A stretch of 64,000 nucleotides of DNA from assembly GCA_963741945.1 (NCBI GenBank), contig CAVUKA010000001.1:608001-672000 (forward strand), written 5' to 3'. How positions within the stretch are numbered: the first letter of the stretch is position 1; each line of letters begins with the position of its first letter. Both the position numbers and the translations under genes were made by a program. Positions 1-64,000 of this stretch are shown piece after piece. The notes under the pieces were generated by a model, which had not been told where the DNA came from, ran no database searches, and saw only the letters and a list, made by a program, of their open reading frames with translations. This stretch comes from an uncultured Gemmatimonadales bacterium (lineage in GTDB: Bacteria > Gemmatimonadota > Gemmatimonadetes > Longimicrobiales > RSA9).

Positions 1-110
1 GTTAAATGGCCATGGCTCCGCCACCCGGACAGTTGAAGGGTGGGGGCCGCGGTCGTATCTTGGCATGCTTGTGCCGTAACAGTCTGGCTCAGTAGAGGAG
101 TCCTCGTCGT

Positions 111-1931
111 ATGGTCATGAAGCAGATGCGGGACAACACGAAGTGGATCATGCTGATCACAGCATTGGCCTTCGTGGGTCTCATGGTCTTCCAGTGGGGG
201 ATGGACGTGAGCGGTCGCAGCGCCAACTCCCAGGGGGACCTGGGCGAGGTGGATGGCGAAGCCATCACGTATGCGGAGTTCAACCAGGCGTACCGGACTC
301 TGTACGATCAGCGCCAGCAGCAGGAGAAGGCACCCATCACGTCGGCGGAGAACAAGCGCCTGGAGGACCAGGCGTGGAACCAGATCGTGATGGACCGGCT
401 GATCGCCCACGAGCTGCACCGCCGCGGGATCTCGGTCACGGACCGCGAGGTGCGCGAGGCCGCCCGCTACGCGCCCCCGCCCGACTTCTACAATGCCGAG
501 GTCTTCCAGACCAACGGGCAGTTCGACATCGAGAAGTATCACCGCTTCCTCGGCTCCGGCCAGGCGGACCCGCAGCTGCTGCGTGATCTCGAGTCGTACT
601 ACCGGCGCGTGATCCCGCGCAGCAAGCTGTTCCAGGAGATCACGACCTCCGTGGTGGTGACCGACGGCGAGCTGTGGCGTCGCTACCGCGAGGAGCACGA
701 GACGGCCTCCATCCGCTACATCGCCCTCGACCCGCAGGCGCTGGTACCGGCCGGGGACGTCACGGTCGACGACGCCGATGTGGCCAGCTACTATGCCCAG
801 CACCGCTCCGATTTCGAGCGGCCCGCACGGGCGCAGGTCAAGGTCACGTCCATCAGCAAGGCGCCCACGCCGGCCGATACGGCCGCCGCGCTCGAGCACG
901 CGCGCGAGGTCCGGCAGGAGATCGTGGACGGAGCCGATTTCGCCACGGTGGCAGGCCGCGAGAGCCAGGACCAGGGCTCCGCCGCCCAGGGCGGCGAGCT
1001 CGGCACCATCCGCAAGGGGCAGACGGTGCCGCAGTTCGAGGAAGCGGCCTGGAGCGCCCCGATCGGCCAGATCACGCAGCCCGTCCTCACGCCGTTCGGC
1101 TTCCACCTGATCCGGGTGGCGAGCCGCAACGCAGACTCGGCCGAGGTGGCCCACATCCTGATCTCGATCGAGCGCACGGCCGAGAGCGAGGACTCGCTCC
1201 TCGCCCGCGTCGACTCCCTCGAGTCCCTGGCGGGCCGCATGTCCCTCGACAACGCCGCCCAGGAGCTCGGGCTACAGGTCCGCACCACCGAGCTGACTCC
1301 CGTCCTCCCCACCCTCCCCGGCATCGGCGATGTCAGCGAGGGCGTCAACTGGGCGTTCGAAGACCAGCCCGCCACAGGCGACATCAGCCCCATCTTCGAG
1401 AACCAGAGCCGGTTCTTCATCATGGAGCTGGAGCAGCGCCAGGAAGCGCGTCCGCTCACCCTCGAGGAGGCCACACCGAGCATCCGCGGCATCCTCATTC
1501 GCGAGCGGCGCCATGAACGCACCCGCGACATCGGCCGGCAGGTGGTCGATCGCCTCACCGCCGGCGCCTCCCTGGACGAGGCGGCTAGCACCGTCAACGC
1601 CGAGGTGCGCACTGCCGGGCCCTTCACCCGCGTGGACTACGTCCCCGGGATCGGCTCCGCCAATGCCGTCATCGGCGCGGCGTTCGGCCTGGCCAGGGGC
1701 GAGACCAGCGGGCTCCTCGAGACCGACCAGGCGTTCTACATCATCCAGGTGACCGACCGCACCGCCGCCGACCGCGAGGCGTGGCAGCAGCAGCTGCCTC
1801 AGCAGCGACAGCAGGTCGTGAGCAGCATCCGCAGTCAGCGCCTCGATGAGTTCCTCAGCGCCCTGCGCGACAACGCCTCCGTGGTGGACAACCGCCAGAA
1901 GGTGCTGAACGCCCCCGACGCCGCCGCCTGA
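111..1931 (+). CDS. ppiD: SurA N-terminal domain / parvulin-type peptidyl-prolyl isomerase (PpiD-like)
   Basis: 606-aa ORF with N-terminal TM helix, SurA-like N domain and rotamase motif (DFATVA..SQD.GSAAQGGELG...FEEAAW...PV.TPFGFHLI); GAGGAG RBS upstream. Confidence 0.85.
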   Translation: MVMKQMRDNTKWIMLITALAFVGLMVFQWGMDVSGRSANSQGDLGEVDGEAITYAEFNQAYRTLYDQRQQQEKAPITSAENKRLEDQAWNQIVMDRLIAHELHRRGISVTDREVREAARYAPPPDFYNAEVFQTNGQFDIEKYHRFLGSGQADPQLLRDLESYYRRVIPRSKLFQEITTSVVVTDGELWRRYREEHETASIRYIALDPQALVPAGDVTVDDADVASYYAQHRSDFERPARAQVKVTSISKAPTPADTAAALEHAREVRQEIVDGADFATVAGRESQDQGSAAQGGELGTIRKGQTVPQFEEAAWSAPIGQITQPVLTPFGFHLIRVASRNADSAEVAHILISIERTAESEDSLLARVDSLESLAGRMSLDNAAQELGLQVRTTELTPVLPTLPGIGDVSEGVNWAFEDQPATGDISPIFENQSRFFIMELEQRQEARPLTLEEATPSIRGILIRERRHERTRDIGRQVVDRLTAGASLDEAASTVNAEVRTAGPFTRVDYVPGIGSANAVIGAAFGLARGETSGLLETDQAFYIIQVTDRTAADREAWQQQLPQQRQQVVSSIRSQRLDEFLSALRDNASVVDNRQKVLNAPDAAA

Positions 1932-2028
1932 CCGGCGGGCGCGGGCCGACGGGCCGATGGCGGGCGGGCATGAGGCTGGCCCCGCGCCGTCACGCCCTTC
2001 CGCGCTCCGCGAGCTCCAGGACGAACGG

Positions 2029-2065
2029 AAGCCCTCCGGGGCGGCTGAGCCGCCCCGGAGGGCTT
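2029..2065. terminator. Perfect 17-bp stem-loop between convergent ppiD and tatA
   Basis: AAGCCCTCCGGGGCGGC-TGA-GCCGCCCCGGAGGGCTT. Confidence 0.7.
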
Positions 2066-2144
2066 GATCGTTCTCGGCAGGCGGCGAGGCGGTCGCCGCC
2101 CCATCGGGCGCTCGGCGCCCGCCGGTCCCCCCGGTGGGGAGTGC

Positions 2145-2432
2145 CTACTCGGTCTTGGTCTGGCCGGGGTCGGTCTTGACGGCCTCGGCCTCGCGGGGCT
2201 GCGCGGGCTCCTCGGGCTTGCGCGGCGCTTCGGAGCGCGGCAGCTCGCGGTTGGTGTTCATGGCCGAGCGGTTGAACTCGCCCTCGATGTCCCGAACGGA
2301 GCTCTTGAACTCCCGGATCCCCTTCCCGAGCGCCCCACCGATCTCGGGGAGCCTGCGGGCTCCGAAGACCAGGAGGAGGACGGCCAGGATCAGGATCACT
2401 TCCCAGATGCCGACGCTACCGCCGAAGGGCAT
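2145..2432 (-). CDS. tatA: Twin-arginine translocase TatA/TatE subunit
   Basis: GIWEVILILAVLLLVFGARRLPEIGGALGKGIREFK signature. Confidence 0.95.
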   Translation of the reverse strand: MPFGGSVGIWEVILILAVLLLVFGARRLPEIGGALGKGIREFKSSVRDIEGEFNRSAMNTNRELPRSEAPRKPEEPAQPREAEAVKTDPGQTKTE

Positions 2433-2449
2433 GGCTACTCACCTTTCTG

Positions 2450-2734
2450 CTAGAACCACCACGAACGCATCACCAGCCAGACGATCAGTACACCGATCAC
2501 ACTCAATGCGTTCACATTCAGCACCAGGGGGCCAATCACCAGGGCGATCGCCACGAGGTCGATTCCCAGGGGGCCCAGGGAAGCCGACACGGACGTCGTG
2601 AGGAATTCCCGCCCGGCGCTGTCCGGAAGGTAGCGGATCGCCAGCTTCGTGAACAGCGCCCCGAGGAACAGGCCAATGAGCACCGCCCACACCAGACGGG
2701 GTATGGCCCGCCGTCGAGCTCCACCCAGCATCAT
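2450..2734 (-). CDS. Small membrane protein (DUF4321-like)
   Basis: Hydrophobic 94-aa ORF with PLGIDLVAI..V.GPLVLNVN pattern; purine-rich RBS before ATG at 2734. Confidence 0.6.
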   Translation of the reverse strand: MMLGGARRRAIPRLVWAVLIGLFLGALFTKLAIRYLPDSAGREFLTTSVSASLGPLGIDLVAIALVIGPLVLNVNALSVIGVLIVWLVMRSWWF

Positions 2735-2806
2735 GCCCTCTTTCTCGCGCCTCAATGCGTGAACACGTCCCCGGATCGTCGCGCCATTCCGCCGGCCCTG
2801 ACCGCG

Positions 2807-3811
2807 CTACCTTCTGCGCTCGACAACGTACGTGATGGCGGCCTGGAGCGCTGCGGTGATGTCGGACTCCGGAAGATCCCGCAGCGCTTCGGCCGCGCGG
2901 GCGCCATAGTCGTCGGCGCAGACCCGCGCCACTTCCAGCCCGCCGTGCTGTCGGGTGAGCTCGGTGACGCGCCGGATGCCATCATCGTCGGGGACCGGCT
3001 CGGCGAAGAACGCCTCCACGTCGCGGCGCGCGGCGCGATCCATCTCGCGCATGGCGGCGATGAGCGGGAGCGTCATCTTGTGCTCGCGCAGGTCGTGGCC
3101 CGAAGGCTTTCCCGTAGCCTCCTCGGTGGCCGTGTAGTCGAGCAGGTCGTCGGCGATCTGGAAGGCCATGCCGACGAAATGGCCATACCGGGCCAGTGGC
3201 TCGCGATACCGATCGTCGCCCGTCATGGCTCCCATCTCGCACGCGGCGGACATGAGCGACGCGGTCTTGGAGCGGATGAGCCGGAAGTAGTCCTCATCGC
3301 TGAAGCCGAGGGCGTCAGCGGACGCCAGCTGGCGCATCTCGCCCACGCTCATCTCGTTGGCCGCATTCGCCAGCACCACGATGAGGTCGGTGCGCTCGAA
3401 GCCCGCGAGATGGCTCATCGCGCGACTGTAGAGATAGTCGCCCATGATGATGGCCGACTGGTGATTCCAGAGCGCGTTCACCGTGGGCATGCCACGGCGC
3501 AGGACCGAGTGGTCCACCGCGTCATCGTGGACGAGCGTGGCCAGATGCACCAGCTCCACGATCGCGCCGAGCGTGGGCGCCCGCTCGTAGCCGCCATCGC
3601 CCACGCGGTTGGCCAGCAGCAGGAGCGTCGGCCGGAACAGCTTCCCGCGCGCCAGCGCGAGATAATCGCTGACTTCCTGGACCGGGGAGAAGTCGGACAG
3701 GATGATGCGACGGATCTCGTCGCCCACCGTGTCCAGCGCCGACGCCACCGGCGCCTGGATGTCCGCGAGTCGCGGCCGCACGCTGTCGGCCATCACCGCT
3801 TCCCCGTTCAC
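2807..3811 (-). CDS. Polyprenyl diphosphate synthase
   Basis: GKLFRP, ELVHLATLVHDDAVD, RRG, KTA and FQIADDLLD motifs; GTG start overlaps the upstream TGA (alternative ATG at 3793). Confidence 0.93.
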   Translation of the reverse strand: MNGEAVMADSVRPRLADIQAPVASALDTVGDEIRRIILSDFSPVQEVSDYLALARGKLFRPTLLLLANRVGDGGYERAPTLGAIVELVHLATLVHDDAVDHSVLRRGMPTVNALWNHQSAIIMGDYLYSRAMSHLAGFERTDLIVVLANAANEMSVGEMRQLASADALGFSDEDYFRLIRSKTASLMSAACEMGAMTGDDRYREPLARYGHFVGMAFQIADDLLDYTATEEATGKPSGHDLREHKMTLPLIAAMREMDRAARRDVEAFFAEPVPDDDGIRRVTELTRQHGGLEVARVCADDYGARAAEALRDLPESDITAALQAAITYVVERRR

Positions 3812-6042
3812 AGCCGCGCCACGCGGTCGGGGACGTCGGCGAACCCATCGTCGATGTGGAGGATCCTGCGATAGGCGTCGCGCGCCTCGGCGCGCTGGTT
3901 CAGCTCTTCGTGACACCGCCCCAGGTGGTAGTATACGCCCAGCAGCTCGCGCTCGTCCCGGCTCGGGAGCTCCAGGGCACGCCGCAGGACGTCGAGCGCC
4001 CGATCGAACTCGCGCTTCAGCATGTAGCACTGACCCAGCTCTTCATACACCTTCAGTCGCTCCTCGCCTTCTCCGAGCGCCGCCTGGAATTCCGCCACCG
4101 CCTGGTCCACCAGCCCCATCTCCTTGAACGCCAGCCCCAGGTCGTAATGATCGTCTGCGCTGCTACGCTCCCGCGACGATGCACCCGGACGCGCATCCGG
4201 CTCCGCCTCCGGCGACGACGGTGCAGCGGAACGCGCATCCGGCTCCGCTTCCGGCGACGACGGTGCAGCGGAACGCGCATCCGGCTCCGTCACCGCCGAG
4301 GCCGCTTCCGTCCGCTCGTCGCTCGCGTCCCCGGATCGGAGCGCGTTTCTCGCCGCCTCGTTCGCCGGATCCAGCTCCAGCACCCGCCTGTAGATGGCCT
4401 GCGCTTCCGCGCCGGAGCCCTCACGCGACAGCGCATCGGCCAGGTCCTCGAGCGCGGCCGCCGTGAGCGCGGCGTGGTCCAGCATCGACGCAAGCTCGAC
4501 TCGCCGCCTCCGCGCCGCCATCTCGCTCGGGTCCCGGCGGGAGATCTCCGTGACCACCTGGAGCGCCGCCCGGATCATGTCGGGGCCCGGCTCCCCCTCC
4601 ATCAGGATATTGAGCTCGCGCATCGCCTCGGTCGACAGGCCGCGGCTCACGAGCTCGCGCGCGCGCCCGAGCACCGCTTCCTCGTCCACCTCCACGTCCC
4701 AGTCCGGCGGCGGCTCGCTCCCCGCGGTCACCTGGCCGAAGCTCAGATCCAGCATCCCGACGTCGAGCAGCTCCTCCTCGTCTTCATCGGGCCCGCTGGA
4801 CCGCCCCGCCCCTGCGCCGACACCGGCCTCGCCCGCGTCGTCCCCCACCGACGTCCTCGCCCACGGCTTCTTCGCCCGGCGCGACTCATCGACCGCCGCG
4901 TCCTCCCCCGCGTCCTCTTCCGGCCAGCCGCGGTCGGCGGACGGCTCCGCGGCCAGCTCGTCGTCCGGCCACTTCCGACCGGGAGCGATGCCGCCTTCGC
5001 GCGCTCCCTCGGTATCCGGCTTCGCCTCCGGCGGGGCCGCGGCCTCCGCGTCCAGCGGCGGCAGCGGTTCCTCTTCCCGGTCCGGCGCAGCGTCGAGCTC
5101 CGCCAGGGATTCCGCCGCTTCCCCATCGGAAAAAGCGTCCTCCTCCGGAGCGTCCTCCTCCGGAGCCGGGACCGCGTCCCAGCCGGTGTCCAGGAGCGGG
5201 AGCGGCTCGGGCTCCGCTTCCTCTTCTTCCACCGCATCGCCGCGGCCGGTGGGCTCGAGCCCCGCCAGCCCTTCCGGCTCCGGCTCCTGCGACTCCGCCT
5301 CGTGCCCCACCCGGTGCGTCTCCAGCCCGTCGAGCCCACCGGCCACCGGGGCGCCCGGGCGGAAGGGGCGATCCAGGGCATCGGCCCGGGCCGATTCCCC
5401 GGACGGGGCCGCGCCGTTCACGCCGAGCTCTATGGACGGATGGATCGAGCGGGCTTCTTCCAGCACGCGCTCAGCGGCCGACGCGTCCCCGCGGGCCGAC
5501 CAGGTGGCGTGGGCCTTCCGCAGCTGGTTGAGCGCATCGTTCTGCCGGCCATGGCCGGCAAGGTGACGGGCCAGGACCTGCCTCGCCTCCGGGTCGTCGG
5601 CGTCGTCGGCGTATTCCTCGATCCCGTGGAACGCGGCCTCGTGGTTGCCCCCGCGCATCTGCCGCTCTGCGTACTCCAGGATCCAGCGGCGGGCGTCGGG
5701 GAGGAACCCCTGCTCGGCGGCGAGGCGACTCAGCTTCAGGTAGATGTGGGCGCGATCCGGCCGATGGCGGAGCGCCTTGTTGCAGAGGGCTATGGCGTTG
5801 TTGTAGAAGCCGGACTCCGCGTACTTGTCCGCGGCAGCCTCGTAGTAGGTCACCGCCTCGTCGGTCTGCCCGAGCCGGAGGTACAGGTCGCCCACACGGT
5901 TGTAGAGCGGGAGCTCCACTTCCGCGTCATCCGTCCGCTCCTCGGAATCGAGCGCTTTCCGGTAGGCCTCAATGGCGGCCTTCCAGTCTTCCTTCTGCTC
6001 GAGCTTCCGAGCGCGCTCTTTCAGCTTGGCGACTGATGTCAT
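3808..6042 (-). CDS. Tetratricopeptide-repeat protein with acidic low-complexity linker
   Basis: N- and C-terminal TPR motifs (LYNRVGDLYLRLG, HYDLGLAFKEMGL, YYHLGRCHEEL) around a D/E/P/A-rich centre. Confidence 0.85.
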   Translation of the reverse strand: MTSVAKLKERARKLEQKEDWKAAIEAYRKALDSEERTDDAEVELPLYNRVGDLYLRLGQTDEAVTYYEAAADKYAESGFYNNAIALCNKALRHRPDRAHIYLKLSRLAAEQGFLPDARRWILEYAERQMRGGNHEAAFHGIEEYADDADDPEARQVLARHLAGHGRQNDALNQLRKAHATWSARGDASAAERVLEEARSIHPSIELGVNGAAPSGESARADALDRPFRPGAPVAGGLDGLETHRVGHEAESQEPEPEGLAGLEPTGRGDAVEEEEAEPEPLPLLDTGWDAVPAPEEDAPEEDAFSDGEAAESLAELDAAPDREEEPLPPLDAEAAAPPEAKPDTEGAREGGIAPGRKWPDDELAAEPSADRGWPEEDAGEDAAVDESRRAKKPWARTSVGDDAGEAGVGAGAGRSSGPDEDEEELLDVGMLDLSFGQVTAGSEPPPDWDVEVDEEAVLGRARELVSRGLSTEAMRELNILMEGEPGPDMIRAALQVVTEISRRDPSEMAARRRRVELASMLDHAALTAAALEDLADALSREGSGAEAQAIYRRVLELDPANEAARNALRSGDASDERTEAASAVTEPDARSAAPSSPEAEPDARSAAPSSPEAEPDARPGASSRERSSADDHYDLGLAFKEMGLVDQAVAEFQAALGEGEERLKVYEELGQCYMLKREFDRALDVLRRALELPSRDERELLGVYYHLGRCHEELNQRAEARDAYRRILHIDDGFADVPDRVARL
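4189..4289. repeat. 42-bp in-frame tandem repeat (about 2.4 copies) within the TPR gene
   Basis: ACGCGCATCCGGCTCCGCYTCCGGCGACGACGGTGCAGCGGA at 4189 and 4231, partial at 4273; encodes EPDARSAAPSSPEA. Confidence 0.9.
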
Positions 6043-6340
6043 TCAGTCTCGATCGTGCGATGCACCCAAACGCCAGCGGCCTCCGGCGACCGCCAGGTCA
6101 TTTGCGCCGCCCGCGCCGGCGCCACCGGCCGCAGCCCGGTGGCTGCCCCTCCGGACCCCGGCCTCCCGCGGTCCGGCCGGTGGCGCGTCGCCGCGATCGG
6201 GACTCCCGAGGGATGTGGGAGGAGTCGAGCGAGCGCTGCGCTGCTGCCGGCTCCGGCCCTCGCGTGCGCACTGGACCGTGTCGGACAGCCGCTTCGTCAT
6301 GGCACCGAAGATACTCCCGCACGCTGTGCGGAACAAGCGC

Positions 6341-7549
6341 TCAGGCCACTTCCCGACCGGTTTTCCACACTCGCCGCGCGAGCCGGATTCCGTACCGGTA
6401 CGGGATCTCCCGGTAGTCGCCCGCCCCCCACACCACCAGGTCGGCGGGTGCTCCGGGCGTCAGCGTGCCGGCTCCGGCCGGCAGCCGGAGCGCCCGGGCG
6501 CCCCCACGCGTGGCCGCCACCAGCGCTTCCAGCGGGTCCATCCCCATCTGCGAGCAGGCGACGGTGGTGACCAGCGGCAGGCTGGGCGACGCCGACGACC
6601 CGGGATTGAAGTCCGTCGCCAGCGCGACCGTCGCGCCCGCGTCCAGCAGCTTCCGCGCGGGCGCGTATGCCGACCTCCCGAGAAAGAAGAGGGTGGCGGG
6701 GAGGAGCGTGGCGACCGTGTCCGAACCGGCCAGCGCCTCGATCCCGGCGTCGCTCACGCACCCCAGGTGGTCGGCCGACGCGGCGCCCAGCTCAACGGCC
6801 AGCTCGGCGCCCCCCGAAGCTTCCAGCTCGTCAGCGTGGACTTTCGGGATCAGCCCGTGCTCCAGGCCGGCCTCCAGGATCCGCCGGCTCTGGCGCGCGT
6901 CGAACACGCCGGGCTCCATGAACACGTCGCAGAAGCGCGCCAGCCCCGCCCGGGCCACTTCCGGGATCATCTCCGTGCTCACCAGCTTCACGTAGTCGTC
7001 CGCGCGGCCCTGGTACTCCGGCGGCGTCTCGTGCCCGCCCAGGAACGTGGCGACGAGCTCCAGCGGCCCCTCGTCGCCCAGCCGGCGGATGACGCGCAGC
7101 ATCTTCAGCTCGTCCTCCACCGTGAGGCCATAGCCGCTCTTCACTTCCAGCGTGGTGGTTCCCAGCGACAGCACGTCCCGGAGCCGCTCGCGCGTCAGCG
7201 CCACCAGCTCGTCCTCGCTGCGCTCGCGCAGGTCACGCACCGAAGCGTTGATCCCGCCTCCCCGCCGCGCGATCTCCATGTACGGCACGCCCCGCGACCG
7301 TAGCCCGTACTCATCCGCCCGCCACCGGCCGAACACGGCGTGGCTGTGGGAGTCCACCAGCCCCGGCGTCAGCACGCCGCCGGCGCAGTCCACCCGCTCC
7401 GCCCCGGGGTGCGACATCACCAGCTCGCGTTCCGGCCCCACCGCCACGATCCCGCCCCCGTCCACGGCGACGGCCCCCCCCGTCAGCACTTCCGCCTCTT
7501 CAGCCGCCCGGCAGGTCACCACCTGGGCCGCGTTGACGAAGAGCTTCAT
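6341..7549 (-). CDS. hutI: Imidazolonepropionase
   Basis: PGLVDSHSH, GGGINASV, EVKSGYGL, KVHADEL, SADHL and ATDFNPGS motifs; adjacent to hutH. Confidence 0.95.
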   Translation of the reverse strand: MKLFVNAAQVVTCRAAEEAEVLTGGAVAVDGGGIVAVGPERELVMSHPGAERVDCAGGVLTPGLVDSHSHAVFGRWRADEYGLRSRGVPYMEIARRGGGINASVRDLRERSEDELVALTRERLRDVLSLGTTTLEVKSGYGLTVEDELKMLRVIRRLGDEGPLELVATFLGGHETPPEYQGRADDYVKLVSTEMIPEVARAGLARFCDVFMEPGVFDARQSRRILEAGLEHGLIPKVHADELEASGGAELAVELGAASADHLGCVSDAGIEALAGSDTVATLLPATLFFLGRSAYAPARKLLDAGATVALATDFNPGSSASPSLPLVTTVACSQMGMDPLEALVAATRGGARALRLPAGAGTLTPGAPADLVVWGAGDYREIPYRYGIRLARRVWKTGREVA

Positions 7550-7560
7550 CGGTTGTCTTC

Positions 7561-9075
<1,515 letters not shown>

Positions 9076-9139
9076 GGCCCGCCAAGGTAAGGGCGCCCCC
9101 CCGCCCCCGGCCAGCCGCCTCGCGTCCGCCCCCGGCGCG

Positions 9140-12100
9140 CTACCGGTTGCGGGGCTGCTGCGTCTGCTGCGTGATGTCCGTGTGCTGGTTGTAGTCGACC
9201 TTCAGGTCGGGGTTGTCGATCAGCTGCACGCGGAAGGTCATGGCGAAGTTGCCGTTCTGCGCCTTGGTGAAGTCGAAGTTGGCGCGCCACCGGTGCAGGT
9301 CGCGGGTGAGGGTGAGGATATGGTCGGCGAACGCGTGCTCGGTGAAGGAGTAGCTGGTCCGCCAGCTCACGCTCCAGTGCTCCGTGGGCTTGAACGAGAC
9401 GTTCCCCTGCAGCATCCGGCTTTCGCGGCCCACGCCCAAGGCGTCGGGGCGGGCCCGGGTGAGGGAGTAATTGAGCTGCGCCCGCCACGTCCCCACCGCC
9501 CCACCGGGGAACGCGCCCGTGCCCCGCTGGGCGCCGCCCGGCATGATGGCGCCCGATCCGCTCCCCAGGTCCTCCGCCCCTGAGGGCACCTCCTCCGCCC
9601 CCACGGCCCCCTGGGCGGTGGTGTCCGGCCTGGCCGCCGCGGCCGCGGCGCTGCCGCCCGAGAGGCCGAGCAGCTTGAACAGCCAGAAGGTGTTGTCGAT
9701 GGAGAACGACGCATTCATGGCCGTCATGAACGGACTGAACTTCCGCGCCGGTTCGCCGCCGCCCTCGGGCGTCGGCCCGTCCTCGAACAGGTCGTGCGTG
9801 AAGCTGACCGTGAGGTTCTTGAGCAGGTCGGAATGGAGGGAGTTGCTGATCTGGTCCGTGGTGAAAGCGTGTCGACCCTCCCGCGCGGCCACGAAATCGT
9901 AGGTGAACGGGCCCGTGGTGTTGAGCGCCAGGAGCATGACCTTCTGCGCCGTGGGCAGCCGCCGCGGCTCACCCGGCGCGCCCGTGCTGTCGACGACGGC
10001 CGTGTCGGCGGCCAGCGTGTCGCTCCCGGCGATCTTGGCTTCGAACGTCTGGTTGAACGCCAGCGTGAGGGTGTTCGCCTCCCGCAGGCTGACCAGCCCG
10101 AAAACGGAGTCCTGGAGCGGCGACGAGCTCGGCGCCGGCCGGTACTGCCAGCTCAGCGACGGGGAGACCTTGTGGCGGATCCGGCTGAAGCCGGCGAAGC
10201 CGGGCCAGAAGCCGTAGAGGTCGGTTCGCAGCGTCGCCCCGGTGGAGAGCTGGAGCGGTCGCGAAACGTACCCGCCGGCGGTCAGCGTGTCGCGCACCTG
10301 CTCGCCGGAGATGGCGAGCGACGGCGTGATCTGCGTCCCCGTCCACAGCTTCTGCTGGTACCCCAGGCTGGTCTGCCACTGCAGCCGCTGTGAGGAGAAG
10401 GCCGGCAGCGTGTCGGCCGGGTTGCCGAGCGTGTCCGTTTCAGTGAACACGGGCGGCTTCATCCCCAGGGCCGCGTCCTGGTAGTTCATGCTCTGCTGCA
10501 GCGACAGGTTGCCGAAGGAGAAGCTCTGGCTGGCCTGCGCCGTCACGGTCTCCTGGTCCCGGATGGTCGCCCCGGGAAGCGTCGCCTCCGACACGTTCAC
10601 CAGCTGCCGGTTCGCGCTCGCGCTCCCGTTCCACGACAGGCTCAGTGTGCCATCACTGTTGCTGTACAGCGTTTTCGGGTTCACCGAGACCGAGAACGAC
10701 GGCAGTGTCGTGGTCTGCTTCTCCGTGTTCAGGTCCTTCGTGTTCTGGTAGCCGAACGAGCTGGAGCCCCAGGAGAAGTTGCGCCGCACCCCCGCGTTGA
10801 AGCGGATCTGCCGGTTCAGCTCCGTCGGGTCGAAAGAGTTCTGCCGCACGAACTGCGTGCTGCTGGCGTAGTCGCCCGCCACGGTCACGTTCGTCCGCTC
10901 GTCCGGCTGCCAGCTGTTGTTCGTGTGCAGCGTGAACTCCCGACCGCCCCCGCCCGTCTCCCCCTGCCGCCAGAACTCCTTCGCCTGCACCGAGCCGTCC
11001 AGGAACTGGCGCAGCACCCGGTAGCTCAGCCCCCCCGTCAGCGCCGTGTAGTTGTTCGCGAACCAGTCGAACGTGGTCTGGGCGCTCATGTAGTCGTTGA
11101 TCGCCCAGTAGAACCCGAGGTTCGAGATGCGACGGTTGTAGCCCTGGCCGTTGCGCACGATGTCGTTCACGCCGAACTGCGGCATGAGCAGCCCGCTCCG
11201 CCGGTCCCGCTTCATGCTCTGCACCATCCACGGCAGCCAGAACACGGGGACATCCTCGAACTTCAGCGTGACGCTCCTCGCCACCATGACCTGGTCCTGC
11301 ACCATCTTCAGCGAGCGTGCCTGGAAGCTGTAGTGCGGATCCGGCAGGTCACACGACGTGAACTGCGCCTTCTCGCCGTAGAGCTTCTTCTCCTTCCCCC
11401 CCGTCAGCACGTACACCCGGTTCTGCGCGCCCCGGACGTACCACGTGGCGCCCTGCTCGAACTTCGTCGTCGCCCCCGAGGCCATCCCGACGCTGCGGTT
11501 GATGTCGTAGCACACCTGCCGGCTCTCCACCGGCTCCGCCTCGCCCTCACCCTGGAGCACCGGCTGCCCGTAGCCGCACACGATCCCCGTGTTCCCCGCG
11601 TACACGAGCAGCGAGTCCGTCGACAGCGAATTCCCCTCCCGCGCCACCTTCGACTTCCCCTTCAGCCGCAGCCGGTTGCTGTCCGCCTGGAAGACCGCCG
11701 ACTCGCCCGAATACTCCGTGGTGACGTACCCGTTCAGCGCCGCCAGCGCCGCCAGCACCGAGTCCGCCGGGACCACACCGTTCACCGGCTCCGGCTCGGT
11801 CGGGAATACGACGACCGTGTCCCCGCCCACCGAGTCCACCGCCTCGCCCACCGCCGACGCCGGAACCACGGGCACCGTGTCCGCCCCCAGCGTGTCCGCT
11901 CCCATCGTGTCCGGCGGCTGGATCGGCGACGCGGGGATCGCCCGCAGCCGCGCGAGCGCCCGCTCCCGCACCGTCAACACCGTGTCGGTCGCGGCCGTGT
12001 CCGGCCGCTGCGCCGCGGGCTCCCCGGCACCAGGCTCCTGGGCGAGGAGCGACGAAGGGGTGACCAGCGCGACGACTGCGCCCAGCAGCAGCCCGGTCAG

Positions 12101-12175
12101 GACGGCGCGGCCGCCGCCGGCCCTCCGCCCGGGCCCGCCGTGGTCACCCGACCGCCCGCTCACGCGCCGGCCCAC
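9140..12175 (-). CDS. lptD: Putative LPS-assembly outer-membrane protein LptD
   Basis: FTSCDLPDPHY, RRSGLLMP, NLGFYWAINDY and C-terminal LTRDLHRW motifs; start uncertain. Confidence 0.8.
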   Translation of the reverse strand: MGRRVSGRSGDHGGPGRRAGGGRAVLTGLLLGAVVALVTPSSLLAQEPGAGEPAAQRPDTAATDTVLTVRERALARLRAIPASPIQPPDTMGADTLGADTVPVVPASAVGEAVDSVGGDTVVVFPTEPEPVNGVVPADSVLAALAALNGYVTTEYSGESAVFQADSNRLRLKGKSKVAREGNSLSTDSLLVYAGNTGIVCGYGQPVLQGEGEAEPVESRQVCYDINRSVGMASGATTKFEQGATWYVRGAQNRVYVLTGGKEKKLYGEKAQFTSCDLPDPHYSFQARSLKMVQDQVMVARSVTLKFEDVPVFWLPWMVQSMKRDRRSGLLMPQFGVNDIVRNGQGYNRRISNLGFYWAINDYMSAQTTFDWFANNYTALTGGLSYRVLRQFLDGSVQAKEFWRQGETGGGGREFTLHTNNSWQPDERTNVTVAGDYASSTQFVRQNSFDPTELNRQIRFNAGVRRNFSWGSSSFGYQNTKDLNTEKQTTTLPSFSVSVNPKTLYSNSDGTLSLSWNGSASANRQLVNVSEATLPGATIRDQETVTAQASQSFSFGNLSLQQSMNYQDAALGMKPPVFTETDTLGNPADTLPAFSSQRLQWQTSLGYQQKLWTGTQITPSLAISGEQVRDTLTAGGYVSRPLQLSTGATLRTDLYGFWPGFAGFSRIRHKVSPSLSWQYRPAPSSSPLQDSVFGLVSLREANTLTLAFNQTFEAKIAGSDTLAADTAVVDSTGAPGEPRRLPTAQKVMLLALNTTGPFTYDFVAAREGRHAFTTDQISNSLHSDLLKNLTVSFTHDLFEDGPTPEGGGEPARKFSPFMTAMNASFSIDNTFWLFKLLGLSGGSAAAAAARPDTTAQGAVGAEEVPSGAEDLGSGSGAIMPGGAQRGTGAFPGGAVGTWRAQLNYSLTRARPDALGVGRESRMLQGNVSFKPTEHWSVSWRTSYSFTEHAFADHILTLTRDLHRWRANFDFTKAQNGNFAMTFRVQLIDNPDLKVDYNQHTDITQQTQQPRNR

Positions 12176-12936
12176 GTCTCCTCCTCGTCCTCTTCACGCT
12201 CCGCCTCCTCGCGCGCCCGCCGCTTCGCGCGGCGGCGCTCCACCATCCGGGCCATGATGATGCCCAGCTCGTAGAGGAGGATGAGCGGGATCATCATGAA
12301 CAGTGTGAGGACGATGACGTCGCCCGGAGTGACCACGCTCGCCACCACCGTGATGAGGACGATGGCCCATCGCCGCCCCCGCCGGAGCATGCTCGAGTGG
12401 ACCAGCCCCAGCACCGACAGCACGAGGATCACCACCGGCAGCTCGAACACCGCGCCGAACGCCATCACCGTGCGCACCACCACGTTCATGTACGGCCCGA
12501 TGGTGATGTTCTGCTCCAGGCTCTCCTGCTGGAACCCCGCGAAGAACTGGAACATGAGCGGAAGCGCCACGAAGTACGCCAGCGCCATCCCGCCCACGAA
12601 GAGGAAGAACCCCATGACGAACGCCGGGATCAGCGCGCGCTTCTCGTGCGGATGCAGCGCCGGGGCCAGGAAGATCCACAGCTGGTAGACCACGGCCGGC
12701 GACGCCAGCACCACGCCCACCGCCAGTGTGAGCTTGAGCGTGACCATGAACGGGTCCGCCGGCGACAGGTACGCCAGCTTCCCGTTGTTCAGCAGCGGCC
12801 GCATGGGCCGGATCAGCAGCCCCAGCACGTCCAGCCGCGTCACCAGGAACCACCCGGCCACCGTGCACACGGCAATGGCAATCAGGCTCCAGAGGATCCG
12901 CCAGCGCAGCTCCTCCAGGTGCTCCAGGAACGGCAT
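12160..12936 (-). CDS. tatC: Twin-arginine translocase TatC
   Basis: EMPFLEHLEELRWR, YQLWIFLAPAL, FELPV, TPGD and LYELG motifs. Confidence 0.95.
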   Translation of the reverse strand: MPFLEHLEELRWRILWSLIAIAVCTVAGWFLVTRLDVLGLLIRPMRPLLNNGKLAYLSPADPFMVTLKLTLAVGVVLASPAVVYQLWIFLAPALHPHEKRALIPAFVMGFFLFVGGMALAYFVALPLMFQFFAGFQQESLEQNITIGPYMNVVVRTVMAFGAVFELPVVILVLSVLGLVHSSMLRRGRRWAIVLITVVASVVTPGDVIVLTLFMMIPLILLYELGIIMARMVERRRAKRRAREEAEREEDEEETWAGA

Positions 12937-12983
12937 CTCGTCCGAGACGCCGGGCCGCTGAACGAACCGGAAATGCGCGTCAC

Positions 12984-13475
12984 TCAGAGCGGCAGCTCCT
13001 CCTGCGTCTTCTGACGCTCCAGCCGCGCCCGCGACTCGTTCAGGTCCTCCAGCTCCTCCACGAACTCGTCGATGTCCTGGAAGTTGCGGTAGACCGAGGC
13101 GAAGCGTACGTACGCGACGTAGTCCTCCTCCCGCAGCTGCGCCATCACCATCTCCCCGAGCTCCCCGCTCTCCACCTGGTCCCGACCACCCAGCTCGTCC
13201 TCGATGGCGTCCACCATCTCCGCCACCTTCGCCTCCGTCACCGGCCGCTTCACGCACGGCAGCCGGATCGAGCGCAGCAGCTTCTCCCGGTCGAAGCCTT
13301 CCACCGTTCCATCCTGCTTGATCACCTGCACCGCCCGCTCCTCCACCACCTCGTACGTGGTGAAGCGTCGGCCGCACCCCAGGCACTCACGACGACGACG
13401 GATGGCACGACCCTCCCGGCTCGTTCGGGAGTCGACCACCCGGTCCTCCGTCTCGTGGCAGTATGGGCACCGCAT
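12984..13475 (-). CDS. nrdR: Transcriptional repressor NrdR
   Basis: MRCPYC..DSR..IRRRRECLGCGRRFTTYE zinc ribbon, ATP cone and VAYVRFASVY. Confidence 0.97.
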   Translation of the reverse strand: MRCPYCHETEDRVVDSRTSREGRAIRRRRECLGCGRRFTTYEVVEERAVQVIKQDGTVEGFDREKLLRSIRLPCVKRPVTEAKVAEMVDAIEDELGGRDQVESGELGEMVMAQLREEDYVAYVRFASVYRNFQDIDEFVEELEDLNESRARLERQKTQEELPL

Positions 13476-13604
13476 GACCACCGCTCGCTTCCTTGACGAC
13501 GACGCCCGGCGGGAGAGCGACTCCGCCGGGCGTCCTCGTTCTGGCTCATCCCGCTCCCGTGCTTTTTCCCCGCTTCCTACGCCCCGCCCCGCACCCCTGT
13601 TCCA

Positions 13605-13910
13605 TCACGCGAAGAACACCAACTTCATCTCACGCGAAGCCGCGAAGAACGCGGAGCGCCGCGGCGGGTGCGTCGGCGGAGCCGCCGCTGCCGGCCCCGC
13701 CCGTCTCCCGGCGACGCCCTTTGTCTCGCCCCCGCGGCCGCGCCGCCCCGGAACCTCCCTCGCCCGCCACCCCTGACCCGCCCCCCAAAACCCCGCAGTT
13801 CCTCCGCGATCTTCGCGTCTTCGCGTGACCCGCAGTTCCTTCGCGCCCTTCGCTACCTTCGACCTCTTCGTGTCACGCCGTTCCTTCGCGCCCTCCGCCC
13901 CCTTCGCTAC
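13605..13910. repeat. Intergenic 9-nt-periodic (CTTCG) repeat element with 27-bp inverted arms
   Basis: 13630-13656 and 13802-13828 are inverted repeats (25/27); the distal part is homologous to 33940-34030 and 51591-51630. Confidence 0.8.
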
Positions 13911-13911
13911 C

Positions 13912-14748
13912 TTACATCCTGCTGAGCGCGTCCTCCGCCAGTCTCCGCGAATCGGAGTTGGGGTACCCGGAGATCACCCGCTGGAAATACTGCCGCGCGC
14001 GCTCCGTGTTGCCCCGCTCCTGCGCGATCACGCCCGCGCGGTACAGCGCCCGCGGCGCCGCATCCGAGCTCTGGTAGCGCTCGACCACGCGCTCGAACGC
14101 CTTCTGCGCCTGGTCGTACTCCTTCTCCATCACGTACGTCTCCCCGATCTGCCGCTGCGCATCGGGCGCCACCGCATCGGACGGGAAGCTGTCCACCACC
14201 ATCTGGAACGCGTTTCGGGCCGTCTTCGCGTTCCCGCGGTCGATCTGCTCCAGTCCGATCTCGTAGAACTGCCGGGCCATGTCCGCGGGGGTCATCGCAC
14301 CGGCGCCCGGCTCACGCGTCCCGCCTCCGGCGCCTTCCGCGCCTTCGCCGCCGAGTCCCGCCTGCCCCACCTGGTTCACGGCGGACGTGAGCTGCTGGTC
14401 GAGCTGGTTGAGCCGGATCTGCACCTGGCTCGTGAGCTCGCCCACCTGTTCCAGCTGGCCGGTCAGCCCCTGAAGCTGGTTCCCCAGCTCACCCCGGACG
14501 TTCAGCAGCCGCTGCGTCGTCATCGTGAGCGAATCCAGGATCTCCCGGTTCTGCATCTGGAGCAGCCGGAAGATGGAATCGTTGCGCGCCTGCAGGCTGG
14601 CCATGTCCGTGCGGATGTCGCGCACGTCCCGCTTCGTGGCGCACCCCGTGGCCGCGGCGGCCAGCGCCAGCACCGGTGCGGCCCGGGCGAGGAGACGGAG
14701 GTGGGCGCGGACCCTGCCGCGCCCACCCACCGCACTGAAGGACTTCAT
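13912..14748 (-). CDS. cpoB: Tol-Pal system TPR lipoprotein CpoB/YbgF
   Basis: Lipobox-like AATGC, coiled coil and C-terminal TPRs (APRALYRAG, YPNS); downstream of pal and in frame with it in this sequence. Confidence 0.85.
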   Translation of the reverse strand: MKSFSAVGGRGRVRAHLRLLARAAPVLALAAAATGCATKRDVRDIRTDMASLQARNDSIFRLLQMQNREILDSLTMTTQRLLNVRGELGNQLQGLTGQLEQVGELTSQVQIRLNQLDQQLTSAVNQVGQAGLGGEGAEGAGGGTREPGAGAMTPADMARQFYEIGLEQIDRGNAKTARNAFQMVVDSFPSDAVAPDAQRQIGETYVMEKEYDQAQKAFERVVERYQSSDAAPRALYRAGVIAQERGNTERARQYFQRVISGYPNSDSRRLAEDALSRM

Positions 14749-14753
14749 GCTCG

Positions 14754-15363
14754 TCACGTACCCGGAGCGCTCATTCTGGTCGCCGCCAGCAATGATCGTG
14801 AACTCGTCACGCCGGTTCTGCGCCCACGCCTGTTCGTTGGACCCGTTCGCCACCGGCCGGTCCTCGCCGAAGCTCGCTGTCTCAAGCCGGCTCGCATCGA
14901 TCCCGTAGCCCACCAGGAAGTCCTTGGCCGCTTCCGCGCGACGCTGCCCCAGTGCCAGGTTGTACTCGATCGACCCGCGCTCGTCCGTGTGCCCCGCGAT
15001 CCGCAGCCGCACGTCCGGGTTCGCGCGCAGCACTGCCAGCTTCTGCATCAGCGTCTGCTCCGCGTCCGAGCGGATCGTCGACTTGTCGTAGTCGAAATGG
15101 ATCGGCTGCTGCAGGATGTCGCGCGCGGCCGCGGTCGCCCGCTCCATACGCGCCCGCTCCGCCGCCGCGGCCTCCTCGGCTGCCCGACGCGCCGCCTCGA
15201 TGCTGTCGGCTCTCGCCTGCGCGCGCTGCGCAGCCGCAATGCTGTCCTGCCGCGCGATCTCCTCCGGCGTCGGCCCCTCCGGTCCCTTCTTCGAACAGCC
15301 CGTCGCCACCCCGCCCAGCACCAGCGCGGACAGCGTAACCGCAATCGTAAGACGGTGCCTCAT
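14754..15363 (-). CDS. pal: Peptidoglycan-associated lipoprotein Pal (one extra base near 14775 makes it read through into cpoB)
   Basis: Lipobox ATGC, IHFDYDKS, GHTDERGSIEYNLALGQRRA, SFGEDRP and AQNRRDEF; an out-of-frame TGA lies at 14754-14756. Confidence 0.9.
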
Positions 15364-15416
15364 CGCATGCCTCTCCTCTCGGGTTCCACCCGGGTGTGTT
15401 GTCGGTCCATCCGCGC

Positions 15417-16820
15417 TCATTGCCCGGCCGTGAGCGCGGAAGCTTGCCGCAGTACCGGAGACCATGACGGCATCCGATACCGTCCTCCCGTCACCAGGGG
15501 CCGGATCCGCCCCGTGGTAAGATCGATAACATACAAGCCCATGCCGTCTTCGCGCACCCCGCTGAAGACGATGTGCCGCCCGTCCGGCGCCCAGCTCGGA
15601 TCCTCGCTCCTGCCTTCGCTCGTGATCTGCTGCACCGGTCCGCCCGGGCGCCGCGCGTCCGCCACCATGACCTGGTTCACCCCGCCCCGGGAGCGACCCT
15701 GGAAGACCAGCTGTGAGTTCTTCGGCGACCATTCGGCCGAGGTGTAGAAGCCCGGCCCGCCACGCTCGAACGGCGTGATCAGCACGGCATCGCCGCCGTC
15801 CGCGGGCATGGTGAAGATGTGCGGGGCGCCGAGGCGGTCGCTCTGGAAGACCATCTGCCGCCCGTCCGGCGAGTACGACGGGTGCATGTCGATGCTCGAG
15901 CGCCGGCTCAGCCGCCGCAGGCAGCAGTTGCGCTGGAGGTCGTAGTCCTGGATCTCCATGCCACGGTCCAGCCAGAGCGCCATGGCCAGGTGCGTCCCGT
16001 CCGGCGAGTACGACGGCGTCTGCGCCAGGTTGCCTCGCTCCGTGATGGTGCGCGTGGCCCCGGTCGTCAGGTTCCGCTCCACGATCCGGTAGCGCCCCGT
16101 GTAGTCGCCCGCGCTGTACGCCAGTCGGCTCCCGTCCGGCGACCAGGCGGGGGAGTACAGCATGGACGCGGACTGCAGCCGCTGCACGTTCTCGCCGTCC
16201 GAGTCCACCAGCAGCAGCTCATAGGTCTGGTCGCGCAGCTGGTAGGTGAGGGCGATGCGGCTCGCCGCCATCCCCGCCTCGCCCGTGGCCCAGCGCACCA
16301 CCTCGTCGCTCACCGCGTGCACCGCCATGCGGAAGCCCGGGTCATCCACGGGCGGGAGCTGGAAGAGCCGGAGCTCCTTCACGGCGCCGTAGACGACGTC
16401 GTGCAGTGCCAGCCGCAGCCCCCAGACACCCCCCTCGCCCCGCTCGATCGACCCGGTCACCAGGTACACCACGTTGAGCGAGTTCCACGCACCGTAGTTC
16501 CCCGGGTTCTCCTGCAGCCGCTCCGGGATCGTGAACATCATCTGGAAGCGATCCGAGTAGTCCAGGTCCCGCTCCACGATCCGGTGCACGTCCTCCGCGA
16601 CCGCGACCGCGTCCGCCCCGGTGAACGCCGGCACCGCGAGCCTGGGACGGTAGCGCGTTTCGTAGGTCAGCTTCAGCTGGACCCCTTTCGGCATGGCCGT
16701 GTCCGGCCGCTGCCCCCGCGCGCCCACCGGCGCCATCGCGAGCGCCAGCAGGCCCACCGTCAGTCCCACCAGCCCCGCCCGTTCCCAGCCCCACCGCGCG
16801 GCCGACCTGTATCGCTCCAT
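15417..16820 (-). CDS. tolB: Tol-Pal system beta-propeller protein TolB
   Basis: DLDYSDRF N domain, AVHAVSDEVV and repeated SP.WSPDG (PD40) motifs; operon context. Confidence 0.9.
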   Translation of the reverse strand: MERYRSAARWGWERAGLVGLTVGLLALAMAPVGARGQRPDTAMPKGVQLKLTYETRYRPRLAVPAFTGADAVAVAEDVHRIVERDLDYSDRFQMMFTIPERLQENPGNYGAWNSLNVVYLVTGSIERGEGGVWGLRLALHDVVYGAVKELRLFQLPPVDDPGFRMAVHAVSDEVVRWATGEAGMAASRIALTYQLRDQTYELLLVDSDGENVQRLQSASMLYSPAWSPDGSRLAYSAGDYTGRYRIVERNLTTGATRTITERGNLAQTPSYSPDGTHLAMALWLDRGMEIQDYDLQRNCCLRRLSRRSSIDMHPSYSPDGRQMVFQSDRLGAPHIFTMPADGGDAVLITPFERGGPGFYTSAEWSPKNSQLVFQGRSRGGVNQVMVADARRPGGPVQQITSEGRSEDPSWAPDGRHIVFSGVREDGMGLYVIDLTTGRIRPLVTGGRYRMPSWSPVLRQASALTAGQ

Positions 16821-16861
16821 CGATCCCCTGTTCGTGTCCGTGACTCTCAAGTGTCCGGGCT

Positions 16862-17557
16862 TCAGCGAGCCGGCGCGACTTCCAGCTGGATCGGCAGCAC
16901 GTCCGCCGCATACCCGTCCGGGAGCGGACCGAACGCCTTCCGGTTCGCCGCCGCCTCGATGGCCCCCATGACCCGGAAATCGAATACCGGGTTCCCCGAC
17001 CGCCGCAGCGGCCGGACGTTCCGCACCGAGCCATCGGACGTGATCTCGAAGTAGATCAGCATCTGCGGTTCGGTCGCGTCGTTCCACCGCAGGTAGCGGT
17101 GGATCTGGATGATCACATTCTCCAGGTAGTCCGGGAAGGGGAAGTCCTTCCCCTCCGTCGCGATGTTGATCCCGTCGCCGCCGGTCTCCGCCTTCTCCTC
17201 CGGCTCCGGCTTCGGCTTCGGCGCCTCCGGCCGCTTCTCCGTCTCCGGCTCCGGCTTCGGCTTCGGTTTTGGCTCCGGCTTCGGCTCCGGTGGCTTCTTC
17301 GCCGGCTCTTCCACCGCTTTCTCCACCGGCTTCGGCTTCACTTCCGGCGGTGCTTCCTCCACCGCCGGCTGCGGGTCGGTCTCCACCAGCGCGGGCGCCT
17401 GCGCGGCCGCGGGCGGCGCAGCCACCAGGTGGATCTTCACCGTCTCGAACTCGATCGGCTCGGGCAGGTGCGTGGCGACGAGCACCGGCACCAGAACTGC
17501 CACGTGCAGCAGCACCGAAATCCCCACCGGCTTCGCACCCGGGCGACGATCGCTCAC
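16862..17557 (-). CDS. TolA/TonB-like energy transducer
   Basis: TM segment SVLLH, PE/PK-rich linker and TonB-C-like domain (FEITSDGSV..RRSGNPVFD). Confidence 0.85.
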   Translation of the reverse strand: MSDRRPGAKPVGISVLLHVAVLVPVLVATHLPEPIEFETVKIHLVAAPPAAAQAPALVETDPQPAVEEAPPEVKPKPVEKAVEEPAKKPPEPKPEPKPKPKPEPETEKRPEAPKPKPEPEEKAETGGDGINIATEGKDFPFPDYLENVIIQIHRYLRWNDATEPQMLIYFEITSDGSVRNVRPLRRSGNPVFDFRVMGAIEAAANRKAFGPLPDGYAADVLPIQLEVAPAR

Positions 17558-17576
17558 CGCACCCGTCCCGCCATGG

Positions 17577-18011
17577 TCACTCCCGTCCGCGCCGCTCCCG
17601 CGGCGGGCTCTCCAGCACCAGGTTCACTTCCGCCACATCCAGCTGCTGGAGCAGCGTGAACAGCTCCATCACCGAGCCGTACGCCACGCTCCGGTCTGCC
17701 CGCACGAACACCGGCTCCCCCGCGTTGTCCTGCATGTACTGCGGAAAGAACTGCAGGAACTCCTCCCGCGACGACATCGGCGCGTCGTCCAGGTAGATCG
17801 TCCCGTCCGCCGCCATGCTCACGATCACGCCCTCGCTCTGCGTGATCGGCCCCGCCTCCGCCCGCGGCAGCTCCAGCTCCACGCCGCCCTGGAGGATCGG
17901 CGCCGTGATGATGAAGATCACCAGCAGCGTGAACGCCACGTCCACCAGGCTCGTGACGTTGATGTCCGCCGTGAGCGGCAGCGCGTTGCGGCCATTCGAC
18001 TTCTTCCACAT
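17577..18011 (-). CDS. tolR: ExbD/TolR family protein
   Basis: INVTSLVDVAFTLLVIFIITAP and VFVRADRSVAYG motifs. Confidence 0.9.
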   Translation of the reverse strand: MWKKSNGRNALPLTADINVTSLVDVAFTLLVIFIITAPILQGGVELELPRAEAGPITQSEGVIVSMAADGTIYLDDAPMSSREEFLQFFPQYMQDNAGEPVFVRADRSVAYGSVMELFTLLQQLDVAEVNLVLESPPRERRGRE

Positions 18012-18075
18012 CAGGGCACATCTCCGGCGCGCCTGGCGCGTCGCTGCGAGACCGCGTGGCGGCCGGACACTGCCG

Positions 18076-18789
18076 TCACAGCAATCGCTCCTTCGCCAGC
18101 GTACCGATGAACTCCGAGGCGAACCCCTCGAGCTCCCCACCGAACGCGTTCAGCCGGCTGGCGAACAGGTTGTACCCGATCATGGCCGGGATGGCCACGG
18201 TCAGCCCGGCCACGGTCGTCACCAGCGCTTCCGCCACGCCCGGCGCCACGGCCCCAATGTTGGCGCTCCCGGCGGCGCTGATCCCCAGGAACGCGTTCAT
18301 CACCCCGATCACCGTGCCCAGGAGCCCCAGCAGCGGCGACACCGTCCCGACCACCGCCAGCCACGGCAGCCCGGCGCTCAGCGCCGCCCGCTCGTCCGCC
18401 TGGCTCTTCTCCAGCACCAGCCAGAGCGCCTGGAGCTGCGCCTCGCTCAGACCCTCGCTCTCCGTCGGCTCGGCCGACAGCGCCCCCGGTCGCAGCTCCT
18501 CGAAGAACGTCAGCCCGTGCTGGAACACGCTCGTGTACGGCGACTCCGGCAGCCGCGTCAGTGTCCGGTACGCATCGCGCAGGCGCCGCGTCTTCTCGAT
18601 CACCGCCAGAAACCGCACGCCCTGACGCCGCAGCTTCCGGAACTGCCCCCACTTCCACAGCATGATGGCCCAGCTGGCCAGGGAGAACACCGCCAGCACC
18701 GCCAGGATGATCTGCGTCGAGATCGTCCCGCCGAGGATCATCTCCATCGGCCCTTCCATCCCGGGCCTCGCCTGCGCGATCAGGTTCAC
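18076..18789 (-). CDS. tolQ: MotA/TolQ/ExbB proton channel protein
   Basis: SPLLGLLGTVIGVM and VAPGVAEALVTTVAGL..AIPA motifs; GTG start overlaps the upstream TGA. Confidence 0.92.
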   Translation of the reverse strand: MNLIAQARPGMEGPMEMILGGTISTQIILAVLAVFSLASWAIMLWKWGQFRKLRRQGVRFLAVIEKTRRLRDAYRTLTRLPESPYTSVFQHGLTFFEELRPGALSAEPTESEGLSEAQLQALWLVLEKSQADERAALSAGLPWLAVVGTVSPLLGLLGTVIGVMNAFLGISAAGSANIGAVAPGVAEALVTTVAGLTVAIPAMIGYNLFASRLNAFGGELEGFASEFIGTLAKERLL

Positions 18790-19739
18790 CGCCCCACCGT
18801 CTCCCGTTCGATGTATTCCAGCGTGCGACGCAGTCCGTCGCGCAGCTCCGTCCGCGGCTGCCACCCGGTCGCCCGCAGCTTCGACGCATTCAGCGACGAG
18901 TGCAGCAGCTCCCCCGGCCGCGCGGCCGCGTGCTCCACCGCCACTTCGCCGCCCGCCGCGGCCATCACTTCCGCCGCCAGCGCGTTCACCGATGTCTCGA
19001 CGCCGGTCCCCACGTTGTAGGCGCGCTCGTCGACGTTCGTTCCCGCCGGCCCGAGCGGCAGGCTGGCCGCCAGCAGGTTGGCCGCGACCACGTCGCCCAC
19101 GTACACGTAGTCGCGCGTCTGCTCACCGTCCCCGTAGACCGTGAGCGGGCGCCCGGCCAGGATGCGCTGACCGAAGATCGCCACCACGCCCGCCTCGCCG
19201 TGCGGGTCCTGGCGCGGACCGTAGACGTTGGAGTAGCGAAGCGCCACGTACTCCAGCCCGTGCACCCGGGCGTAGTAGTACAGGTAGTGCTCCCCGGCCA
19301 GCTTCGTAACGCCGTACGGCGACGCCGGCAGCTTCGGCGCGGCCTCCGGCGTGGGCCGCTCCTCCGGCTCCCCGTAGACCACGCCGCCCGAGCTGATGTA
19401 GACCACGCGGGCGTGGTGGCGCCGTGCGCCTTCCAGCACGTTCAGCAGCCCGTCGATGTTCGTGCGCGCGTCCCGGCGAGGATCCGCCACGCTCACCCGC
19501 ACGTCGATCTGCGCCGCGTGGTGGCTCACCACGTCGAACCGGACACGGTCGAACAGCTCGCCCACCCCGGAGTTCCCGATCCCCATGTGGTGGAACTCCG
19601 CGCCTGCCGGCAGGTTCGACTCCCGCCCGCTCGACAGGTCGTCGACGATCCAGACCCGGTCGCCTTCCGACAGGAACGCGTCCGCCACGTGGCTCCCGAT
19701 GAACCCCGCTCCGCCCGTCACCAGCACGTTACGCCCCAT
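18786..19739 (-). CDS. NAD-dependent epimerase/dehydratase (UDP-glucose 4-epimerase-like)
   Basis: VTGGAGFIGSH, SPYGVTK (YxxxK), NVYGPRQDPHGEAGVV and GDGEQTRDYVYV motifs. Confidence 0.93.
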   Translation of the reverse strand: MGRNVLVTGGAGFIGSHVADAFLSEGDRVWIVDDLSSGRESNLPAGAEFHHMGIGNSGVGELFDRVRFDVVSHHAAQIDVRVSVADPRRDARTNIDGLLNVLEGARRHHARVVYISSGGVVYGEPEERPTPEAAPKLPASPYGVTKLAGEHYLYYYARVHGLEYVALRYSNVYGPRQDPHGEAGVVAIFGQRILAGRPLTVYGDGEQTRDYVYVGDVVAANLLAASLPLGPAGTNVDERAYNVGTGVETSVNALAAEVMAAAGGEVAVEHAAARPGELLHSSLNASKLRATGWQPRTELRDGLRRTLEYIERETVGR

Positions 19740-19754
19740 CCAGCCCCTCCCGCA

Positions 19755-19832
19755 GATGTACGACGGCGGCCCGGCTCCGCTCTCCACGGGCACCGTGCCG
19801 CCTCTTCGGCCTCGGATGTACGACGGCGGCCC
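19755..19832. repeat. 18-bp direct repeat, 60-bp period
   Basis: GATGTACGACGGCGGCCC at 19755 and 19815. Confidence 0.8.
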
Positions 19833-19886
19833 ACCGCCTCCCGGCAGCGGCGGCCGCCGCGCAACCCGCTCGGGTCACTCAGTTCC

Positions 19887-21038
19887 TCATGGCATCTTCC
19901 GGACCCGACGGACCCGGATCCCGTCCTCCAGCTCCGGCACCAGCACCCGGTCCACTTTCACCGTGGCGGAGGCATCCGATACGTGCACCACCCGCAGCAC
20001 GCCCACCGTCTCCGCCGGCAGCTGCTCGCGGTCCTGGCCCCAGGCCGCCACTCCCCCCTCCCGCGAGGCGCGCTCGGGCAGGTACGCGATGAACTCGTCG
20101 CCCACCTGCACGCCGTCCCGGCCGCCCAGGTCGATGAAGCCCTGGTCCGTCGGACCGTAGAGCACCTGCCGGTCCACGAACCGCACCAGGCGACCCTCCA
20201 GGTCGCCGCCCCCCTCCACCGGCGCCGACGCCTCCGCCTGGAAGTCCGGGAACATCTCGAGAGGGATCACCAGCTGACCCCGCTCCACCGGCGCGAACTG
20301 GCCGTTCAGGCGCGCCTGCATCACTTCGTCATCCAGCTCCAGGACGTCCACCATGCCCGTCGGGATGATCGCTCGGCCGCCCAGGACCCGCTCGCCCACC
20401 GACACCACCAGCAGCCGGTCGCCCACGCGCGGGCGCGTCGACGATGCGTACGACACGAACAGCAGGTCCTTCGGGTGCGCGGTGGAGATGATCCCGCTCG
20501 CATCGCCCATCTGCCGCTGCGGCCGGACCACCTGGCCATAGGCGCCCAGCGCGGCCGGGTCCGCCACGAACGGCGCCGTCGCGAATTCCGCCGGCGTCAC
20601 CGGCAGCAGCGGCATCGTGGGATCGCTCAGCACCGTCGGCCGGGACGAGCCCGGCGACTGCGCGGACGCCTGGTAGAACACGCTGCGGAGCGGCCGCTCC
20701 CGTGGCAGCGCTTCCGGCCGCACCGCCGCCGCCGTGGCGTCGCGCGCCACGGCATGGAAAAGCCCCGGGATGATCAGCACTTCGCGTGGATAGATCCAGT
20801 GCGGGTCCTCCACCACTCCCGTGTTGGCCTTGTAGATGGTCGGCCACTGGAACGGGTCGTGGAAGTAGAACCCCGCGAGGTCCCAGAGGGTGTCCCCCCT
20901 CTTCACCACGTGGTCCACCGGCTCCTGCGCCTGCCACGTCTTCACTGTGTCCGGCTGTGCCGGCTCCCCCAACGGTTCCTGCGCCTGCAACGGGAGCGCG
21001 ACCAGCAGCCCGACGAGGCTCACGGTCACCAGTTTCAT
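19887..21038 (-). CDS. Secreted LysM peptidoglycan-binding protein
   Basis: Signal peptide and HVVKRGDTLWDLA...WPTIYKAN...DPHWIYP LysM motif; GGAAGAGGAGGG RBS. Confidence 0.88.
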   Translation of the reverse strand: MKLVTVSLVGLLVALPLQAQEPLGEPAQPDTVKTWQAQEPVDHVVKRGDTLWDLAGFYFHDPFQWPTIYKANTGVVEDPHWIYPREVLIIPGLFHAVARDATAAAVRPEALPRERPLRSVFYQASAQSPGSSRPTVLSDPTMPLLPVTPAEFATAPFVADPAALGAYGQVVRPQRQMGDASGIISTAHPKDLLFVSYASSTRPRVGDRLLVVSVGERVLGGRAIIPTGMVDVLELDDEVMQARLNGQFAPVERGQLVIPLEMFPDFQAEASAPVEGGGDLEGRLVRFVDRQVLYGPTDQGFIDLGGRDGVQVGDEFIAYLPERASREGGVAAWGQDREQLPAETVGVLRVVHVSDASATVKVDRVLVPELEDGIRVRRVRKMP

Positions 21039-21273
21039 GGTGGCCCTCCTTCCAGAGCGGGTCCTCTTCGCGTGCGGGCCGCGCGGATGCATCCCGGGAT
21101 TCGGTTTCGACCGGATCACCCCGGGCGGCAGCCGCTGCGGTAGGGAGAACACGGCAAAGCTAGGCGGCCGATGATGCGGTGTCAACGCGCACGACTGCGC
21201 ACGCCGTGGAGCGGATAACGCGTTGACACGGCGCCACCTCGACGCGCAGCGCCTCCATCCGCGCCCCGCGCTG

Positions 21274-21738
21274 CTAGCCCTTCGCGTCCATCCGCCGCTT
21301 CAGCACCAGCGCGTCCTCCCGCGGCCGCGAGTAGTAGTTTCGCCGCCGCCCCACCTCCTGGAAGCCGTGGCGCGCGTAGAGTCTCCGCGCCGATTCGTTG
21401 GACACGCGCACCTCCAGGAACAGCTCCCGCACCCCCCGCTCCGTCACGCACTCGAACACCGCGCCGAGCAGCCGCTCCCCCACCCCACGCCGCCGGTGCT
21501 CCTCCGCCACCGCGATGTCGCCCAGCTCAGCCTGGTCCAGCACCACCCACAGCGCCGCGTACCCCACCACCTCGTCCCCGAGCTCGGCCACGAACAGGTG
21601 CGCGTCCGATCGCCGCAGCAGCGACAGGAACGTCCCCATGGTCCACGGCACCGGGAACGATGCCCGCTCGATGGACAGCACGCCCCCCAGGTCCCGCTCC
21701 GTCATCGGACGGACGGTCACCTCTCCGACGCTCGCCAT
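21274..21738 (-). CDS. rimI: Ribosomal protein S18-alanine N-acetyltransferase
   Basis: GNAT motifs IERASF..PW, LEVRVSN and GRRRNYY..PREDA. Confidence 0.93.
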   Translation of the reverse strand: MASVGEVTVRPMTERDLGGVLSIERASFPVPWTMGTFLSLLRRSDAHLFVAELGDEVVGYAALWVVLDQAELGDIAVAEEHRRRGVGERLLGAVFECVTERGVRELFLEVRVSNESARRLYARHGFQEVGRRRNYYSRPREDALVLKRRMDAKG

Positions 21739-22401
21739 CTAGCCTCTGACCCCCCGCTCCGCGCTCGACGCACGCACGTACGCCGGCTCCCACGCGCTCC
21801 CGTCCGCCACCTCCCCCGCCACCCGGTGCCTCGCCGCCAGCCACAGCAGCGTCGACGCCCGCGGGGGCGCCGGCGCCGTACCCACGCGCGCGCCCGCCGC
21901 GCGTAGCGCTCCCGCGTACTTCACCGCCCCGTCGCCCGCGTAGAGCGCGTCCCCCACACCCGCGAACGCTTCCGCCCGGTCCACCGACGGCGCCACCAGC
22001 GTCTCCAGCCGCTCCGCGTCCACACGCCAGGCGCCGCCGTAGCACTCCCCCCGCCGCGCGTCCAGCAGCGCGCACACCGGTCCGTCCCACGGCACGCCCG
22101 CCGCCACCACCAGCAGCGTCGAATAGGCGACGAGCGGGACGTCCAGCGCCGTCGCCAGCCCCTTGGCCGTCGCCCCCGCCACCCGCACCCCCGTGAACGA
22201 CCCCGGCCCCGCCCCCACCACCACCTCCCCGATGGCCGTGCGCTTCACGCCCGCAAGCGCCAGCGCCGCCTCCAGCGCCGGCAGCACCTTCTCCGCGTGC
22301 CTCGACTGCACGCCCACCCCCACTTCCGCCAGCACCCGGTCGTCCCGCGCCACCGCCACGCTCCCCAGCGCCGTGGCCGTTTCCACCGCCACCCGGATCA
22401 T
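21739..22401 (-). CDS. tsaB: tRNA t6A biosynthesis protein TsaB
   Basis: VETAT, HAE, GPGSFTGVR and DARRGE motifs. Confidence 0.93.
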   Translation of the reverse strand: MIRVAVETATALGSVAVARDDRVLAEVGVGVQSRHAEKVLPALEAALALAGVKRTAIGEVVVGAGPGSFTGVRVAGATAKGLATALDVPLVAYSTLLVVAAGVPWDGPVCALLDARRGECYGGAWRVDAERLETLVAPSVDRAEAFAGVGDALYAGDGAVKYAGALRAAGARVGTAPAPPRASTLLWLAARHRVAGEVADGSAWEPAYVRASSAERGVRG

Positions 22402-22979
22402 CGCCCGTCCTCCGCCGATCCGCCCGGTCCGATCAACTCCGGCGCGCTCCCCAGCCGGTCCATTGTCACCCGCCGCAGATGGCTCGCCCCCGCGTTCACG
22501 CGCGGTGGAGCGCCGCGGCGGCCGTCCCGGTCCGCATCATCGCCGGCACCGCCCGTGTCCGGATCGGACCCCCCCTCGACGAACGACAGCCTCACCTCCC
22601 ACCGGTCCGGCACCAGCAGCGCCTCCGCCCGCTCCGGCCACTCGATCAGCACGATCTCCTCTCCCTCCCCCAGCTCCCGCCAGCCCAGCTCCCACACGTC
22701 GTCCGCATCCTCCAGACGGTACAGGTCCAGGTGGTGCACCCGCACGCCACGCTCCCCCTCGTACGTGAACACCAGGTTGTACGTCGGCGACGGCATCGCC
22801 TGATGCACCCCCGCCCCCCGCGCCACCGCCCGCGCCAGCACCGACTTCCCCGAACCCAGCGGACCCCGCAGCGCCACCACCAGCGGCAGCCGCAGCGAGC
22901 CCCGCACCGCCAGCTCCCCGATCCGACGCCCCCACCCCTCCAGCGCCTCCTGGTCCACCGTCTCCCTCACCTCCGCCAT
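22398..22979 (-). CDS. tsaE: tRNA t6A biosynthesis ATPase TsaE
   Basis: GPLGSGKS, SPTY, HLDLYRL and IEWPER motifs. Confidence 0.93.
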   Translation of the reverse strand: MAEVRETVDQEALEGWGRRIGELAVRGSLRLPLVVALRGPLGSGKSVLARAVARGAGVHQAMPSPTYNLVFTYEGERGVRVHHLDLYRLEDADDVWELGWRELGEGEEIVLIEWPERAEALLVPDRWEVRLSFVEGGSDPDTGGAGDDADRDGRRGAPPRVNAGASHLRRVTMDRLGSAPELIGPGGSAEDGR

Positions 22980-23108
22980 CGACACGCCCCTCTCTCCCCT
23001 TCTCCGTTCCCTCAACGCCCTCCCCCAACATACTCCCCACCCCGCCCCCGCGCCCTCGCCACCTCCGCACCGCCGCGTGACCGTTGCGCTCGCCCATTTC
23101 GTTGCGCA

Positions 23109-23148
23109 GGTTGACTGTCAACCAGCGTCACACAAGCGTCACACGACC
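23109..23148. promoter_or_regulatory. Palindrome plus 11-bp-period direct repeat upstream of the BTAD regulator
   Basis: GGTTGAC-T-GTCAACC (23109-23123), then AGCGTCACAC at 23124 and 23135. Confidence 0.5.
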
Positions 23149-23210
23149 CCGGTGGCCCCGCCCATTCCGTGCGGGGCGCGTGGTCCCCTCCCGGGAGAGG
23201 CGGCCGCATC

Positions 23211-24962
23211 ATGGCGAAGCTCGACCTCCACCTGCTGGGCTCGCCGCGGGTCCTGGCCGATGGCGCCCGGGAGGTCCCGGGCATCCTGGGCAGCGCGAAG
23301 ATCATGGCGCTGCTGGCGTATCTGGCCACGTCACGGCCGGGGGCGCCGCGGCGCCGCGAGCTCATCACGGCGCTCCTCTGGCCCGAGCGGGACCGGCAGC
23401 ACGCGCGGCACGCCCTGCGCCAGCTCCTCACGCGTGTCCGTCACCTGGCGGGCGACGGCGTGCTGGCGTGCGACACGGAGGAGACGATCTGCCTTTCTCC
23501 CGCTGGCTGCTGGGCCGACACGGCGGCGCTGGAGGAGGCGCTGGCGCGCGGCCGCCTTGCCGGCGTCGTGGAATATTACACCGGTCCGTTCCTCGAGGGG
23601 TTCCACCTGTCGGAGTCGCCGGAGTTCGAGCGCTGGACGGACGAGCAGCGGCAGCGCTACGAGCGGGCGGCGCTGGACGCCGCCGACCGCCTGGCGGACG
23701 AAGCCAGGGCCGAGGCCGACCCGAAGGCGGAGGCGCGCTGGCTGGCGCGGGCGATCGAGATCGACGCGTTCAGCGAGCCGCACAGCGAGCGGCTGGTGGC
23801 GCTGCTCCTGGAAGTGGGCGAGCGCGGGCGCGCGCTGGCGGAGCGGGAGCGCCTCCGTCGTCGCGTGGAAGGCGACCTGGGGCTCTCCCTCGATGTCGAG
23901 CCGATCCCGCCCGAGCCCGGCGCCGGCCTCTTCCCCGGCGACCCCGGCGCGGGCCGCTCCCGCGGCGGCGCGCGCGGGCGGGGCAAGGCGCCCGGCCCCC
24001 TCACCGCGGGCGAGGAAGTGCGGCGCGGGCTCTTCCATTTCCGGCGCTGGCGCGTCGAGTCCGTTGAACGCGCCCTCGCCCACTTCAGCCGCGCCGCCGC
24101 TCTCGACCCCGACTCCGCCCCGGCCCACGCGGGCGTCGCGCTGGCGTACTGCACCCTCGGCCATTTCGGCCACCTCCCGCCGGACGTCGCCTTCCCCCGC
24201 GCGGAAGCCTCGGCCCGGCACGCCCTCGAGCTCGAGCCCGACCTCCCCGACGCCCACATGGCCCTCGGCATGAAGGCCCACGTCTACGACCGACGCGTCG
24301 GCGAAGCGCTCGACCGCCTCCATCACGCGCGCGACATCGCGCCGCACCTGCCCTTCCCGCACTGGGCCCTCGGGCTGGTCCACGCCAGCCTCCAGCAGCA
24401 CGACGAGGCCCGCGCCTCCATCCGCCACGCCCGCCTCCTCGACCCCGTCTCCATCCCCATCGGCACCGGCGAGGCCTGGGTCCACATCGGCGCCGGCGAC
24501 ATCGACCGCGCCGAGCGCCACGTCTGGGACACCCTCGAGCTCGACCCCGACGCGCCCCAGGCCCTCTGGCAGCTCGGCATGGTCCGCGAGCTCCAGGGCA
24601 ACCCCGCCGAGGCCGTCGGGCACCTCCGCCGCGCCCTCGATGCCTCCCCCGTCAACCCCCTCATCCTCGGCTCCCTCGGTCACGTCCTCGCCCGCGCCGG
24701 CGACGACGACGGCAGCCTCCGCATCCTCCAACGCCTCCGCAACGCCGCCGACCGCGGCCACTACATCCCCCACTTCGCCCTCGCCATGATCCACGCCGGC
24801 CGCGACGAGCCCGACCTCGCCCGCGTCGCCCTCCAGAACGCCCTCGATCAGCGCGACGGCCTCGTCGCCTTCCTCCTCCCCTGGCCCTTCACCCGCTCCC
24901 TCCACACCCACCCCTGGTTCGCCGACCTCGTCGACTCCCTCTTCCACGACATCCCCGCATAG
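23211..24962 (+). CDS. SARP-like transcriptional regulator (wHTH + BTAD + TPR)
   Basis: LHLLGSP, ALLAYLA, RRELITALLWPE..ARHALRQLL and YTGPFLEGFHLSESPEFERW motifs; C-terminal TPRs. Confidence 0.88.
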   Translation: MAKLDLHLLGSPRVLADGAREVPGILGSAKIMALLAYLATSRPGAPRRRELITALLWPERDRQHARHALRQLLTRVRHLAGDGVLACDTEETICLSPAGCWADTAALEEALARGRLAGVVEYYTGPFLEGFHLSESPEFERWTDEQRQRYERAALDAADRLADEARAEADPKAEARWLARAIEIDAFSEPHSERLVALLLEVGERGRALAERERLRRRVEGDLGLSLDVEPIPPEPGAGLFPGDPGAGRSRGGARGRGKAPGPLTAGEEVRRGLFHFRRWRVESVERALAHFSRAAALDPDSAPAHAGVALAYCTLGHFGHLPPDVAFPRAEASARHALELEPDLPDAHMALGMKAHVYDRRVGEALDRLHHARDIAPHLPFPHWALGLVHASLQQHDEARASIRHARLLDPVSIPIGTGEAWVHIGAGDIDRAERHVWDTLELDPDAPQALWQLGMVRELQGNPAEAVGHLRRALDASPVNPLILGSLGHVLARAGDDDGSLRILQRLRNAADRGHYIPHFALAMIHAGRDEPDLARVALQNALDQRDGLVAFLLPWPFTRSLHTHPWFADLVDSLFHDIPA

Positions 24963-25031
24963 CCCCCGCCGCTCGTCCGCAACACTCTCCACCCGGAGAG
25001 ATCTCCCGCAACGAAACACCACCCGCCGGCC

Positions 25032-25065
25032 GCGGGACGGTCGTGTGACGCACCCGTTCTAGATT
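25032..25065 (+). promoter_or_regulatory. Candidate BTAD-regulator box plus -10 element
   Basis: GCGGGACG-gtc-GTGTGACG (11-bp period) followed 9 nt later by TAGATT; 25039-25051 is the exact reverse complement of 23136-23148. Confidence 0.5.
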
Positions 25066-25157
25066 GCGTCCATTCCAGCCGTTCCGGGGGACGCCGCGGG
25101 CGCGGAACACCCCCGGAACCAGTCCGTGACCTCCCATCCACAGATCAGGAGGCTGTC

Positions 25158-26306
25158 GTGACCAGACTGTCCGGCTTTCTCGGCCGTCACGTGTTCCAGC
25201 CCTCGGACCGGATCCTGAGCGACCTCGCGGCCGACACCGGTCGGGGTCACATTCTGCACCAGAAGCTGACGGCCAACCGGGAGCGGAACTGGCTGCTCGC
25301 GCTGACGCTGCACGCGTGCGACAAGCTTCGCATCGGCGCGCCGCTGTCGCAGGCGGAGGAAGTGATCGTGACCGCCCTGCTGGAGAGCGGGCTGGGCGAG
25401 GCGAAGCTGAAGGACCAGGGTCGGCTGTTCGCGGAGATGGACCGGGACGTCCGGAGCATGTTCTTCCCCGGCGAGTTCGCGGGCCTCACGTCGGATGGCG
25501 CGCTCACCTACAAGGAGATGGCGGCCTGGCTCGCGGGCATCCAGCACGAGCTGCTGGCGAAGGAGAACACGGTGGTGGTGGACGCCGCGGCGATCCTCGA
25601 CGACCGGCTCACCCTCGCCGACCGTCCCGCGCTCCCGCCCTCGCTCCTCGCCGCATACGGCTGCGGCCTCACTGTCGCCGCCGACCACGGCCGCCGCTCC
25701 CGCCCCACCATGAAGTGCGGCGTGAAGGCCACCTGCTTCAAATGCGACGACGAGACCGGCTGGGACCTGGCCGGCGCCGACGAGCCGTACTGGGTGTTCG
25801 GCGCCCTGGACATCGGCGGGAATCACCCGTCCACCGCCCGCAGCCGCGTCTTCCCCGACGTGGACACCGGCGAGTTCCGCAGGTTCACCCCCGCCGAAGG
25901 CCGTATCTGGGGCCCCGGCGGCGCGCCCATGGAGCTCCCTTCCACCCTCGCCGTCGTCGTCTCCCTCTGGGAGCACGTCGGCGGCACCCTCGAGGAGATG
26001 GACGCCGTCGTCCAGGGCGTCTACGGCGCCACCGCCCGTTACCTGGCCGCCCTACGCCGCGCCAGCGCCCCCATCGCCATCGTCGCCGGCGCCGGCTCCC
26101 TCATCACCTGGCTCGGCACCTTCCTCAACGAGGACTACATCGCCGACCACACGTTCATCCTCGGCCGCAGCGTCCTCGAGCACGCCGTCACCACCGGCGC
26201 CGGCGAGGCCCGCTTCCGCCAGCGCTTCACCGACGGCGATGGCGACTACGTCCTCGAGCTCGCCGTGACCCAGAGCCCCTGGATCAGCGACGGGACGGAG
26301 ATCTGA
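25158..26306 (+). CDS. Hypothetical protein
   Basis: 382-aa ORF with strong GC3 bias and AGGAGG RBS before GTG; no family recognised. Confidence 0.75.
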   Translation: MTRLSGFLGRHVFQPSDRILSDLAADTGRGHILHQKLTANRERNWLLALTLHACDKLRIGAPLSQAEEVIVTALLESGLGEAKLKDQGRLFAEMDRDVRSMFFPGEFAGLTSDGALTYKEMAAWLAGIQHELLAKENTVVVDAAAILDDRLTLADRPALPPSLLAAYGCGLTVAADHGRRSRPTMKCGVKATCFKCDDETGWDLAGADEPYWVFGALDIGGNHPSTARSRVFPDVDTGEFRRFTPAEGRIWGPGGAPMELPSTLAVVVSLWEHVGGTLEEMDAVVQGVYGATARYLAALRRASAPIAIVAGAGSLITWLGTFLNEDYIADHTFILGRSVLEHAVTTGAGEARFRQRFTDGDGDYVLELAVTQSPWISDGTEI

Positions 26307-26425
26307 CGACGGGCGGGCCCGGCGGCGGCGGCCGCCGGGCCCGCCCGGACAGCTCTGGAGAAACCGACGACCAACGGATGCAACCACACCAACGCCCGGA
26401 CCACCTTCACAAGGAAGAACCCCCG

Positions 26426-28606
26426 ATGCGACGATCCAGCCTTCTCCCCGTGCTGATAGCATCTCTGGGACTCGGCCTCGCCTGTTCCGATACCACCGGC
26501 CCAGAACCCACGCTCTACCCCGACGGCGCCAGCGCCGGCATCACCGACGCGCTGCACCAGGATGGCGGCGTGACCGGCAACCCCCACTTCTTCTGGCTCG
26601 CGCCGATCGTCTCCGGCGACCCGTCAGCTTCCTTCGGCACCTTCGACCCGGCCGCGAGCCCGGTCGTGACCGTCGTCTGCCACTCGGCATCCGGGGTTGG
26701 CGCGACGTGCACCGGCGCGCCGGATCCCATCGCCACCTTCACCCTCGGCGACGGCGTCCTGGTCCAGGACGGCCAGTACCACCTCCAGTTCGACACGAAA
26801 GCGGCGTTCGGCACCTACACGCTTCGGACTTCGGTGGCGGACGGACCGCAGTACACCTATCGAATCGTGGTCACGATCGATGGCGACGCCGGAACGATCG
26901 AGCTCGGTCACGCCGACTTCCAGCTGGCCGAGTCCGGCAAGGACATCAAGAACCTGTCCAGCGACGACATGATCGGCCTCAAGGACGGCCGCATGCTCCC
27001 CGTCAAGTTCCGCATCGACCTCGCGGCATACGACTATGGTGTGGCCAACGCCCTCTTCGCGTCCTACGGCGACGACGGCTATCCCGACCCCGAGCTCTGT
27101 GCGACCAACTGTGCCGTGGAACAGGTGGACCCCGAAACGGGCGGCGACTTCTTCCTCTTCGACCCCCGCGCCGGCTTCAACACCACCGGCGTGCGTTTCG
27201 GGACGGAGGACCTGCCTCCTCTGGGAGAAGGCGAGGAGTACACCCTCGTCATCGACCAGCGCCTCACCGACGACGAGATCGACGACGGCTACACCTGCTA
27301 CTACGACGCCGATCTCGCCCAGTGGGACTGCTACCGCTACCTCCTCTTCCCGGAGCCGGAGGCGTTCAACAACCCGGTCCTCGTGGGGATCTGCGACTAC
27401 AGCGCGCTCCTGAACGACAGCCCGGAGAGCCTGCAGATCGGCAAGGCGGACTATTACAGCGGCGAGGGCTGGTCGGTGGACTTCCTCGAGCCCATGGATG
27501 CCACGGACCTGCTCAGCTGCGCGCCGGCGGCGGTCGGTTCGCTGACCTCGTTCCGCTCCACCCTCCGCCTCGCCTTCGACTGGCTGGTCCCGCCCGCGTA
27601 CGCGCAGCGCACCACCCGAGTCATCGGCGGCATGGCGAATGACTTCAGCGACTTCTTCCTGACGCCATACACGATCCCGTCCGAGCTGCCCGGAACGATC
27701 ATCTTCGAGGCGGAGAACCCGGACAACGGCGGCAGCGTGGACCTGTTCGCCCTCACGTCGGGCGGAACGGCCGAGGTGCTGGTAGGCGACGACACGGACG
27801 ATCGTGACGGAGTGGTGTCGAACGGCTCGCTCGCCTGGAGCGCTCACACACCATACCTGGCCGGCTCGGAGCCGTCGGCAAAGCTGCGCGTGCTGAACCT
27901 GACAACGAGCGTTGCCAGCGACGTCATCACTACAGGGCTCCCGCTCCAAATTGAGCCCGACCTGAATACCACCGGAACCGTCGTCGCCTTTGCCACGCCA
28001 CATTCCATCGCATCGCCGATGAACTTCGACATCTACACGGTTGCGCTGTCCGGGGGCGCGACGCTTCAGGTCACCGACGGAGCCGAGGCCACCACCGACC
28101 CCTGCACCAGCGAGAGCCCCGCGTGGTCGCTGGACGGGTCCGCTCTGGCATATGCGACCAACTGCGGCGGGGCCTGGATGATTGTGGTCCTCGAGCACTT
28201 CAACACGGAATTCGAGGCGAAGCACGAATACACAGTCGGCGCCTATGCACCCAGGTCGCTCGCCTGGCTTGGAGACGGCCACATCGTGTACGAGGCGAAC
28301 TTCCACCTCTACGCGATGGATGTTTCGGACGGGTCTCACACGCCGCTCACGCCTGCCTCCGACACGTCCGTCGAGGTCTCCGACCCCGTGATCTCCCCGG
28401 ACGGCACCTGGATCGCGTTCGCGTACATCCAGGGCGCCGGCCGCGAGATCTGGGCGTTCCAGGTGCCCGACCTCACGAACTGGGACCAGGTGCTGAGTGG
28501 GGAGGCCAGCTTCGTTGTCGGGCCGGAGTCCTGGGTGCTGGTGACAGACGAGGCAGTCCTCCCGCGTCCCACGGACTGGATGCCCACGCCAACAGGGCTG
28601 CAATGA
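26426..28606 (+). CDS. Secreted lipoprotein with C-terminal TolB-like (PD40) beta-propeller
   Basis: MRRSSLL..LGLACSD lipoprotein signal; C-terminal SPAWSLDG and DPVISPDGTWIAF motifs; AAGGAAG RBS. Confidence 0.8.
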   Translation: MRRSSLLPVLIASLGLGLACSDTTGPEPTLYPDGASAGITDALHQDGGVTGNPHFFWLAPIVSGDPSASFGTFDPAASPVVTVVCHSASGVGATCTGAPDPIATFTLGDGVLVQDGQYHLQFDTKAAFGTYTLRTSVADGPQYTYRIVVTIDGDAGTIELGHADFQLAESGKDIKNLSSDDMIGLKDGRMLPVKFRIDLAAYDYGVANALFASYGDDGYPDPELCATNCAVEQVDPETGGDFFLFDPRAGFNTTGVRFGTEDLPPLGEGEEYTLVIDQRLTDDEIDDGYTCYYDADLAQWDCYRYLLFPEPEAFNNPVLVGICDYSALLNDSPESLQIGKADYYSGEGWSVDFLEPMDATDLLSCAPAAVGSLTSFRSTLRLAFDWLVPPAYAQRTTRVIGGMANDFSDFFLTPYTIPSELPGTIIFEAENPDNGGSVDLFALTSGGTAEVLVGDDTDDRDGVVSNGSLAWSAHTPYLAGSEPSAKLRVLNLTTSVASDVITTGLPLQIEPDLNTTGTVVAFATPHSIASPMNFDIYTVALSGGATLQVTDGAEATTDPCTSESPAWSLDGSALAYATNCGGAWMIVVLEHFNTEFEAKHEYTVGAYAPRSLAWLGDGHIVYEANFHLYAMDVSDGSHTPLTPASDTSVEVSDPVISPDGTWIAFAYIQGAGREIWAFQVPDLTNWDQVLSGEASFVVGPESWVLVTDEAVLPRPTDWMPTPTGLQ

Positions 28607-28644
28607 CCATCTAGAACCGGCTTCCCCTTCACCCCGGGACCACC

Positions 28645-30474
28645 ATGGGCCTCTTCGCGCGGATACGGGAACGGCGGCTGTTCCAGATCGTGGCGGCGTA
28701 CCTGGCGGCCGGCTGGATCGGCCTGGAGGTGTTCGACCAGCTCGTGGACCGCGAGGTGCTGCCGCGGGTGGTCTACACGATCGCCCTGGCCTGGTTTGCG
28801 GCCGGGATCGTGGTGGCGGTCCTGGTGGGGTGGTACCACGGGGAGAAGGGGAAGCAGAAGGCGCCGGTGCAGGAGATCGTCACCATCGCGGTGGTGGCGC
28901 TGGCGGTGCTCGGGTTCAGCGGCTCGTCCGCGTACGACTACTGGTCGCAGCGTCGGGCGCTCGCGGCCGCGGAAGCGTCGGCGCTGGACCTGGGCCGCGT
29001 CGCCGTCCCCTACTTCGTCGACCTGTCGGCCGCCGGTGAGCTGCGCCCGGTGGCCGATGGGCTGACGGAGTCGCTCATCGACGAGCTCTCGGAGGTCTCC
29101 GGTCTGGACGTGCTCTCCCGCAACGCCGTAGCGCCGTACCGCGAGGCCCGTGTGCCGCTGGACAGCGTCGGGCGTGCGCTGAAGGCGGGGACGGTGGTGG
29201 ACGGCGCGGTGGAGAAGGTGGGCGACGACGTGCGCGTCGTCGTCCGGCTGGTGGACGGCCAGAGCGGCGTGGAGTTCGACCGCGCGGTGCTGGAGCGGCC
29301 GGCCGCCGAGCTGCTGGCGGCGAGGGATGCGGTGGCGGAGGAGACGGCGAGGCTGCTGCGCGGGCTGCTCGGCCACCAGGTGCAGCTGCGGCACACCAAG
29401 CGGCAGACGGAGAGCCTGGCCGCGTGGACGCTGTACCAGCGCGCGGAGTTCGAGCGGAAGCAGGCGGAGGACGCCCTGCTCGAGGGCGACGCCGGGGCCA
29501 TGGCCACCGCGTTCGACCGCGCCGACTCGCTCCTCGTGCAGGCTCAGCTGCTCGACCCCACGTGGCCGGAGACGGCGGTGCTGCGCGGGCACATCGCCTT
29601 CCGCCGCTCCCGCCTCGGCACCGACCTGGACGACATGGTGGCGTGGGGGGACCGCGGCCTCGAGCGCGTCCAGGCCGCACTCGACCTCGACCCCAACGAC
29701 GCCCGCGCGCTGGAAGTGCGCGGCACGCTGAAGTACTGGCACTGGCTCATGGGCGTGATCCCCGAGCGCGACGAGAGCGACGCGCTGTTCCGCAGCGCCC
29801 GCGCGGACCTGGAGCGCGCCGTGGACATCGACGATCGCCTGGCCAGCGCGTACGCCTGCCTCAGCCACCTCTACCTGAACGCCCCGGACCTCACCGCCGC
29901 CGTCCTGGCCGGGCGCAAGGCCTACGAGGAGGACGCCTACCTGGCCGATGCCGACCTCGTGATCTGGCGCATCGCCAGCGCGTCGCTCAACCTCGGGCAG
30001 TACCGGGAGATGGCCCGCTGGTGCGACACCGGGCGCGAGCGCTTCCCGGGCAACTACCGGTTCGTCGCCTGCCAGCTCCTCGCCATGAACACCGACGCCG
30101 TGGAGCCCGACGTCCCCACCGCCTGGGACCTCCTGGCCGCCCTCGACTCCCTCGCCCCCGTGAACCAGCGCGACTGGGAGATCGCCCGCGCGCGCCTGGC
30201 CATCGCCGGCGTCCTCGCCCGCGCCGAGCTGCCCGACAGCGCCCGTGCCGTCCTCGCCCGCGCCCACCGGGGCATCACCGAGGCCGTGGACCCCACCCGC
30301 GACCTGCTGCTCGTGGAAGGTGAGGTGTGGACCCAGCTCGGCGATGACGACCGCGCCATCGACCTCCTGAAGCAGTACGCCGCCGCCAACCCCGGCACCG
30401 ACTTCGGGGAGCAGGGCTGGTGGACCAATCTCCGGCGCCACCCGCGCTGGAGGGAGGTCGTCGCCGGCGGCTGA
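28645..30474 (+). CDS. Membrane-anchored TolB_N-like/TPR domain protein
   Basis: RERRLFQIVAAY N-terminus with three TM helices, RVAVPYF..ADGLTESLIDELS..GLDVLSR domain and TPRs. Confidence 0.8.
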   Translation: MGLFARIRERRLFQIVAAYLAAGWIGLEVFDQLVDREVLPRVVYTIALAWFAAGIVVAVLVGWYHGEKGKQKAPVQEIVTIAVVALAVLGFSGSSAYDYWSQRRALAAAEASALDLGRVAVPYFVDLSAAGELRPVADGLTESLIDELSEVSGLDVLSRNAVAPYREARVPLDSVGRALKAGTVVDGAVEKVGDDVRVVVRLVDGQSGVEFDRAVLERPAAELLAARDAVAEETARLLRGLLGHQVQLRHTKRQTESLAAWTLYQRAEFERKQAEDALLEGDAGAMATAFDRADSLLVQAQLLDPTWPETAVLRGHIAFRRSRLGTDLDDMVAWGDRGLERVQAALDLDPNDARALEVRGTLKYWHWLMGVIPERDESDALFRSARADLERAVDIDDRLASAYACLSHLYLNAPDLTAAVLAGRKAYEEDAYLADADLVIWRIASASLNLGQYREMARWCDTGRERFPGNYRFVACQLLAMNTDAVEPDVPTAWDLLAALDSLAPVNQRDWEIARARLAIAGVLARAELPDSARAVLARAHRGITEAVDPTRDLLLVEGEVWTQLGDDDRAIDLLKQYAAANPGTDFGEQGWWTNLRRHPRWREVVAGG

Positions 30475-30512
30475 GCCGCGTCGCGGCCTCTCCGTGTCCG
30501 CGCCCCCGCGCT

Positions 30513-30686
30513 CCGGCCGTTTTCGTGTCCGTGCTCCGGCCGTTTTCGTGTCCGTGTCCCGTGCCCCGGCCGTTTTCGTGTCCGTGCTCCGGCCGTTTTC
30601 GTGTCCGTACTCCGGCCGTTTTCGTGTCCGTACTCCGGCCGTTTTCGTGTCCGTGCCCCGTGCCCCGGCCGTTTCGTGTCCGCGCC
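30513..30686. repeat. Tandem array 1: seven CCGGCCGTTT(T)CGTGTCCG units
   Basis: Units at 30513, 30536, 30566, 30589, 30612, 30635 and 30665 (periods 23/30). Confidence 0.95.
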
Positions 30687-30829
30687 CCGTGCTCCGTCTG
30701 GCGTGTCCGGCAGTTCCCATCCGATGACCGCAAGAACACGAGCCGGCTCTCTGCCGTCCGAGCACCGAACCCCCGGACCCGGTCACGCCAGACGGACCAC
30801 GGACACGCAGTTCACAAACAGGGAGCACG
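30687..30829. repeat. 143-bp structured repeat, copy 1 (24-bp inverted arms)
   Basis: Ungapped match to 31441-31583 with 11 mismatches by hand alignment; arms 30687-30710 and 30779-30802. Confidence 0.95.
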
Positions 30830-30945
30830 TACGCGATCCCGCACCCGGCCCGTCCCGATCCGCCCCCCGTTCGACCCTCACGGCCATGGAGCACGCGCCG
30901 TCTGGGGCTCAGATTGAACTCCGGTCCGTCAACGGAGTGGCCGCG

Positions 30946-31323
30946 ATGCAGGAACCCGGGACAGTCTTCGAGTTCGAGAAGCTGGATGTGTACCAGCGGG
31001 CACTGGAGCTCAGGCCGCTCATTGCCGAGCTCGTGGCTACGCTGCCGCCCGGCTACGGCGACCTCCGCAGCCAGGCCGGCCGCTCTGAACGATCCATCCG
31101 TCTCAACATCGCCGAGGGCTCAGGCCGCCGACGCCCCGGCGGCAAGGTGGAGCGCTACCGCACCGCGCGCGGCTCCGCCAACGAGTGTGCCGCCGCCGTG
31201 GACGAGATCCGGCGACTCGGCTGCGCCGACACGCACCTCGCCCAGGAAGCCCTCACGCTCCTGCACCGGATCGTCTCCATGCTCACCCGCCTGATCATGA
31301 CCTGGGAAAAGCGACAGGATTGA
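30946..31323 (+). CDS. Four-helix-bundle protein (23S rRNA IVP / Avd-like family)
   Basis: FEKLDVYQRA..DLRSQ..RS..SI.LNIAEGSGR..ARGSANEC..RIVSMLTRL signature; GGAG RBS; 125 aa. Confidence 0.9.
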   Translation: MQEPGTVFEFEKLDVYQRALELRPLIAELVATLPPGYGDLRSQAGRSERSIRLNIAEGSGRRRPGGKVERYRTARGSANECAAAVDEIRRLGCADTHLAQEALTLLHRIVSMLTRLIMTWEKRQD

Positions 31324-31334
31324 CGCCCCGTGCC

Positions 31335-31440
31335 CCGGCCGTTTTCGTGTCCGTGTCCCGTGCTCCGGCCGTTTCGTGTCCGTGTTCCGTGCCCCGGCCG
31401 TTTCGTGTCCGTGTCTGCCCCGGCCGTTTCGTGTCCGTGT
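31335..31440. repeat. Tandem array 2: four CCGGCCGTTT(T)CGTGTCCG units
   Basis: Units at 31335, 31365, 31394 and 31420. Confidence 0.95.
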
Positions 31441-31583
31441 CCGTGCTCCGTCTGGCGTGTCCGGCAGTTCCCGTCCGATGACCGCAAAGACATGAGCCGG
31501 GTCTCTGAGATCCGAGCACCGAACCCCCGGACCCGGTCACGCCAGACGGACCACGGACACGCAGTTCACACCCAGGCAGCACG
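31441..31583. repeat. 143-bp structured repeat, copy 2 (29-bp inverted arms)
   Basis: Direct repeat of 30687-30829 at offset 754; arms 31436-31464 and 31533-31561. Confidence 0.95.
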
Positions 31584-31587
31584 CAGT

Positions 31588-33579
31588 TCACACCCCCAGC
31601 TTCGCCTTGACCTCGTACAGCTCGTCCCTCAGCTGCGCCGCCCGTTCGAAATCCATGGCGGCCGCCGCCTGCTTCATCTGCTCTTCCAGGATCTTCGCCC
31701 ACTGCTCCAGGTCCACCTCGTCCGCGTAGCTCGGCTTCGGCTCGGCCACTTTCGCCAGCCGTTCCGCGCGCGCGTCGGCCACGCGCGTGCTCAGGATCAT
31801 CTGCTCGATGCTCTTCACGATGCTCTGCGGCGTGATCCCGTGCTCCTCGTTGTACGCCACCTGCACGGCCCGGCGGCGGTCCGTTTCCCCGATCGCCTCT
31901 TCCATGGACCGGGTGACCCGGTCCGCGTACATGATGGCGCGGCCCTCCACGTGCCGGGCCGCGCGGCCGACCGTCTGGATGAGCGAGCGAGCGTCGCGGA
32001 GGAAGCCCTCCTTGTCCGCGTCCAGGATGGCGACGAGGCTCACTTCCGGCAGGTCCAGCCCCTCCCGCAGCAGGTTGATCCCCACCAGCACGTCGAACCG
32101 TCCCAGCCGCAGGTCGCGCAGGATCTCCATGCGCTCGATGGCATCGATGTCCGCGTGCATGTAGCGGACGCGCACGCCCACCTGCTGGAGGTAGTCGGTC
32201 AGGTCTTCCGCCATCCGCTTGGTCAGCGTGGTGACCAGCACCCGTTCGCCTTTCGCTTCCCGCTCCCGGATCTCCGCCAGGAGGTCGTCGATCTGGCCTT
32301 TCACCGGGCGCACGTCGATGGCCGGGTCCACCAGCCCGGTGGGGCGGATCAGCTGCTCCACCACCACCCCGCCGCTCTTCTCCAGCTCGTAGTCGCCCGG
32401 CGTGGCGCTGACGTAGATGATCCTGTCCAGGAGGCTCTCCCACTCATCGAAGCGGAGCGGGCGGTTGTCCAGGGCGCTGGGCAGCCGGAAACCGTAGTCC
32501 ACCAGCGTCGTCTTCCGCGCGCGGTCGCCATTGTACATGCCCCGGATCTGCGGCAGGCTCTGGTGGCTCTCGTCCAGGATCACCAGGAAGTCGTCCGGGA
32601 AGTAGTCGTACAGGCACGCCGGGCGCTCGCCCGCCGACCGGCCCGTGAGATGGCGCGAGTAGTTCTCGATTCCCGGACACGTCCCGATCTCGAGCATCAT
32701 CTCCATGTCGAAATGCGTCCGCTGCTCCAGCCGCTGCGCTTCCAGCAGCTTCCCCGCCGCGCGCAGCTCCAGCAGCCGCGCCTCCAGCTCCACGCCGATC
32801 AGGTCCACCGCCCGCACGATCCGGCTCCGGTCCGTGACGAAGTGCGTGGCCGGGTAGATGGCCGCCCGCTCCATGCGCGTGATCGTCTCGCCCGTGAGCG
32901 GGTCGAAGCGCGTGATCCGCTCCACCTCGTCGCCCCACAGCTCGATCCGGACCGCCTGCTCCTCGTACGCCGGGTAGATCTCCACCACGTCGCCCCGCAC
33001 CCGGAACACGCCGCGCGTGAACTCGAAGTCGTTGCGCGCGTACTGGATCCGGACCAGCCCCTCCAGGATCTCACGCCGCCCGATCTCCTGCCCCACCTCC
33101 ATCATCAGCATGAGCTCCCGGTACTGTCGCGGGTCGCCCAGCCCGTAGATGCTGCTCACGCTGGCGACGATGACCACGTCGTCCCGCTCCATCAGCGCGC
33201 TCGTCGCCCGCAGACGCAGCCGCTCGATGTCCTCGTTGATGCTCGCGTCCTTCTCGATGTACGTGTCGCTCGAAGCGACGTACGCCTCCGGCTGGTAGTA
33301 GTCGTAGTAGCTGATGAAGAACTCCACCGCGTTCCTCGGGAAGAACTGCTTCAGCTCCCCGTACAGCTGCGCCGCCAGCGTCTTGTTGTGGCTCATCACC
33401 AGCGTCGGGCGACCGTGGTTGGCGATCACGTTCGCCATGGTCACCGTCTTCCCCGACCCCGTCACGCCCAGCAGCGTCTGGAACGGATCGCCCCGCCGCA
33501 GCCCTTCCGTCAACTCCGCCACCGCACGCGGCTGATCGCCCTGGAGCGGGAACGGGAGCTCGAGTTCGAATGTGCTCAT
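31588..33579 (-). CDS. uvrB: Excinuclease ABC subunit B
   Basis: [53 protein letters not shown] and C-terminal UVR domain. Confidence 0.98.
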
Positions 33580-33939
33580 GATGGGCGAAGATACACCGAA
33601 GCAACCCGCGGGTTCTAGGGGCGCGCCTTCCAGGCCCCGGAACACCCTGACGGACACGAAGTGCACGACGCGTCGAAGCCCGACGAACGTCCGCCCTTCC
33701 TCACCGCCGCGCCTCCAGATCGTCCCGCATTGCTATCGGCGTGGTCCGTCCCGTGCGTTACCGTGCGCGAGGGATTCGAATCGGGTGTGAGCGCAGGGGC
33801 GCCCGGCCGCGGCCATGGCCATCAGCGGAGACCTGGCCGGGATATCGGGATCGACCACGCACGAAACGCCGGCGGGGGACCCAGAATCGGTCGCCCCAGC
33901 GCTCCGCCCGTTCTCCCCCCAGCCGTCCTCCGCCCCCCG

Positions 33940-34030
33940 CCGCGTTCTTCGCGTCTTCGCGTGAACCCGCCGTCCTTCGTGCCCTCCCCGTTCTTCGAGC
34001 TCTTCGTGTCACGCCGTCCTCCGCCCCCCT
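33940..34030. repeat. Second copy of the CTTCG-periodic intergenic element
   Basis: CCGCGTTCTTCGCGTCTTCGCGTGA...CTTCGAGCTCTTCGTGTCACGCCGT is collinear with 13804-13885. Confidence 0.8.
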
Positions 34031-34127
34031 CGGTGCTCTCCGTCACCGTCTTGCCCGCACACCGCCCGTTCGACTATCCTTCGCCCCGTTCACCGCGCGC
34101 ACCCGAGCCTCCCCACCGCTGCCCCGT

Positions 34128-34946
34128 ATGACCGACCTTTCCCGCGAGCTCAGTGTCGCTGCGCGCCTGGCCCGTAGCGCCGGCGCGGCCGCCATGGCCC
34201 TGTATGGCGACGTGGAGGCCCGCGAGAAGCCGGGCGGCTCGCCCGTGACGGCCGCCGACCACGCCGCGAACGGCGTCATCGTGGCCGGGCTGCGTGCCGC
34301 GTTCCCGGGCGACCCGATCCTCTCGGAGGAATCGCGGGACGACCGCTCCCGCCTGGAGTCGGAGCGCGTGTGGATCGTGGATCCGCTGGACGGGACGAAG
34401 GAGTTCCTGGCGCAGAATGGCGAGTTCGCCATCATGATCGGGCTGGCCGTGGGCGGTGCGGCCGTCCTCGGGGTGGTGTACCAGCCGGACGGCGATGCGC
34501 TCTTCGCGGCGGCCGTGGGCGCGGGCGCCTGGGTGGAGCGAGGCGCCGACCGTCGCCCGCTGGCGCGCGACGCGGCGGACCCGTCGAAGCTCCGCATGGT
34601 GGGCTCGCGCTCGCACGCGGACCCCGTGGTGGAGCAGATCCGCGAGCGTCTGGGCGTGGACGACGTTGCGCCCAGCGGGTCCGTGGGTGTGAAGTGCGCG
34701 CTCATCGCCGAGGGTGCGCGCGACGTGTACGTCCACCCGGTCCCCTACCTGAAGGAGTGGGACACGTGCGCGCCGGAAGTCATCCTGCGGGAAGCGGGCG
34801 GCCGCGTGACCGACTGCCTCGGCCGGCCGCTGGCGTACAACAAGCCGGACACGCACCAGCCCGATGGCATTGTGGCCACGGCACCCGGTGTGCACGAGCG
34901 GGTGCTGGCCGTGGTGGAGCCGATCTACCGATCGGCGAAGAGCTGA
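34128..34946 (+). CDS. cysQ: 3'(2'),5'-bisphosphate nucleotidase CysQ
   Basis: SPVTAAD, ILSEE, WIVDPLDGTKEF, SRSH, GSVG.K and EWDTCA motifs. Confidence 0.92.
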   Translation: MTDLSRELSVAARLARSAGAAAMALYGDVEAREKPGGSPVTAADHAANGVIVAGLRAAFPGDPILSEESRDDRSRLESERVWIVDPLDGTKEFLAQNGEFAIMIGLAVGGAAVLGVVYQPDGDALFAAAVGAGAWVERGADRRPLARDAADPSKLRMVGSRSHADPVVEQIRERLGVDDVAPSGSVGVKCALIAEGARDVYVHPVPYLKEWDTCAPEVILREAGGRVTDCLGRPLAYNKPDTHQPDGIVATAPGVHERVLAVVEPIYRSAKS

Positions 34947-34967
34947 ATCACTGAACCTCTCCGGGGC

Positions 34968-35594
34968 ATGCCGAAGTCGAAGAACATCTACTGGACGAAG
35001 ACGAAGATCACGCGCGACGAGCGTGAGGACGCGCAGGGGCATCGGGGCGTGACGCTCTGGTTCACGGGCCTCAGTGGCTCCGGCAAGAGCACCCTGGCCA
35101 CGGCGCTGGAGGAGCGCCTGTTCCGCCGCGGCTGCCGCACGTACGTGCTCGATGGCGACAACGTGCGTCACGGCCTGAACCGCGACCTCGGCTTCAGCCC
35201 GGCCGACCGCACGGAGAACATCCGCCGGATCGGCGAGGTGGCGAAGCTGTTCACCGATTCCGGGACCGTGGTGCTGACCGCGTTCATCTCACCGTACCGG
35301 GAGGACCGGGACAACGTGCGGGCGATCATGGCCCGCGGCGACTTCATCGAGATCTACGTGGAAGCGCCACTGGAAGTGTGCGAGGAGCGGGACCCGAAGG
35401 GGCTGTACCGGAAGGCGCGTGCGGGCGAGATCCTCGAGTTCACCGGCATTTCGGCCCCGTACGAGGAGCCCGCATCGCCGGAAGTGCTGGTCCAGACGTC
35501 GGACCGTGATGTCGAGGACTGCGTCCAGCAGATCGTGGACTTCCTGGAGTCCAACGGCTACCTCGTCCCGGAGCCCGAGCCCGCGGCCGGCTGA
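34968..35594 (+). CDS. cysC: Adenylyl-sulfate kinase
   Basis: [29 protein letters not shown] and FTGISAPYE motifs. Confidence 0.97.
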
Positions 35595-35608
35595 GCGCGG
35601 CGCTCCTC

Positions 35609-37378
35609 ATGACCGGCGACGCCTGGCTCACGCTGGCCGTGGTGGCGGTCGTGGTCGTGGTCCTGGCCCGCGACCTCTTCGCGCCATCCCTCACGCTCCT
35701 CGGCGGCGTGGTGGCGCTCCTCGTCGCGGGCGTCATCACGCCCGCACAGGCGTTCAGCGGCTTCGCCAACCCCGCGCCCATCACTGTGGCCGCGCTTTTC
35801 GTGCTGGCCGCGGCCGTGGAGAAGACGGGCGCGCTCCAGCCGCTGGTGAACGCCGTCCTCGGCGCGCCGGCGGGGCGCCGCCGCGTTCTGACGCGCATCG
35901 TCGCACCGGCTGCGGGCGCGTCGGCGTTCCTGAACAACACGCCGCTGGTCGCGATGTTCGCGCCCCAGATCGCCGGCTGGGCGGAGCGCAACGGCGAGTC
36001 CCCGTCGCGCTACCTCATGCCCCTCTCCTTCGCATCGATCCTGGGCGGAATGGTGACGCTCATCGGCACGTCCACGAACCTGGTGGTGTCCGGCCTTCTG
36101 GTGGCCCGCGGCCGGCCGCCCCTGGGCATGTTCGAGCTCACGCCCATCGGCCTCCCCGTGGCGCTCGTCGGACTCGGCCTCATCGTGCTCCTCGCCCCAC
36201 GCCTCCTCCCACCCCGCCGCTCGCCGCTGGCCCAGGCCACCGAGGAGCTGCGCGAGTTCGCCGTGAACATGGACGTGGTCCACGGCGGTGCCATTGATGG
36301 CCGCACCGTGGAGGCCGCCGGGCTGCGCAACTTGCGCGGGCTGTTCCTGGTGGAAGTCCGCCGCGCCCGCGACCTCATTTCCCCGGTCACGCCCCAGACG
36401 GTGCTCCACGGCGGCGACCAGCTCACGTTCATCGGCCGCGCGGACGACGTCGTGGACCTGCAGCGCAGTCGCGGCCTCGTCTCGTCCGAGCAGGACCACC
36501 TGCAGCTTTTCGACGCCCCCGACCACACGTTCTTCGAAGTGGTCCTGGGCGAGGCGTCGCCGCTGGTGGGACGGACGCTGAAGGAGGCCGAGTTCCGCGG
36601 CCGCTACCAGTCCGCCGTCCTCGCCATTCACCGCGCCGGCCAGCGCGTGCGCGACAAGCTCGGCCGCGTCCCGCTCAAGGTGGGCGACACGCTCGTCGTT
36701 CTCGCCGACCCCGGCTTCCGTGACCGCTGGCGCGACCGCTCCGATTTCCTCCTGGTCTCTCGCCTCGGCGGCTCGCCCCCCATCACGAGCCGCCAGGCGT
36801 GGGTGGTCGGCGGCATCGGCATCGGCATCGTCCTCGCCGCCGCCACCGGTGTCATGCCCGTGCTCAATGCCGCGCTCCTGGGCGCGCTCGCGCTCCTGGC
36901 GCTGCGCGTCCTCACGCCCGGCGAAGCGCGTGCGGCCGTTGACCTGGATGTGATTTTCGTCATTGCCGCCGCGTTCGGCCTGGCCGCCGCCATGGAGTCC
37001 TCCGGCCTCGCCGGCCTGGCCGCCCACGCCCTCGTGTCCGGCTTCGGCGCCCTCGGCCCCGTCGGCGCGCTCCTCGGCGTGGTCCTGGCCACGGTGCTGC
37101 TGACCGAACTCGTCACCAACAACGCCGCCGCCGTTCTCCTCTTCCCCATCGCGTTCAGCACGGCCCTGGACGTGGGCGCCGACCCGCGCGGCTTCGCCGT
37201 GGCCATTGCCCTGGCCGCCTCCGCCTCCTTCCTCACCCCCGTCGGCTACCAGACCAACACCATGGTCTACGGCGCCGGCGGCTACCGCTTCTCCGACTAC
37301 GCCCGCCTCGGCGCGCCGCTCACCGCCGTGGTCGTGGTCATGGTGGTCTGGGTCGTGTCCGCGCTCTATCTGCCGTAG
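35609..37378 (+). CDS. SLC13/DASS permease with TrkA-C domains (probable sulfate transporter)
   Basis: SAFLNNTP, TLIGTSTNL, TELVTNNAAA and TPVGYQTN motifs; located between cysC and sat. Confidence 0.9.
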   Translation: MTGDAWLTLAVVAVVVVVLARDLFAPSLTLLGGVVALLVAGVITPAQAFSGFANPAPITVAALFVLAAAVEKTGALQPLVNAVLGAPAGRRRVLTRIVAPAAGASAFLNNTPLVAMFAPQIAGWAERNGESPSRYLMPLSFASILGGMVTLIGTSTNLVVSGLLVARGRPPLGMFELTPIGLPVALVGLGLIVLLAPRLLPPRRSPLAQATEELREFAVNMDVVHGGAIDGRTVEAAGLRNLRGLFLVEVRRARDLISPVTPQTVLHGGDQLTFIGRADDVVDLQRSRGLVSSEQDHLQLFDAPDHTFFEVVLGEASPLVGRTLKEAEFRGRYQSAVLAIHRAGQRVRDKLGRVPLKVGDTLVVLADPGFRDRWRDRSDFLLVSRLGGSPPITSRQAWVVGGIGIGIVLAAATGVMPVLNAALLGALALLALRVLTPGEARAAVDLDVIFVIAAAFGLAAAMESSGLAGLAAHALVSGFGALGPVGALLGVVLATVLLTELVTNNAAAVLLFPIAFSTALDVGADPRGFAVAIALAASASFLTPVGYQTNTMVYGAGGYRFSDYARLGAPLTAVVVVMVVWVVSALYLP

Positions 37379-37488
37379 CTCCGCCGCCTGCCGGCCGCGC
37401 CACCCGTGCCGCAGCGACGCCGTTGAGCCTCACGAGCCCCTCCGTTACCTTCGACCGCTCTCAGGACCCCGACCCGAACGCGAAGCCC

Positions 37489-38634
37489 ATGACCATAGCA
37501 CCGTACGGAGGCCACCTCGTCGATCGCACCCTTTCTGGCGACGAGGCGGCCGACGCCCGCGCGCGCGCCGACGCACTCCCCCGCGTGCCCCTCTCTCCCG
37601 TGGCCCTGTCCGACCTCTATCTCATCGCCGTGGGCGGCTTCAGCCCTCTCACCGGGTTCATGGGGAGCGGCGACTACGAGCGCGTCCTCGACGAGATGAC
37701 GCTGGCCGGCGGGCTCCCCTGGTCCATCCCCGTCACCCTCCCCGTGCACGACGTCGCCGGCTTTGGCCCCGGAGACGAGATCGCCCTCGTCGCCCCCGAT
37801 GGCGACGTCGCCGCGCTCATGCGCGTGGAGGAAGTGTTCGGCTGGGACCGCGAGCGCGAGGCCCGGGCGGTCTACGGCACCACCGACCGCGACCACCCCG
37901 GCGTCGCCCGCCTGGACCAGCGCGGCGATCACCTGGTGGCCGGCCCCATCGAGTACGTCTACGCGCGCGACATCACCGGCTTCCCCGACCGGAACCTCAC
38001 GCCCGCCGCCACGCGCGCCGAGTTCGAACGCCGCGGCTGGAACACCGTGGTGGCGTTCCAGACCCGCAACCCCGTGCACCGGGCGCACGAGTACCTGCAG
38101 AAGTCCGCGCTGGAAATGGTGGACGGGCTCCTCCTCCACCCGCTGGTCGGCGACACGAAGCAGGACGACATCCCGGCCGACGTCCGCATGCGCTGCTACG
38201 ACGTCATCCTCGAGCACTACTACCCGGCCGACCGCGTGGTCCTCGGCGTCCTCCCCGCCGCCATGCGATACGCGGGACCGCGCGAGGCCATCTTCCACGC
38301 CATCATGCGGCGCAACTACGGCTGCACCCACTTCATCGTCGGCCGCGACCACGCCGGCGTGGGCGACTACTACGGCACGTACGACGCCCAGCACATCTTC
38401 GACCGCGTCGACATGCAGAAGCTCGGCATCCAGCCGCTCAAGTTCGAGCACGCCATGTACTGCACGCGCTGTCAGCAGATGGTCTCGCGCAAGACCTGCC
38501 CGCACGGCAGCGACGCCCACGTGTTCCTCTCCGGCACGAAAGTCCGCGAGATGCTGGCCCGTGGCGAGCGCCCGCCCAGGGAATTCACGCGCCCCGAAGT
38601 GGCGGACGTGCTGGTGGCCGCGTTCGCCCCGTAG
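37489..38634 (+). CDS. sat: Sulfate adenylyltransferase
   Basis: FSPLTGFM, FQTRNPVHRAHEY, MRYAGPREA, HFIVGRDHAG and LSGTKVR motifs. Confidence 0.97.
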   Translation: MTIAPYGGHLVDRTLSGDEAADARARADALPRVPLSPVALSDLYLIAVGGFSPLTGFMGSGDYERVLDEMTLAGGLPWSIPVTLPVHDVAGFGPGDEIALVAPDGDVAALMRVEEVFGWDREREARAVYGTTDRDHPGVARLDQRGDHLVAGPIEYVYARDITGFPDRNLTPAATRAEFERRGWNTVVAFQTRNPVHRAHEYLQKSALEMVDGLLLHPLVGDTKQDDIPADVRMRCYDVILEHYYPADRVVLGVLPAAMRYAGPREAIFHAIMRRNYGCTHFIVGRDHAGVGDYYGTYDAQHIFDRVDMQKLGIQPLKFEHAMYCTRCQQMVSRKTCPHGSDAHVFLSGTKVREMLARGERPPREFTRPEVADVLVAAFAP

Positions 38635-38672
38635 CGCGCGCGCGCGACGGTACACCACCGGGCCGTTCAGGC

Positions 38673-38707
38673 GAACGGGCCCGGGCCGTGATGGCCCGGG
38701 CCCGTTC
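38673..38707. terminator. Perfect 15-bp stem-loop between convergent genes
   Basis: GAACGGGCCCGGGCC-GTGAT-GGCCCGGGCCCGTTC. Confidence 0.7.
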
Positions 38708-38736
38708 CCGTTCCCGGAGGGCGAGCGGCGAGTCGG

Positions 38737-39231
38737 TCAGTGCGGCCTGATCCGCCCCATCAGGTTCCGGCCGCAATCCACGGTCACCCCGATGGAGAGG
38801 GCGAAGATCCCCAGCGCCACCAGCGCCGCCAGCCCCGAGCTCGCCAGCGGGATGATTCCGCCCACGTAGCCGGAGATCATGGCGATCCCGATCCACCCGG
38901 CCAGGACACCGGCCGCCAGCGTGGCCGGCACCGCGAACAGTGCCCCCATGCACACCTGCCGGAACGCCCGCCGGTGGTCCACTCCCTCGTCCCGGCCCAG
39001 CATCCCGAACGCCGCGCTCACGATGAAGCCGATCACCGCGCCGGCAAGGAAGACCCCCAGGCTCGTCGGAAGCAGCGCGTGTCCGCTCGTCCGCCCGAGC
39101 AGCCCCATCGCCCCGATCACGAAGCCGCCCAGAAGAAGTCCCGTCGATACCGTGCCCGCCAGGACGAGTCGCCCGCTGCTCCCCAGGTCCATCGCGATCG
39201 GCGTCTGCCGTTCCTGATTGCGTGCGCTCAT
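38737..39231 (-). CDS. Hypothetical 4-TM membrane protein
   Basis: 164-aa ORF with four hydrophobic segments; GAAGGGACAGG RBS. Confidence 0.75.
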   Translation of the reverse strand: MSARNQERQTPIAMDLGSSGRLVLAGTVSTGLLLGGFVIGAMGLLGRTSGHALLPTSLGVFLAGAVIGFIVSAAFGMLGRDEGVDHRRAFRQVCMGALFAVPATLAAGVLAGWIGIAMISGYVGGIIPLASSGLAALVALGIFALSIGVTVDCGRNLMGRIRPH

Positions 39232-39287
39232 CCTGTCCCTCCCGGTTCGTGGCGCCCTGCCCTGGTCGCCGTCACCCTCCTACAAGG

Positions 39288-39302
39288 GCACGGCCAGTGC
39301 CA
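39288..39302 (-). promoter_or_regulatory. Sigma54-like -24/-12 promoter
   Basis: TGGCACTGGCCGTGC on the minus strand (GG-N10-GC), 56 nt upstream of the ATG at 39231. Confidence 0.5.
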
Positions 39303-39461
39303 CGATCCCGCGGATCCCTCAAACCCCTTGCAATGACAGGATGTATCGCCCCTTCACCCGCCCTGCCCCGCCCCCCTTGGAACGAGAAAACGCGCGATAT
39401 CGCGCGCTCATGCGTGCGGTTTCGCGCGCTCGGTGGCCGGCCCAGTGGGAAAGGCGGTCGC

Positions 39462-41765
39462 CTACGCCTCGAGATCGCTCTCCGCGAAATGCTCACGCCG
39501 CTCGACGCTCAACACGCCCTTCACGCTGCGGATGGCGCGCACGACCTTCTTCAGGTGGGCGAGGTTCTCGACCTCGACGACGAACGACCCGTTCATGCCG
39601 CCCTCCACGCCGTGGATTTCGGCGCTGGAGATGTTGGTGGCCGTGTTGGTGACCGCGGTGGCGATGTCGCCCAGGAGGCCGCGGCGGTCGTCGCCCTCCA
39701 CGATCAGGCGGACGAAGAAGCGGTCGCCCGCCTCCGCTTTCCACTCGATCTCGACGCGCCGCTCGGGGTGCTCGGACAGGTTGAGGACGTTGGGGCAGTC
39801 CTTGCGGTGGATGCTGATGCCGCGCCCGCGCGTGATGTAGCCGATCACGTTGTCGCCGGGGACCGGCTGACAGCACTGGGAGTAGCGCACCATCAGGTTC
39901 TCCAGCCCCTGGATGCGGACGGCGTTGCTGGCGCCGCGCACGCGGTCCACCAGCCGCTCGAAGGCGTTCGGTGGCCGCTCCGGCGCGCTCACGTCGGTTT
40001 CCGGGAACAGCTCCTTCAGGATCGCGCTCAGCCCCACGTCGCCGCGTCCCAGCCCCGCCAGCACGTGATCGAACGTGGGGAGGCCGAGGGCGTCCGCGGT
40101 GCCTGTCCGCATGTCGTCGTCCGGCTTCCCCGTTCGCCGCTTCTTCAGCTCACGGTCCAGGATCTCGCGTCCCAGCTTGAGCGAGCTGTCGAACTCCTCC
40201 TGGCGGATCCACTGCCGGATCTTCTGTCTCGCCCGCGCCGTCTTGACGAAGCCCAGCCAGTCCCGCGACGGACGCTGCCGCTCGTCCGTCATGATTTCCA
40301 CGGTATCGCCGTTCTTCAGCTCCCGGCTGAGCGGCGTGATCCGCCCGTTGACCCGCGAGCCCGAGCAGCGCAGCCCCACTTCCGTGTGCACGGCGAAGGC
40401 GAAGTCGATGGGCGTGGCGCCCTTCGGCAGCTGCTTCACGTCGCCTTTCGGCGTGAACACGAAGATCTCGTCCTGGAACAGGTCGATGCGGAGGAACTCC
40501 ATGAATTCCTCCGGCTCCCGCGTGTCCTGCTGCCACTCCAGCACCTGGCGGAACCAGGTGAGGGTGTCGTCCACCTCGTCGCCTTCGGTGGGCGTAGCCC
40601 GCCCCTCCTTGTACTTCCAGTGCGCCGCGATCCCGTATTCCGCGGTGCGGTGCATCTCGGTGGTGCGGATCTGGATCTCGTACAGCCGACCGCCCGGTCC
40701 GAAGATCGTGGTGTGGAGCGACCGGTACATGTTCGACTTGGGGGTGGCGATGTAGTCGTGGAAGCGCTCCTGCAGCGGTGTCCACTGGTTGTGGATGATC
40801 CCCAGCGCGTGGTAGCAGTTCGCCACGCTGTCCGTGATCACCCGGATCGCCATGAGGTCGTAGATCTCCTCGTACGGCCGGTCCCGGTGCTCCATCTTCC
40901 GGTGGATCGACCAGAGGTGCTTCGGACGGCCGTACACCTCGCACGGGATCCCCGCCTTGCGCAGCTCGTCCTCCAGCGGGCGACGCAGCCCCTCCACCCA
41001 CTGCTCGCGCTCCGCCCGCCGGTCCTTCACCCTCTTCACCAGGTCACGGTACGCGTCCGTCTCCAGGTGCTTGAACGACAGGTCTTCCAGCTCCCACTTG
41101 ATCTGCGCCATTCCCAGCCGATGGGCCAGCGGGGCGTAGATCTCCCGCGTCTCCAGCGCGATGCGGTGCCGCTTGTCCGGCCGCAGGTGGTCCAGCGTGC
41201 GCATGTTGTGCAGCCGGTCCACCAGCTTGATCAGGATCACCCGCGCGTCGCTCGCCATGCTGAGCAGCAGCTTGCGGTAGTTCTCCACCTGCTGCTCCGT
41301 CGACGACCGGAACTCCACTTTCCCGATCTTCGTCACCCCGTCCACCACGCGCGCGATCTCGTCGCCGAACTGCTCGCGCACGTCGTCCAGCGTGCGCGGC
41401 GTGTCCTCCACCGTGTCGTGGATCAGCCCCGCCACCACCGACACGGTGTCCAGGTGCAGCTCCGCCAGGAGGCGCGCCACCTCCGTGGTGTGGACGATGA
41501 ACGACTCCCCGCTCGCCCGCTTCTGGCCCCGGTGCGCGTCCTCCGCGAACGCGTACGCCGCCGCCACCATCGGGATGTCCAGCCGGTCGCGGAACGGCTC
41601 CACGGCGTCGCGCAGCCGCTGCGGAAGCCGCTCCAGCGCCTCCGCGATCCGGGCCGCACGGTCGCGACCATCCGCGGACGCGGCTCCGCCCCGCCCGTCG
41701 CCCGCGTCGCCACCCTCTCCACTCCCGGGCGTGCGTCGGCTCTCCGCTGCTGCCGTGGGGTTCAT
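39462..41765 (-). CDS. spoT: Bifunctional (p)ppGpp synthetase/hydrolase
   Basis: HD domain (HDTVED, DRLHNMRTL), synthetase (GRPKH..SI, YRSLHT, EIQIRT), TGS (VFTPKG) and ACT domains. Confidence 0.96.
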   Translation of the reverse strand: MNPTAAAESRRTPGSGEGGDAGDGRGGAASADGRDRAARIAEALERLPQRLRDAVEPFRDRLDIPMVAAAYAFAEDAHRGQKRASGESFIVHTTEVARLLAELHLDTVSVVAGLIHDTVEDTPRTLDDVREQFGDEIARVVDGVTKIGKVEFRSSTEQQVENYRKLLLSMASDARVILIKLVDRLHNMRTLDHLRPDKRHRIALETREIYAPLAHRLGMAQIKWELEDLSFKHLETDAYRDLVKRVKDRRAEREQWVEGLRRPLEDELRKAGIPCEVYGRPKHLWSIHRKMEHRDRPYEEIYDLMAIRVITDSVANCYHALGIIHNQWTPLQERFHDYIATPKSNMYRSLHTTIFGPGGRLYEIQIRTTEMHRTAEYGIAAHWKYKEGRATPTEGDEVDDTLTWFRQVLEWQQDTREPEEFMEFLRIDLFQDEIFVFTPKGDVKQLPKGATPIDFAFAVHTEVGLRCSGSRVNGRITPLSRELKNGDTVEIMTDERQRPSRDWLGFVKTARARQKIRQWIRQEEFDSSLKLGREILDRELKKRRTGKPDDDMRTGTADALGLPTFDHVLAGLGRGDVGLSAILKELFPETDVSAPERPPNAFERLVDRVRGASNAVRIQGLENLMVRYSQCCQPVPGDNVIGYITRGRGISIHRKDCPNVLNLSEHPERRVEIEWKAEAGDRFFVRLIVEGDDRRGLLGDIATAVTNTATNISSAEIHGVEGGMNGSFVVEVENLAHLKKVVRAIRSVKGVLSVERREHFAESDLEA

Positions 41766-41971
41766 GGTCCTCCGGACTGGTGATGCTCCGGCTGCCGGCC
41801 ACGCCGGCGATGCTCCACTTCCTACACCGCACCCCGAAGCCGGTTCGCGGCACTGCTGAGAAGCTAGGCATGCACTACGCGGGCCGCCAGCGGCCGGGTG
41901 CGGGCGGGAGCATCGATCGCGCGTCGGCCGCTCGATCCCGATCGGGCCACGAACCCGTGCCTGTCCACGCC

Positions 41972-42667
41972 CTATCCGACGGCCCCCAGCAACCCCGCCT
42001 CCACGAACGACACGTACCGCCCGTCCCCGATCACCACGTGATCCAGGACCGGGATGCCGACCACCCGCCCCGCCTCTGCAAGCTGCGTCGTCACTTGCCG
42101 GTCCTCCGCTGAAGGCGCCGGGTCGCCCGACGGGTGGTTGTGCACCAGCAGCACCGCCGCCGCGCTCTCCGTGATCGCCTCGCGGAAGACTTCACGCGGG
42201 TGAACCACGGAGCCGTCCAGCACGCCGCGCGAAACGGTCACTTCCCGCACCACCGCGTGCTGCGTGTTCAGCAGCAGCACCCGGAACTCCTCGTGCGGCA
42301 GGTCGCGCATGGTGGGCGCGCACAGCTCGTACGCGTCCCGCGGCCCGCCGATCCGACCCCGCTCCGCCGGCCCCTCCTGCGCCAGACGACGCCCCAGCTC
42401 CAGCGCCGCCGCCACCCTCGCCCACACCGCTTCGCCCACCCCCGGTACCCGCTGCAGCGACGCCGGTGACAGCGACGCCAGGCGACGCAGAGAGCCGTCC
42501 GCCACATGCACCAGCTCCGCCGCCACGTCCACGGCCGTGCTGCCACCCCCCGCGCCACTCCCCACCAGGATCGCCAGCAGCTCGCGCACGGATAATGCAC
42601 CCGGCCCCGCCGACCGCAGCCGCTCCCGGGGTCGCTCCCGGGCCGGCCACTCGCGGATCACCGCCAC
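41972..42667 (-). CDS. radC: RadC (JAB domain) family protein
   Basis: RPRERL, ELLAIL, VHPREVF, HNHPSGDP.PS.ED and LDHVVIG motifs. Confidence 0.95.
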   Translation of the reverse strand: MAVIREWPARERPRERLRSAGPGALSVRELLAILVGSGAGGGSTAVDVAAELVHVADGSLRRLASLSPASLQRVPGVGEAVWARVAAALELGRRLAQEGPAERGRIGGPRDAYELCAPTMRDLPHEEFRVLLLNTQHAVVREVTVSRGVLDGSVVHPREVFREAITESAAAVLLVHNHPSGDPAPSAEDRQVTTQLAEAGRVVGIPVLDHVVIGDGRYVSFVEAGLLGAVG

Positions 42668-42679
42668 GGGGAGGCCCCC

Positions 42680-43171
42680 ATGAGCATCGCAGGCATCGCC
42701 GCCACCGCGCTGATGTTCCTCTGCATCTTCCTCATCCCCCTCGGCTGGCCCGGGCTGTGGCTCATGGTCGGGATCGTGGGCGTCGGCGGCGTGGTCGGCG
42801 CGGTTGGCTGGCCCGCGGCGCTCGTCGTTCTCGGCATCGCCGCCCTGGCCGAGCTCCTCGAGTTCTTCATCGTTCGCGCCATGAGCACCCGCTACGGCGG
42901 CTCACCCGCCGCGTTCTGGGGCGCCATCGTGGGCGGCACCGCCGGCGTCTTCATCGGCGTCCCCATCCCCGTCATCGGCCCCGTCATTGCCGGCGTCCTC
43001 GGCTCCTTCCTCGGCGCAGCCGCCGTCACCATCCACGAGTCCCGCGACATCGCCGCCGCCTCCCGCGTGGGCTGGGGCGTGGTCCTCGCACGCGGCCTCG
43101 CCGCCTTCGTCAAGATCGCCGCCGCCTTCGTCGTCCTGGTGGTGGGCGGAACCGCCTGGATCGTGAAGTAG
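42680..43171 (+). CDS. DUF456-like membrane protein
   Basis: PLGWPG, RYGGS..AFWGAIVGG and IPVIGP..GSFLGA pattern; GGAGG RBS. Confidence 0.75.
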   Translation: MSIAGIAATALMFLCIFLIPLGWPGLWLMVGIVGVGGVVGAVGWPAALVVLGIAALAELLEFFIVRAMSTRYGGSPAAFWGAIVGGTAGVFIGVPIPVIGPVIAGVLGSFLGAAAVTIHESRDIAAASRVGWGVVLARGLAAFVKIAAAFVVLVVGGTAWIVK

Positions 43172-43294
43172 CGACCCTGCCGCCCGCGGCGGGAGCGCCG
43201 CTCGCCGCACGCATCGTGACACCGGCGACGCGGCGCATCCATGGCGGAATCGGCCGTCTCCCGGCCGACGCCGCCGACCTGGAGGACCATCCGC

Positions 43295-43437
43295 GAAAAT
43301 CTCTCCACCTGGAGCGTACGTGAAAATCTCTCCACCTGGAGAGACCCGACACGCGCGTTGGAGTCCGTACGTGATTGCCGGCAAGGGACTTACGACGATC
43401 GCGACCAGCCGGGATCTCTCCAGGTGGAGAGACTTTC
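43295..43437. repeat. Cluster of three TCTCTCCACCTGGAG(AGA) palindromic repeats
   Basis: Direct copies at 43295 and 43322, inverted copy at 43415-43437. Confidence 0.85.
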
Positions 43438-43449
43438 TGCGACGACGCC

Positions 43450-44040
43450 CTACGCCCGGTACAGACCCTCGCGCTCGATGATGGCCTCCACGGCCTCCGG
43501 GACCAGGTAGCGGATCGGCTCGCCGGCGCGGACGCGACGGCGGATGTCGGTGGAGGAGATCTCCAGGGTGGGGACCGTCACGTGCGCCACGCGCCGGCCG
43601 GGCAGCTCCGGCACCGCCTGCCCCTCGCGGGCGAAGAGCGCGAGCGCGGCCAGCTCGGCGATGGCGTCGGGCTCGCGCCACGTGTCGAACTCGGCCGCCT
43701 GGTCGGCGCCCATGGCCAGGAACAGCTCGATCCCCGCGGCGGGTGGTGGGCCGCCGTACGCATCGTGCAGGGCGCGCAGCGTATCGACGCTGTACGAAGC
43801 GCCGCCGCGGCGCAGCTCGGCGTCGCTGACTTCGAAGCGCGGGTCGTCGCCCGCAGCCGCGCGCAGCATCTCCAGCCGCACGGCTCCGGCCGAAACTTCG
43901 CGGTCCCGCTTGTGCGGCGGCACCGCCGCGGGCACCAGCAGCAGCCGGTCCAGCTCCAGCTGCCAGTGGATCTCCTGCGCCGCCACGAGGTGCCCCAGGT
44001 GCGGCGGGTCGAACGTGCCGCCGAACACGCCGATCCTCAT
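43450..44040 (-). CDS. nadD: Nicotinate-nucleotide adenylyltransferase
   Basis: GVFGGTFDPPHLGH, PPHK, SYSVDTL, GAD and ISSTDIR motifs. Confidence 0.96.
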   Translation of the reverse strand: MRIGVFGGTFDPPHLGHLVAAQEIHWQLELDRLLLVPAAVPPHKRDREVSAGAVRLEMLRAAAGDDPRFEVSDAELRRGGASYSVDTLRALHDAYGGPPPAAGIELFLAMGADQAAEFDTWREPDAIAELAALALFAREGQAVPELPGRRVAHVTVPTLEISSTDIRRRVRAGEPIRYLVPEAVEAIIEREGLYRA

Positions 44041-44050
44041 TGCCGCGTCT

Positions 44051-47419
<3,369 letters not shown>

Positions 47420-47753
47420 CAATCCTCGTGTGTGCTCGCGCGTCCGCGCCTGCCTGTCCCGCCCATTCCGCCCACAATCGCTCTGGTACCCATGCCGATC
47501 GGGATCGGTCCGAACCTGTAAGCGTACTCCCGCCCCCCGCCCCCCGCCACCCCCGGCACCCGAGGAACGCGGAGCGGGCGAAGCACACGAATCCGCCACC
47601 ACGCCTACCGACGCTCGCTCCACCTGGAGAGAATTTCCGCGACGACACAGGCGCCCACCGTCCACCGCGCAACAGTACCCTGGCATATTCCGCCGGAATG
47701 CGTAATCATTCCGCCCGCTTCCCTTCAGTCAGCCGACAGTCGGAATAGACGAC

Positions 47754-48386
47754 GTGCTCCCAGTCCCGGCGGTGGTGCGCACGACCCTGATGGCCGCGGC
47801 CGTTCTCGGATGGCTCGCCTCCCCCTTCGCGGCGGCGGCTGCGCAGGCGCTCCCGGCCGCGCCCGCGCCGGCCCGCGCCACCCTCGTGGCCGCCGAGGCG
47901 GCGGCCGTCGACACGAGCTCGCTGGCGGCGCTGATCAACGCGTACCGCGCGCGGCACGGGCTGCCGCCGATCCCGGTGTCGCCATCGCTCACGGCCGTCG
48001 CGCTGGCGCACGTGGGAGACCTGGAGCAGAACGGCGCGGACCATGGCTCGTGCAACCTGCACAGCTGGTCCGACCGCGGCCGCTGGACCGCCGCCTGCTA
48101 TACCGACGACGGCAGCCGTGCGCCGGCCATGTGGGACAAGCCCGCGCAGATCACCGGCGGCGTGTACACGGGCAACGGCTACGAGATCGCCGCGTGGCGG
48201 CTCCCCGGCATCAGCGCCTCCCGCGCCTTCGAGCTCTGGATGTCGAACCGCGCGCACCGGGCCGTGATCCTGAGCCGCGGCCCGTGGTCGCACGCCCGCT
48301 GGCGCGCCCTCGGCGTCGCCGTCTCAGACCACTACGCCGTCGCCTGGTTCGGCACCATCCCCGACCCCGCCCTCGCCGAGCAGTAG
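47754..48386 (+). CDS. Secreted CAP (SCP-like) domain protein
   Basis: Signal peptide, LINAYRARHGLPP..SPSLT.VA..H, GYEIA and W..S..HRAVIL motifs; start uncertain. Confidence 0.85.
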   Translation: MLPVPAVVRTTLMAAAVLGWLASPFAAAAAQALPAAPAPARATLVAAEAAAVDTSSLAALINAYRARHGLPPIPVSPSLTAVALAHVGDLEQNGADHGSCNLHSWSDRGRWTAACYTDDGSRAPAMWDKPAQITGGVYTGNGYEIAAWRLPGISASRAFELWMSNRAHRAVILSRGPWSHARWRALGVAVSDHYAVAWFGTIPDPALAEQ

Positions 48387-48611
48387 CCCCGCCACCCCTC
48401 CGCTCCGCCGCGGCGCGCGCCCGTGGCTGGACCCCCGGAGCCGTGGATCGCCCAAGAGATGACACGGCACGACCGGTTTGGTCGTTCGCCGGCACATGGA
48501 GCCGTCCAGCCTCCAGTGAAATCGCGCCGCGCAGATCGAAGTGCGTTCAACGGCATATACCGCCGTCGATCGTACAAACGCCCCGCCCGGCGGCAACGAA
48601 TGGACGATCGA

Positions 48612-48642
<31 letters not shown>

Positions 48643-49141
48643 CTTAGCCGGTATCCCGGCTCCCCGTCGTTTCGCCTGGCCATGACTGATCGCCGCGCTT
48701 CCAACCGCATTGGTCCGTGGGTGGCCCCTGGATCAGGGGCTGCTTCCATGCTCCCTCGACCGCGCCCTGGACGGACGCGTCGGCGCCGCGCGACTGGGGT
48801 TCGAGGGTCGCGCGCGCACCGGAAGGGATGTGTCGGGCTCCCCCGCAGGGGGCCCTGTGCCGGAATGCCAAGAAGGTAGGCCGGAATCCACCGAACGTCC
48901 AGGCGAACGATTCAGATGTTCCCGCCGCGGGGCGCGGGACGGCGCTCGCGCTGGTCCGCGCAAACACATGCGCGCGTGGCACTTGGGACGGCTCTTATCC
49001 GCGGATAACGGCGCCGTCAGCGGGCGCCGCCATCCTCTCTCCTGCCGGGGGCGGTCGACGGGCCGCGATGCCCCGGCGAGGCCGGCCGTGATGACGCGGC
49101 GCGGTCCATCAGCAGCAACATCTTCTAGGAGAGCGACAACG

Positions 49142-49780
49142 ATGTACCGAGCTTCACTTTCCCTTCTGGCCGCGACAGCGCTCCTGAGCGCGTGCGGGAG
49201 CCTCCCCGGGCACCGGGACCGGTCAGGAGCGCTCCGAGAACAACATGGCGTGGGCATCGCCCAGCTCGCCATCCAGAAGCTGCTGGAGGCCGGCCAGTTC
49301 CGGATCCTGGAGCGGTCGCAGCTCGACGAGGTTCTCCAGGAGCAGAACCTGGCGTCGTCGGAGCGGGCGGACGCCGGGCAGTCGGAGCTCGTGAAGCAGG
49401 CCAAGCTCCTGGGCGCGCAGTACATGCTCACCGGCGCCATCACGAAGCTCGGCTTCGAGGAGAACACCAAGGGCCTCGCCCTCGGCGGCCTCGGCATCCC
49501 GGGCGTGGGCGGCATCGGCAAGAAGAGCCAGAAGACCCACGTCGTCATCACCGGTCGTCTCGTCGACACGTCCACGGGCGAGATCGTGGCCAGTGTGACG
49601 GGCGAGGGGCTTTCGACGAAGGGCGGCGGCTTCGCCCTCGCCGGCGCGGGGCTCGCGGGCGGCGTCGCCCTCGGCAGCGGCACGAGCAACGTCAAGGAGA
49701 CCGCCATCGGCGAGGCCACCGACGCCGCCGTCAATCACATGGTCGCCCAGCTCGCCGAGCGCTGGCAGGCCGGGATGTAG
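49142..49780 (+). CDS. CsgG/HfaB-like lipoprotein, possibly internally deleted
   Basis: LLSAC lipobox, FRILERSQLDEVLQEQNL, LLGAQYMLTGAIT and RLVDTSTGEIVAS..GEG motifs; AGGAGAG RBS. Confidence 0.8.
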   Translation: MYRASLSLLAATALLSACGSLPGHRDRSGALREQHGVGIAQLAIQKLLEAGQFRILERSQLDEVLQEQNLASSERADAGQSELVKQAKLLGAQYMLTGAITKLGFEENTKGLALGGLGIPGVGGIGKKSQKTHVVITGRLVDTSTGEIVASVTGEGLSTKGGGFALAGAGLAGGVALGSGTSNVKETAIGEATDAAVNHMVAQLAERWQAGM

Positions 49781-50058
49781 CATCGGACCCGCCGCGGAGG
49801 CCTCGTCCCGGCCCCGCCGGGAGTCTCCGCCCCTTCGTCTCACCCCATCGACCCACCCGGGGAGGGGCTCGCCCCCTCCCCCACCCCCCTCCCCCCTCGT
49901 GTCCGTGGCTCCGACTCGTCTCCGGCGCCGGCCGTTCGTACGCGCTCTCCGCCTCCTGATCCCCATTGACACCGGCTCAGGCGCCGCCATACCGTTCTTC
50001 CACCTCCCGGCGTCCCCGATCACGACTACCGGCACTTCCTTTCAACGGAGGGGCGCGC

Positions 50059-51526
50059 ATGCGACGTGCAATTGCGTGTGTCTTCACGGCCGCGGCCCTG
50101 GCCGCGTGCACCGACGGGGATCCCGTCGCCATTTCCCCCGCTTCCCCCGCCTCGCCCGACGTCTCTGTCGTGCCGGCCGAGCAGGGTCAGACCGTTCCGG
50201 ACCAGTACATCGTGGTCTTCCGCCCTGGCACGGCCAATCCCGCCGGCGTGGCCCGCGGGCTCGTGAACGCCGCGGGCGGCCGCATGCTCTTCACCTACTC
50301 CAGCGCCCTCCAGGGCTTCGCGGCGAAGCTGCCCGCGCAAGCGCTGGACGGCATCCGCCGCAACCCGAACGTCGAGCTCATCGAGCCCGACCAGGTGGTC
50401 ACCGCCGACGCCTCCGGCACGCAGACCCCCACACCCAGCTGGGGCCTCGACCGCATCGATCAGCGCGACCTGCCGCTGGACGGCTCCTACACCTACGAGA
50501 CCGACGGCGCCGGCGTCACCGCCTACGTCATCGACACCGGCATCCTGCTGGCGCACAACGACTTCACCGGCCGCGTGACCAGCGGCTGGGACTTCGTCGA
50601 CAACGACGCCGTGGCCACAGACTGCGCCGGCCACGGCACCCACGTGGCCGGGACCATCGGCGGGACGACGTACGGTGTGGCGAAGAAGGTGCAGCTCGTG
50701 GCTGTCCGCGTCCTCGACTGCAGCGGCAGCGGCACCACGTCGGGCGTGATCGCCGGCGTCGACTGGGTCACAGCGCACCATGCCACGCCCGCCGTCGCCA
50801 ACATGTCGCTGGGCGGCGGCCTGAGCGTCAGCCTGAACAACGCCGTCCAGAGCTCGATCGCGAAGGGCGTGGCCTACGCCGTGGCCGCGGGCAACAGCAA
50901 CCGCGACGCCTGCCGCTTCTCGCCCGCGTCCGCGCCCAGACGCCATGACCGTCGGGGCGACCACGTCCAGCGACGCCCGCGCGTCGTACTCGAACTACGG
51001 CGCCTGCGTGGACTTCTTCGCCCCCGGCTCCTCCATCACCTCGGACTACTTCACGAGCACCACGGCCGCGGCCACCATGAGCGGGACCTCCATGGCCTCG
51101 CCCCACGTGGCCGGGATCGCCGCCCTCTACCTGGACGCCAACCCGGACGCCTCGCCCGCCCAGGTCCGCGACGCCATCTTCGACGCCGCCACCAAGGGCA
51201 TCGTCACGAACGCCCGGTCCACCTACAACCACCTGGTCTTCAGCCGCTTCGCCACGGCCCCGCCGCCGCCGCCTCCGCCGACGGCCGACATCACGCTGGA
51301 CGTGGCCGGCCGTACGGTCCGCGACCGCTTCTACGCCGACCTCTCCTGGTCCGGCGCCACCGGCTCCAGCGTCGACGTCTACCGCGACGGCTCGCTCCGC
51401 ACGACCACCAAGAACGACGGTGCGTACACCGACAACATCGGCAAGACCGGCGGCAGCTACGCCTACAAGGTCTGCGAGGTTGGCAGCACCACCGTCTGCT
51501 CGGCCCAAAAGACCGTGACCTTCTGA
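50059..51526 (+). pseudogene. S8 subtilase (aqualysin/proteinase K-like) with I9 propeptide, split by a +1 frameshift near 50938
   Basis: Asp (YVIDTG) and His (GHGTHVAG) are in one frame and Ser (SGTSMASPHVAG) is in the next; total length 3n+1; may be a sequencing error. Confidence 0.85.
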
Positions 51527-51534
51527 CGCCTCCC

Positions 51535-51568
51535 CTCACCGGCCCGGCTGCCCACCCGGGCCGGTGAG
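51535..51568 (+). terminator. 13-bp stem-loop after the S8 protease gene
   Basis: CTCACCGGCCCGG-N8-CCGGGCCGGTGAG. Confidence 0.6.
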
Positions 51569-51590
51569 CCTCCCCGCCCGCCTCCAACTC

Positions 51591-51630
51591 CGTGACACGA
51601 AGGGCTCGAAGGGTCGAAGACCTCGAAGAA
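51591..51630. repeat. Third (inverted, partial) copy of the CTTCG-periodic element
   Basis: Reverse complement reads TTCTTCGAGGTCTTCGACCCTTCGAGCCCTTCGTGTCACG. Confidence 0.7.
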
Positions 51631-51734
51631 CGACAATGGAGCGTGGCACGTCGGCCGTGGCGCTTGCCCTCGCGCCCGACGTGGACGCCGACCCGACCCG
51701 GCCGCCCCTCCGCCCCTCATATCAATCGCCAAGG

Positions 51735-51930
51735 GTGGCTGAATCCATCGCCGACACGTTTCGGCGCAGAGGTCTCACCCAGGAACATGGTGTCCGGACA
51801 TGGGCGTGGATCAAGGAACGGTGTCGAAGCTCGTGAGCGGCCGCCTGGACGGCTTCTCGCAGGAGCGCCTCGTCCGCTATCTGAACGGGTTGGGCGACGG
51901 CGTGGAGATTCTCCCCGCCCCCGAACACAC
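51735..51930 (+). pseudogene. Degenerate XRE-family HTH (HigA-type antitoxin-like) remnant
   Basis: IADTFRRRGLTQ in one frame joins MGVDQGTVSKLVSGRLDGFSQERLVRYLNGLG..VEI in another; boundaries approximate. Confidence 0.7.
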
Positions 51931-52025
51931 CCGCACAAGAAAAGCCCGGCCGCCATCCTCCGCGCCCGGGCCTCTCCCGCGTCACCTGCTCGCTTTCCCG
52001 CCCTACACGATCCTGTCCCTTCCCG

Positions 52026-54536
52026 CTACTCCCCGTAGTACGCGTACTGGTAGTACCCGCCGTACTTCGGCACCGTGGCGTCCGGGTCGTTCAGCACCGC
52101 CCCCAGGATCCGGGCCCTCACGTTGTCCAGCTGCCGCACCGCCTCGCGGGCCGCCCCCTGGTCCGTCTGCCCTGCCCGCACCACCATCACCACGCCATCC
52201 GCACGCGCGCCCAGGATCGCGGCGTCGCCCGCGGCCAGGAGCGGCGGGGTGTCGAAGATGATGAGCTCGAAGTTCTCGCGCAGCTTCTCCACCAGCTCCC
52301 GCATGCGCGCGCTCCCCAGCACTTCCGACGGGTTCGGCGGGAGCGCGCCGGAGGGCAGGACGAACAGCCCGTCCACCTCGGTGGCCCGCACCGCGTCCTC
52401 GGCGCCCGCGCGCCCCATGAGCAGCTCCGTGAGCCCCGGCTCCCTGGTCGCGCCGAACACCCGGTGCAGCCTGGCCTTCCTCAGGTCCGCGTCCACCACC
52501 AGCACCCGCACGCCCTGCTGTGCGAACGTGGTGGCCAGGTTTGACGCCGCCGTGGTCTTCCCTTCCGCTTCCCCGGAGCTCGTCACCACGATGATCCGCA
52601 GCTCCTCGCCCAGCTGCGAGAAGAGCAGGTTTGTCCGCAGCGTACGGTACGCCTCCGCCCCCGACGAGCGCGCGTCGTGGAGCACCACCAGCTCCCGCGT
52701 CGACGACCCGATGGCTCGCCCGGAGCCCTCGCCGCCCGCACCTCCGCCGCCACCCGCCGCGACCTTCCCATTCCCGTTCGCCCCGGCCGGTACCGGAACG
52801 CGCTGGCCTTTCCCCAGCGCCGGCACCCGCCGCCCGGCGATCCGCCGGCCGTTTCCGTTGCCCGTGTGCAGACGCGGCACGACGCCCAGGGGCGTGAGGC
52901 CGAGCACGCGCTCGATGTCGTCCTTGCGACGGATGGCGGTATCCATGTGCTCGCGCAGGAACGCGCCGCCGGAGCCCAGCATCAGCCCCAGCATCGCCGC
53001 CAGCGCCAGCTTCAGCGGCGTACCCGTGCCGATGGGCTCGTCCGGCAGCGGCGCGGCGTCCAGGATCTCCACCTGACCAGCCTCCACGGCCTCGGAGATC
53101 TGCGCCTTCTGGTACTCCTCGCGCAGCTGGTCTGCCATGTTCTTGATGGTCTCGAAGCGCTGCACCAGCCTCGCCTCTTCCGACTCCGTCGCCGGCAGGC
53201 GCCGCATGGTGGCCGCGTTCCTCGCCTTCAACTCGTCCAGCGCCTGCACCCTCGCCGCCAGCGACGCCACGTGGCTCCCCGCCGCGTCCAGCAGGTCACC
53301 CTCCGTCCGCTGGATCAGCGAGTCCAGCGCCGTCACGTCCGGGTTCGTATGCGCCGACCCCCACTCCCCTTCCGTCACGGAGTCCCGGGCCGCGCCGTAC
53401 GCCGCCAGCTTCTGGTAGAGCGACGCGATCACCGGGTTCTGCGCCATCTCCGGCACCGACACGAGCGCCCGCAGCGCCTCCCGCTGGGGCGCGCGGCCTT
53501 CCGCCTTCCTTGCCGATACCAGCAGCCGGTCGTACATGCGGCGCTGGGCCGCCAGCTCCTCGCGCCGCACGTCCAGCTCCATCATCCCCGCCTGCTCCGC
53601 GGACAGCCGCGCGTCCGAGCTGTACATTTCCTTGCTGCTCCGGAACGCGCTCAGCTGCCCGTGCGTGGCCGTGAGCAGCGAGTCCGTCCCCGCCAGCTGC
53701 TCCTCGATGAACACCCGGCGACGCCGCGCCTCGTCCTGCGCCGACCGCCGGTCCTCCTCCTGGTACGCCTCCACCACCGAGTTCACCACGCGCCGCGCCA
53801 GGTGCGGGTCGTGCCCCACGTACGTCACGTCCACAACGTCCGTCTGGTCCCGGGCCGACGCCGTGAGCTGCTCCTGGAGCGCGTCGATCGCCGCGGGCCG
53901 GGAACGAAGCACGAACGTGGCCTCGTCCATGTCCGGATCTGCGGCGATGGCGAACGCGAACCCGTCAGCTTCCGCCCGCCCGCCGTACGCCGTGGGACTC
54001 ACCGCACCCTCCACCTGGAAGCCGGTGTCCTCGAAGCGCACCTTCAGCGTGTCCGTCCGCGACGGGTCCTCCACCACCACGCCCCGCACCAGGTCCCGCG
54101 GGAACGCCGGCGATTCCGGCGCCAGCCGCAGCCCCTCCCGGTCCACCACCACGCCCGCCACCCGCCGGCTGCGCAACACCTGGATCTGCGACAGCAGCGG
54201 GTCCGTGGTCCGGCCCACCAGCTGGTCCAGCCCCGGCGCTTCCAGCCCCGCGGTCATGGCCTTCCGCGCGTCCACCACCCGGATCGTCGCCTGGGCGCGG
54301 TACTCGGGGTGCTGGAGTCGGATGAACGCGAACGCCCCAGCCACGCACAACACCATCGCGCCCGCCACCAGCCAGGCGTGACGCCGCAGGATCTCGAACA
54401 CCTCCCGCAGCTCGATCTCGTCCGCCGCCCGCTCAGGCGCGCGCGGCCGGCCAGGAGACCCGAACGCGCCGTTGCCCCGGGGCGCTACCGGGCCGCCGTC
54501 GTGCGGCGGCGAGGGAAGGTTCCGTCCGTCGGTCAT
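52026..54536 (-). CDS. wzc: Polysaccharide co-polymerase / tyrosine autokinase
   Basis: Wzz N domain, EAYRTLRTNL, EGKTT, VDADLR, PPNPSE, DTPP and Tyr-rich tail YGGYYQYAYYGE. Confidence 0.95.
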   Translation of the reverse strand: MTDGRNLPSPPHDGGPVAPRGNGAFGSPGRPRAPERAADEIELREVFEILRRHAWLVAGAMVLCVAGAFAFIRLQHPEYRAQATIRVVDARKAMTAGLEAPGLDQLVGRTTDPLLSQIQVLRSRRVAGVVVDREGLRLAPESPAFPRDLVRGVVVEDPSRTDTLKVRFEDTGFQVEGAVSPTAYGGRAEADGFAFAIAADPDMDEATFVLRSRPAAIDALQEQLTASARDQTDVVDVTYVGHDPHLARRVVNSVVEAYQEEDRRSAQDEARRRRVFIEEQLAGTDSLLTATHGQLSAFRSSKEMYSSDARLSAEQAGMMELDVRREELAAQRRMYDRLLVSARKAEGRAPQREALRALVSVPEMAQNPVIASLYQKLAAYGAARDSVTEGEWGSAHTNPDVTALDSLIQRTEGDLLDAAGSHVASLAARVQALDELKARNAATMRRLPATESEEARLVQRFETIKNMADQLREEYQKAQISEAVEAGQVEILDAAPLPDEPIGTGTPLKLALAAMLGLMLGSGGAFLREHMDTAIRRKDDIERVLGLTPLGVVPRLHTGNGNGRRIAGRRVPALGKGQRVPVPAGANGNGKVAAGGGGGAGGEGSGRAIGSSTRELVVLHDARSSGAEAYRTLRTNLLFSQLGEELRIIVVTSSGEAEGKTTAASNLATTFAQQGVRVLVVDADLRKARLHRVFGATREPGLTELLMGRAGAEDAVRATEVDGLFVLPSGALPPNPSEVLGSARMRELVEKLRENFELIIFDTPPLLAAGDAAILGARADGVVMVVRAGQTDQGAAREAVRQLDNVRARILGAVLNDPDATVPKYGGYYQYAYYGE

Positions 54537-55150
54537 CGCGTCGCGTAGTTGATGATCATGGCCGTGGCGCCCAGAATGCTCGCCACCGGCGCGAAGTAGT
54601 CACGGAGCCAGTTCCGGCGCCGACTCACAATGATCTGGTCGCCGGAGCGGACTTTCAACGCCGCCACCCCGGCCTCCGGCTTCGTCAGATCGATCTTGAA
54701 TTGCTGACCATCGCGGAACAGGATCACCCTGTCCATGCGGCCCTGGTCCGTCGCCCCGCCAGCCTTCGCCACCGCTTCACCCAGCGTGGTCTCGGGCGTG
54801 AGGGGGTACAGGTTCGGCAGCCGCACCTCGCCCCCCACCGCCACCCGGAACAGCGGCTCGATCACGAAGCTCGGTGAAGACTCGTAGCGGGAGAGAAAGC
54901 GCCCGATCTTCACCTCCGCCGAGTCGGCCGTCAGTCCGGCCACATGAACACCCCGGTACAGCGGGTGGCGGATCGTGCCATCCTCGGCAATGTCGAATTC
55001 GCCGCTCAGCTCCTCGTTCCGCCACACCGTGATGCGCACCGCGTCGCCCGCGTGCAGCACCGGGTCCGGGTTGGTGGTGGGGAGATCCTGCGCCGCCGCG
55101 AGCGCGGGGGCGAGGAGGAACGGGGCCAGCAGCAGGATACGCCAGGTCAT
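54533..55150 (-). CDS. wza: Polysaccharide export protein (Poly_export + SLBB)
   Basis: GDAVRITVWRNEELSGEF..DGTI.HP, VGGEVR.P and AGG motifs. Confidence 0.85.
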   Translation of the reverse strand: MTWRILLLAPFLLAPALAAAQDLPTTNPDPVLHAGDAVRITVWRNEELSGEFDIAEDGTIRHPLYRGVHVAGLTADSAEVKIGRFLSRYESSPSFVIEPLFRVAVGGEVRLPNLYPLTPETTLGEAVAKAGGATDQGRMDRVILFRDGQQFKIDLTKPEAGVAALKVRSGDQIIVSRRRNWLRDYFAPVASILGATAMIINYATR

Positions 55151-55201
55151 CGGCGACTCGATCGTTCTCACAGGTTCAAACAGTCCACTAAGTTAATGGC
55201 G

Positions 55202-56491
55202 TCAATCGGCTCGTGGTACCACGGACTGGAGGATCTCCAGGTAGCGGGCGGCCAGCGCTTCGCGGCTGTAGTGCCGGGCGACGTAGCCCCGCCCACGCTC
55301 GCCGTCTGCCGCGCGTTCGGCGGGCGCCCTCCCGCGCAGGCGCAGAATCCCTTCGGCCATCGCGTCCGCGTCGCCCGGCGGGCTGACCAGCCCCGCGCCG
55401 CTCTCCTCCACGATCCTCGCCGCCTCGCCGGCCACGCTGGCCAGCAGCGGCCGCTGGCAGGCCAGCACCTCGAAGATCTTCGACGGCACCGTCTCGGTGA
55501 AGATGGGGACGGGGGCGAGGGGGACAAGGCAGAGGTCGCACGCGTTGTAGAACGCCCGCGTGCGCTCCTTCTCGATCGGCGGGTGGATGCTCAGGTTCGG
55601 CAGCCGCAGCTCCGCGGCCCTCGCCTCCACCAGCGACTTCTCCTTGCCATCCCCCACCAGCACGAAGCGCACGTCGGGCGCCCGCTCCTTCAGCCGCGCG
55701 GCCGCTTCCACGACGGTGCGGATTTCCTGCCCCGCGCCGAAGTTGCCCAGGTAGCCCACCACGAACCCGCCGCTGGTCCGGGCCAGCTCCGGCAGCGGCG
55801 GCGGCGCGTCCGGGTCGCGGTAGTACGCGTCCATGCCCACGCCGTTCGGGATCACGTCAATGCGCTCGGCGGGGAAACCCTTGTCCGCCACCCGCCGCCG
55901 GAACGACTCCGTGACGACGATCGCGCGGCTCGCCCGCCGGAGCAGGTAGCGCTCGAGCCCGAACAGCGCGCGCTGCCCCGCGCGGTTCCGGAGCACGCCC
56001 ATCTCCACCATGTAGTCCGGCCACAGGTCCCGGATCTCCAGCACCAGCGGCGCCCGCTTCAGGCGACGCACGGCGTCTCCCGCCACGTGGGCCAGGAATG
56101 GCGGCGAGCTGGCGATCACCACGTCCAGCGGGCCGGCGCGGCGCAGGGCGTGGAGCGCCCCCGTGACCATGAACGACACGTTGTTGGCCACCGTGTGGGC
56201 GAAGCCGCGGTCCGGGCTCGTCCACACCCAGGAGCGGAGGACGCGGATGCCGTCCACGCGCTCCTCCATGAAGCGGCGCCCCCGGTAGTCCGGGTGGACC
56301 TCGCCGTCGGGCCGCCCCGGCATGCGACGCCACGGCATCCCCGTGACCACCGTCACGTCCGCCCCGGCCGCCGTCCAGTGCCGCGACAGCTCCAGCACCC
56401 TCGCGGGGCCCGCCCCCACTTCGGGGGGGAAGTCCTGGTTGATGTAGCCAATGCGAAGAGGCCGGCCGCCGTCCGTCCCGCTATCCGTCAT
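55202..56491 (-). CDS. GT4 glycosyltransferase (WbuB-like)
   Basis: FPPEVGA, SSPP, EIRDLWPD, YLGNFG..Q and PSKIFE motifs. Confidence 0.9.
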   Translation of the reverse strand: MTDSGTDGGRPLRIGYINQDFPPEVGAGPARVLELSRHWTAAGADVTVVTGMPWRRMPGRPDGEVHPDYRGRRFMEERVDGIRVLRSWVWTSPDRGFAHTVANNVSFMVTGALHALRRAGPLDVVIASSPPFLAHVAGDAVRRLKRAPLVLEIRDLWPDYMVEMGVLRNRAGQRALFGLERYLLRRASRAIVVTESFRRRVADKGFPAERIDVIPNGVGMDAYYRDPDAPPPLPELARTSGGFVVGYLGNFGAGQEIRTVVEAAARLKERAPDVRFVLVGDGKEKSLVEARAAELRLPNLSIHPPIEKERTRAFYNACDLCLVPLAPVPIFTETVPSKIFEVLACQRPLLASVAGEAARIVEESGAGLVSPPGDADAMAEGILRLRGRAPAERAADGERGRGYVARHYSREALAARYLEILQSVVPRAD

Positions 56492-58232
56492 TCCGCTCCA
56501 GCAGCTCGATCTCCCAGCCGGCCTCCCGGCCGTCGTTCCGCTCCACGGTCAGCTCCAGCGCGGGCGAGGGGAGCGCCTTCCCGAACTCCGGGCAGTGCCA
56601 CCCCTGCACGGGGTCCATCTCACCCTCCACGATCCGGAGCGCGTCCATCCCGAACGGCTGGATCGCGACGACGGCCGCGCCGCTCCCACCGGCGCCCACG
56701 GCGTCCCGGGTCCGCGCCAACAGCCGGCCGCCCGCCCGCTCCACCGTCCAGTCGGGGTGGAGGTGGAGGAACGACTTCAGTCGCGCGCCCGGGGCGCCGT
56801 CCACCCGGTCCGTGACGCGCCAGCGCCCGGCCCGCCCCTCAATGCGACGCACGTGCGTGGCCCGCCGGTGGTGGTACGGCCGGTAGCTCCCCTCGAAGCG
56901 GAGCTCCGCGCCGTCGAGGACCGCCCGGCCGGTGATCTTCCGGGGCCGGCGCGCCATGCGGAACGTCGCCCAGACTTCGGCCTGTTCACGGTCCCCGATC
57001 ATCACGGTATTGTGGGCCCGGGTGCTCCGGACGTACTCGCGGTACGGGTCGCCGTCGTAGCCGTGGACGCCGGCGTCCACCGCGAACCGTCGCCCGGCCA
57101 GGTCCAGCTCGAAGCTCAGCAGGTCGCAGTGGGCGTGGCCCGGCTGGTAGCGCGGCCCGGGGTCGCCCGCGTCCACCAGCAGCCGCGTCCCCGCGGCCGC
57201 GTCCACCACCCCCCAGTAGCCCGCGTCCGGCAGCGCCACCAGCCCCTCGGGCGACGGCACGCCACGCCCCAGCACGGCCCTGGCCAGCGCGTCCACGTCC
57301 GCCCGCTCCGGGGCGATCCCGTTGGCTGCGTCGTTGAACAGGTGGAGCGACCCGTCCGGCCGGGTCAGGATGCCCATGGCGTCCACCATGGCCTCCACGC
57401 GCACGGCGGCTTCCGGCGGCACCGGCCGCCCCGCCTGGCGGAACAGGGAGATCAGCTCCAGGTAGTCCGCCGTGGCAATGGCGTGGTACATGGGCGAGCG
57501 CTCGTACTGCGCGCCGTCCGGCAGCACCTGCTCGAACAGCTCCCGCCACGACCCCCGCTCCCCCTTCCGCAGCCACCGCTCCGCCGCCGGCCCCTGGAAG
57601 AACAGCCCGCCCACGGCCAGCGCCTTGAAGTTCTTCTGGAGGTGGTTGGCCAGGATGTGGTACTCCAGGCGACGCTCCAGGAACGGCAGCTGCGCCGCCA
57701 GGCTCCCTTCCAGCTCCTTCCGGGCCTCCGGCCGGACCGCGTCCCCCAGCAGGAGCAGCGCGTAGATCCAGTTGACCACGCGCAGCGGGATGGCGTACGG
57801 CTCCCACCCGTCCCCGCGCCCCGGGTCCGTCCCCCGCACCCACCCCAGCGCCAGCTCCTCGAAGCGCCGGACGTAGCGCTCCTCGCCCGTGGCCCCGAAC
57901 GCCCGCGCGAGGTCCAGGGCGTAGTCGAAGTAGTGGAGGTTGTAGCTCCACAGGTGGCTGACGTGGCGCCGCGACCAGTCGAGCTCGCCGAAGGTCTCCT
58001 CATGATTGAGGAACGCGAACCGGCCTTCGACCACCGCGTGCCCCCGCGAGGCCATGCCGAGGCAGGCAGGCACATCTAGCGGTGCGTGCGCCCTTGGTAA
58101 CGAACTGTGGGCTTTTCCATTCAACCCGGGTCGTGTTCGCCGGAGCGGCCGCAGTACTCGCCCCAGTACCTGGCCCGGACGAAGGTAACTCCCAGTTCGA
58201 AGGGCGAGGATGCTGTACCAGAGAACCCCCAC
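56481..58232 (-). CDS. Heparinase II/III-like protein
   Basis: LWSYNLHYFDY, LEYHILANHL, EQVLPDG..YERSPMYH, GHAHCD.LSFEL and RSTRAHNT motifs; start uncertain. Confidence 0.88.
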   Translation of the reverse strand: MGVLWYSILALRTGSYLRPGQVLGRVLRPLRRTRPGLNGKAHSSLPRAHAPLDVPACLGMASRGHAVVEGRFAFLNHEETFGELDWSRRHVSHLWSYNLHYFDYALDLARAFGATGEERYVRRFEELALGWVRGTDPGRGDGWEPYAIPLRVVNWIYALLLLGDAVRPEARKELEGSLAAQLPFLERRLEYHILANHLQKNFKALAVGGLFFQGPAAERWLRKGERGSWRELFEQVLPDGAQYERSPMYHAIATADYLELISLFRQAGRPVPPEAAVRVEAMVDAMGILTRPDGSLHLFNDAANGIAPERADVDALARAVLGRGVPSPEGLVALPDAGYWGVVDAAAGTRLLVDAGDPGPRYQPGHAHCDLLSFELDLAGRRFAVDAGVHGYDGDPYREYVRSTRAHNTVMIGDREQAEVWATFRMARRPRKITGRAVLDGAELRFEGSYRPYHHRRATHVRRIEGRAGRWRVTDRVDGAPGARLKSFLHLHPDWTVERAGGRLLARTRDAVGAGGSGAAVVAIQPFGMDALRIVEGEMDPVQGWHCPEFGKALPSPALELTVERNDGREAGWEIELLERNDG

Positions 58233-58237
58233 CGGAG

Positions 58238-59041
58238 TCAGCCTTCGTGCCGGCGGACTTTGCGGTAAACGGCCAGTATATTCACTCGAAAACCGCTCAA
58301 TATTTCGTAAGAGTTCACGAGACGCTCGTACAACACCCCCGCGAGGAAAGCCGGGCGCGACCACATCAGGTAGTTCGGCTTGGTCTCGATCATCTCCAGG
58401 CGCTCCTCAACGAGCCCTGCGGAGCGGGCGAGGCGCGCCAGCGTCCGGCGGCTATTGGCTCGATACGCCGTAGGGAACGTGCCGTCTGTTGCACGCCCTC
58501 GCAGACGCATGTTCAAATATTTGTGAAGAGAATTGGGCGTCGCACGCGCCAGTAATGCCACATAATGCCAGCGGTTGGGGGTCAAGACGATCATAACCCC
58601 ACGGATCTTCATTATCCGAGCGACTTCGCGCAGAGCCACGTCAGGCGCCCGCAAGTGCTCGAATACATAGCGAGAAAACACCAAATCAAAGGAACCATCG
58701 GCGAACGGAAGCTCGTTAATCGAGCCGAGTACCCGGTCGTCCAAGATCTGGTTGTGTGTGATGGCGGCGTCTAGGTCCACCCCAATTACGCGCCGCTGAG
58801 CACCCCGATAGTCCCGAGGATAGAGTCTTCCGCCTCCGCACCCGATATCCAGTATGCGAGCATCGGAGCGTAAATACTCTCGAATAGTGCTGTCGAGGCG
58901 CTGCGATTCGTCGGTGTAATTCGGATAGAATCGTTGTACCAGGCGGTCAATGCCTCGTCTCCTCGATCTACTCACGATAGGTATTGCCTCAATGGAAGAA
59001 GAACCGGGTAACCGCCGGATGGCCTTCGAGCCTGTGTTCAA
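58238..59041 (-). CDS. Class I SAM-dependent methyltransferase
   Basis: ILDIGCGGG, GVDLD and LPFADGSFDLV..VFEHL motifs; start uncertain. Confidence 0.88.
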   Translation of the reverse strand: MNTGSKAIRRLPGSSSIEAIPIVSRSRRRGIDRLVQRFYPNYTDESQRLDSTIREYLRSDARILDIGCGGGRLYPRDYRGAQRRVIGVDLDAAITHNQILDDRVLGSINELPFADGSFDLVFSRYVFEHLRAPDVALREVARIMKIRGVMIVLTPNRWHYVALLARATPNSLHKYLNMRLRGRATDGTFPTAYRANSRRTLARLARSAGLVEERLEMIETKPNYLMWSRPAFLAGVLYERLVNSYEILSGFRVNILAVYRKVRRHEG

Positions 59042-60123
59042 ACTGCTACAACCTCTCTATAGAACGCCTCTCCCGCCGATCTGCTCAGTCGAGATCGGAA
59101 GACCTCCTGGTTGTGGTGCCCGATTGCTCGGAGAAGGTCCCTGTTTGCGTCGAGCGTTTGAATCGCTTCAATCAGGGACGGAACGTCTCCGGGAATAATG
59201 CGATATCCGGACTTACCATCAACAATGAAGCGATCGAGTGCCCCAACTGTCGTCGCAACCACAGGAAGACCTGCTCGCATCGCCTCGATCATCACATAGG
59301 GCATGGCTTCGGAATAGCTAGGCAAAACCAAAACATCCGCAGCCAAATAGAACGCGTCGAGTTTGCCTGAGCGGACGGGGCCGGCGAACTCTATCTCGCC
59401 GTCTGAGGAATCCGCCAGCGTCTTCAATTCGGACAGTTGCGGACCATCCCCCACGATCGTGAGAAGACAACGGCAGCCACTCCGCCGCAGCTTCAAAACC
59501 GCTTCCAGCAACTCGAATACACCCTTTTCGCGGCGCACCTGTCCGACGAAAAGCAGGTGCAGAGCGGCAAATTTGCCAGGGTTCTGAATCGACCGCGTTG
59601 GAACGCTATCCATGGGAGAAAAATTCTGGTATTCGGCCGACCACACGCTGGGGAATAGAACGTCAAAGGTGGTTCGTTGCTCTTCAGTTAGAAAGTATGC
59701 GGTGGTGACACGCCGGAAGACCAGTCCCGCCGCCGAGCGGGCGAGTCTGGACTTCAGATAGCTCAACTCCTCAAACCGACCACCGTGGAAGAAGATAGAG
59801 ATCTTTCCTCCATACTTCGCGGGGAAACTAAGCAAGATCAAAAGCAGCTTCAGAAACGTTCCAGGAGAAATTGTGGCATTGACGAATACGCGCCGGTACG
59901 GCTCCTGACGAACGAGCTTGCGCAAGCGCCACAAGCGCCGCACAACCCGGAACATGCGCCAGATCCACCACCGATCGGTGGATCCATTAACTGTTCCAGG
60001 ATCAAAGGTATCGGGATCTGCAAAATGCGTTAGCACCACCACCGCCCGCATGTGCGTCACGACGCCTCCGGCGGCGGCCTTAGAAGAGGCCGACGGTCCA
60101 ATGATCAGCAGGTCCTTACGCAT
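59038..60123 (-). CDS. GT4 glycosyltransferase
   Basis: FVGQVRREKG, VGDGP and LPSYSEAMPYVMIEAM..GLPVV motifs. Confidence 0.9.
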   Translation of the reverse strand: MRKDLLIIGPSASSKAAAGGVVTHMRAVVVLTHFADPDTFDPGTVNGSTDRWWIWRMFRVVRRLWRLRKLVRQEPYRRVFVNATISPGTFLKLLLILLSFPAKYGGKISIFFHGGRFEELSYLKSRLARSAAGLVFRRVTTAYFLTEEQRTTFDVLFPSVWSAEYQNFSPMDSVPTRSIQNPGKFAALHLLFVGQVRREKGVFELLEAVLKLRRSGCRCLLTIVGDGPQLSELKTLADSSDGEIEFAGPVRSGKLDAFYLAADVLVLPSYSEAMPYVMIEAMRAGLPVVATTVGALDRFIVDGKSGYRIIPGDVPSLIEAIQTLDANRDLLRAIGHHNQEVFRSRLSRSAGEAFYREVVAV

Positions 60124-60159
60124 CCGGCGTCGGGGAGATTGAAGCCAGCTCGTTCCACC

Positions 60160-61608
60160 TCACGAGGCCTCCAAGGGTCCTTCTGTCTGGGACATGCCCG
60201 AGGAAAAATGCGTTGGTGCTCGGCGAACGGCACTCGTGATCAGACGGACGCTCAAATGCGCGATCAAAATAGGAACGACCGCCTTCAGCAAGAGATCCTT
60301 GCAGAAGCCCCCAGCGTCAGTTCTGAAGAAAAATAGTAGCTCAGGCGCGGCCAGAGCGTACACGAGAACGATTGCCCCTGCGGAAGAGAGGTCGCGGTCT
60401 AGAGTTGATTGAAGCCACCCGACCAAGAGCCCTATGATCAAGAAAGAAAGCACTACGCCTGAAAAACCAAAGTTGAAATAAGCCTCGGCCACTGGTGAAA
60501 AGGCGAACCCGCCGCCGGCGTTCCATACTGAGCGGTACATCTCATGAACATACCATTCACTGGCGCTCAGCGGCCGATTGTCCCACAAACGCCGAGGGAT
60601 CAGCAAGGGCAAGGCTTTGAGATAGGTAGCACCGAGTTGAAACGGGATCTGTCGGGGCACTGCGTCGATAATGTCGTAGGTTGTCAAAACCGAAGCGGTC
60701 AGCTCACCGTTTCCGGGCGCATAAGATCTCCACAGGAGAGTTCGGCGCCAGTCAACATCGCTCCCGCCTCTGGAGATCCCGAGCGCGACGCTTCCCCCGA
60801 GGAGAGCAGCAGCAACGAACGCGACCCGCATCCCTCCTAGGCGCTTGCCTAGACTCTGGAGAACGACTAGTACCGAGATCACCATCGCGACAGCAGGGCC
60901 GCGCTTTTGAAAAAGCAGCGTCCACCCGAAGAACAACGCGAGTAATAGTAAGGCAGCAACTCGGAGTTTCCAGCCAATCGTTCCAGATCCAAGGCTCCAG
61001 ACCACCATCAAACCACCAGCGCCCACAAGACTGAGCCCTTCCAATGCTGGTCCGAGCCCCCGCAACTGGAGGTATCGGGCAGCGTAGCTCTTAGCACCAA
61101 CTGCCTCAATCCCACCGAGCCGGATGAGCAGTAGCGCTAGTAGTCCGGATCCGAGTAGCACCAGTGTGGCTCCGACGATTCTGACTGGGACCCGAAACCA
61201 CAGCGCCCTGAAGCGCCTACTTTCGGCTCCCCTATGTCCCCCCGATAGCCTTTGCCCCCATACGAACGAAACTAGCGCTACCCCGTGGAGCCAAATCGCA
61301 ATCTGCATTGGTCCAGACAGCAGTCCGCGAGTTCGAACAGTGTCCACCAAAGCACCAGATACGTAGGTCAGAGTGAATGGAACCGTGTATATGACGGCGC
61401 TGACGACCAGAAGTGTGTACGGGCTGAAGTATCCGAGATTGTGCGTTCGCGTCCGCCACGTCTCGTAGGCGCCCAGGATGAGCACAACTAACATCGTAAG
61501 CGGTATGCGTGCCGTGGCCGCCGCAATGGTCAGTAGACCAGAACAGCACAGCAGTACAGCCAGGTCTAACGAATTGAAGGCGAGATGCTTCGATTGGGCT
61601 TCATTCAT
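60160..61608 (-). CDS. wzy: Putative O-antigen/EPS polymerase Wzy
   Basis: About 11 hydrophobic segments with GATY...IPR.LW..RP and GFAFSPVAEAYFNFG; locus context. Confidence 0.75.
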   Translation of the reverse strand: MNEAQSKHLAFNSLDLAVLLCCSGLLTIAAATARIPLTMLVVLILGAYETWRTRTHNLGYFSPYTLLVVSAVIYTVPFTLTYVSGALVDTVRTRGLLSGPMQIAIWLHGVALVSFVWGQRLSGGHRGAESRRFRALWFRVPVRIVGATLVLLGSGLLALLLIRLGGIEAVGAKSYAARYLQLRGLGPALEGLSLVGAGGLMVVWSLGSGTIGWKLRVAALLLLALFFGWTLLFQKRGPAVAMVISVLVVLQSLGKRLGGMRVAFVAAALLGGSVALGISRGGSDVDWRRTLLWRSYAPGNGELTASVLTTYDIIDAVPRQIPFQLGATYLKALPLLIPRRLWDNRPLSASEWYVHEMYRSVWNAGGGFAFSPVAEAYFNFGFSGVVLSFLIIGLLVGWLQSTLDRDLSSAGAIVLVYALAAPELLFFFRTDAGGFCKDLLLKAVVPILIAHLSVRLITSAVRRAPTHFSSGMSQTEGPLEAS

Positions 61609-62815
61609 TGTAGTCTGGTAATTGCTGGGCTGCGGCGGGCGCACCAGAGACTCGGGATCTTAGTTGACGTAGAGAGGGAGGGCGTACGAAAAGTGCCGCC
61701 GTGAACATTATCTGCCCGATGAGCGACCCCAGTGCCGCGCCTGCGACACCGAAGTGGGCGACCAGGAAGGGAGCTGAAACGACTAATCCAGCCAACCCGA
61801 ACACCTGTGCCCGCGTGCCGGGCGCAGCATCACCCTCGCCGTAGTACCGGTGTACCCGTACCAATCCCACCGCCTGAACCGATACCGCGAACATCATTAT
61901 GACGAGCGCCGACGCTCCGGCGGCGTATTCGGGCCCGAACACAGTGCTAAGTAGTAGCCTCCCTGCCCCCGCTGCCACGACTATCGCCCCAACTCCAATG
62001 AGGACCACGGCATAGTATGCATGGCGGTCACCTGAAGAAGTCGCAGCTGGCGCGGCCGATCTTCCCAACACCACTTGGCTCAGCGCGTTCGGTACATAGA
62101 GGAAAGCCTCTGAAAGCGCCAACAACACAGAGTAAACACCCACATTTGCAGGCTGCAGCATCGCCGCCACTACATACAACGTATAGCGGAGATTCAGCGC
62201 CCGTGCTATACTCCCGCCTAGACTTCGAAGTCCGAACCTCATTTGCAGACGGAATACCGCCCGATCCCAACGAAGAGGCACAGGGCGAAGGAAAATAGCG
62301 TATGTGAATGCCGTCACGCCTATGATCGCTGTCCACACCAGAAGCAGCATTTCATAGGAATACTGTGTGGCCACTGCGGCCCCTAGAAGCCATAGCCCCC
62401 CCCAAAGCGCCTGAATGGCGCTAATCAGGCGGAACCGTTGTGACCCTTGAGCGATAGAGCGCAGCAATTGCGCAAAAACGAACACGCTGCCGCAGAAGGC
62501 CAGAATTGCCATGGCCAGAAATGGAGAAACGCCCATGAGGACCTGCGGGAAAGCCACGCTGAAGCCAAAGGCCGTGATCGGTCCTATCATTAAGGCGAGG
62601 GTGCTCAGCAACAGGCTGTTGAACGCCACAGCGCCTGCGGAGGCTGGGTTGCGTCCCACAACGTGGGCGTTTGAGTACTCGAAGCCGAAGGAAAAGACAG
62701 CACCGACCAAACCCATGTACGCGATCGCCAAGCCGAACGCGCCCTGAACAGCGGGGCCGAACGAACGAGCGATTAGCCAAACGCCCACCGCCTTCGCTGC
62801 ACCAAAGGCCACCAT
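61601..62815 (-). CDS. wzx: Putative oligosaccharide flippase Wzx
   Basis: About 12 TM segments with ARSFGP..QG, VGVYS, FGPEY and FGVAGAA motifs. Confidence 0.75.
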   Translation of the reverse strand: MVAFGAAKAVGVWLIARSFGPAVQGAFGLAIAYMGLVGAVFSFGFEYSNAHVVGRNPASAGAVAFNSLLLSTLALMIGPITAFGFSVAFPQVLMGVSPFLAMAILAFCGSVFVFAQLLRSIAQGSQRFRLISAIQALWGGLWLLGAAVATQYSYEMLLLVWTAIIGVTAFTYAIFLRPVPLRWDRAVFRLQMRFGLRSLGGSIARALNLRYTLYVVAAMLQPANVGVYSVLLALSEAFLYVPNALSQVVLGRSAAPAATSSGDRHAYYAVVLIGVGAIVVAAGAGRLLLSTVFGPEYAAGASALVIMMFAVSVQAVGLVRVHRYYGEGDAAPGTRAQVFGLAGLVVSAPFLVAHFGVAGAALGSLIGQIMFTAALFVRPPSLRQLRSRVSGAPAAAQQLPDYNE

Positions 62816-63172
62816 TCCCAGGAGGAGGGTGCGCTTTCCGACAACGCTGGTCTGTTTGTGAGCACTGTCAAGCGCCGCATCTCGTCACGAACTTGGTTTG
62901 GCTTCAGTCGGTATAATTTCCGCCGCGGACCCCAAGCACTATTACGGGGTGCCCCGGTCACGCGGCGGATGGCGGTGCGCCACGGCCAGGCCCGCCGCAC
63001 TTCTGCGTTGACGTCGAGGGCCTAACTCGCGCCGGGCTCGCGGTACTTCTTGTACGCGACCGCACAGCGCCGTGGCGTCGCGGGACCAGGAAATCGAGCA
63101 CCAGTTAGCGCCCGGATTGTCGTTCTGCATTGAAAATGGGTGTTCCGGTCGTGGTTGGTGCGTGTGCAGCGC

Positions 63173-64000
63173 TCAGGCGCTGAGGACGACCGAGCGCCGC
63201 TCTCCCGACTCGGCGTTGCGCCCGCACAGTTCCCCGCACCGCGCGCTCAGCAGGTCCATCCGCTCCCGCAGCGCGGCCGCCAGGATGTGGGCGATGCGCT
63301 CGGTGCTGTTCGGGTGCAGCCCGTCGCCAATGGGAACGCGGAGGCGGAGCACCAGCGGGTCGCCTGGGCAGGCGCGGTCGCAGAGGGGAAGTCCAGCTTC
63401 CACACGGTCCCGGGGGCGCCGAACACGTCGTCGCTGGCGGCGGCCGCCGTGGTGACCTCCATGTGCACGAGCCCGAAGCCGGGCGCGGCATCGGCGAGGA
63501 CCGCCTGGACCCGCTCGAGGTCCGGCGCCACCTGGAGCACGCGGGCCAGGTCGTGGGCCGCGATCTTGTCGCGAATCACCGCCCTCGCCCGTCGCGGCCC
63601 GGACGCCACCACCTTGCCGGCCAGCAGGAACTCGTCGTAGCCGAGGCCGCGCATGCCGGCGACGACCACGGCGATGGAAGCGATGCCGCCGAGGCCGGCG
63701 ATGAGCGAGAGCTCCCGCGGCGGGGAGAAGCCCAGGAGGATGCCGAGGCCGGCGAACGCGGCGGCGAACACGTACAGGACGAGCACGGCGTCGCGGTGGG
63801 TGAACCCGCGGGCCACGAGCTGGTGGTGGATGTGGCGCGCGTCCGCGCGGGACATGGGAAGGCCGAGCAGCCATCGGCGGCCCATGGCGACGCCCGTGTC
63901 CAGGAGCGGGATGGCCAGGGCGAACAGCGGGACGGCCACGAGCACGGCGGTGGAGCTCTTCATGGAGCCGTGGACGGAGAGCACCGCCAGGCTGAAGCCG
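63173..64000 (-). CDS. MraY/WecA-family glycosyltransferase (5' part outside the window; probable frameshift near 63386)
   Basis: AIPLLDT..AMGRR..ADARHIHHQL motif; the C-terminal domain reads more plausibly in the shifted frame ending at 63173. Confidence 0.85.
   Translation of the reverse strand, partial: RLQPGGALRPRLHEELHRRARGRPAVRPGHPAPGHGRRHGPPMAARPSHVPRGRAPHPPPARGPRVHPPRRRARPVRVRRRVRRPRHPPGLLPAAGALAHRRPRRHRFHRRGRRRHARPRLRRVPAGRQGGGVRAATGEGGDSRQDRGPRPGPRAPGGAGPRAGPGGPRRCRARLRARAHGGHHGGRRQRRRVRRPRDRVEAGLPLCDRACPGDPLVLRLRVPIGDGLHPNSTERIAHILAAALRERMDLLSARCGELCGRNAESGERRSVVLSA

Follow-up and report, generated by a model that had tools for sequence, protein, structure and literature searches.

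A four-helix-bundle gene and its dispersed hairpin repeats at the uvrB junction of an uncultured Gemmatimonadales bacterium: a possible REP/RAYT-like pairing

REPtrons consist of a RAYT transposase (HUH/Y1) and REP or REPIN repeats, according to the available parts of PMC5581495 and PMC3733652. The intervening sequences (IVS) of 23S rRNA in Coxiella and Leptospira, as described in the available part of PMC4990558, share with the locus presented here an ORF of the S23p family, an inverted stem of 28-29 bp enclosing that ORF, short tandem repeats beside it and a patchy presence. Avd of the diversity-generating retroelements offers a precedent for a protein that binds a cognate stem-loop located beside the gene encoding it, in the available part of 10.1101/2023.10.23.563531.

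The locus lies in a window of 64,000 nucleotides (positions 608,001 to 672,000 of contig CAVUKA010000001.1, assembly GCA_963741945.1) from the genome of an uncultured Gemmatimonadales bacterium, designated G000; G001 is its congener. A gene for a four-helix-bundle (FHB; PF05635/TIGR02436) protein is bracketed by two hairpin units, each preceded by a tandem array (Table 1). Re-measurement bore out an earlier note on this DNA, in that the 143-bp units are direct copies 754 bp apart with 11 gapless mismatches and both arrays are present. The layout described there also stands, although its distances required correction: the left array starts approximately 17-30 nt past the upstream stop rather than 40, the right array follows the stop of the FHB gene by 1-5 nt rather than about 10, and the right unit, adjacent to uvrB, ends 4 nt before its stop codon (31588-31590) rather than abutting it. 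Neither integrase, transposase nor reverse transcriptase families were found among 62 window ORFs (E<=1e-10), as the note had stated, nor among six ORFs in a separate profile search. The upstream gene matches no Pfam or NCBIfam family, scans for sigma-70 promoters and for terminators returned none, and Rfam yielded nothing at gathering score within the window and no credible match for the unit (two hits, E 1.1 and 3.7).

Table 1. Features of the FHB locus and its neighbours, in window coordinates.
Feature	Position	Strand	Remarks
Upstream gene, 609 aa, last in the 8-kb block that separates tsaE from the cassette	28645..30474	+	
Left tandem array, ~7 units of 23-30 nt, sub-words of the hairpin left arm	30492..30686	+	TRF period 23, 6.4 copies, score 219
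Left hairpin unit: arm 30687-30710, loop, arm 30779-30807, tail	30687..30829	+	Probably the derived copy
Leader box, ~GRCC-N6-GCYAT[G/T], median ~68 nt before the start, common to many FHB genes of the family	30873..30888	+	EM motif
FHB gene, 125 aa, SD-like GGAG at 30934-30937, single copy in G000	30946..31323	+	PF05635, TIGR02436
Right tandem array, 4 units of 26-30 nt, sub-words as in the left array	31325..31440	+	TRF period 29, 4.4 copies, score 191
Right hairpin unit with arms at 31436-31464 and 31533-31561, where the FHB gene and uvrB converge	31441..31583	+	Place shared with relatives (word at the same spot in G064 and G072)
16-nt micro-duplication (31558-31573, 31580-31595), holds the last uvrB codons and stop	31558..31595	-	
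uvrB, convergent neighbour	31588..33576	-	TIGR00631, 1044.9 bits

Each unit has inverted arms of 24-29 nt spaced 68 nt apart and folds better than its shuffles (z -2.75 to -5.57 as DNA, -3.35 to -5.06 as RNA). The arms are identical between the two units; the mismatches are clustered, eight in the loop (30719-30756) and three in the tail. The tail of the left unit matches sequence duplicated from the uvrB stop region, and therefore the left unit seems to have been copied locally, and recently, from the one beside uvrB. That the second unit is instead a repeat mis-joined during assembly, a doubt raised earlier, is extremely improbable: no read or contig was found to span the whole locus (the gene and the start of the right array, 30861-31358, are contained in a short-read contig of run X1 with three differences), but the copies differ at clustered positions and have different arrays, the gene order agrees with G001, and another genome (G073) has an independent direct pair at the same locus. 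When flanks were compared with each other, this locus scored 270 in direct orientation, whereas none of 713 small genes of G000 (a control set of crude gene calls) reached 60, direct or inverted. The proposal that the gene and its repeats form one functional unit is thus upheld as a linkage beyond chance, but not as a private two-unit cassette, the unit being a member of a dispersed family.

The FHB protein passes the cut-offs of both profiles to which it had been assigned (59.4 versus 33.8 bits for PF05635, 59.6 versus 24 bits for TIGR02436). Its AlphaFold model (pLDDT 93.5) predicts four long helices in a fold like that of Xcc0516, which is the top Foldseek match (2gsc, TM 0.79-0.91), and also supports the previously suggested likeness to Avd (PDB 4dwl and 8ub7; TM 0.68-0.80 at 10-13% identity). 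A predicted complex of four protein copies scored 0.30, the mark being 0.42, and is given no weight in either direction. A dN/dS of approximately 0.2-0.5 indicates purifying selection on the FHB gene. Members of PF05635 occur widely (in 28 of 41 relatives, with up to 8-10 matches per genome), and about 40 close homologs have 53-73% identity to the FHB protein; in a class-wide search of 401 genomes with an alignment of close homologs, G000 alone reached E<=1e-30. Metagenome and genome scans for relatives gave mainly distant matches. The leader box was derived from 67 leaders with a log-likelihood of 178, compared with 41-46 for shuffled leaders and 89-113 for leaders of random genes. The available parts of PMC8700078 and PMC3936711 name the PF05635 family and do not mention flanking repeats.

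The FHB gene is linked to its repeats beyond this locus as well. Besides the cassette pair, the hairpin family occupies six other sites in G000, two of which have no copy in G001 (8 and 10 nt there in place of ~330 nt), and genome comparison shows that new copies arose after the G000/G001 split; a check for TSDs in these two filled/empty pairs, the flanks of which are strongly diverged, revealed no clear duplication. A count of the arm word across 73 family genomes gave 13 copies in G000, 31 in G064, 12 in G072, two in G001 and none in G073, which has a variant word, while the reversed pattern has none in G000, G064 or G072. At least two copies are found in four of the five carriers, in which the FHB lineage adjoins the 3' end of uvrB, and in none of 68 non-carriers, a comparison to be read in light of the carriers being close kin with one, non-independent locus from whose flanks the word was picked. 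Dispersal of the word, as hairpins and as arm arrays, is shown by these counts only in genomes that carry the FHB lineage. Single matches in G042 and G014, apparently in coding sequence, were treated as chance, and G068 (74% complete, uvrB end not found), left unscored, has one match that resembles a real unit. One word match in viral contigs is inside a capsid ORF and was likewise taken as chance.

Thirteen units of G064 and three of G000 were aligned and folded as inverted-arm doublets; the copies in G072 are mainly one-arm arrays. Unlinked units of G064 share their loops at 75-86%, which indicates that whole units are copied. Members of the family are mainly intergenic, with a few in frame within genes, and most units of G064 directly follow stop codons, frequently between convergent genes. 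The 48 ORFs beside 25 repeat loci include no transposase, integrase or nuclease family (E<=1e-6).

Alternatively, the repeats could be an ordinary REP-like family that host factors have spread in one clade and that was inherited by coincidence at the FHB-uvrB junction. In favour of this are the close kinship of the carriers and their shared locus; such repeats are typically sited at convergent gene ends, certain REP families lack a transposase of their own (available part of PMC3733652), and in G064 an ordinary membrane-protein gene is also bracketed by two units. However, sister genomes of the same genus in which the gene is absent or lost have no copies: in genus g5, G072 has 12 copies and an intact gene, while G005, G069, G070 and G071 have none and a decayed gene, and in genus g43, G065 has none as opposed to 31 in G064. 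Moreover, FHB genes in general carry arms, with an inverted flank score of at least 60 at 35 of 82 loci and a direct score of at least 75 at five of 82, versus none of the 713 controls (20 of 102 hits, having a flank below 200 nt or a duplicate row, were left out of this survey, four of 103 loci had no hit, and L076 and L150, identical in gene and flanks, were counted once), and other FHB lineages carry other words. Such a coincidence is considered quite improbable. The earlier note had allowed for an abundant REP/MITE-like element with no association to FHB genes; the family does resemble REP elements, yet its occurrence is bound to this FHB lineage. The enrichment near FHB genes that the note had proposed to look for holds for the uvrB lineage and not for the other paralogs, since the arm word adjoins only that lineage among the nine FHB matches of G064 and the ten of G072.

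In three genera the FHB lineage occupies the junction of uvrB and tsaE and is followed by the hairpin word. G000 and G001 differ at 22 of 42 four-fold sites in the FHB gene, versus 40 of 363 and 84 of 327 in two neighbour genes, and in a tree the FHB gene of G001 clusters with genes from other loci (support 96/89). The neutral divergence and the tree suggest gene replacement at uvrB rather than plain vertical inheritance, the gene apparently having been swapped between the congeners. Two FHB cassettes of G001 are absent from orthologous sites of G000, which are cleanly empty, and on such comparisons FHB cassettes are shown to be gained, lost and apparently swapped. The attC sites of integrons have the core motifs RYYYAAC and GTTRRRY. 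The locus resembles an integron cassette in that direct copies of a hairpin of 130-140 bp bracket a small gene, but there is no integrase among the window ORFs and no cassette array, the unit in relatives is single or forms an inverted pair, and neither core motif has a match on either strand of 30475-31600.

The earlier note had proposed an excisable cassette, in which recombination between the direct units would free a 754-bp gene circle and leave a solo unit; in an extended form of this idea, opening of the circle in the loop would produce the common mirror-arm cassette, and solo hairpins would be the scars of past visits. Several observations are in keeping with excision: the apparent swap of the gene, the clean empty sites of other FHB cassettes, the recurrence of direct pairs with unrelated sequences (G073, L023 and five of 14 loci of a second FHB lineage), and the fact that the inner arms of the pair are the mirror arms found in most FHB loci. 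Nevertheless, none of 33 uvrB 3' ends is an empty site with a solo unit, the presence of the lineage at uvrB in five of five carrier genomes is a poor fit to frequent hopping, attC cores are lacking here, no recombinase occurs in the window, and the direct pair is not general, G064 and G072 having downstream units only and G001 an inverted, diverged pair. Contigs contain no joint within the cassette, but at a depth of only ~4 this is uninformative. The excisable cassette is therefore not sustained in the form proposed, and is regarded as distinctly unlikely.

The arms that enclose the gene (30779-30807 and 31436-31464) are 93% complementary over 29 nt. If they pair in a transcript, the locus might be an RNA-level element like the 23S rRNA IVS, with the stem cut by RNase III or stabilising, the protein binding RNA, and the repeats spreading by slippage or recombination without the protein. 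The Coxiella IVS is a parallel, with a 28-bp terminal stem, heptamer repeats and an S23p ORF in the available part of PMC4990558; Avd binds an RNA stem-loop (available part of 10.1101/2023.10.23.563531), and the G064 units lie mostly just past stop codons. In contrast to an IVS, however, the locus is between protein genes rather than in rRNA, has no Rfam match in the window, and has complete hairpins on both sides and repeats dispersed throughout the genome. The gene is convergent with uvrB and not within one transcript, and the upstream arm is missing in G064 and G072. There is little RNA-type covariation, because all 16 units compared have an identical outer 12-bp stem (the word by which they were chosen) and only three of 26 pairs changed on both sides. 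An RNA-level element would also leave unexplained why dispersal tracks the presence of the gene, and it is thought unlikely.

The locus is similar to a REPtron in that the gene is single-copy in G000 while its flanking repeat is over-represented across the genome, the repeats are inverted-arm doublets around a spacer, and new copies have appeared where a relative has none, for the most part between genes but sometimes in frame within them. It differs in that a PF05635 helical bundle takes the place of the HUH/Y1 transposase, the repeat is present in few copies (2-31 matches), and there is no GTAG end, the only three GTAG in 30475-31600 being inside the gene. The hairpin word is at none of the nine Y1_Tnp (PF01797) loci examined and G064 has no PF01797 match, and so a RAYT was rejected as the driver at these loci. 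A model coupled to reverse transcription was rejected for G000, the genome of which has no RVT_1 (PF00078) match; this family is present in 15 of 73 family genomes including G072, but not in G000, G001, G064 or G073, and unlike an Avd system the locus has no template/variable repeat pair or target gene in view.

With moderate confidence, one FHB lineage and its own REPIN-like hairpin family are proposed to constitute a pairing of the REP/RAYT kind, the partner being a non-enzymatic protein with the Avd fold that presumably acts on the repeats. The bundle, having no known catalytic site, would bind the hairpin of its own lineage as single-stranded DNA or RNA and, together with host replication or repair enzymes, promote copying of units to nearby and distant intergenic sites, much as RAYT does with REPINs but minus the transposase. 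Occasionally the gene would be copied together with its arms, and the tandem arrays would be slippage expansions of arm sub-words rather than a separate component. Against this pairing, the FHB gene of G001 is intact, yet that genome has only two old copies of the word and its own flank has no dispersed family; G073 has the gene and one distant copy of its variant word; the FHB protein of the highest-copy genome, G064, has a deviant N-terminus; and G000 retains orphan repeats of two FHB lineages that are absent from it.

The pairing might be extended, as a tentative and rather doubtful generalization, to PF05635 proteins as sequence-specific propagation factors, each lineage recognising its own word and driving copying and at times gene movement by means of host enzymes only, with no transposase, integrase or reverse transcriptase. 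If true, this would constitute a new class of intragenomic replicator and give a function to a very large family; full-text searches, with subscription journals thinly covered, returned no report linking FHB genes to hairpin repeats. As a defined pair of one 125-residue protein and one 12-bp arm word, the locus is a candidate route for transposase-free repeat spread that is accessible to binding and copying assays, with natural controls in the congener, whose gene and flanks are different, in a relative that has no repeats and a decayed gene, and in paralogs carrying other words. The second FHB lineage shows the pattern in part: at least nine copies of its word are found in three of 14 carriers and in none of 59 other genomes, but nine of the 14 carriers hold fewer than two copies of the exact word, which was derived from two of the three high-copy genomes of that lineage.

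The four-helix-bundle (FHB) gene stands, as the earlier note had described, between two direct hairpin units with adjoining tandem arrays. The 143-nt units run in the same direction, 754 bp apart; their arms are identical, and the 11 mismatches fall in the loop (eight) and the tail (three). Each has inverted arms of 24-29 nt and folds better than shuffled sequence whether either strand is taken as DNA or as RNA, and the arrays are composed of left-arm sub-words. That such a pair is an assembly artefact has a negligible probability. The inner arms double as mirror arms, the inverted flank repeats common around FHB genes, and the direct-pair and mirror-arm layouts are nested. No Rfam family matched the unit or the window, and the stated lack of integrase, transposase and reverse transcriptase held for all window ORFs scanned; the absence of integrase there also led to the rejection of an integron cassette.

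Features of the window, by position
Feature	Position	Remarks
Tandem repeat	4174-4289	42 bp, 2.8 copies
Degenerate repeat	17181-17290	6/18 bp
tsaE	~22566-22961	
8-kb block	23169-30474	regulator-like gene with TPR, two genes with no family match, large gene with weak PD40 match
Left hairpin unit	30687-30829	direct copy, 143 nt
Left inner arm	30779-30807	mirror arm
Leader box	30873-30888	common to many of 67 FHB leaders, ~68 nt before start
FHB gene	30946-31323	PF05635/TIGR02436 member, sole FHB gene in the genome
Right inner arm	31436-31464	mirror arm
Right hairpin unit	31441-31583	direct copy, 143 nt
Polysaccharide-type genes	59038-62815	glycosyltransferase, probable polymerase and flippase

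The structure model of the FHB protein (pLDDT 93.5) matches Xcc0516, described as a homopentamer (PMC4990558), with TM 0.79-0.91; the claimed resemblance to the Avd fold of diversity-generating retroelements (DGRs) was confirmed by a weaker match (TM 0.68-0.80). The cassette was rejected as a DGR because RVT_1 has no match in G000, the genome of the window; nor has it any in three family genomes with the same FHB lineage (the congener G001, G064 and G073). At three other loci (L148, L149, L189) the apparent start codon of a divergent tsaE, on the other strand, shares positions with the leader box upstream of the FHB gene.

Among 73 family genomes the gene has four close relatives (55-65% identity; G001, G064, G072, G073), all four at the uvrB 3′ end and convergent with uvrB. 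A uvrB match was found in 63 genomes; of 33 uvrB ends examined, five have a full-length FHB frame, one (G071) a decayed FHB gene, 17 a nearly direct run into tsaE, nine other sequence of 75-479 nt and one no nearby tsaE. The 8-kb block lies between tsaE and the cassette in both G000 and G001. The 12-nt word of G000 recurs downstream of the gene in G064, in a single hairpin, and in G072, in arm arrays; the hairpin pair of G073 is direct but of a variant sequence, and that of G001 is inverted and diverged (score 61; 0/300 shuffles). In G072 an arm with a short array is inserted within tsaE, ~390 nt from the FHB start (L148, C14, ~16392). Other palindromic repeat families occupy the uvrB-tsaE junction without an FHB gene in G005 (L054) and G002 (L200); the junction is therefore a recurrent insertion site.

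The tail of the right unit contains a 16-nt duplication of the final uvrB codons and stop, codons that relatives show to be native to uvrB. A degenerate form of this tail is present in the left unit, which therefore originated from a uvrB-side unit. The loops of the pair share 90% identity, where the median for 16 units is 54%, so the copying was recent. Copying of the unit alone and duplication of gene plus unit with loss of one gene both fit, and the pair may also have arisen through an integrated circle from another strain's uvrB locus. An excisable circle, the weaker part of the first reading, is unlikely: solo-unit empty sites were sought and none was seen at the 33 uvrB ends.

A coincidence of locus history, in which an ordinary REP-like family was merely inherited together with the FHB-uvrB junction, is an unlikely explanation. 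The arm word, the hairpin-arm sequence of the unit, is dispersed at six further G000 sites (C1:475k, C1:680k, C2:9.9k, C3:60k, C3:771k, C3:780k), none with an FHB gene, and the idea of a private two-unit element had to be given up. The complete 68-nt loop occurs only twice in G000. Comparison with G001 covered five of the six sites (all but C1:475k): two are empty in G001, with gaps of 8 and 10 nt against ~330 nt in G000, two are common to both genomes, and at one G001 has an extra gene without the word. The family is therefore REPIN-like, with copies gained since the species split. At C1:680190-680600 (L038) an arm-derived 6-nt array, missing from G001, extends the reading frame of the upstream gene by a long Asp-Thr/Asp-Ala tail; we take this gene to be rfbB-like by sequence rather than by profile. 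At C2:9875-9926 (L039) an ORF, presumably (again not by profile) for a WYL-type regulator, contains one of the arms, within a 2-kb stretch whose 97% G000-G001 identity exceeds the usual 86-91% and suggests recent exchange.

The arm-word pattern CACGCCAGACGG-N1-2-CAC, counted in the 73 family genomes, has 13 matches in G000 (nine outside the cassette), 31 in G064 (29 outside), 12 in G072 (nine), two in G001 (both outside) and none in G073; 65 of the 68 other genomes have none and three have one. It is absent from same-genera genomes without a full-length lineage gene (G005, G069, G070, G071, G065); G068, a 74% complete genome, has a single match. Of the FHB matches in G064 (n=9) and G072 (n=10), those of the uvrB lineage alone have the word in their flanks; the word is at 0/9 Y1-transposase loci, and 48 ORFs neighbouring repeat loci include no mobility families. 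The proposed repeat-FHB association stands for the uvrB lineage (at least two copies of the word in 4/5 carriers against 0/68 others; Fisher p 5e-6, an overstatement, the carriers being related and the word taken from their own flanks). A second FHB lineage with its own flank word partly repeats the co-occurrence (at least nine copies in 3/14 carriers against 0/59 others, at least two in 5/14 against 1/59), two of its three high-copy genomes being the source of the word.

More generally, for 82 of 102 FHB hits with adequate flanks and 713 small control genes, inverted flank similarity of at least 60 was found at 35/82 against 0/713 and direct similarity of at least 75 at 5/82 against 0/713; 5/14 second-lineage loci have a direct pair. 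FHB cassettes turn over, since two G001 cassettes are missing at orthologous G000 sites (one an 11-nt gap); orphan copies of their repeats are kept in G000. Between the congeners, even the FHB gene at uvrB has apparently been replaced, because its dS (0.97 against 0.37 for uvrB, from a simple count that high GC3 biases) and its differences at four-fold sites (22/42 against 40/363 and 84/327 in neighbours) exceed those of its surroundings and the G001 gene clusters with genes of other loci (support 96/89). Near their ends, eight contigs from one metagenome assembly and a single contig from a second (L055-L064) carry FHB genes similar to the query (36-46%), several with upstream hairpins, a multicopy expansion. 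L093 (G007, C124) is a tandem FHB pair with three direct hairpin units between.

RAYTs are described as single-copy genes with flanking REPINs abundant genome-wide (PMC5581495). The FHB gene and its dispersed flanking repeat behave alike, but the system is not a REPtron because it lacks the HUH transposase and the GTAG end. The 23S rRNA IVS elements have protein and stem in common with the cassette, which differs in lying outside rRNA; an IVS-like element acting at the RNA level is rather unlikely. A full-text literature search (main texts) found no description of an FHB-repeat link; what the locus contributes is a signature across the genome like that of RAYTs, together with internal controls. 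The linkage between gene lineage and word is established, as are the dispersal, the empty sites and the turnover, and no cognate transposase or reverse transcriptase was present among the families searched. On balance, the FHB protein would recognise its own hairpin and help host enzymes copy it; a precedent for the recognition is Avd, reported as a positively charged, S23-protein-like pentamer that contacts an RNA stem-loop (10.1101/2023.10.23.563531). Against protein-driven copying count G001 and G073, which have the gene yet few copies, the deviant N-terminus of the G064 protein, an ordinary G064 gene likewise bracketed by units, and orphan repeats that outlast their gene. Elsewhere in the window, ORFs at 60-63 kb failed the high-GC codon filter, which suggests a transferred block.
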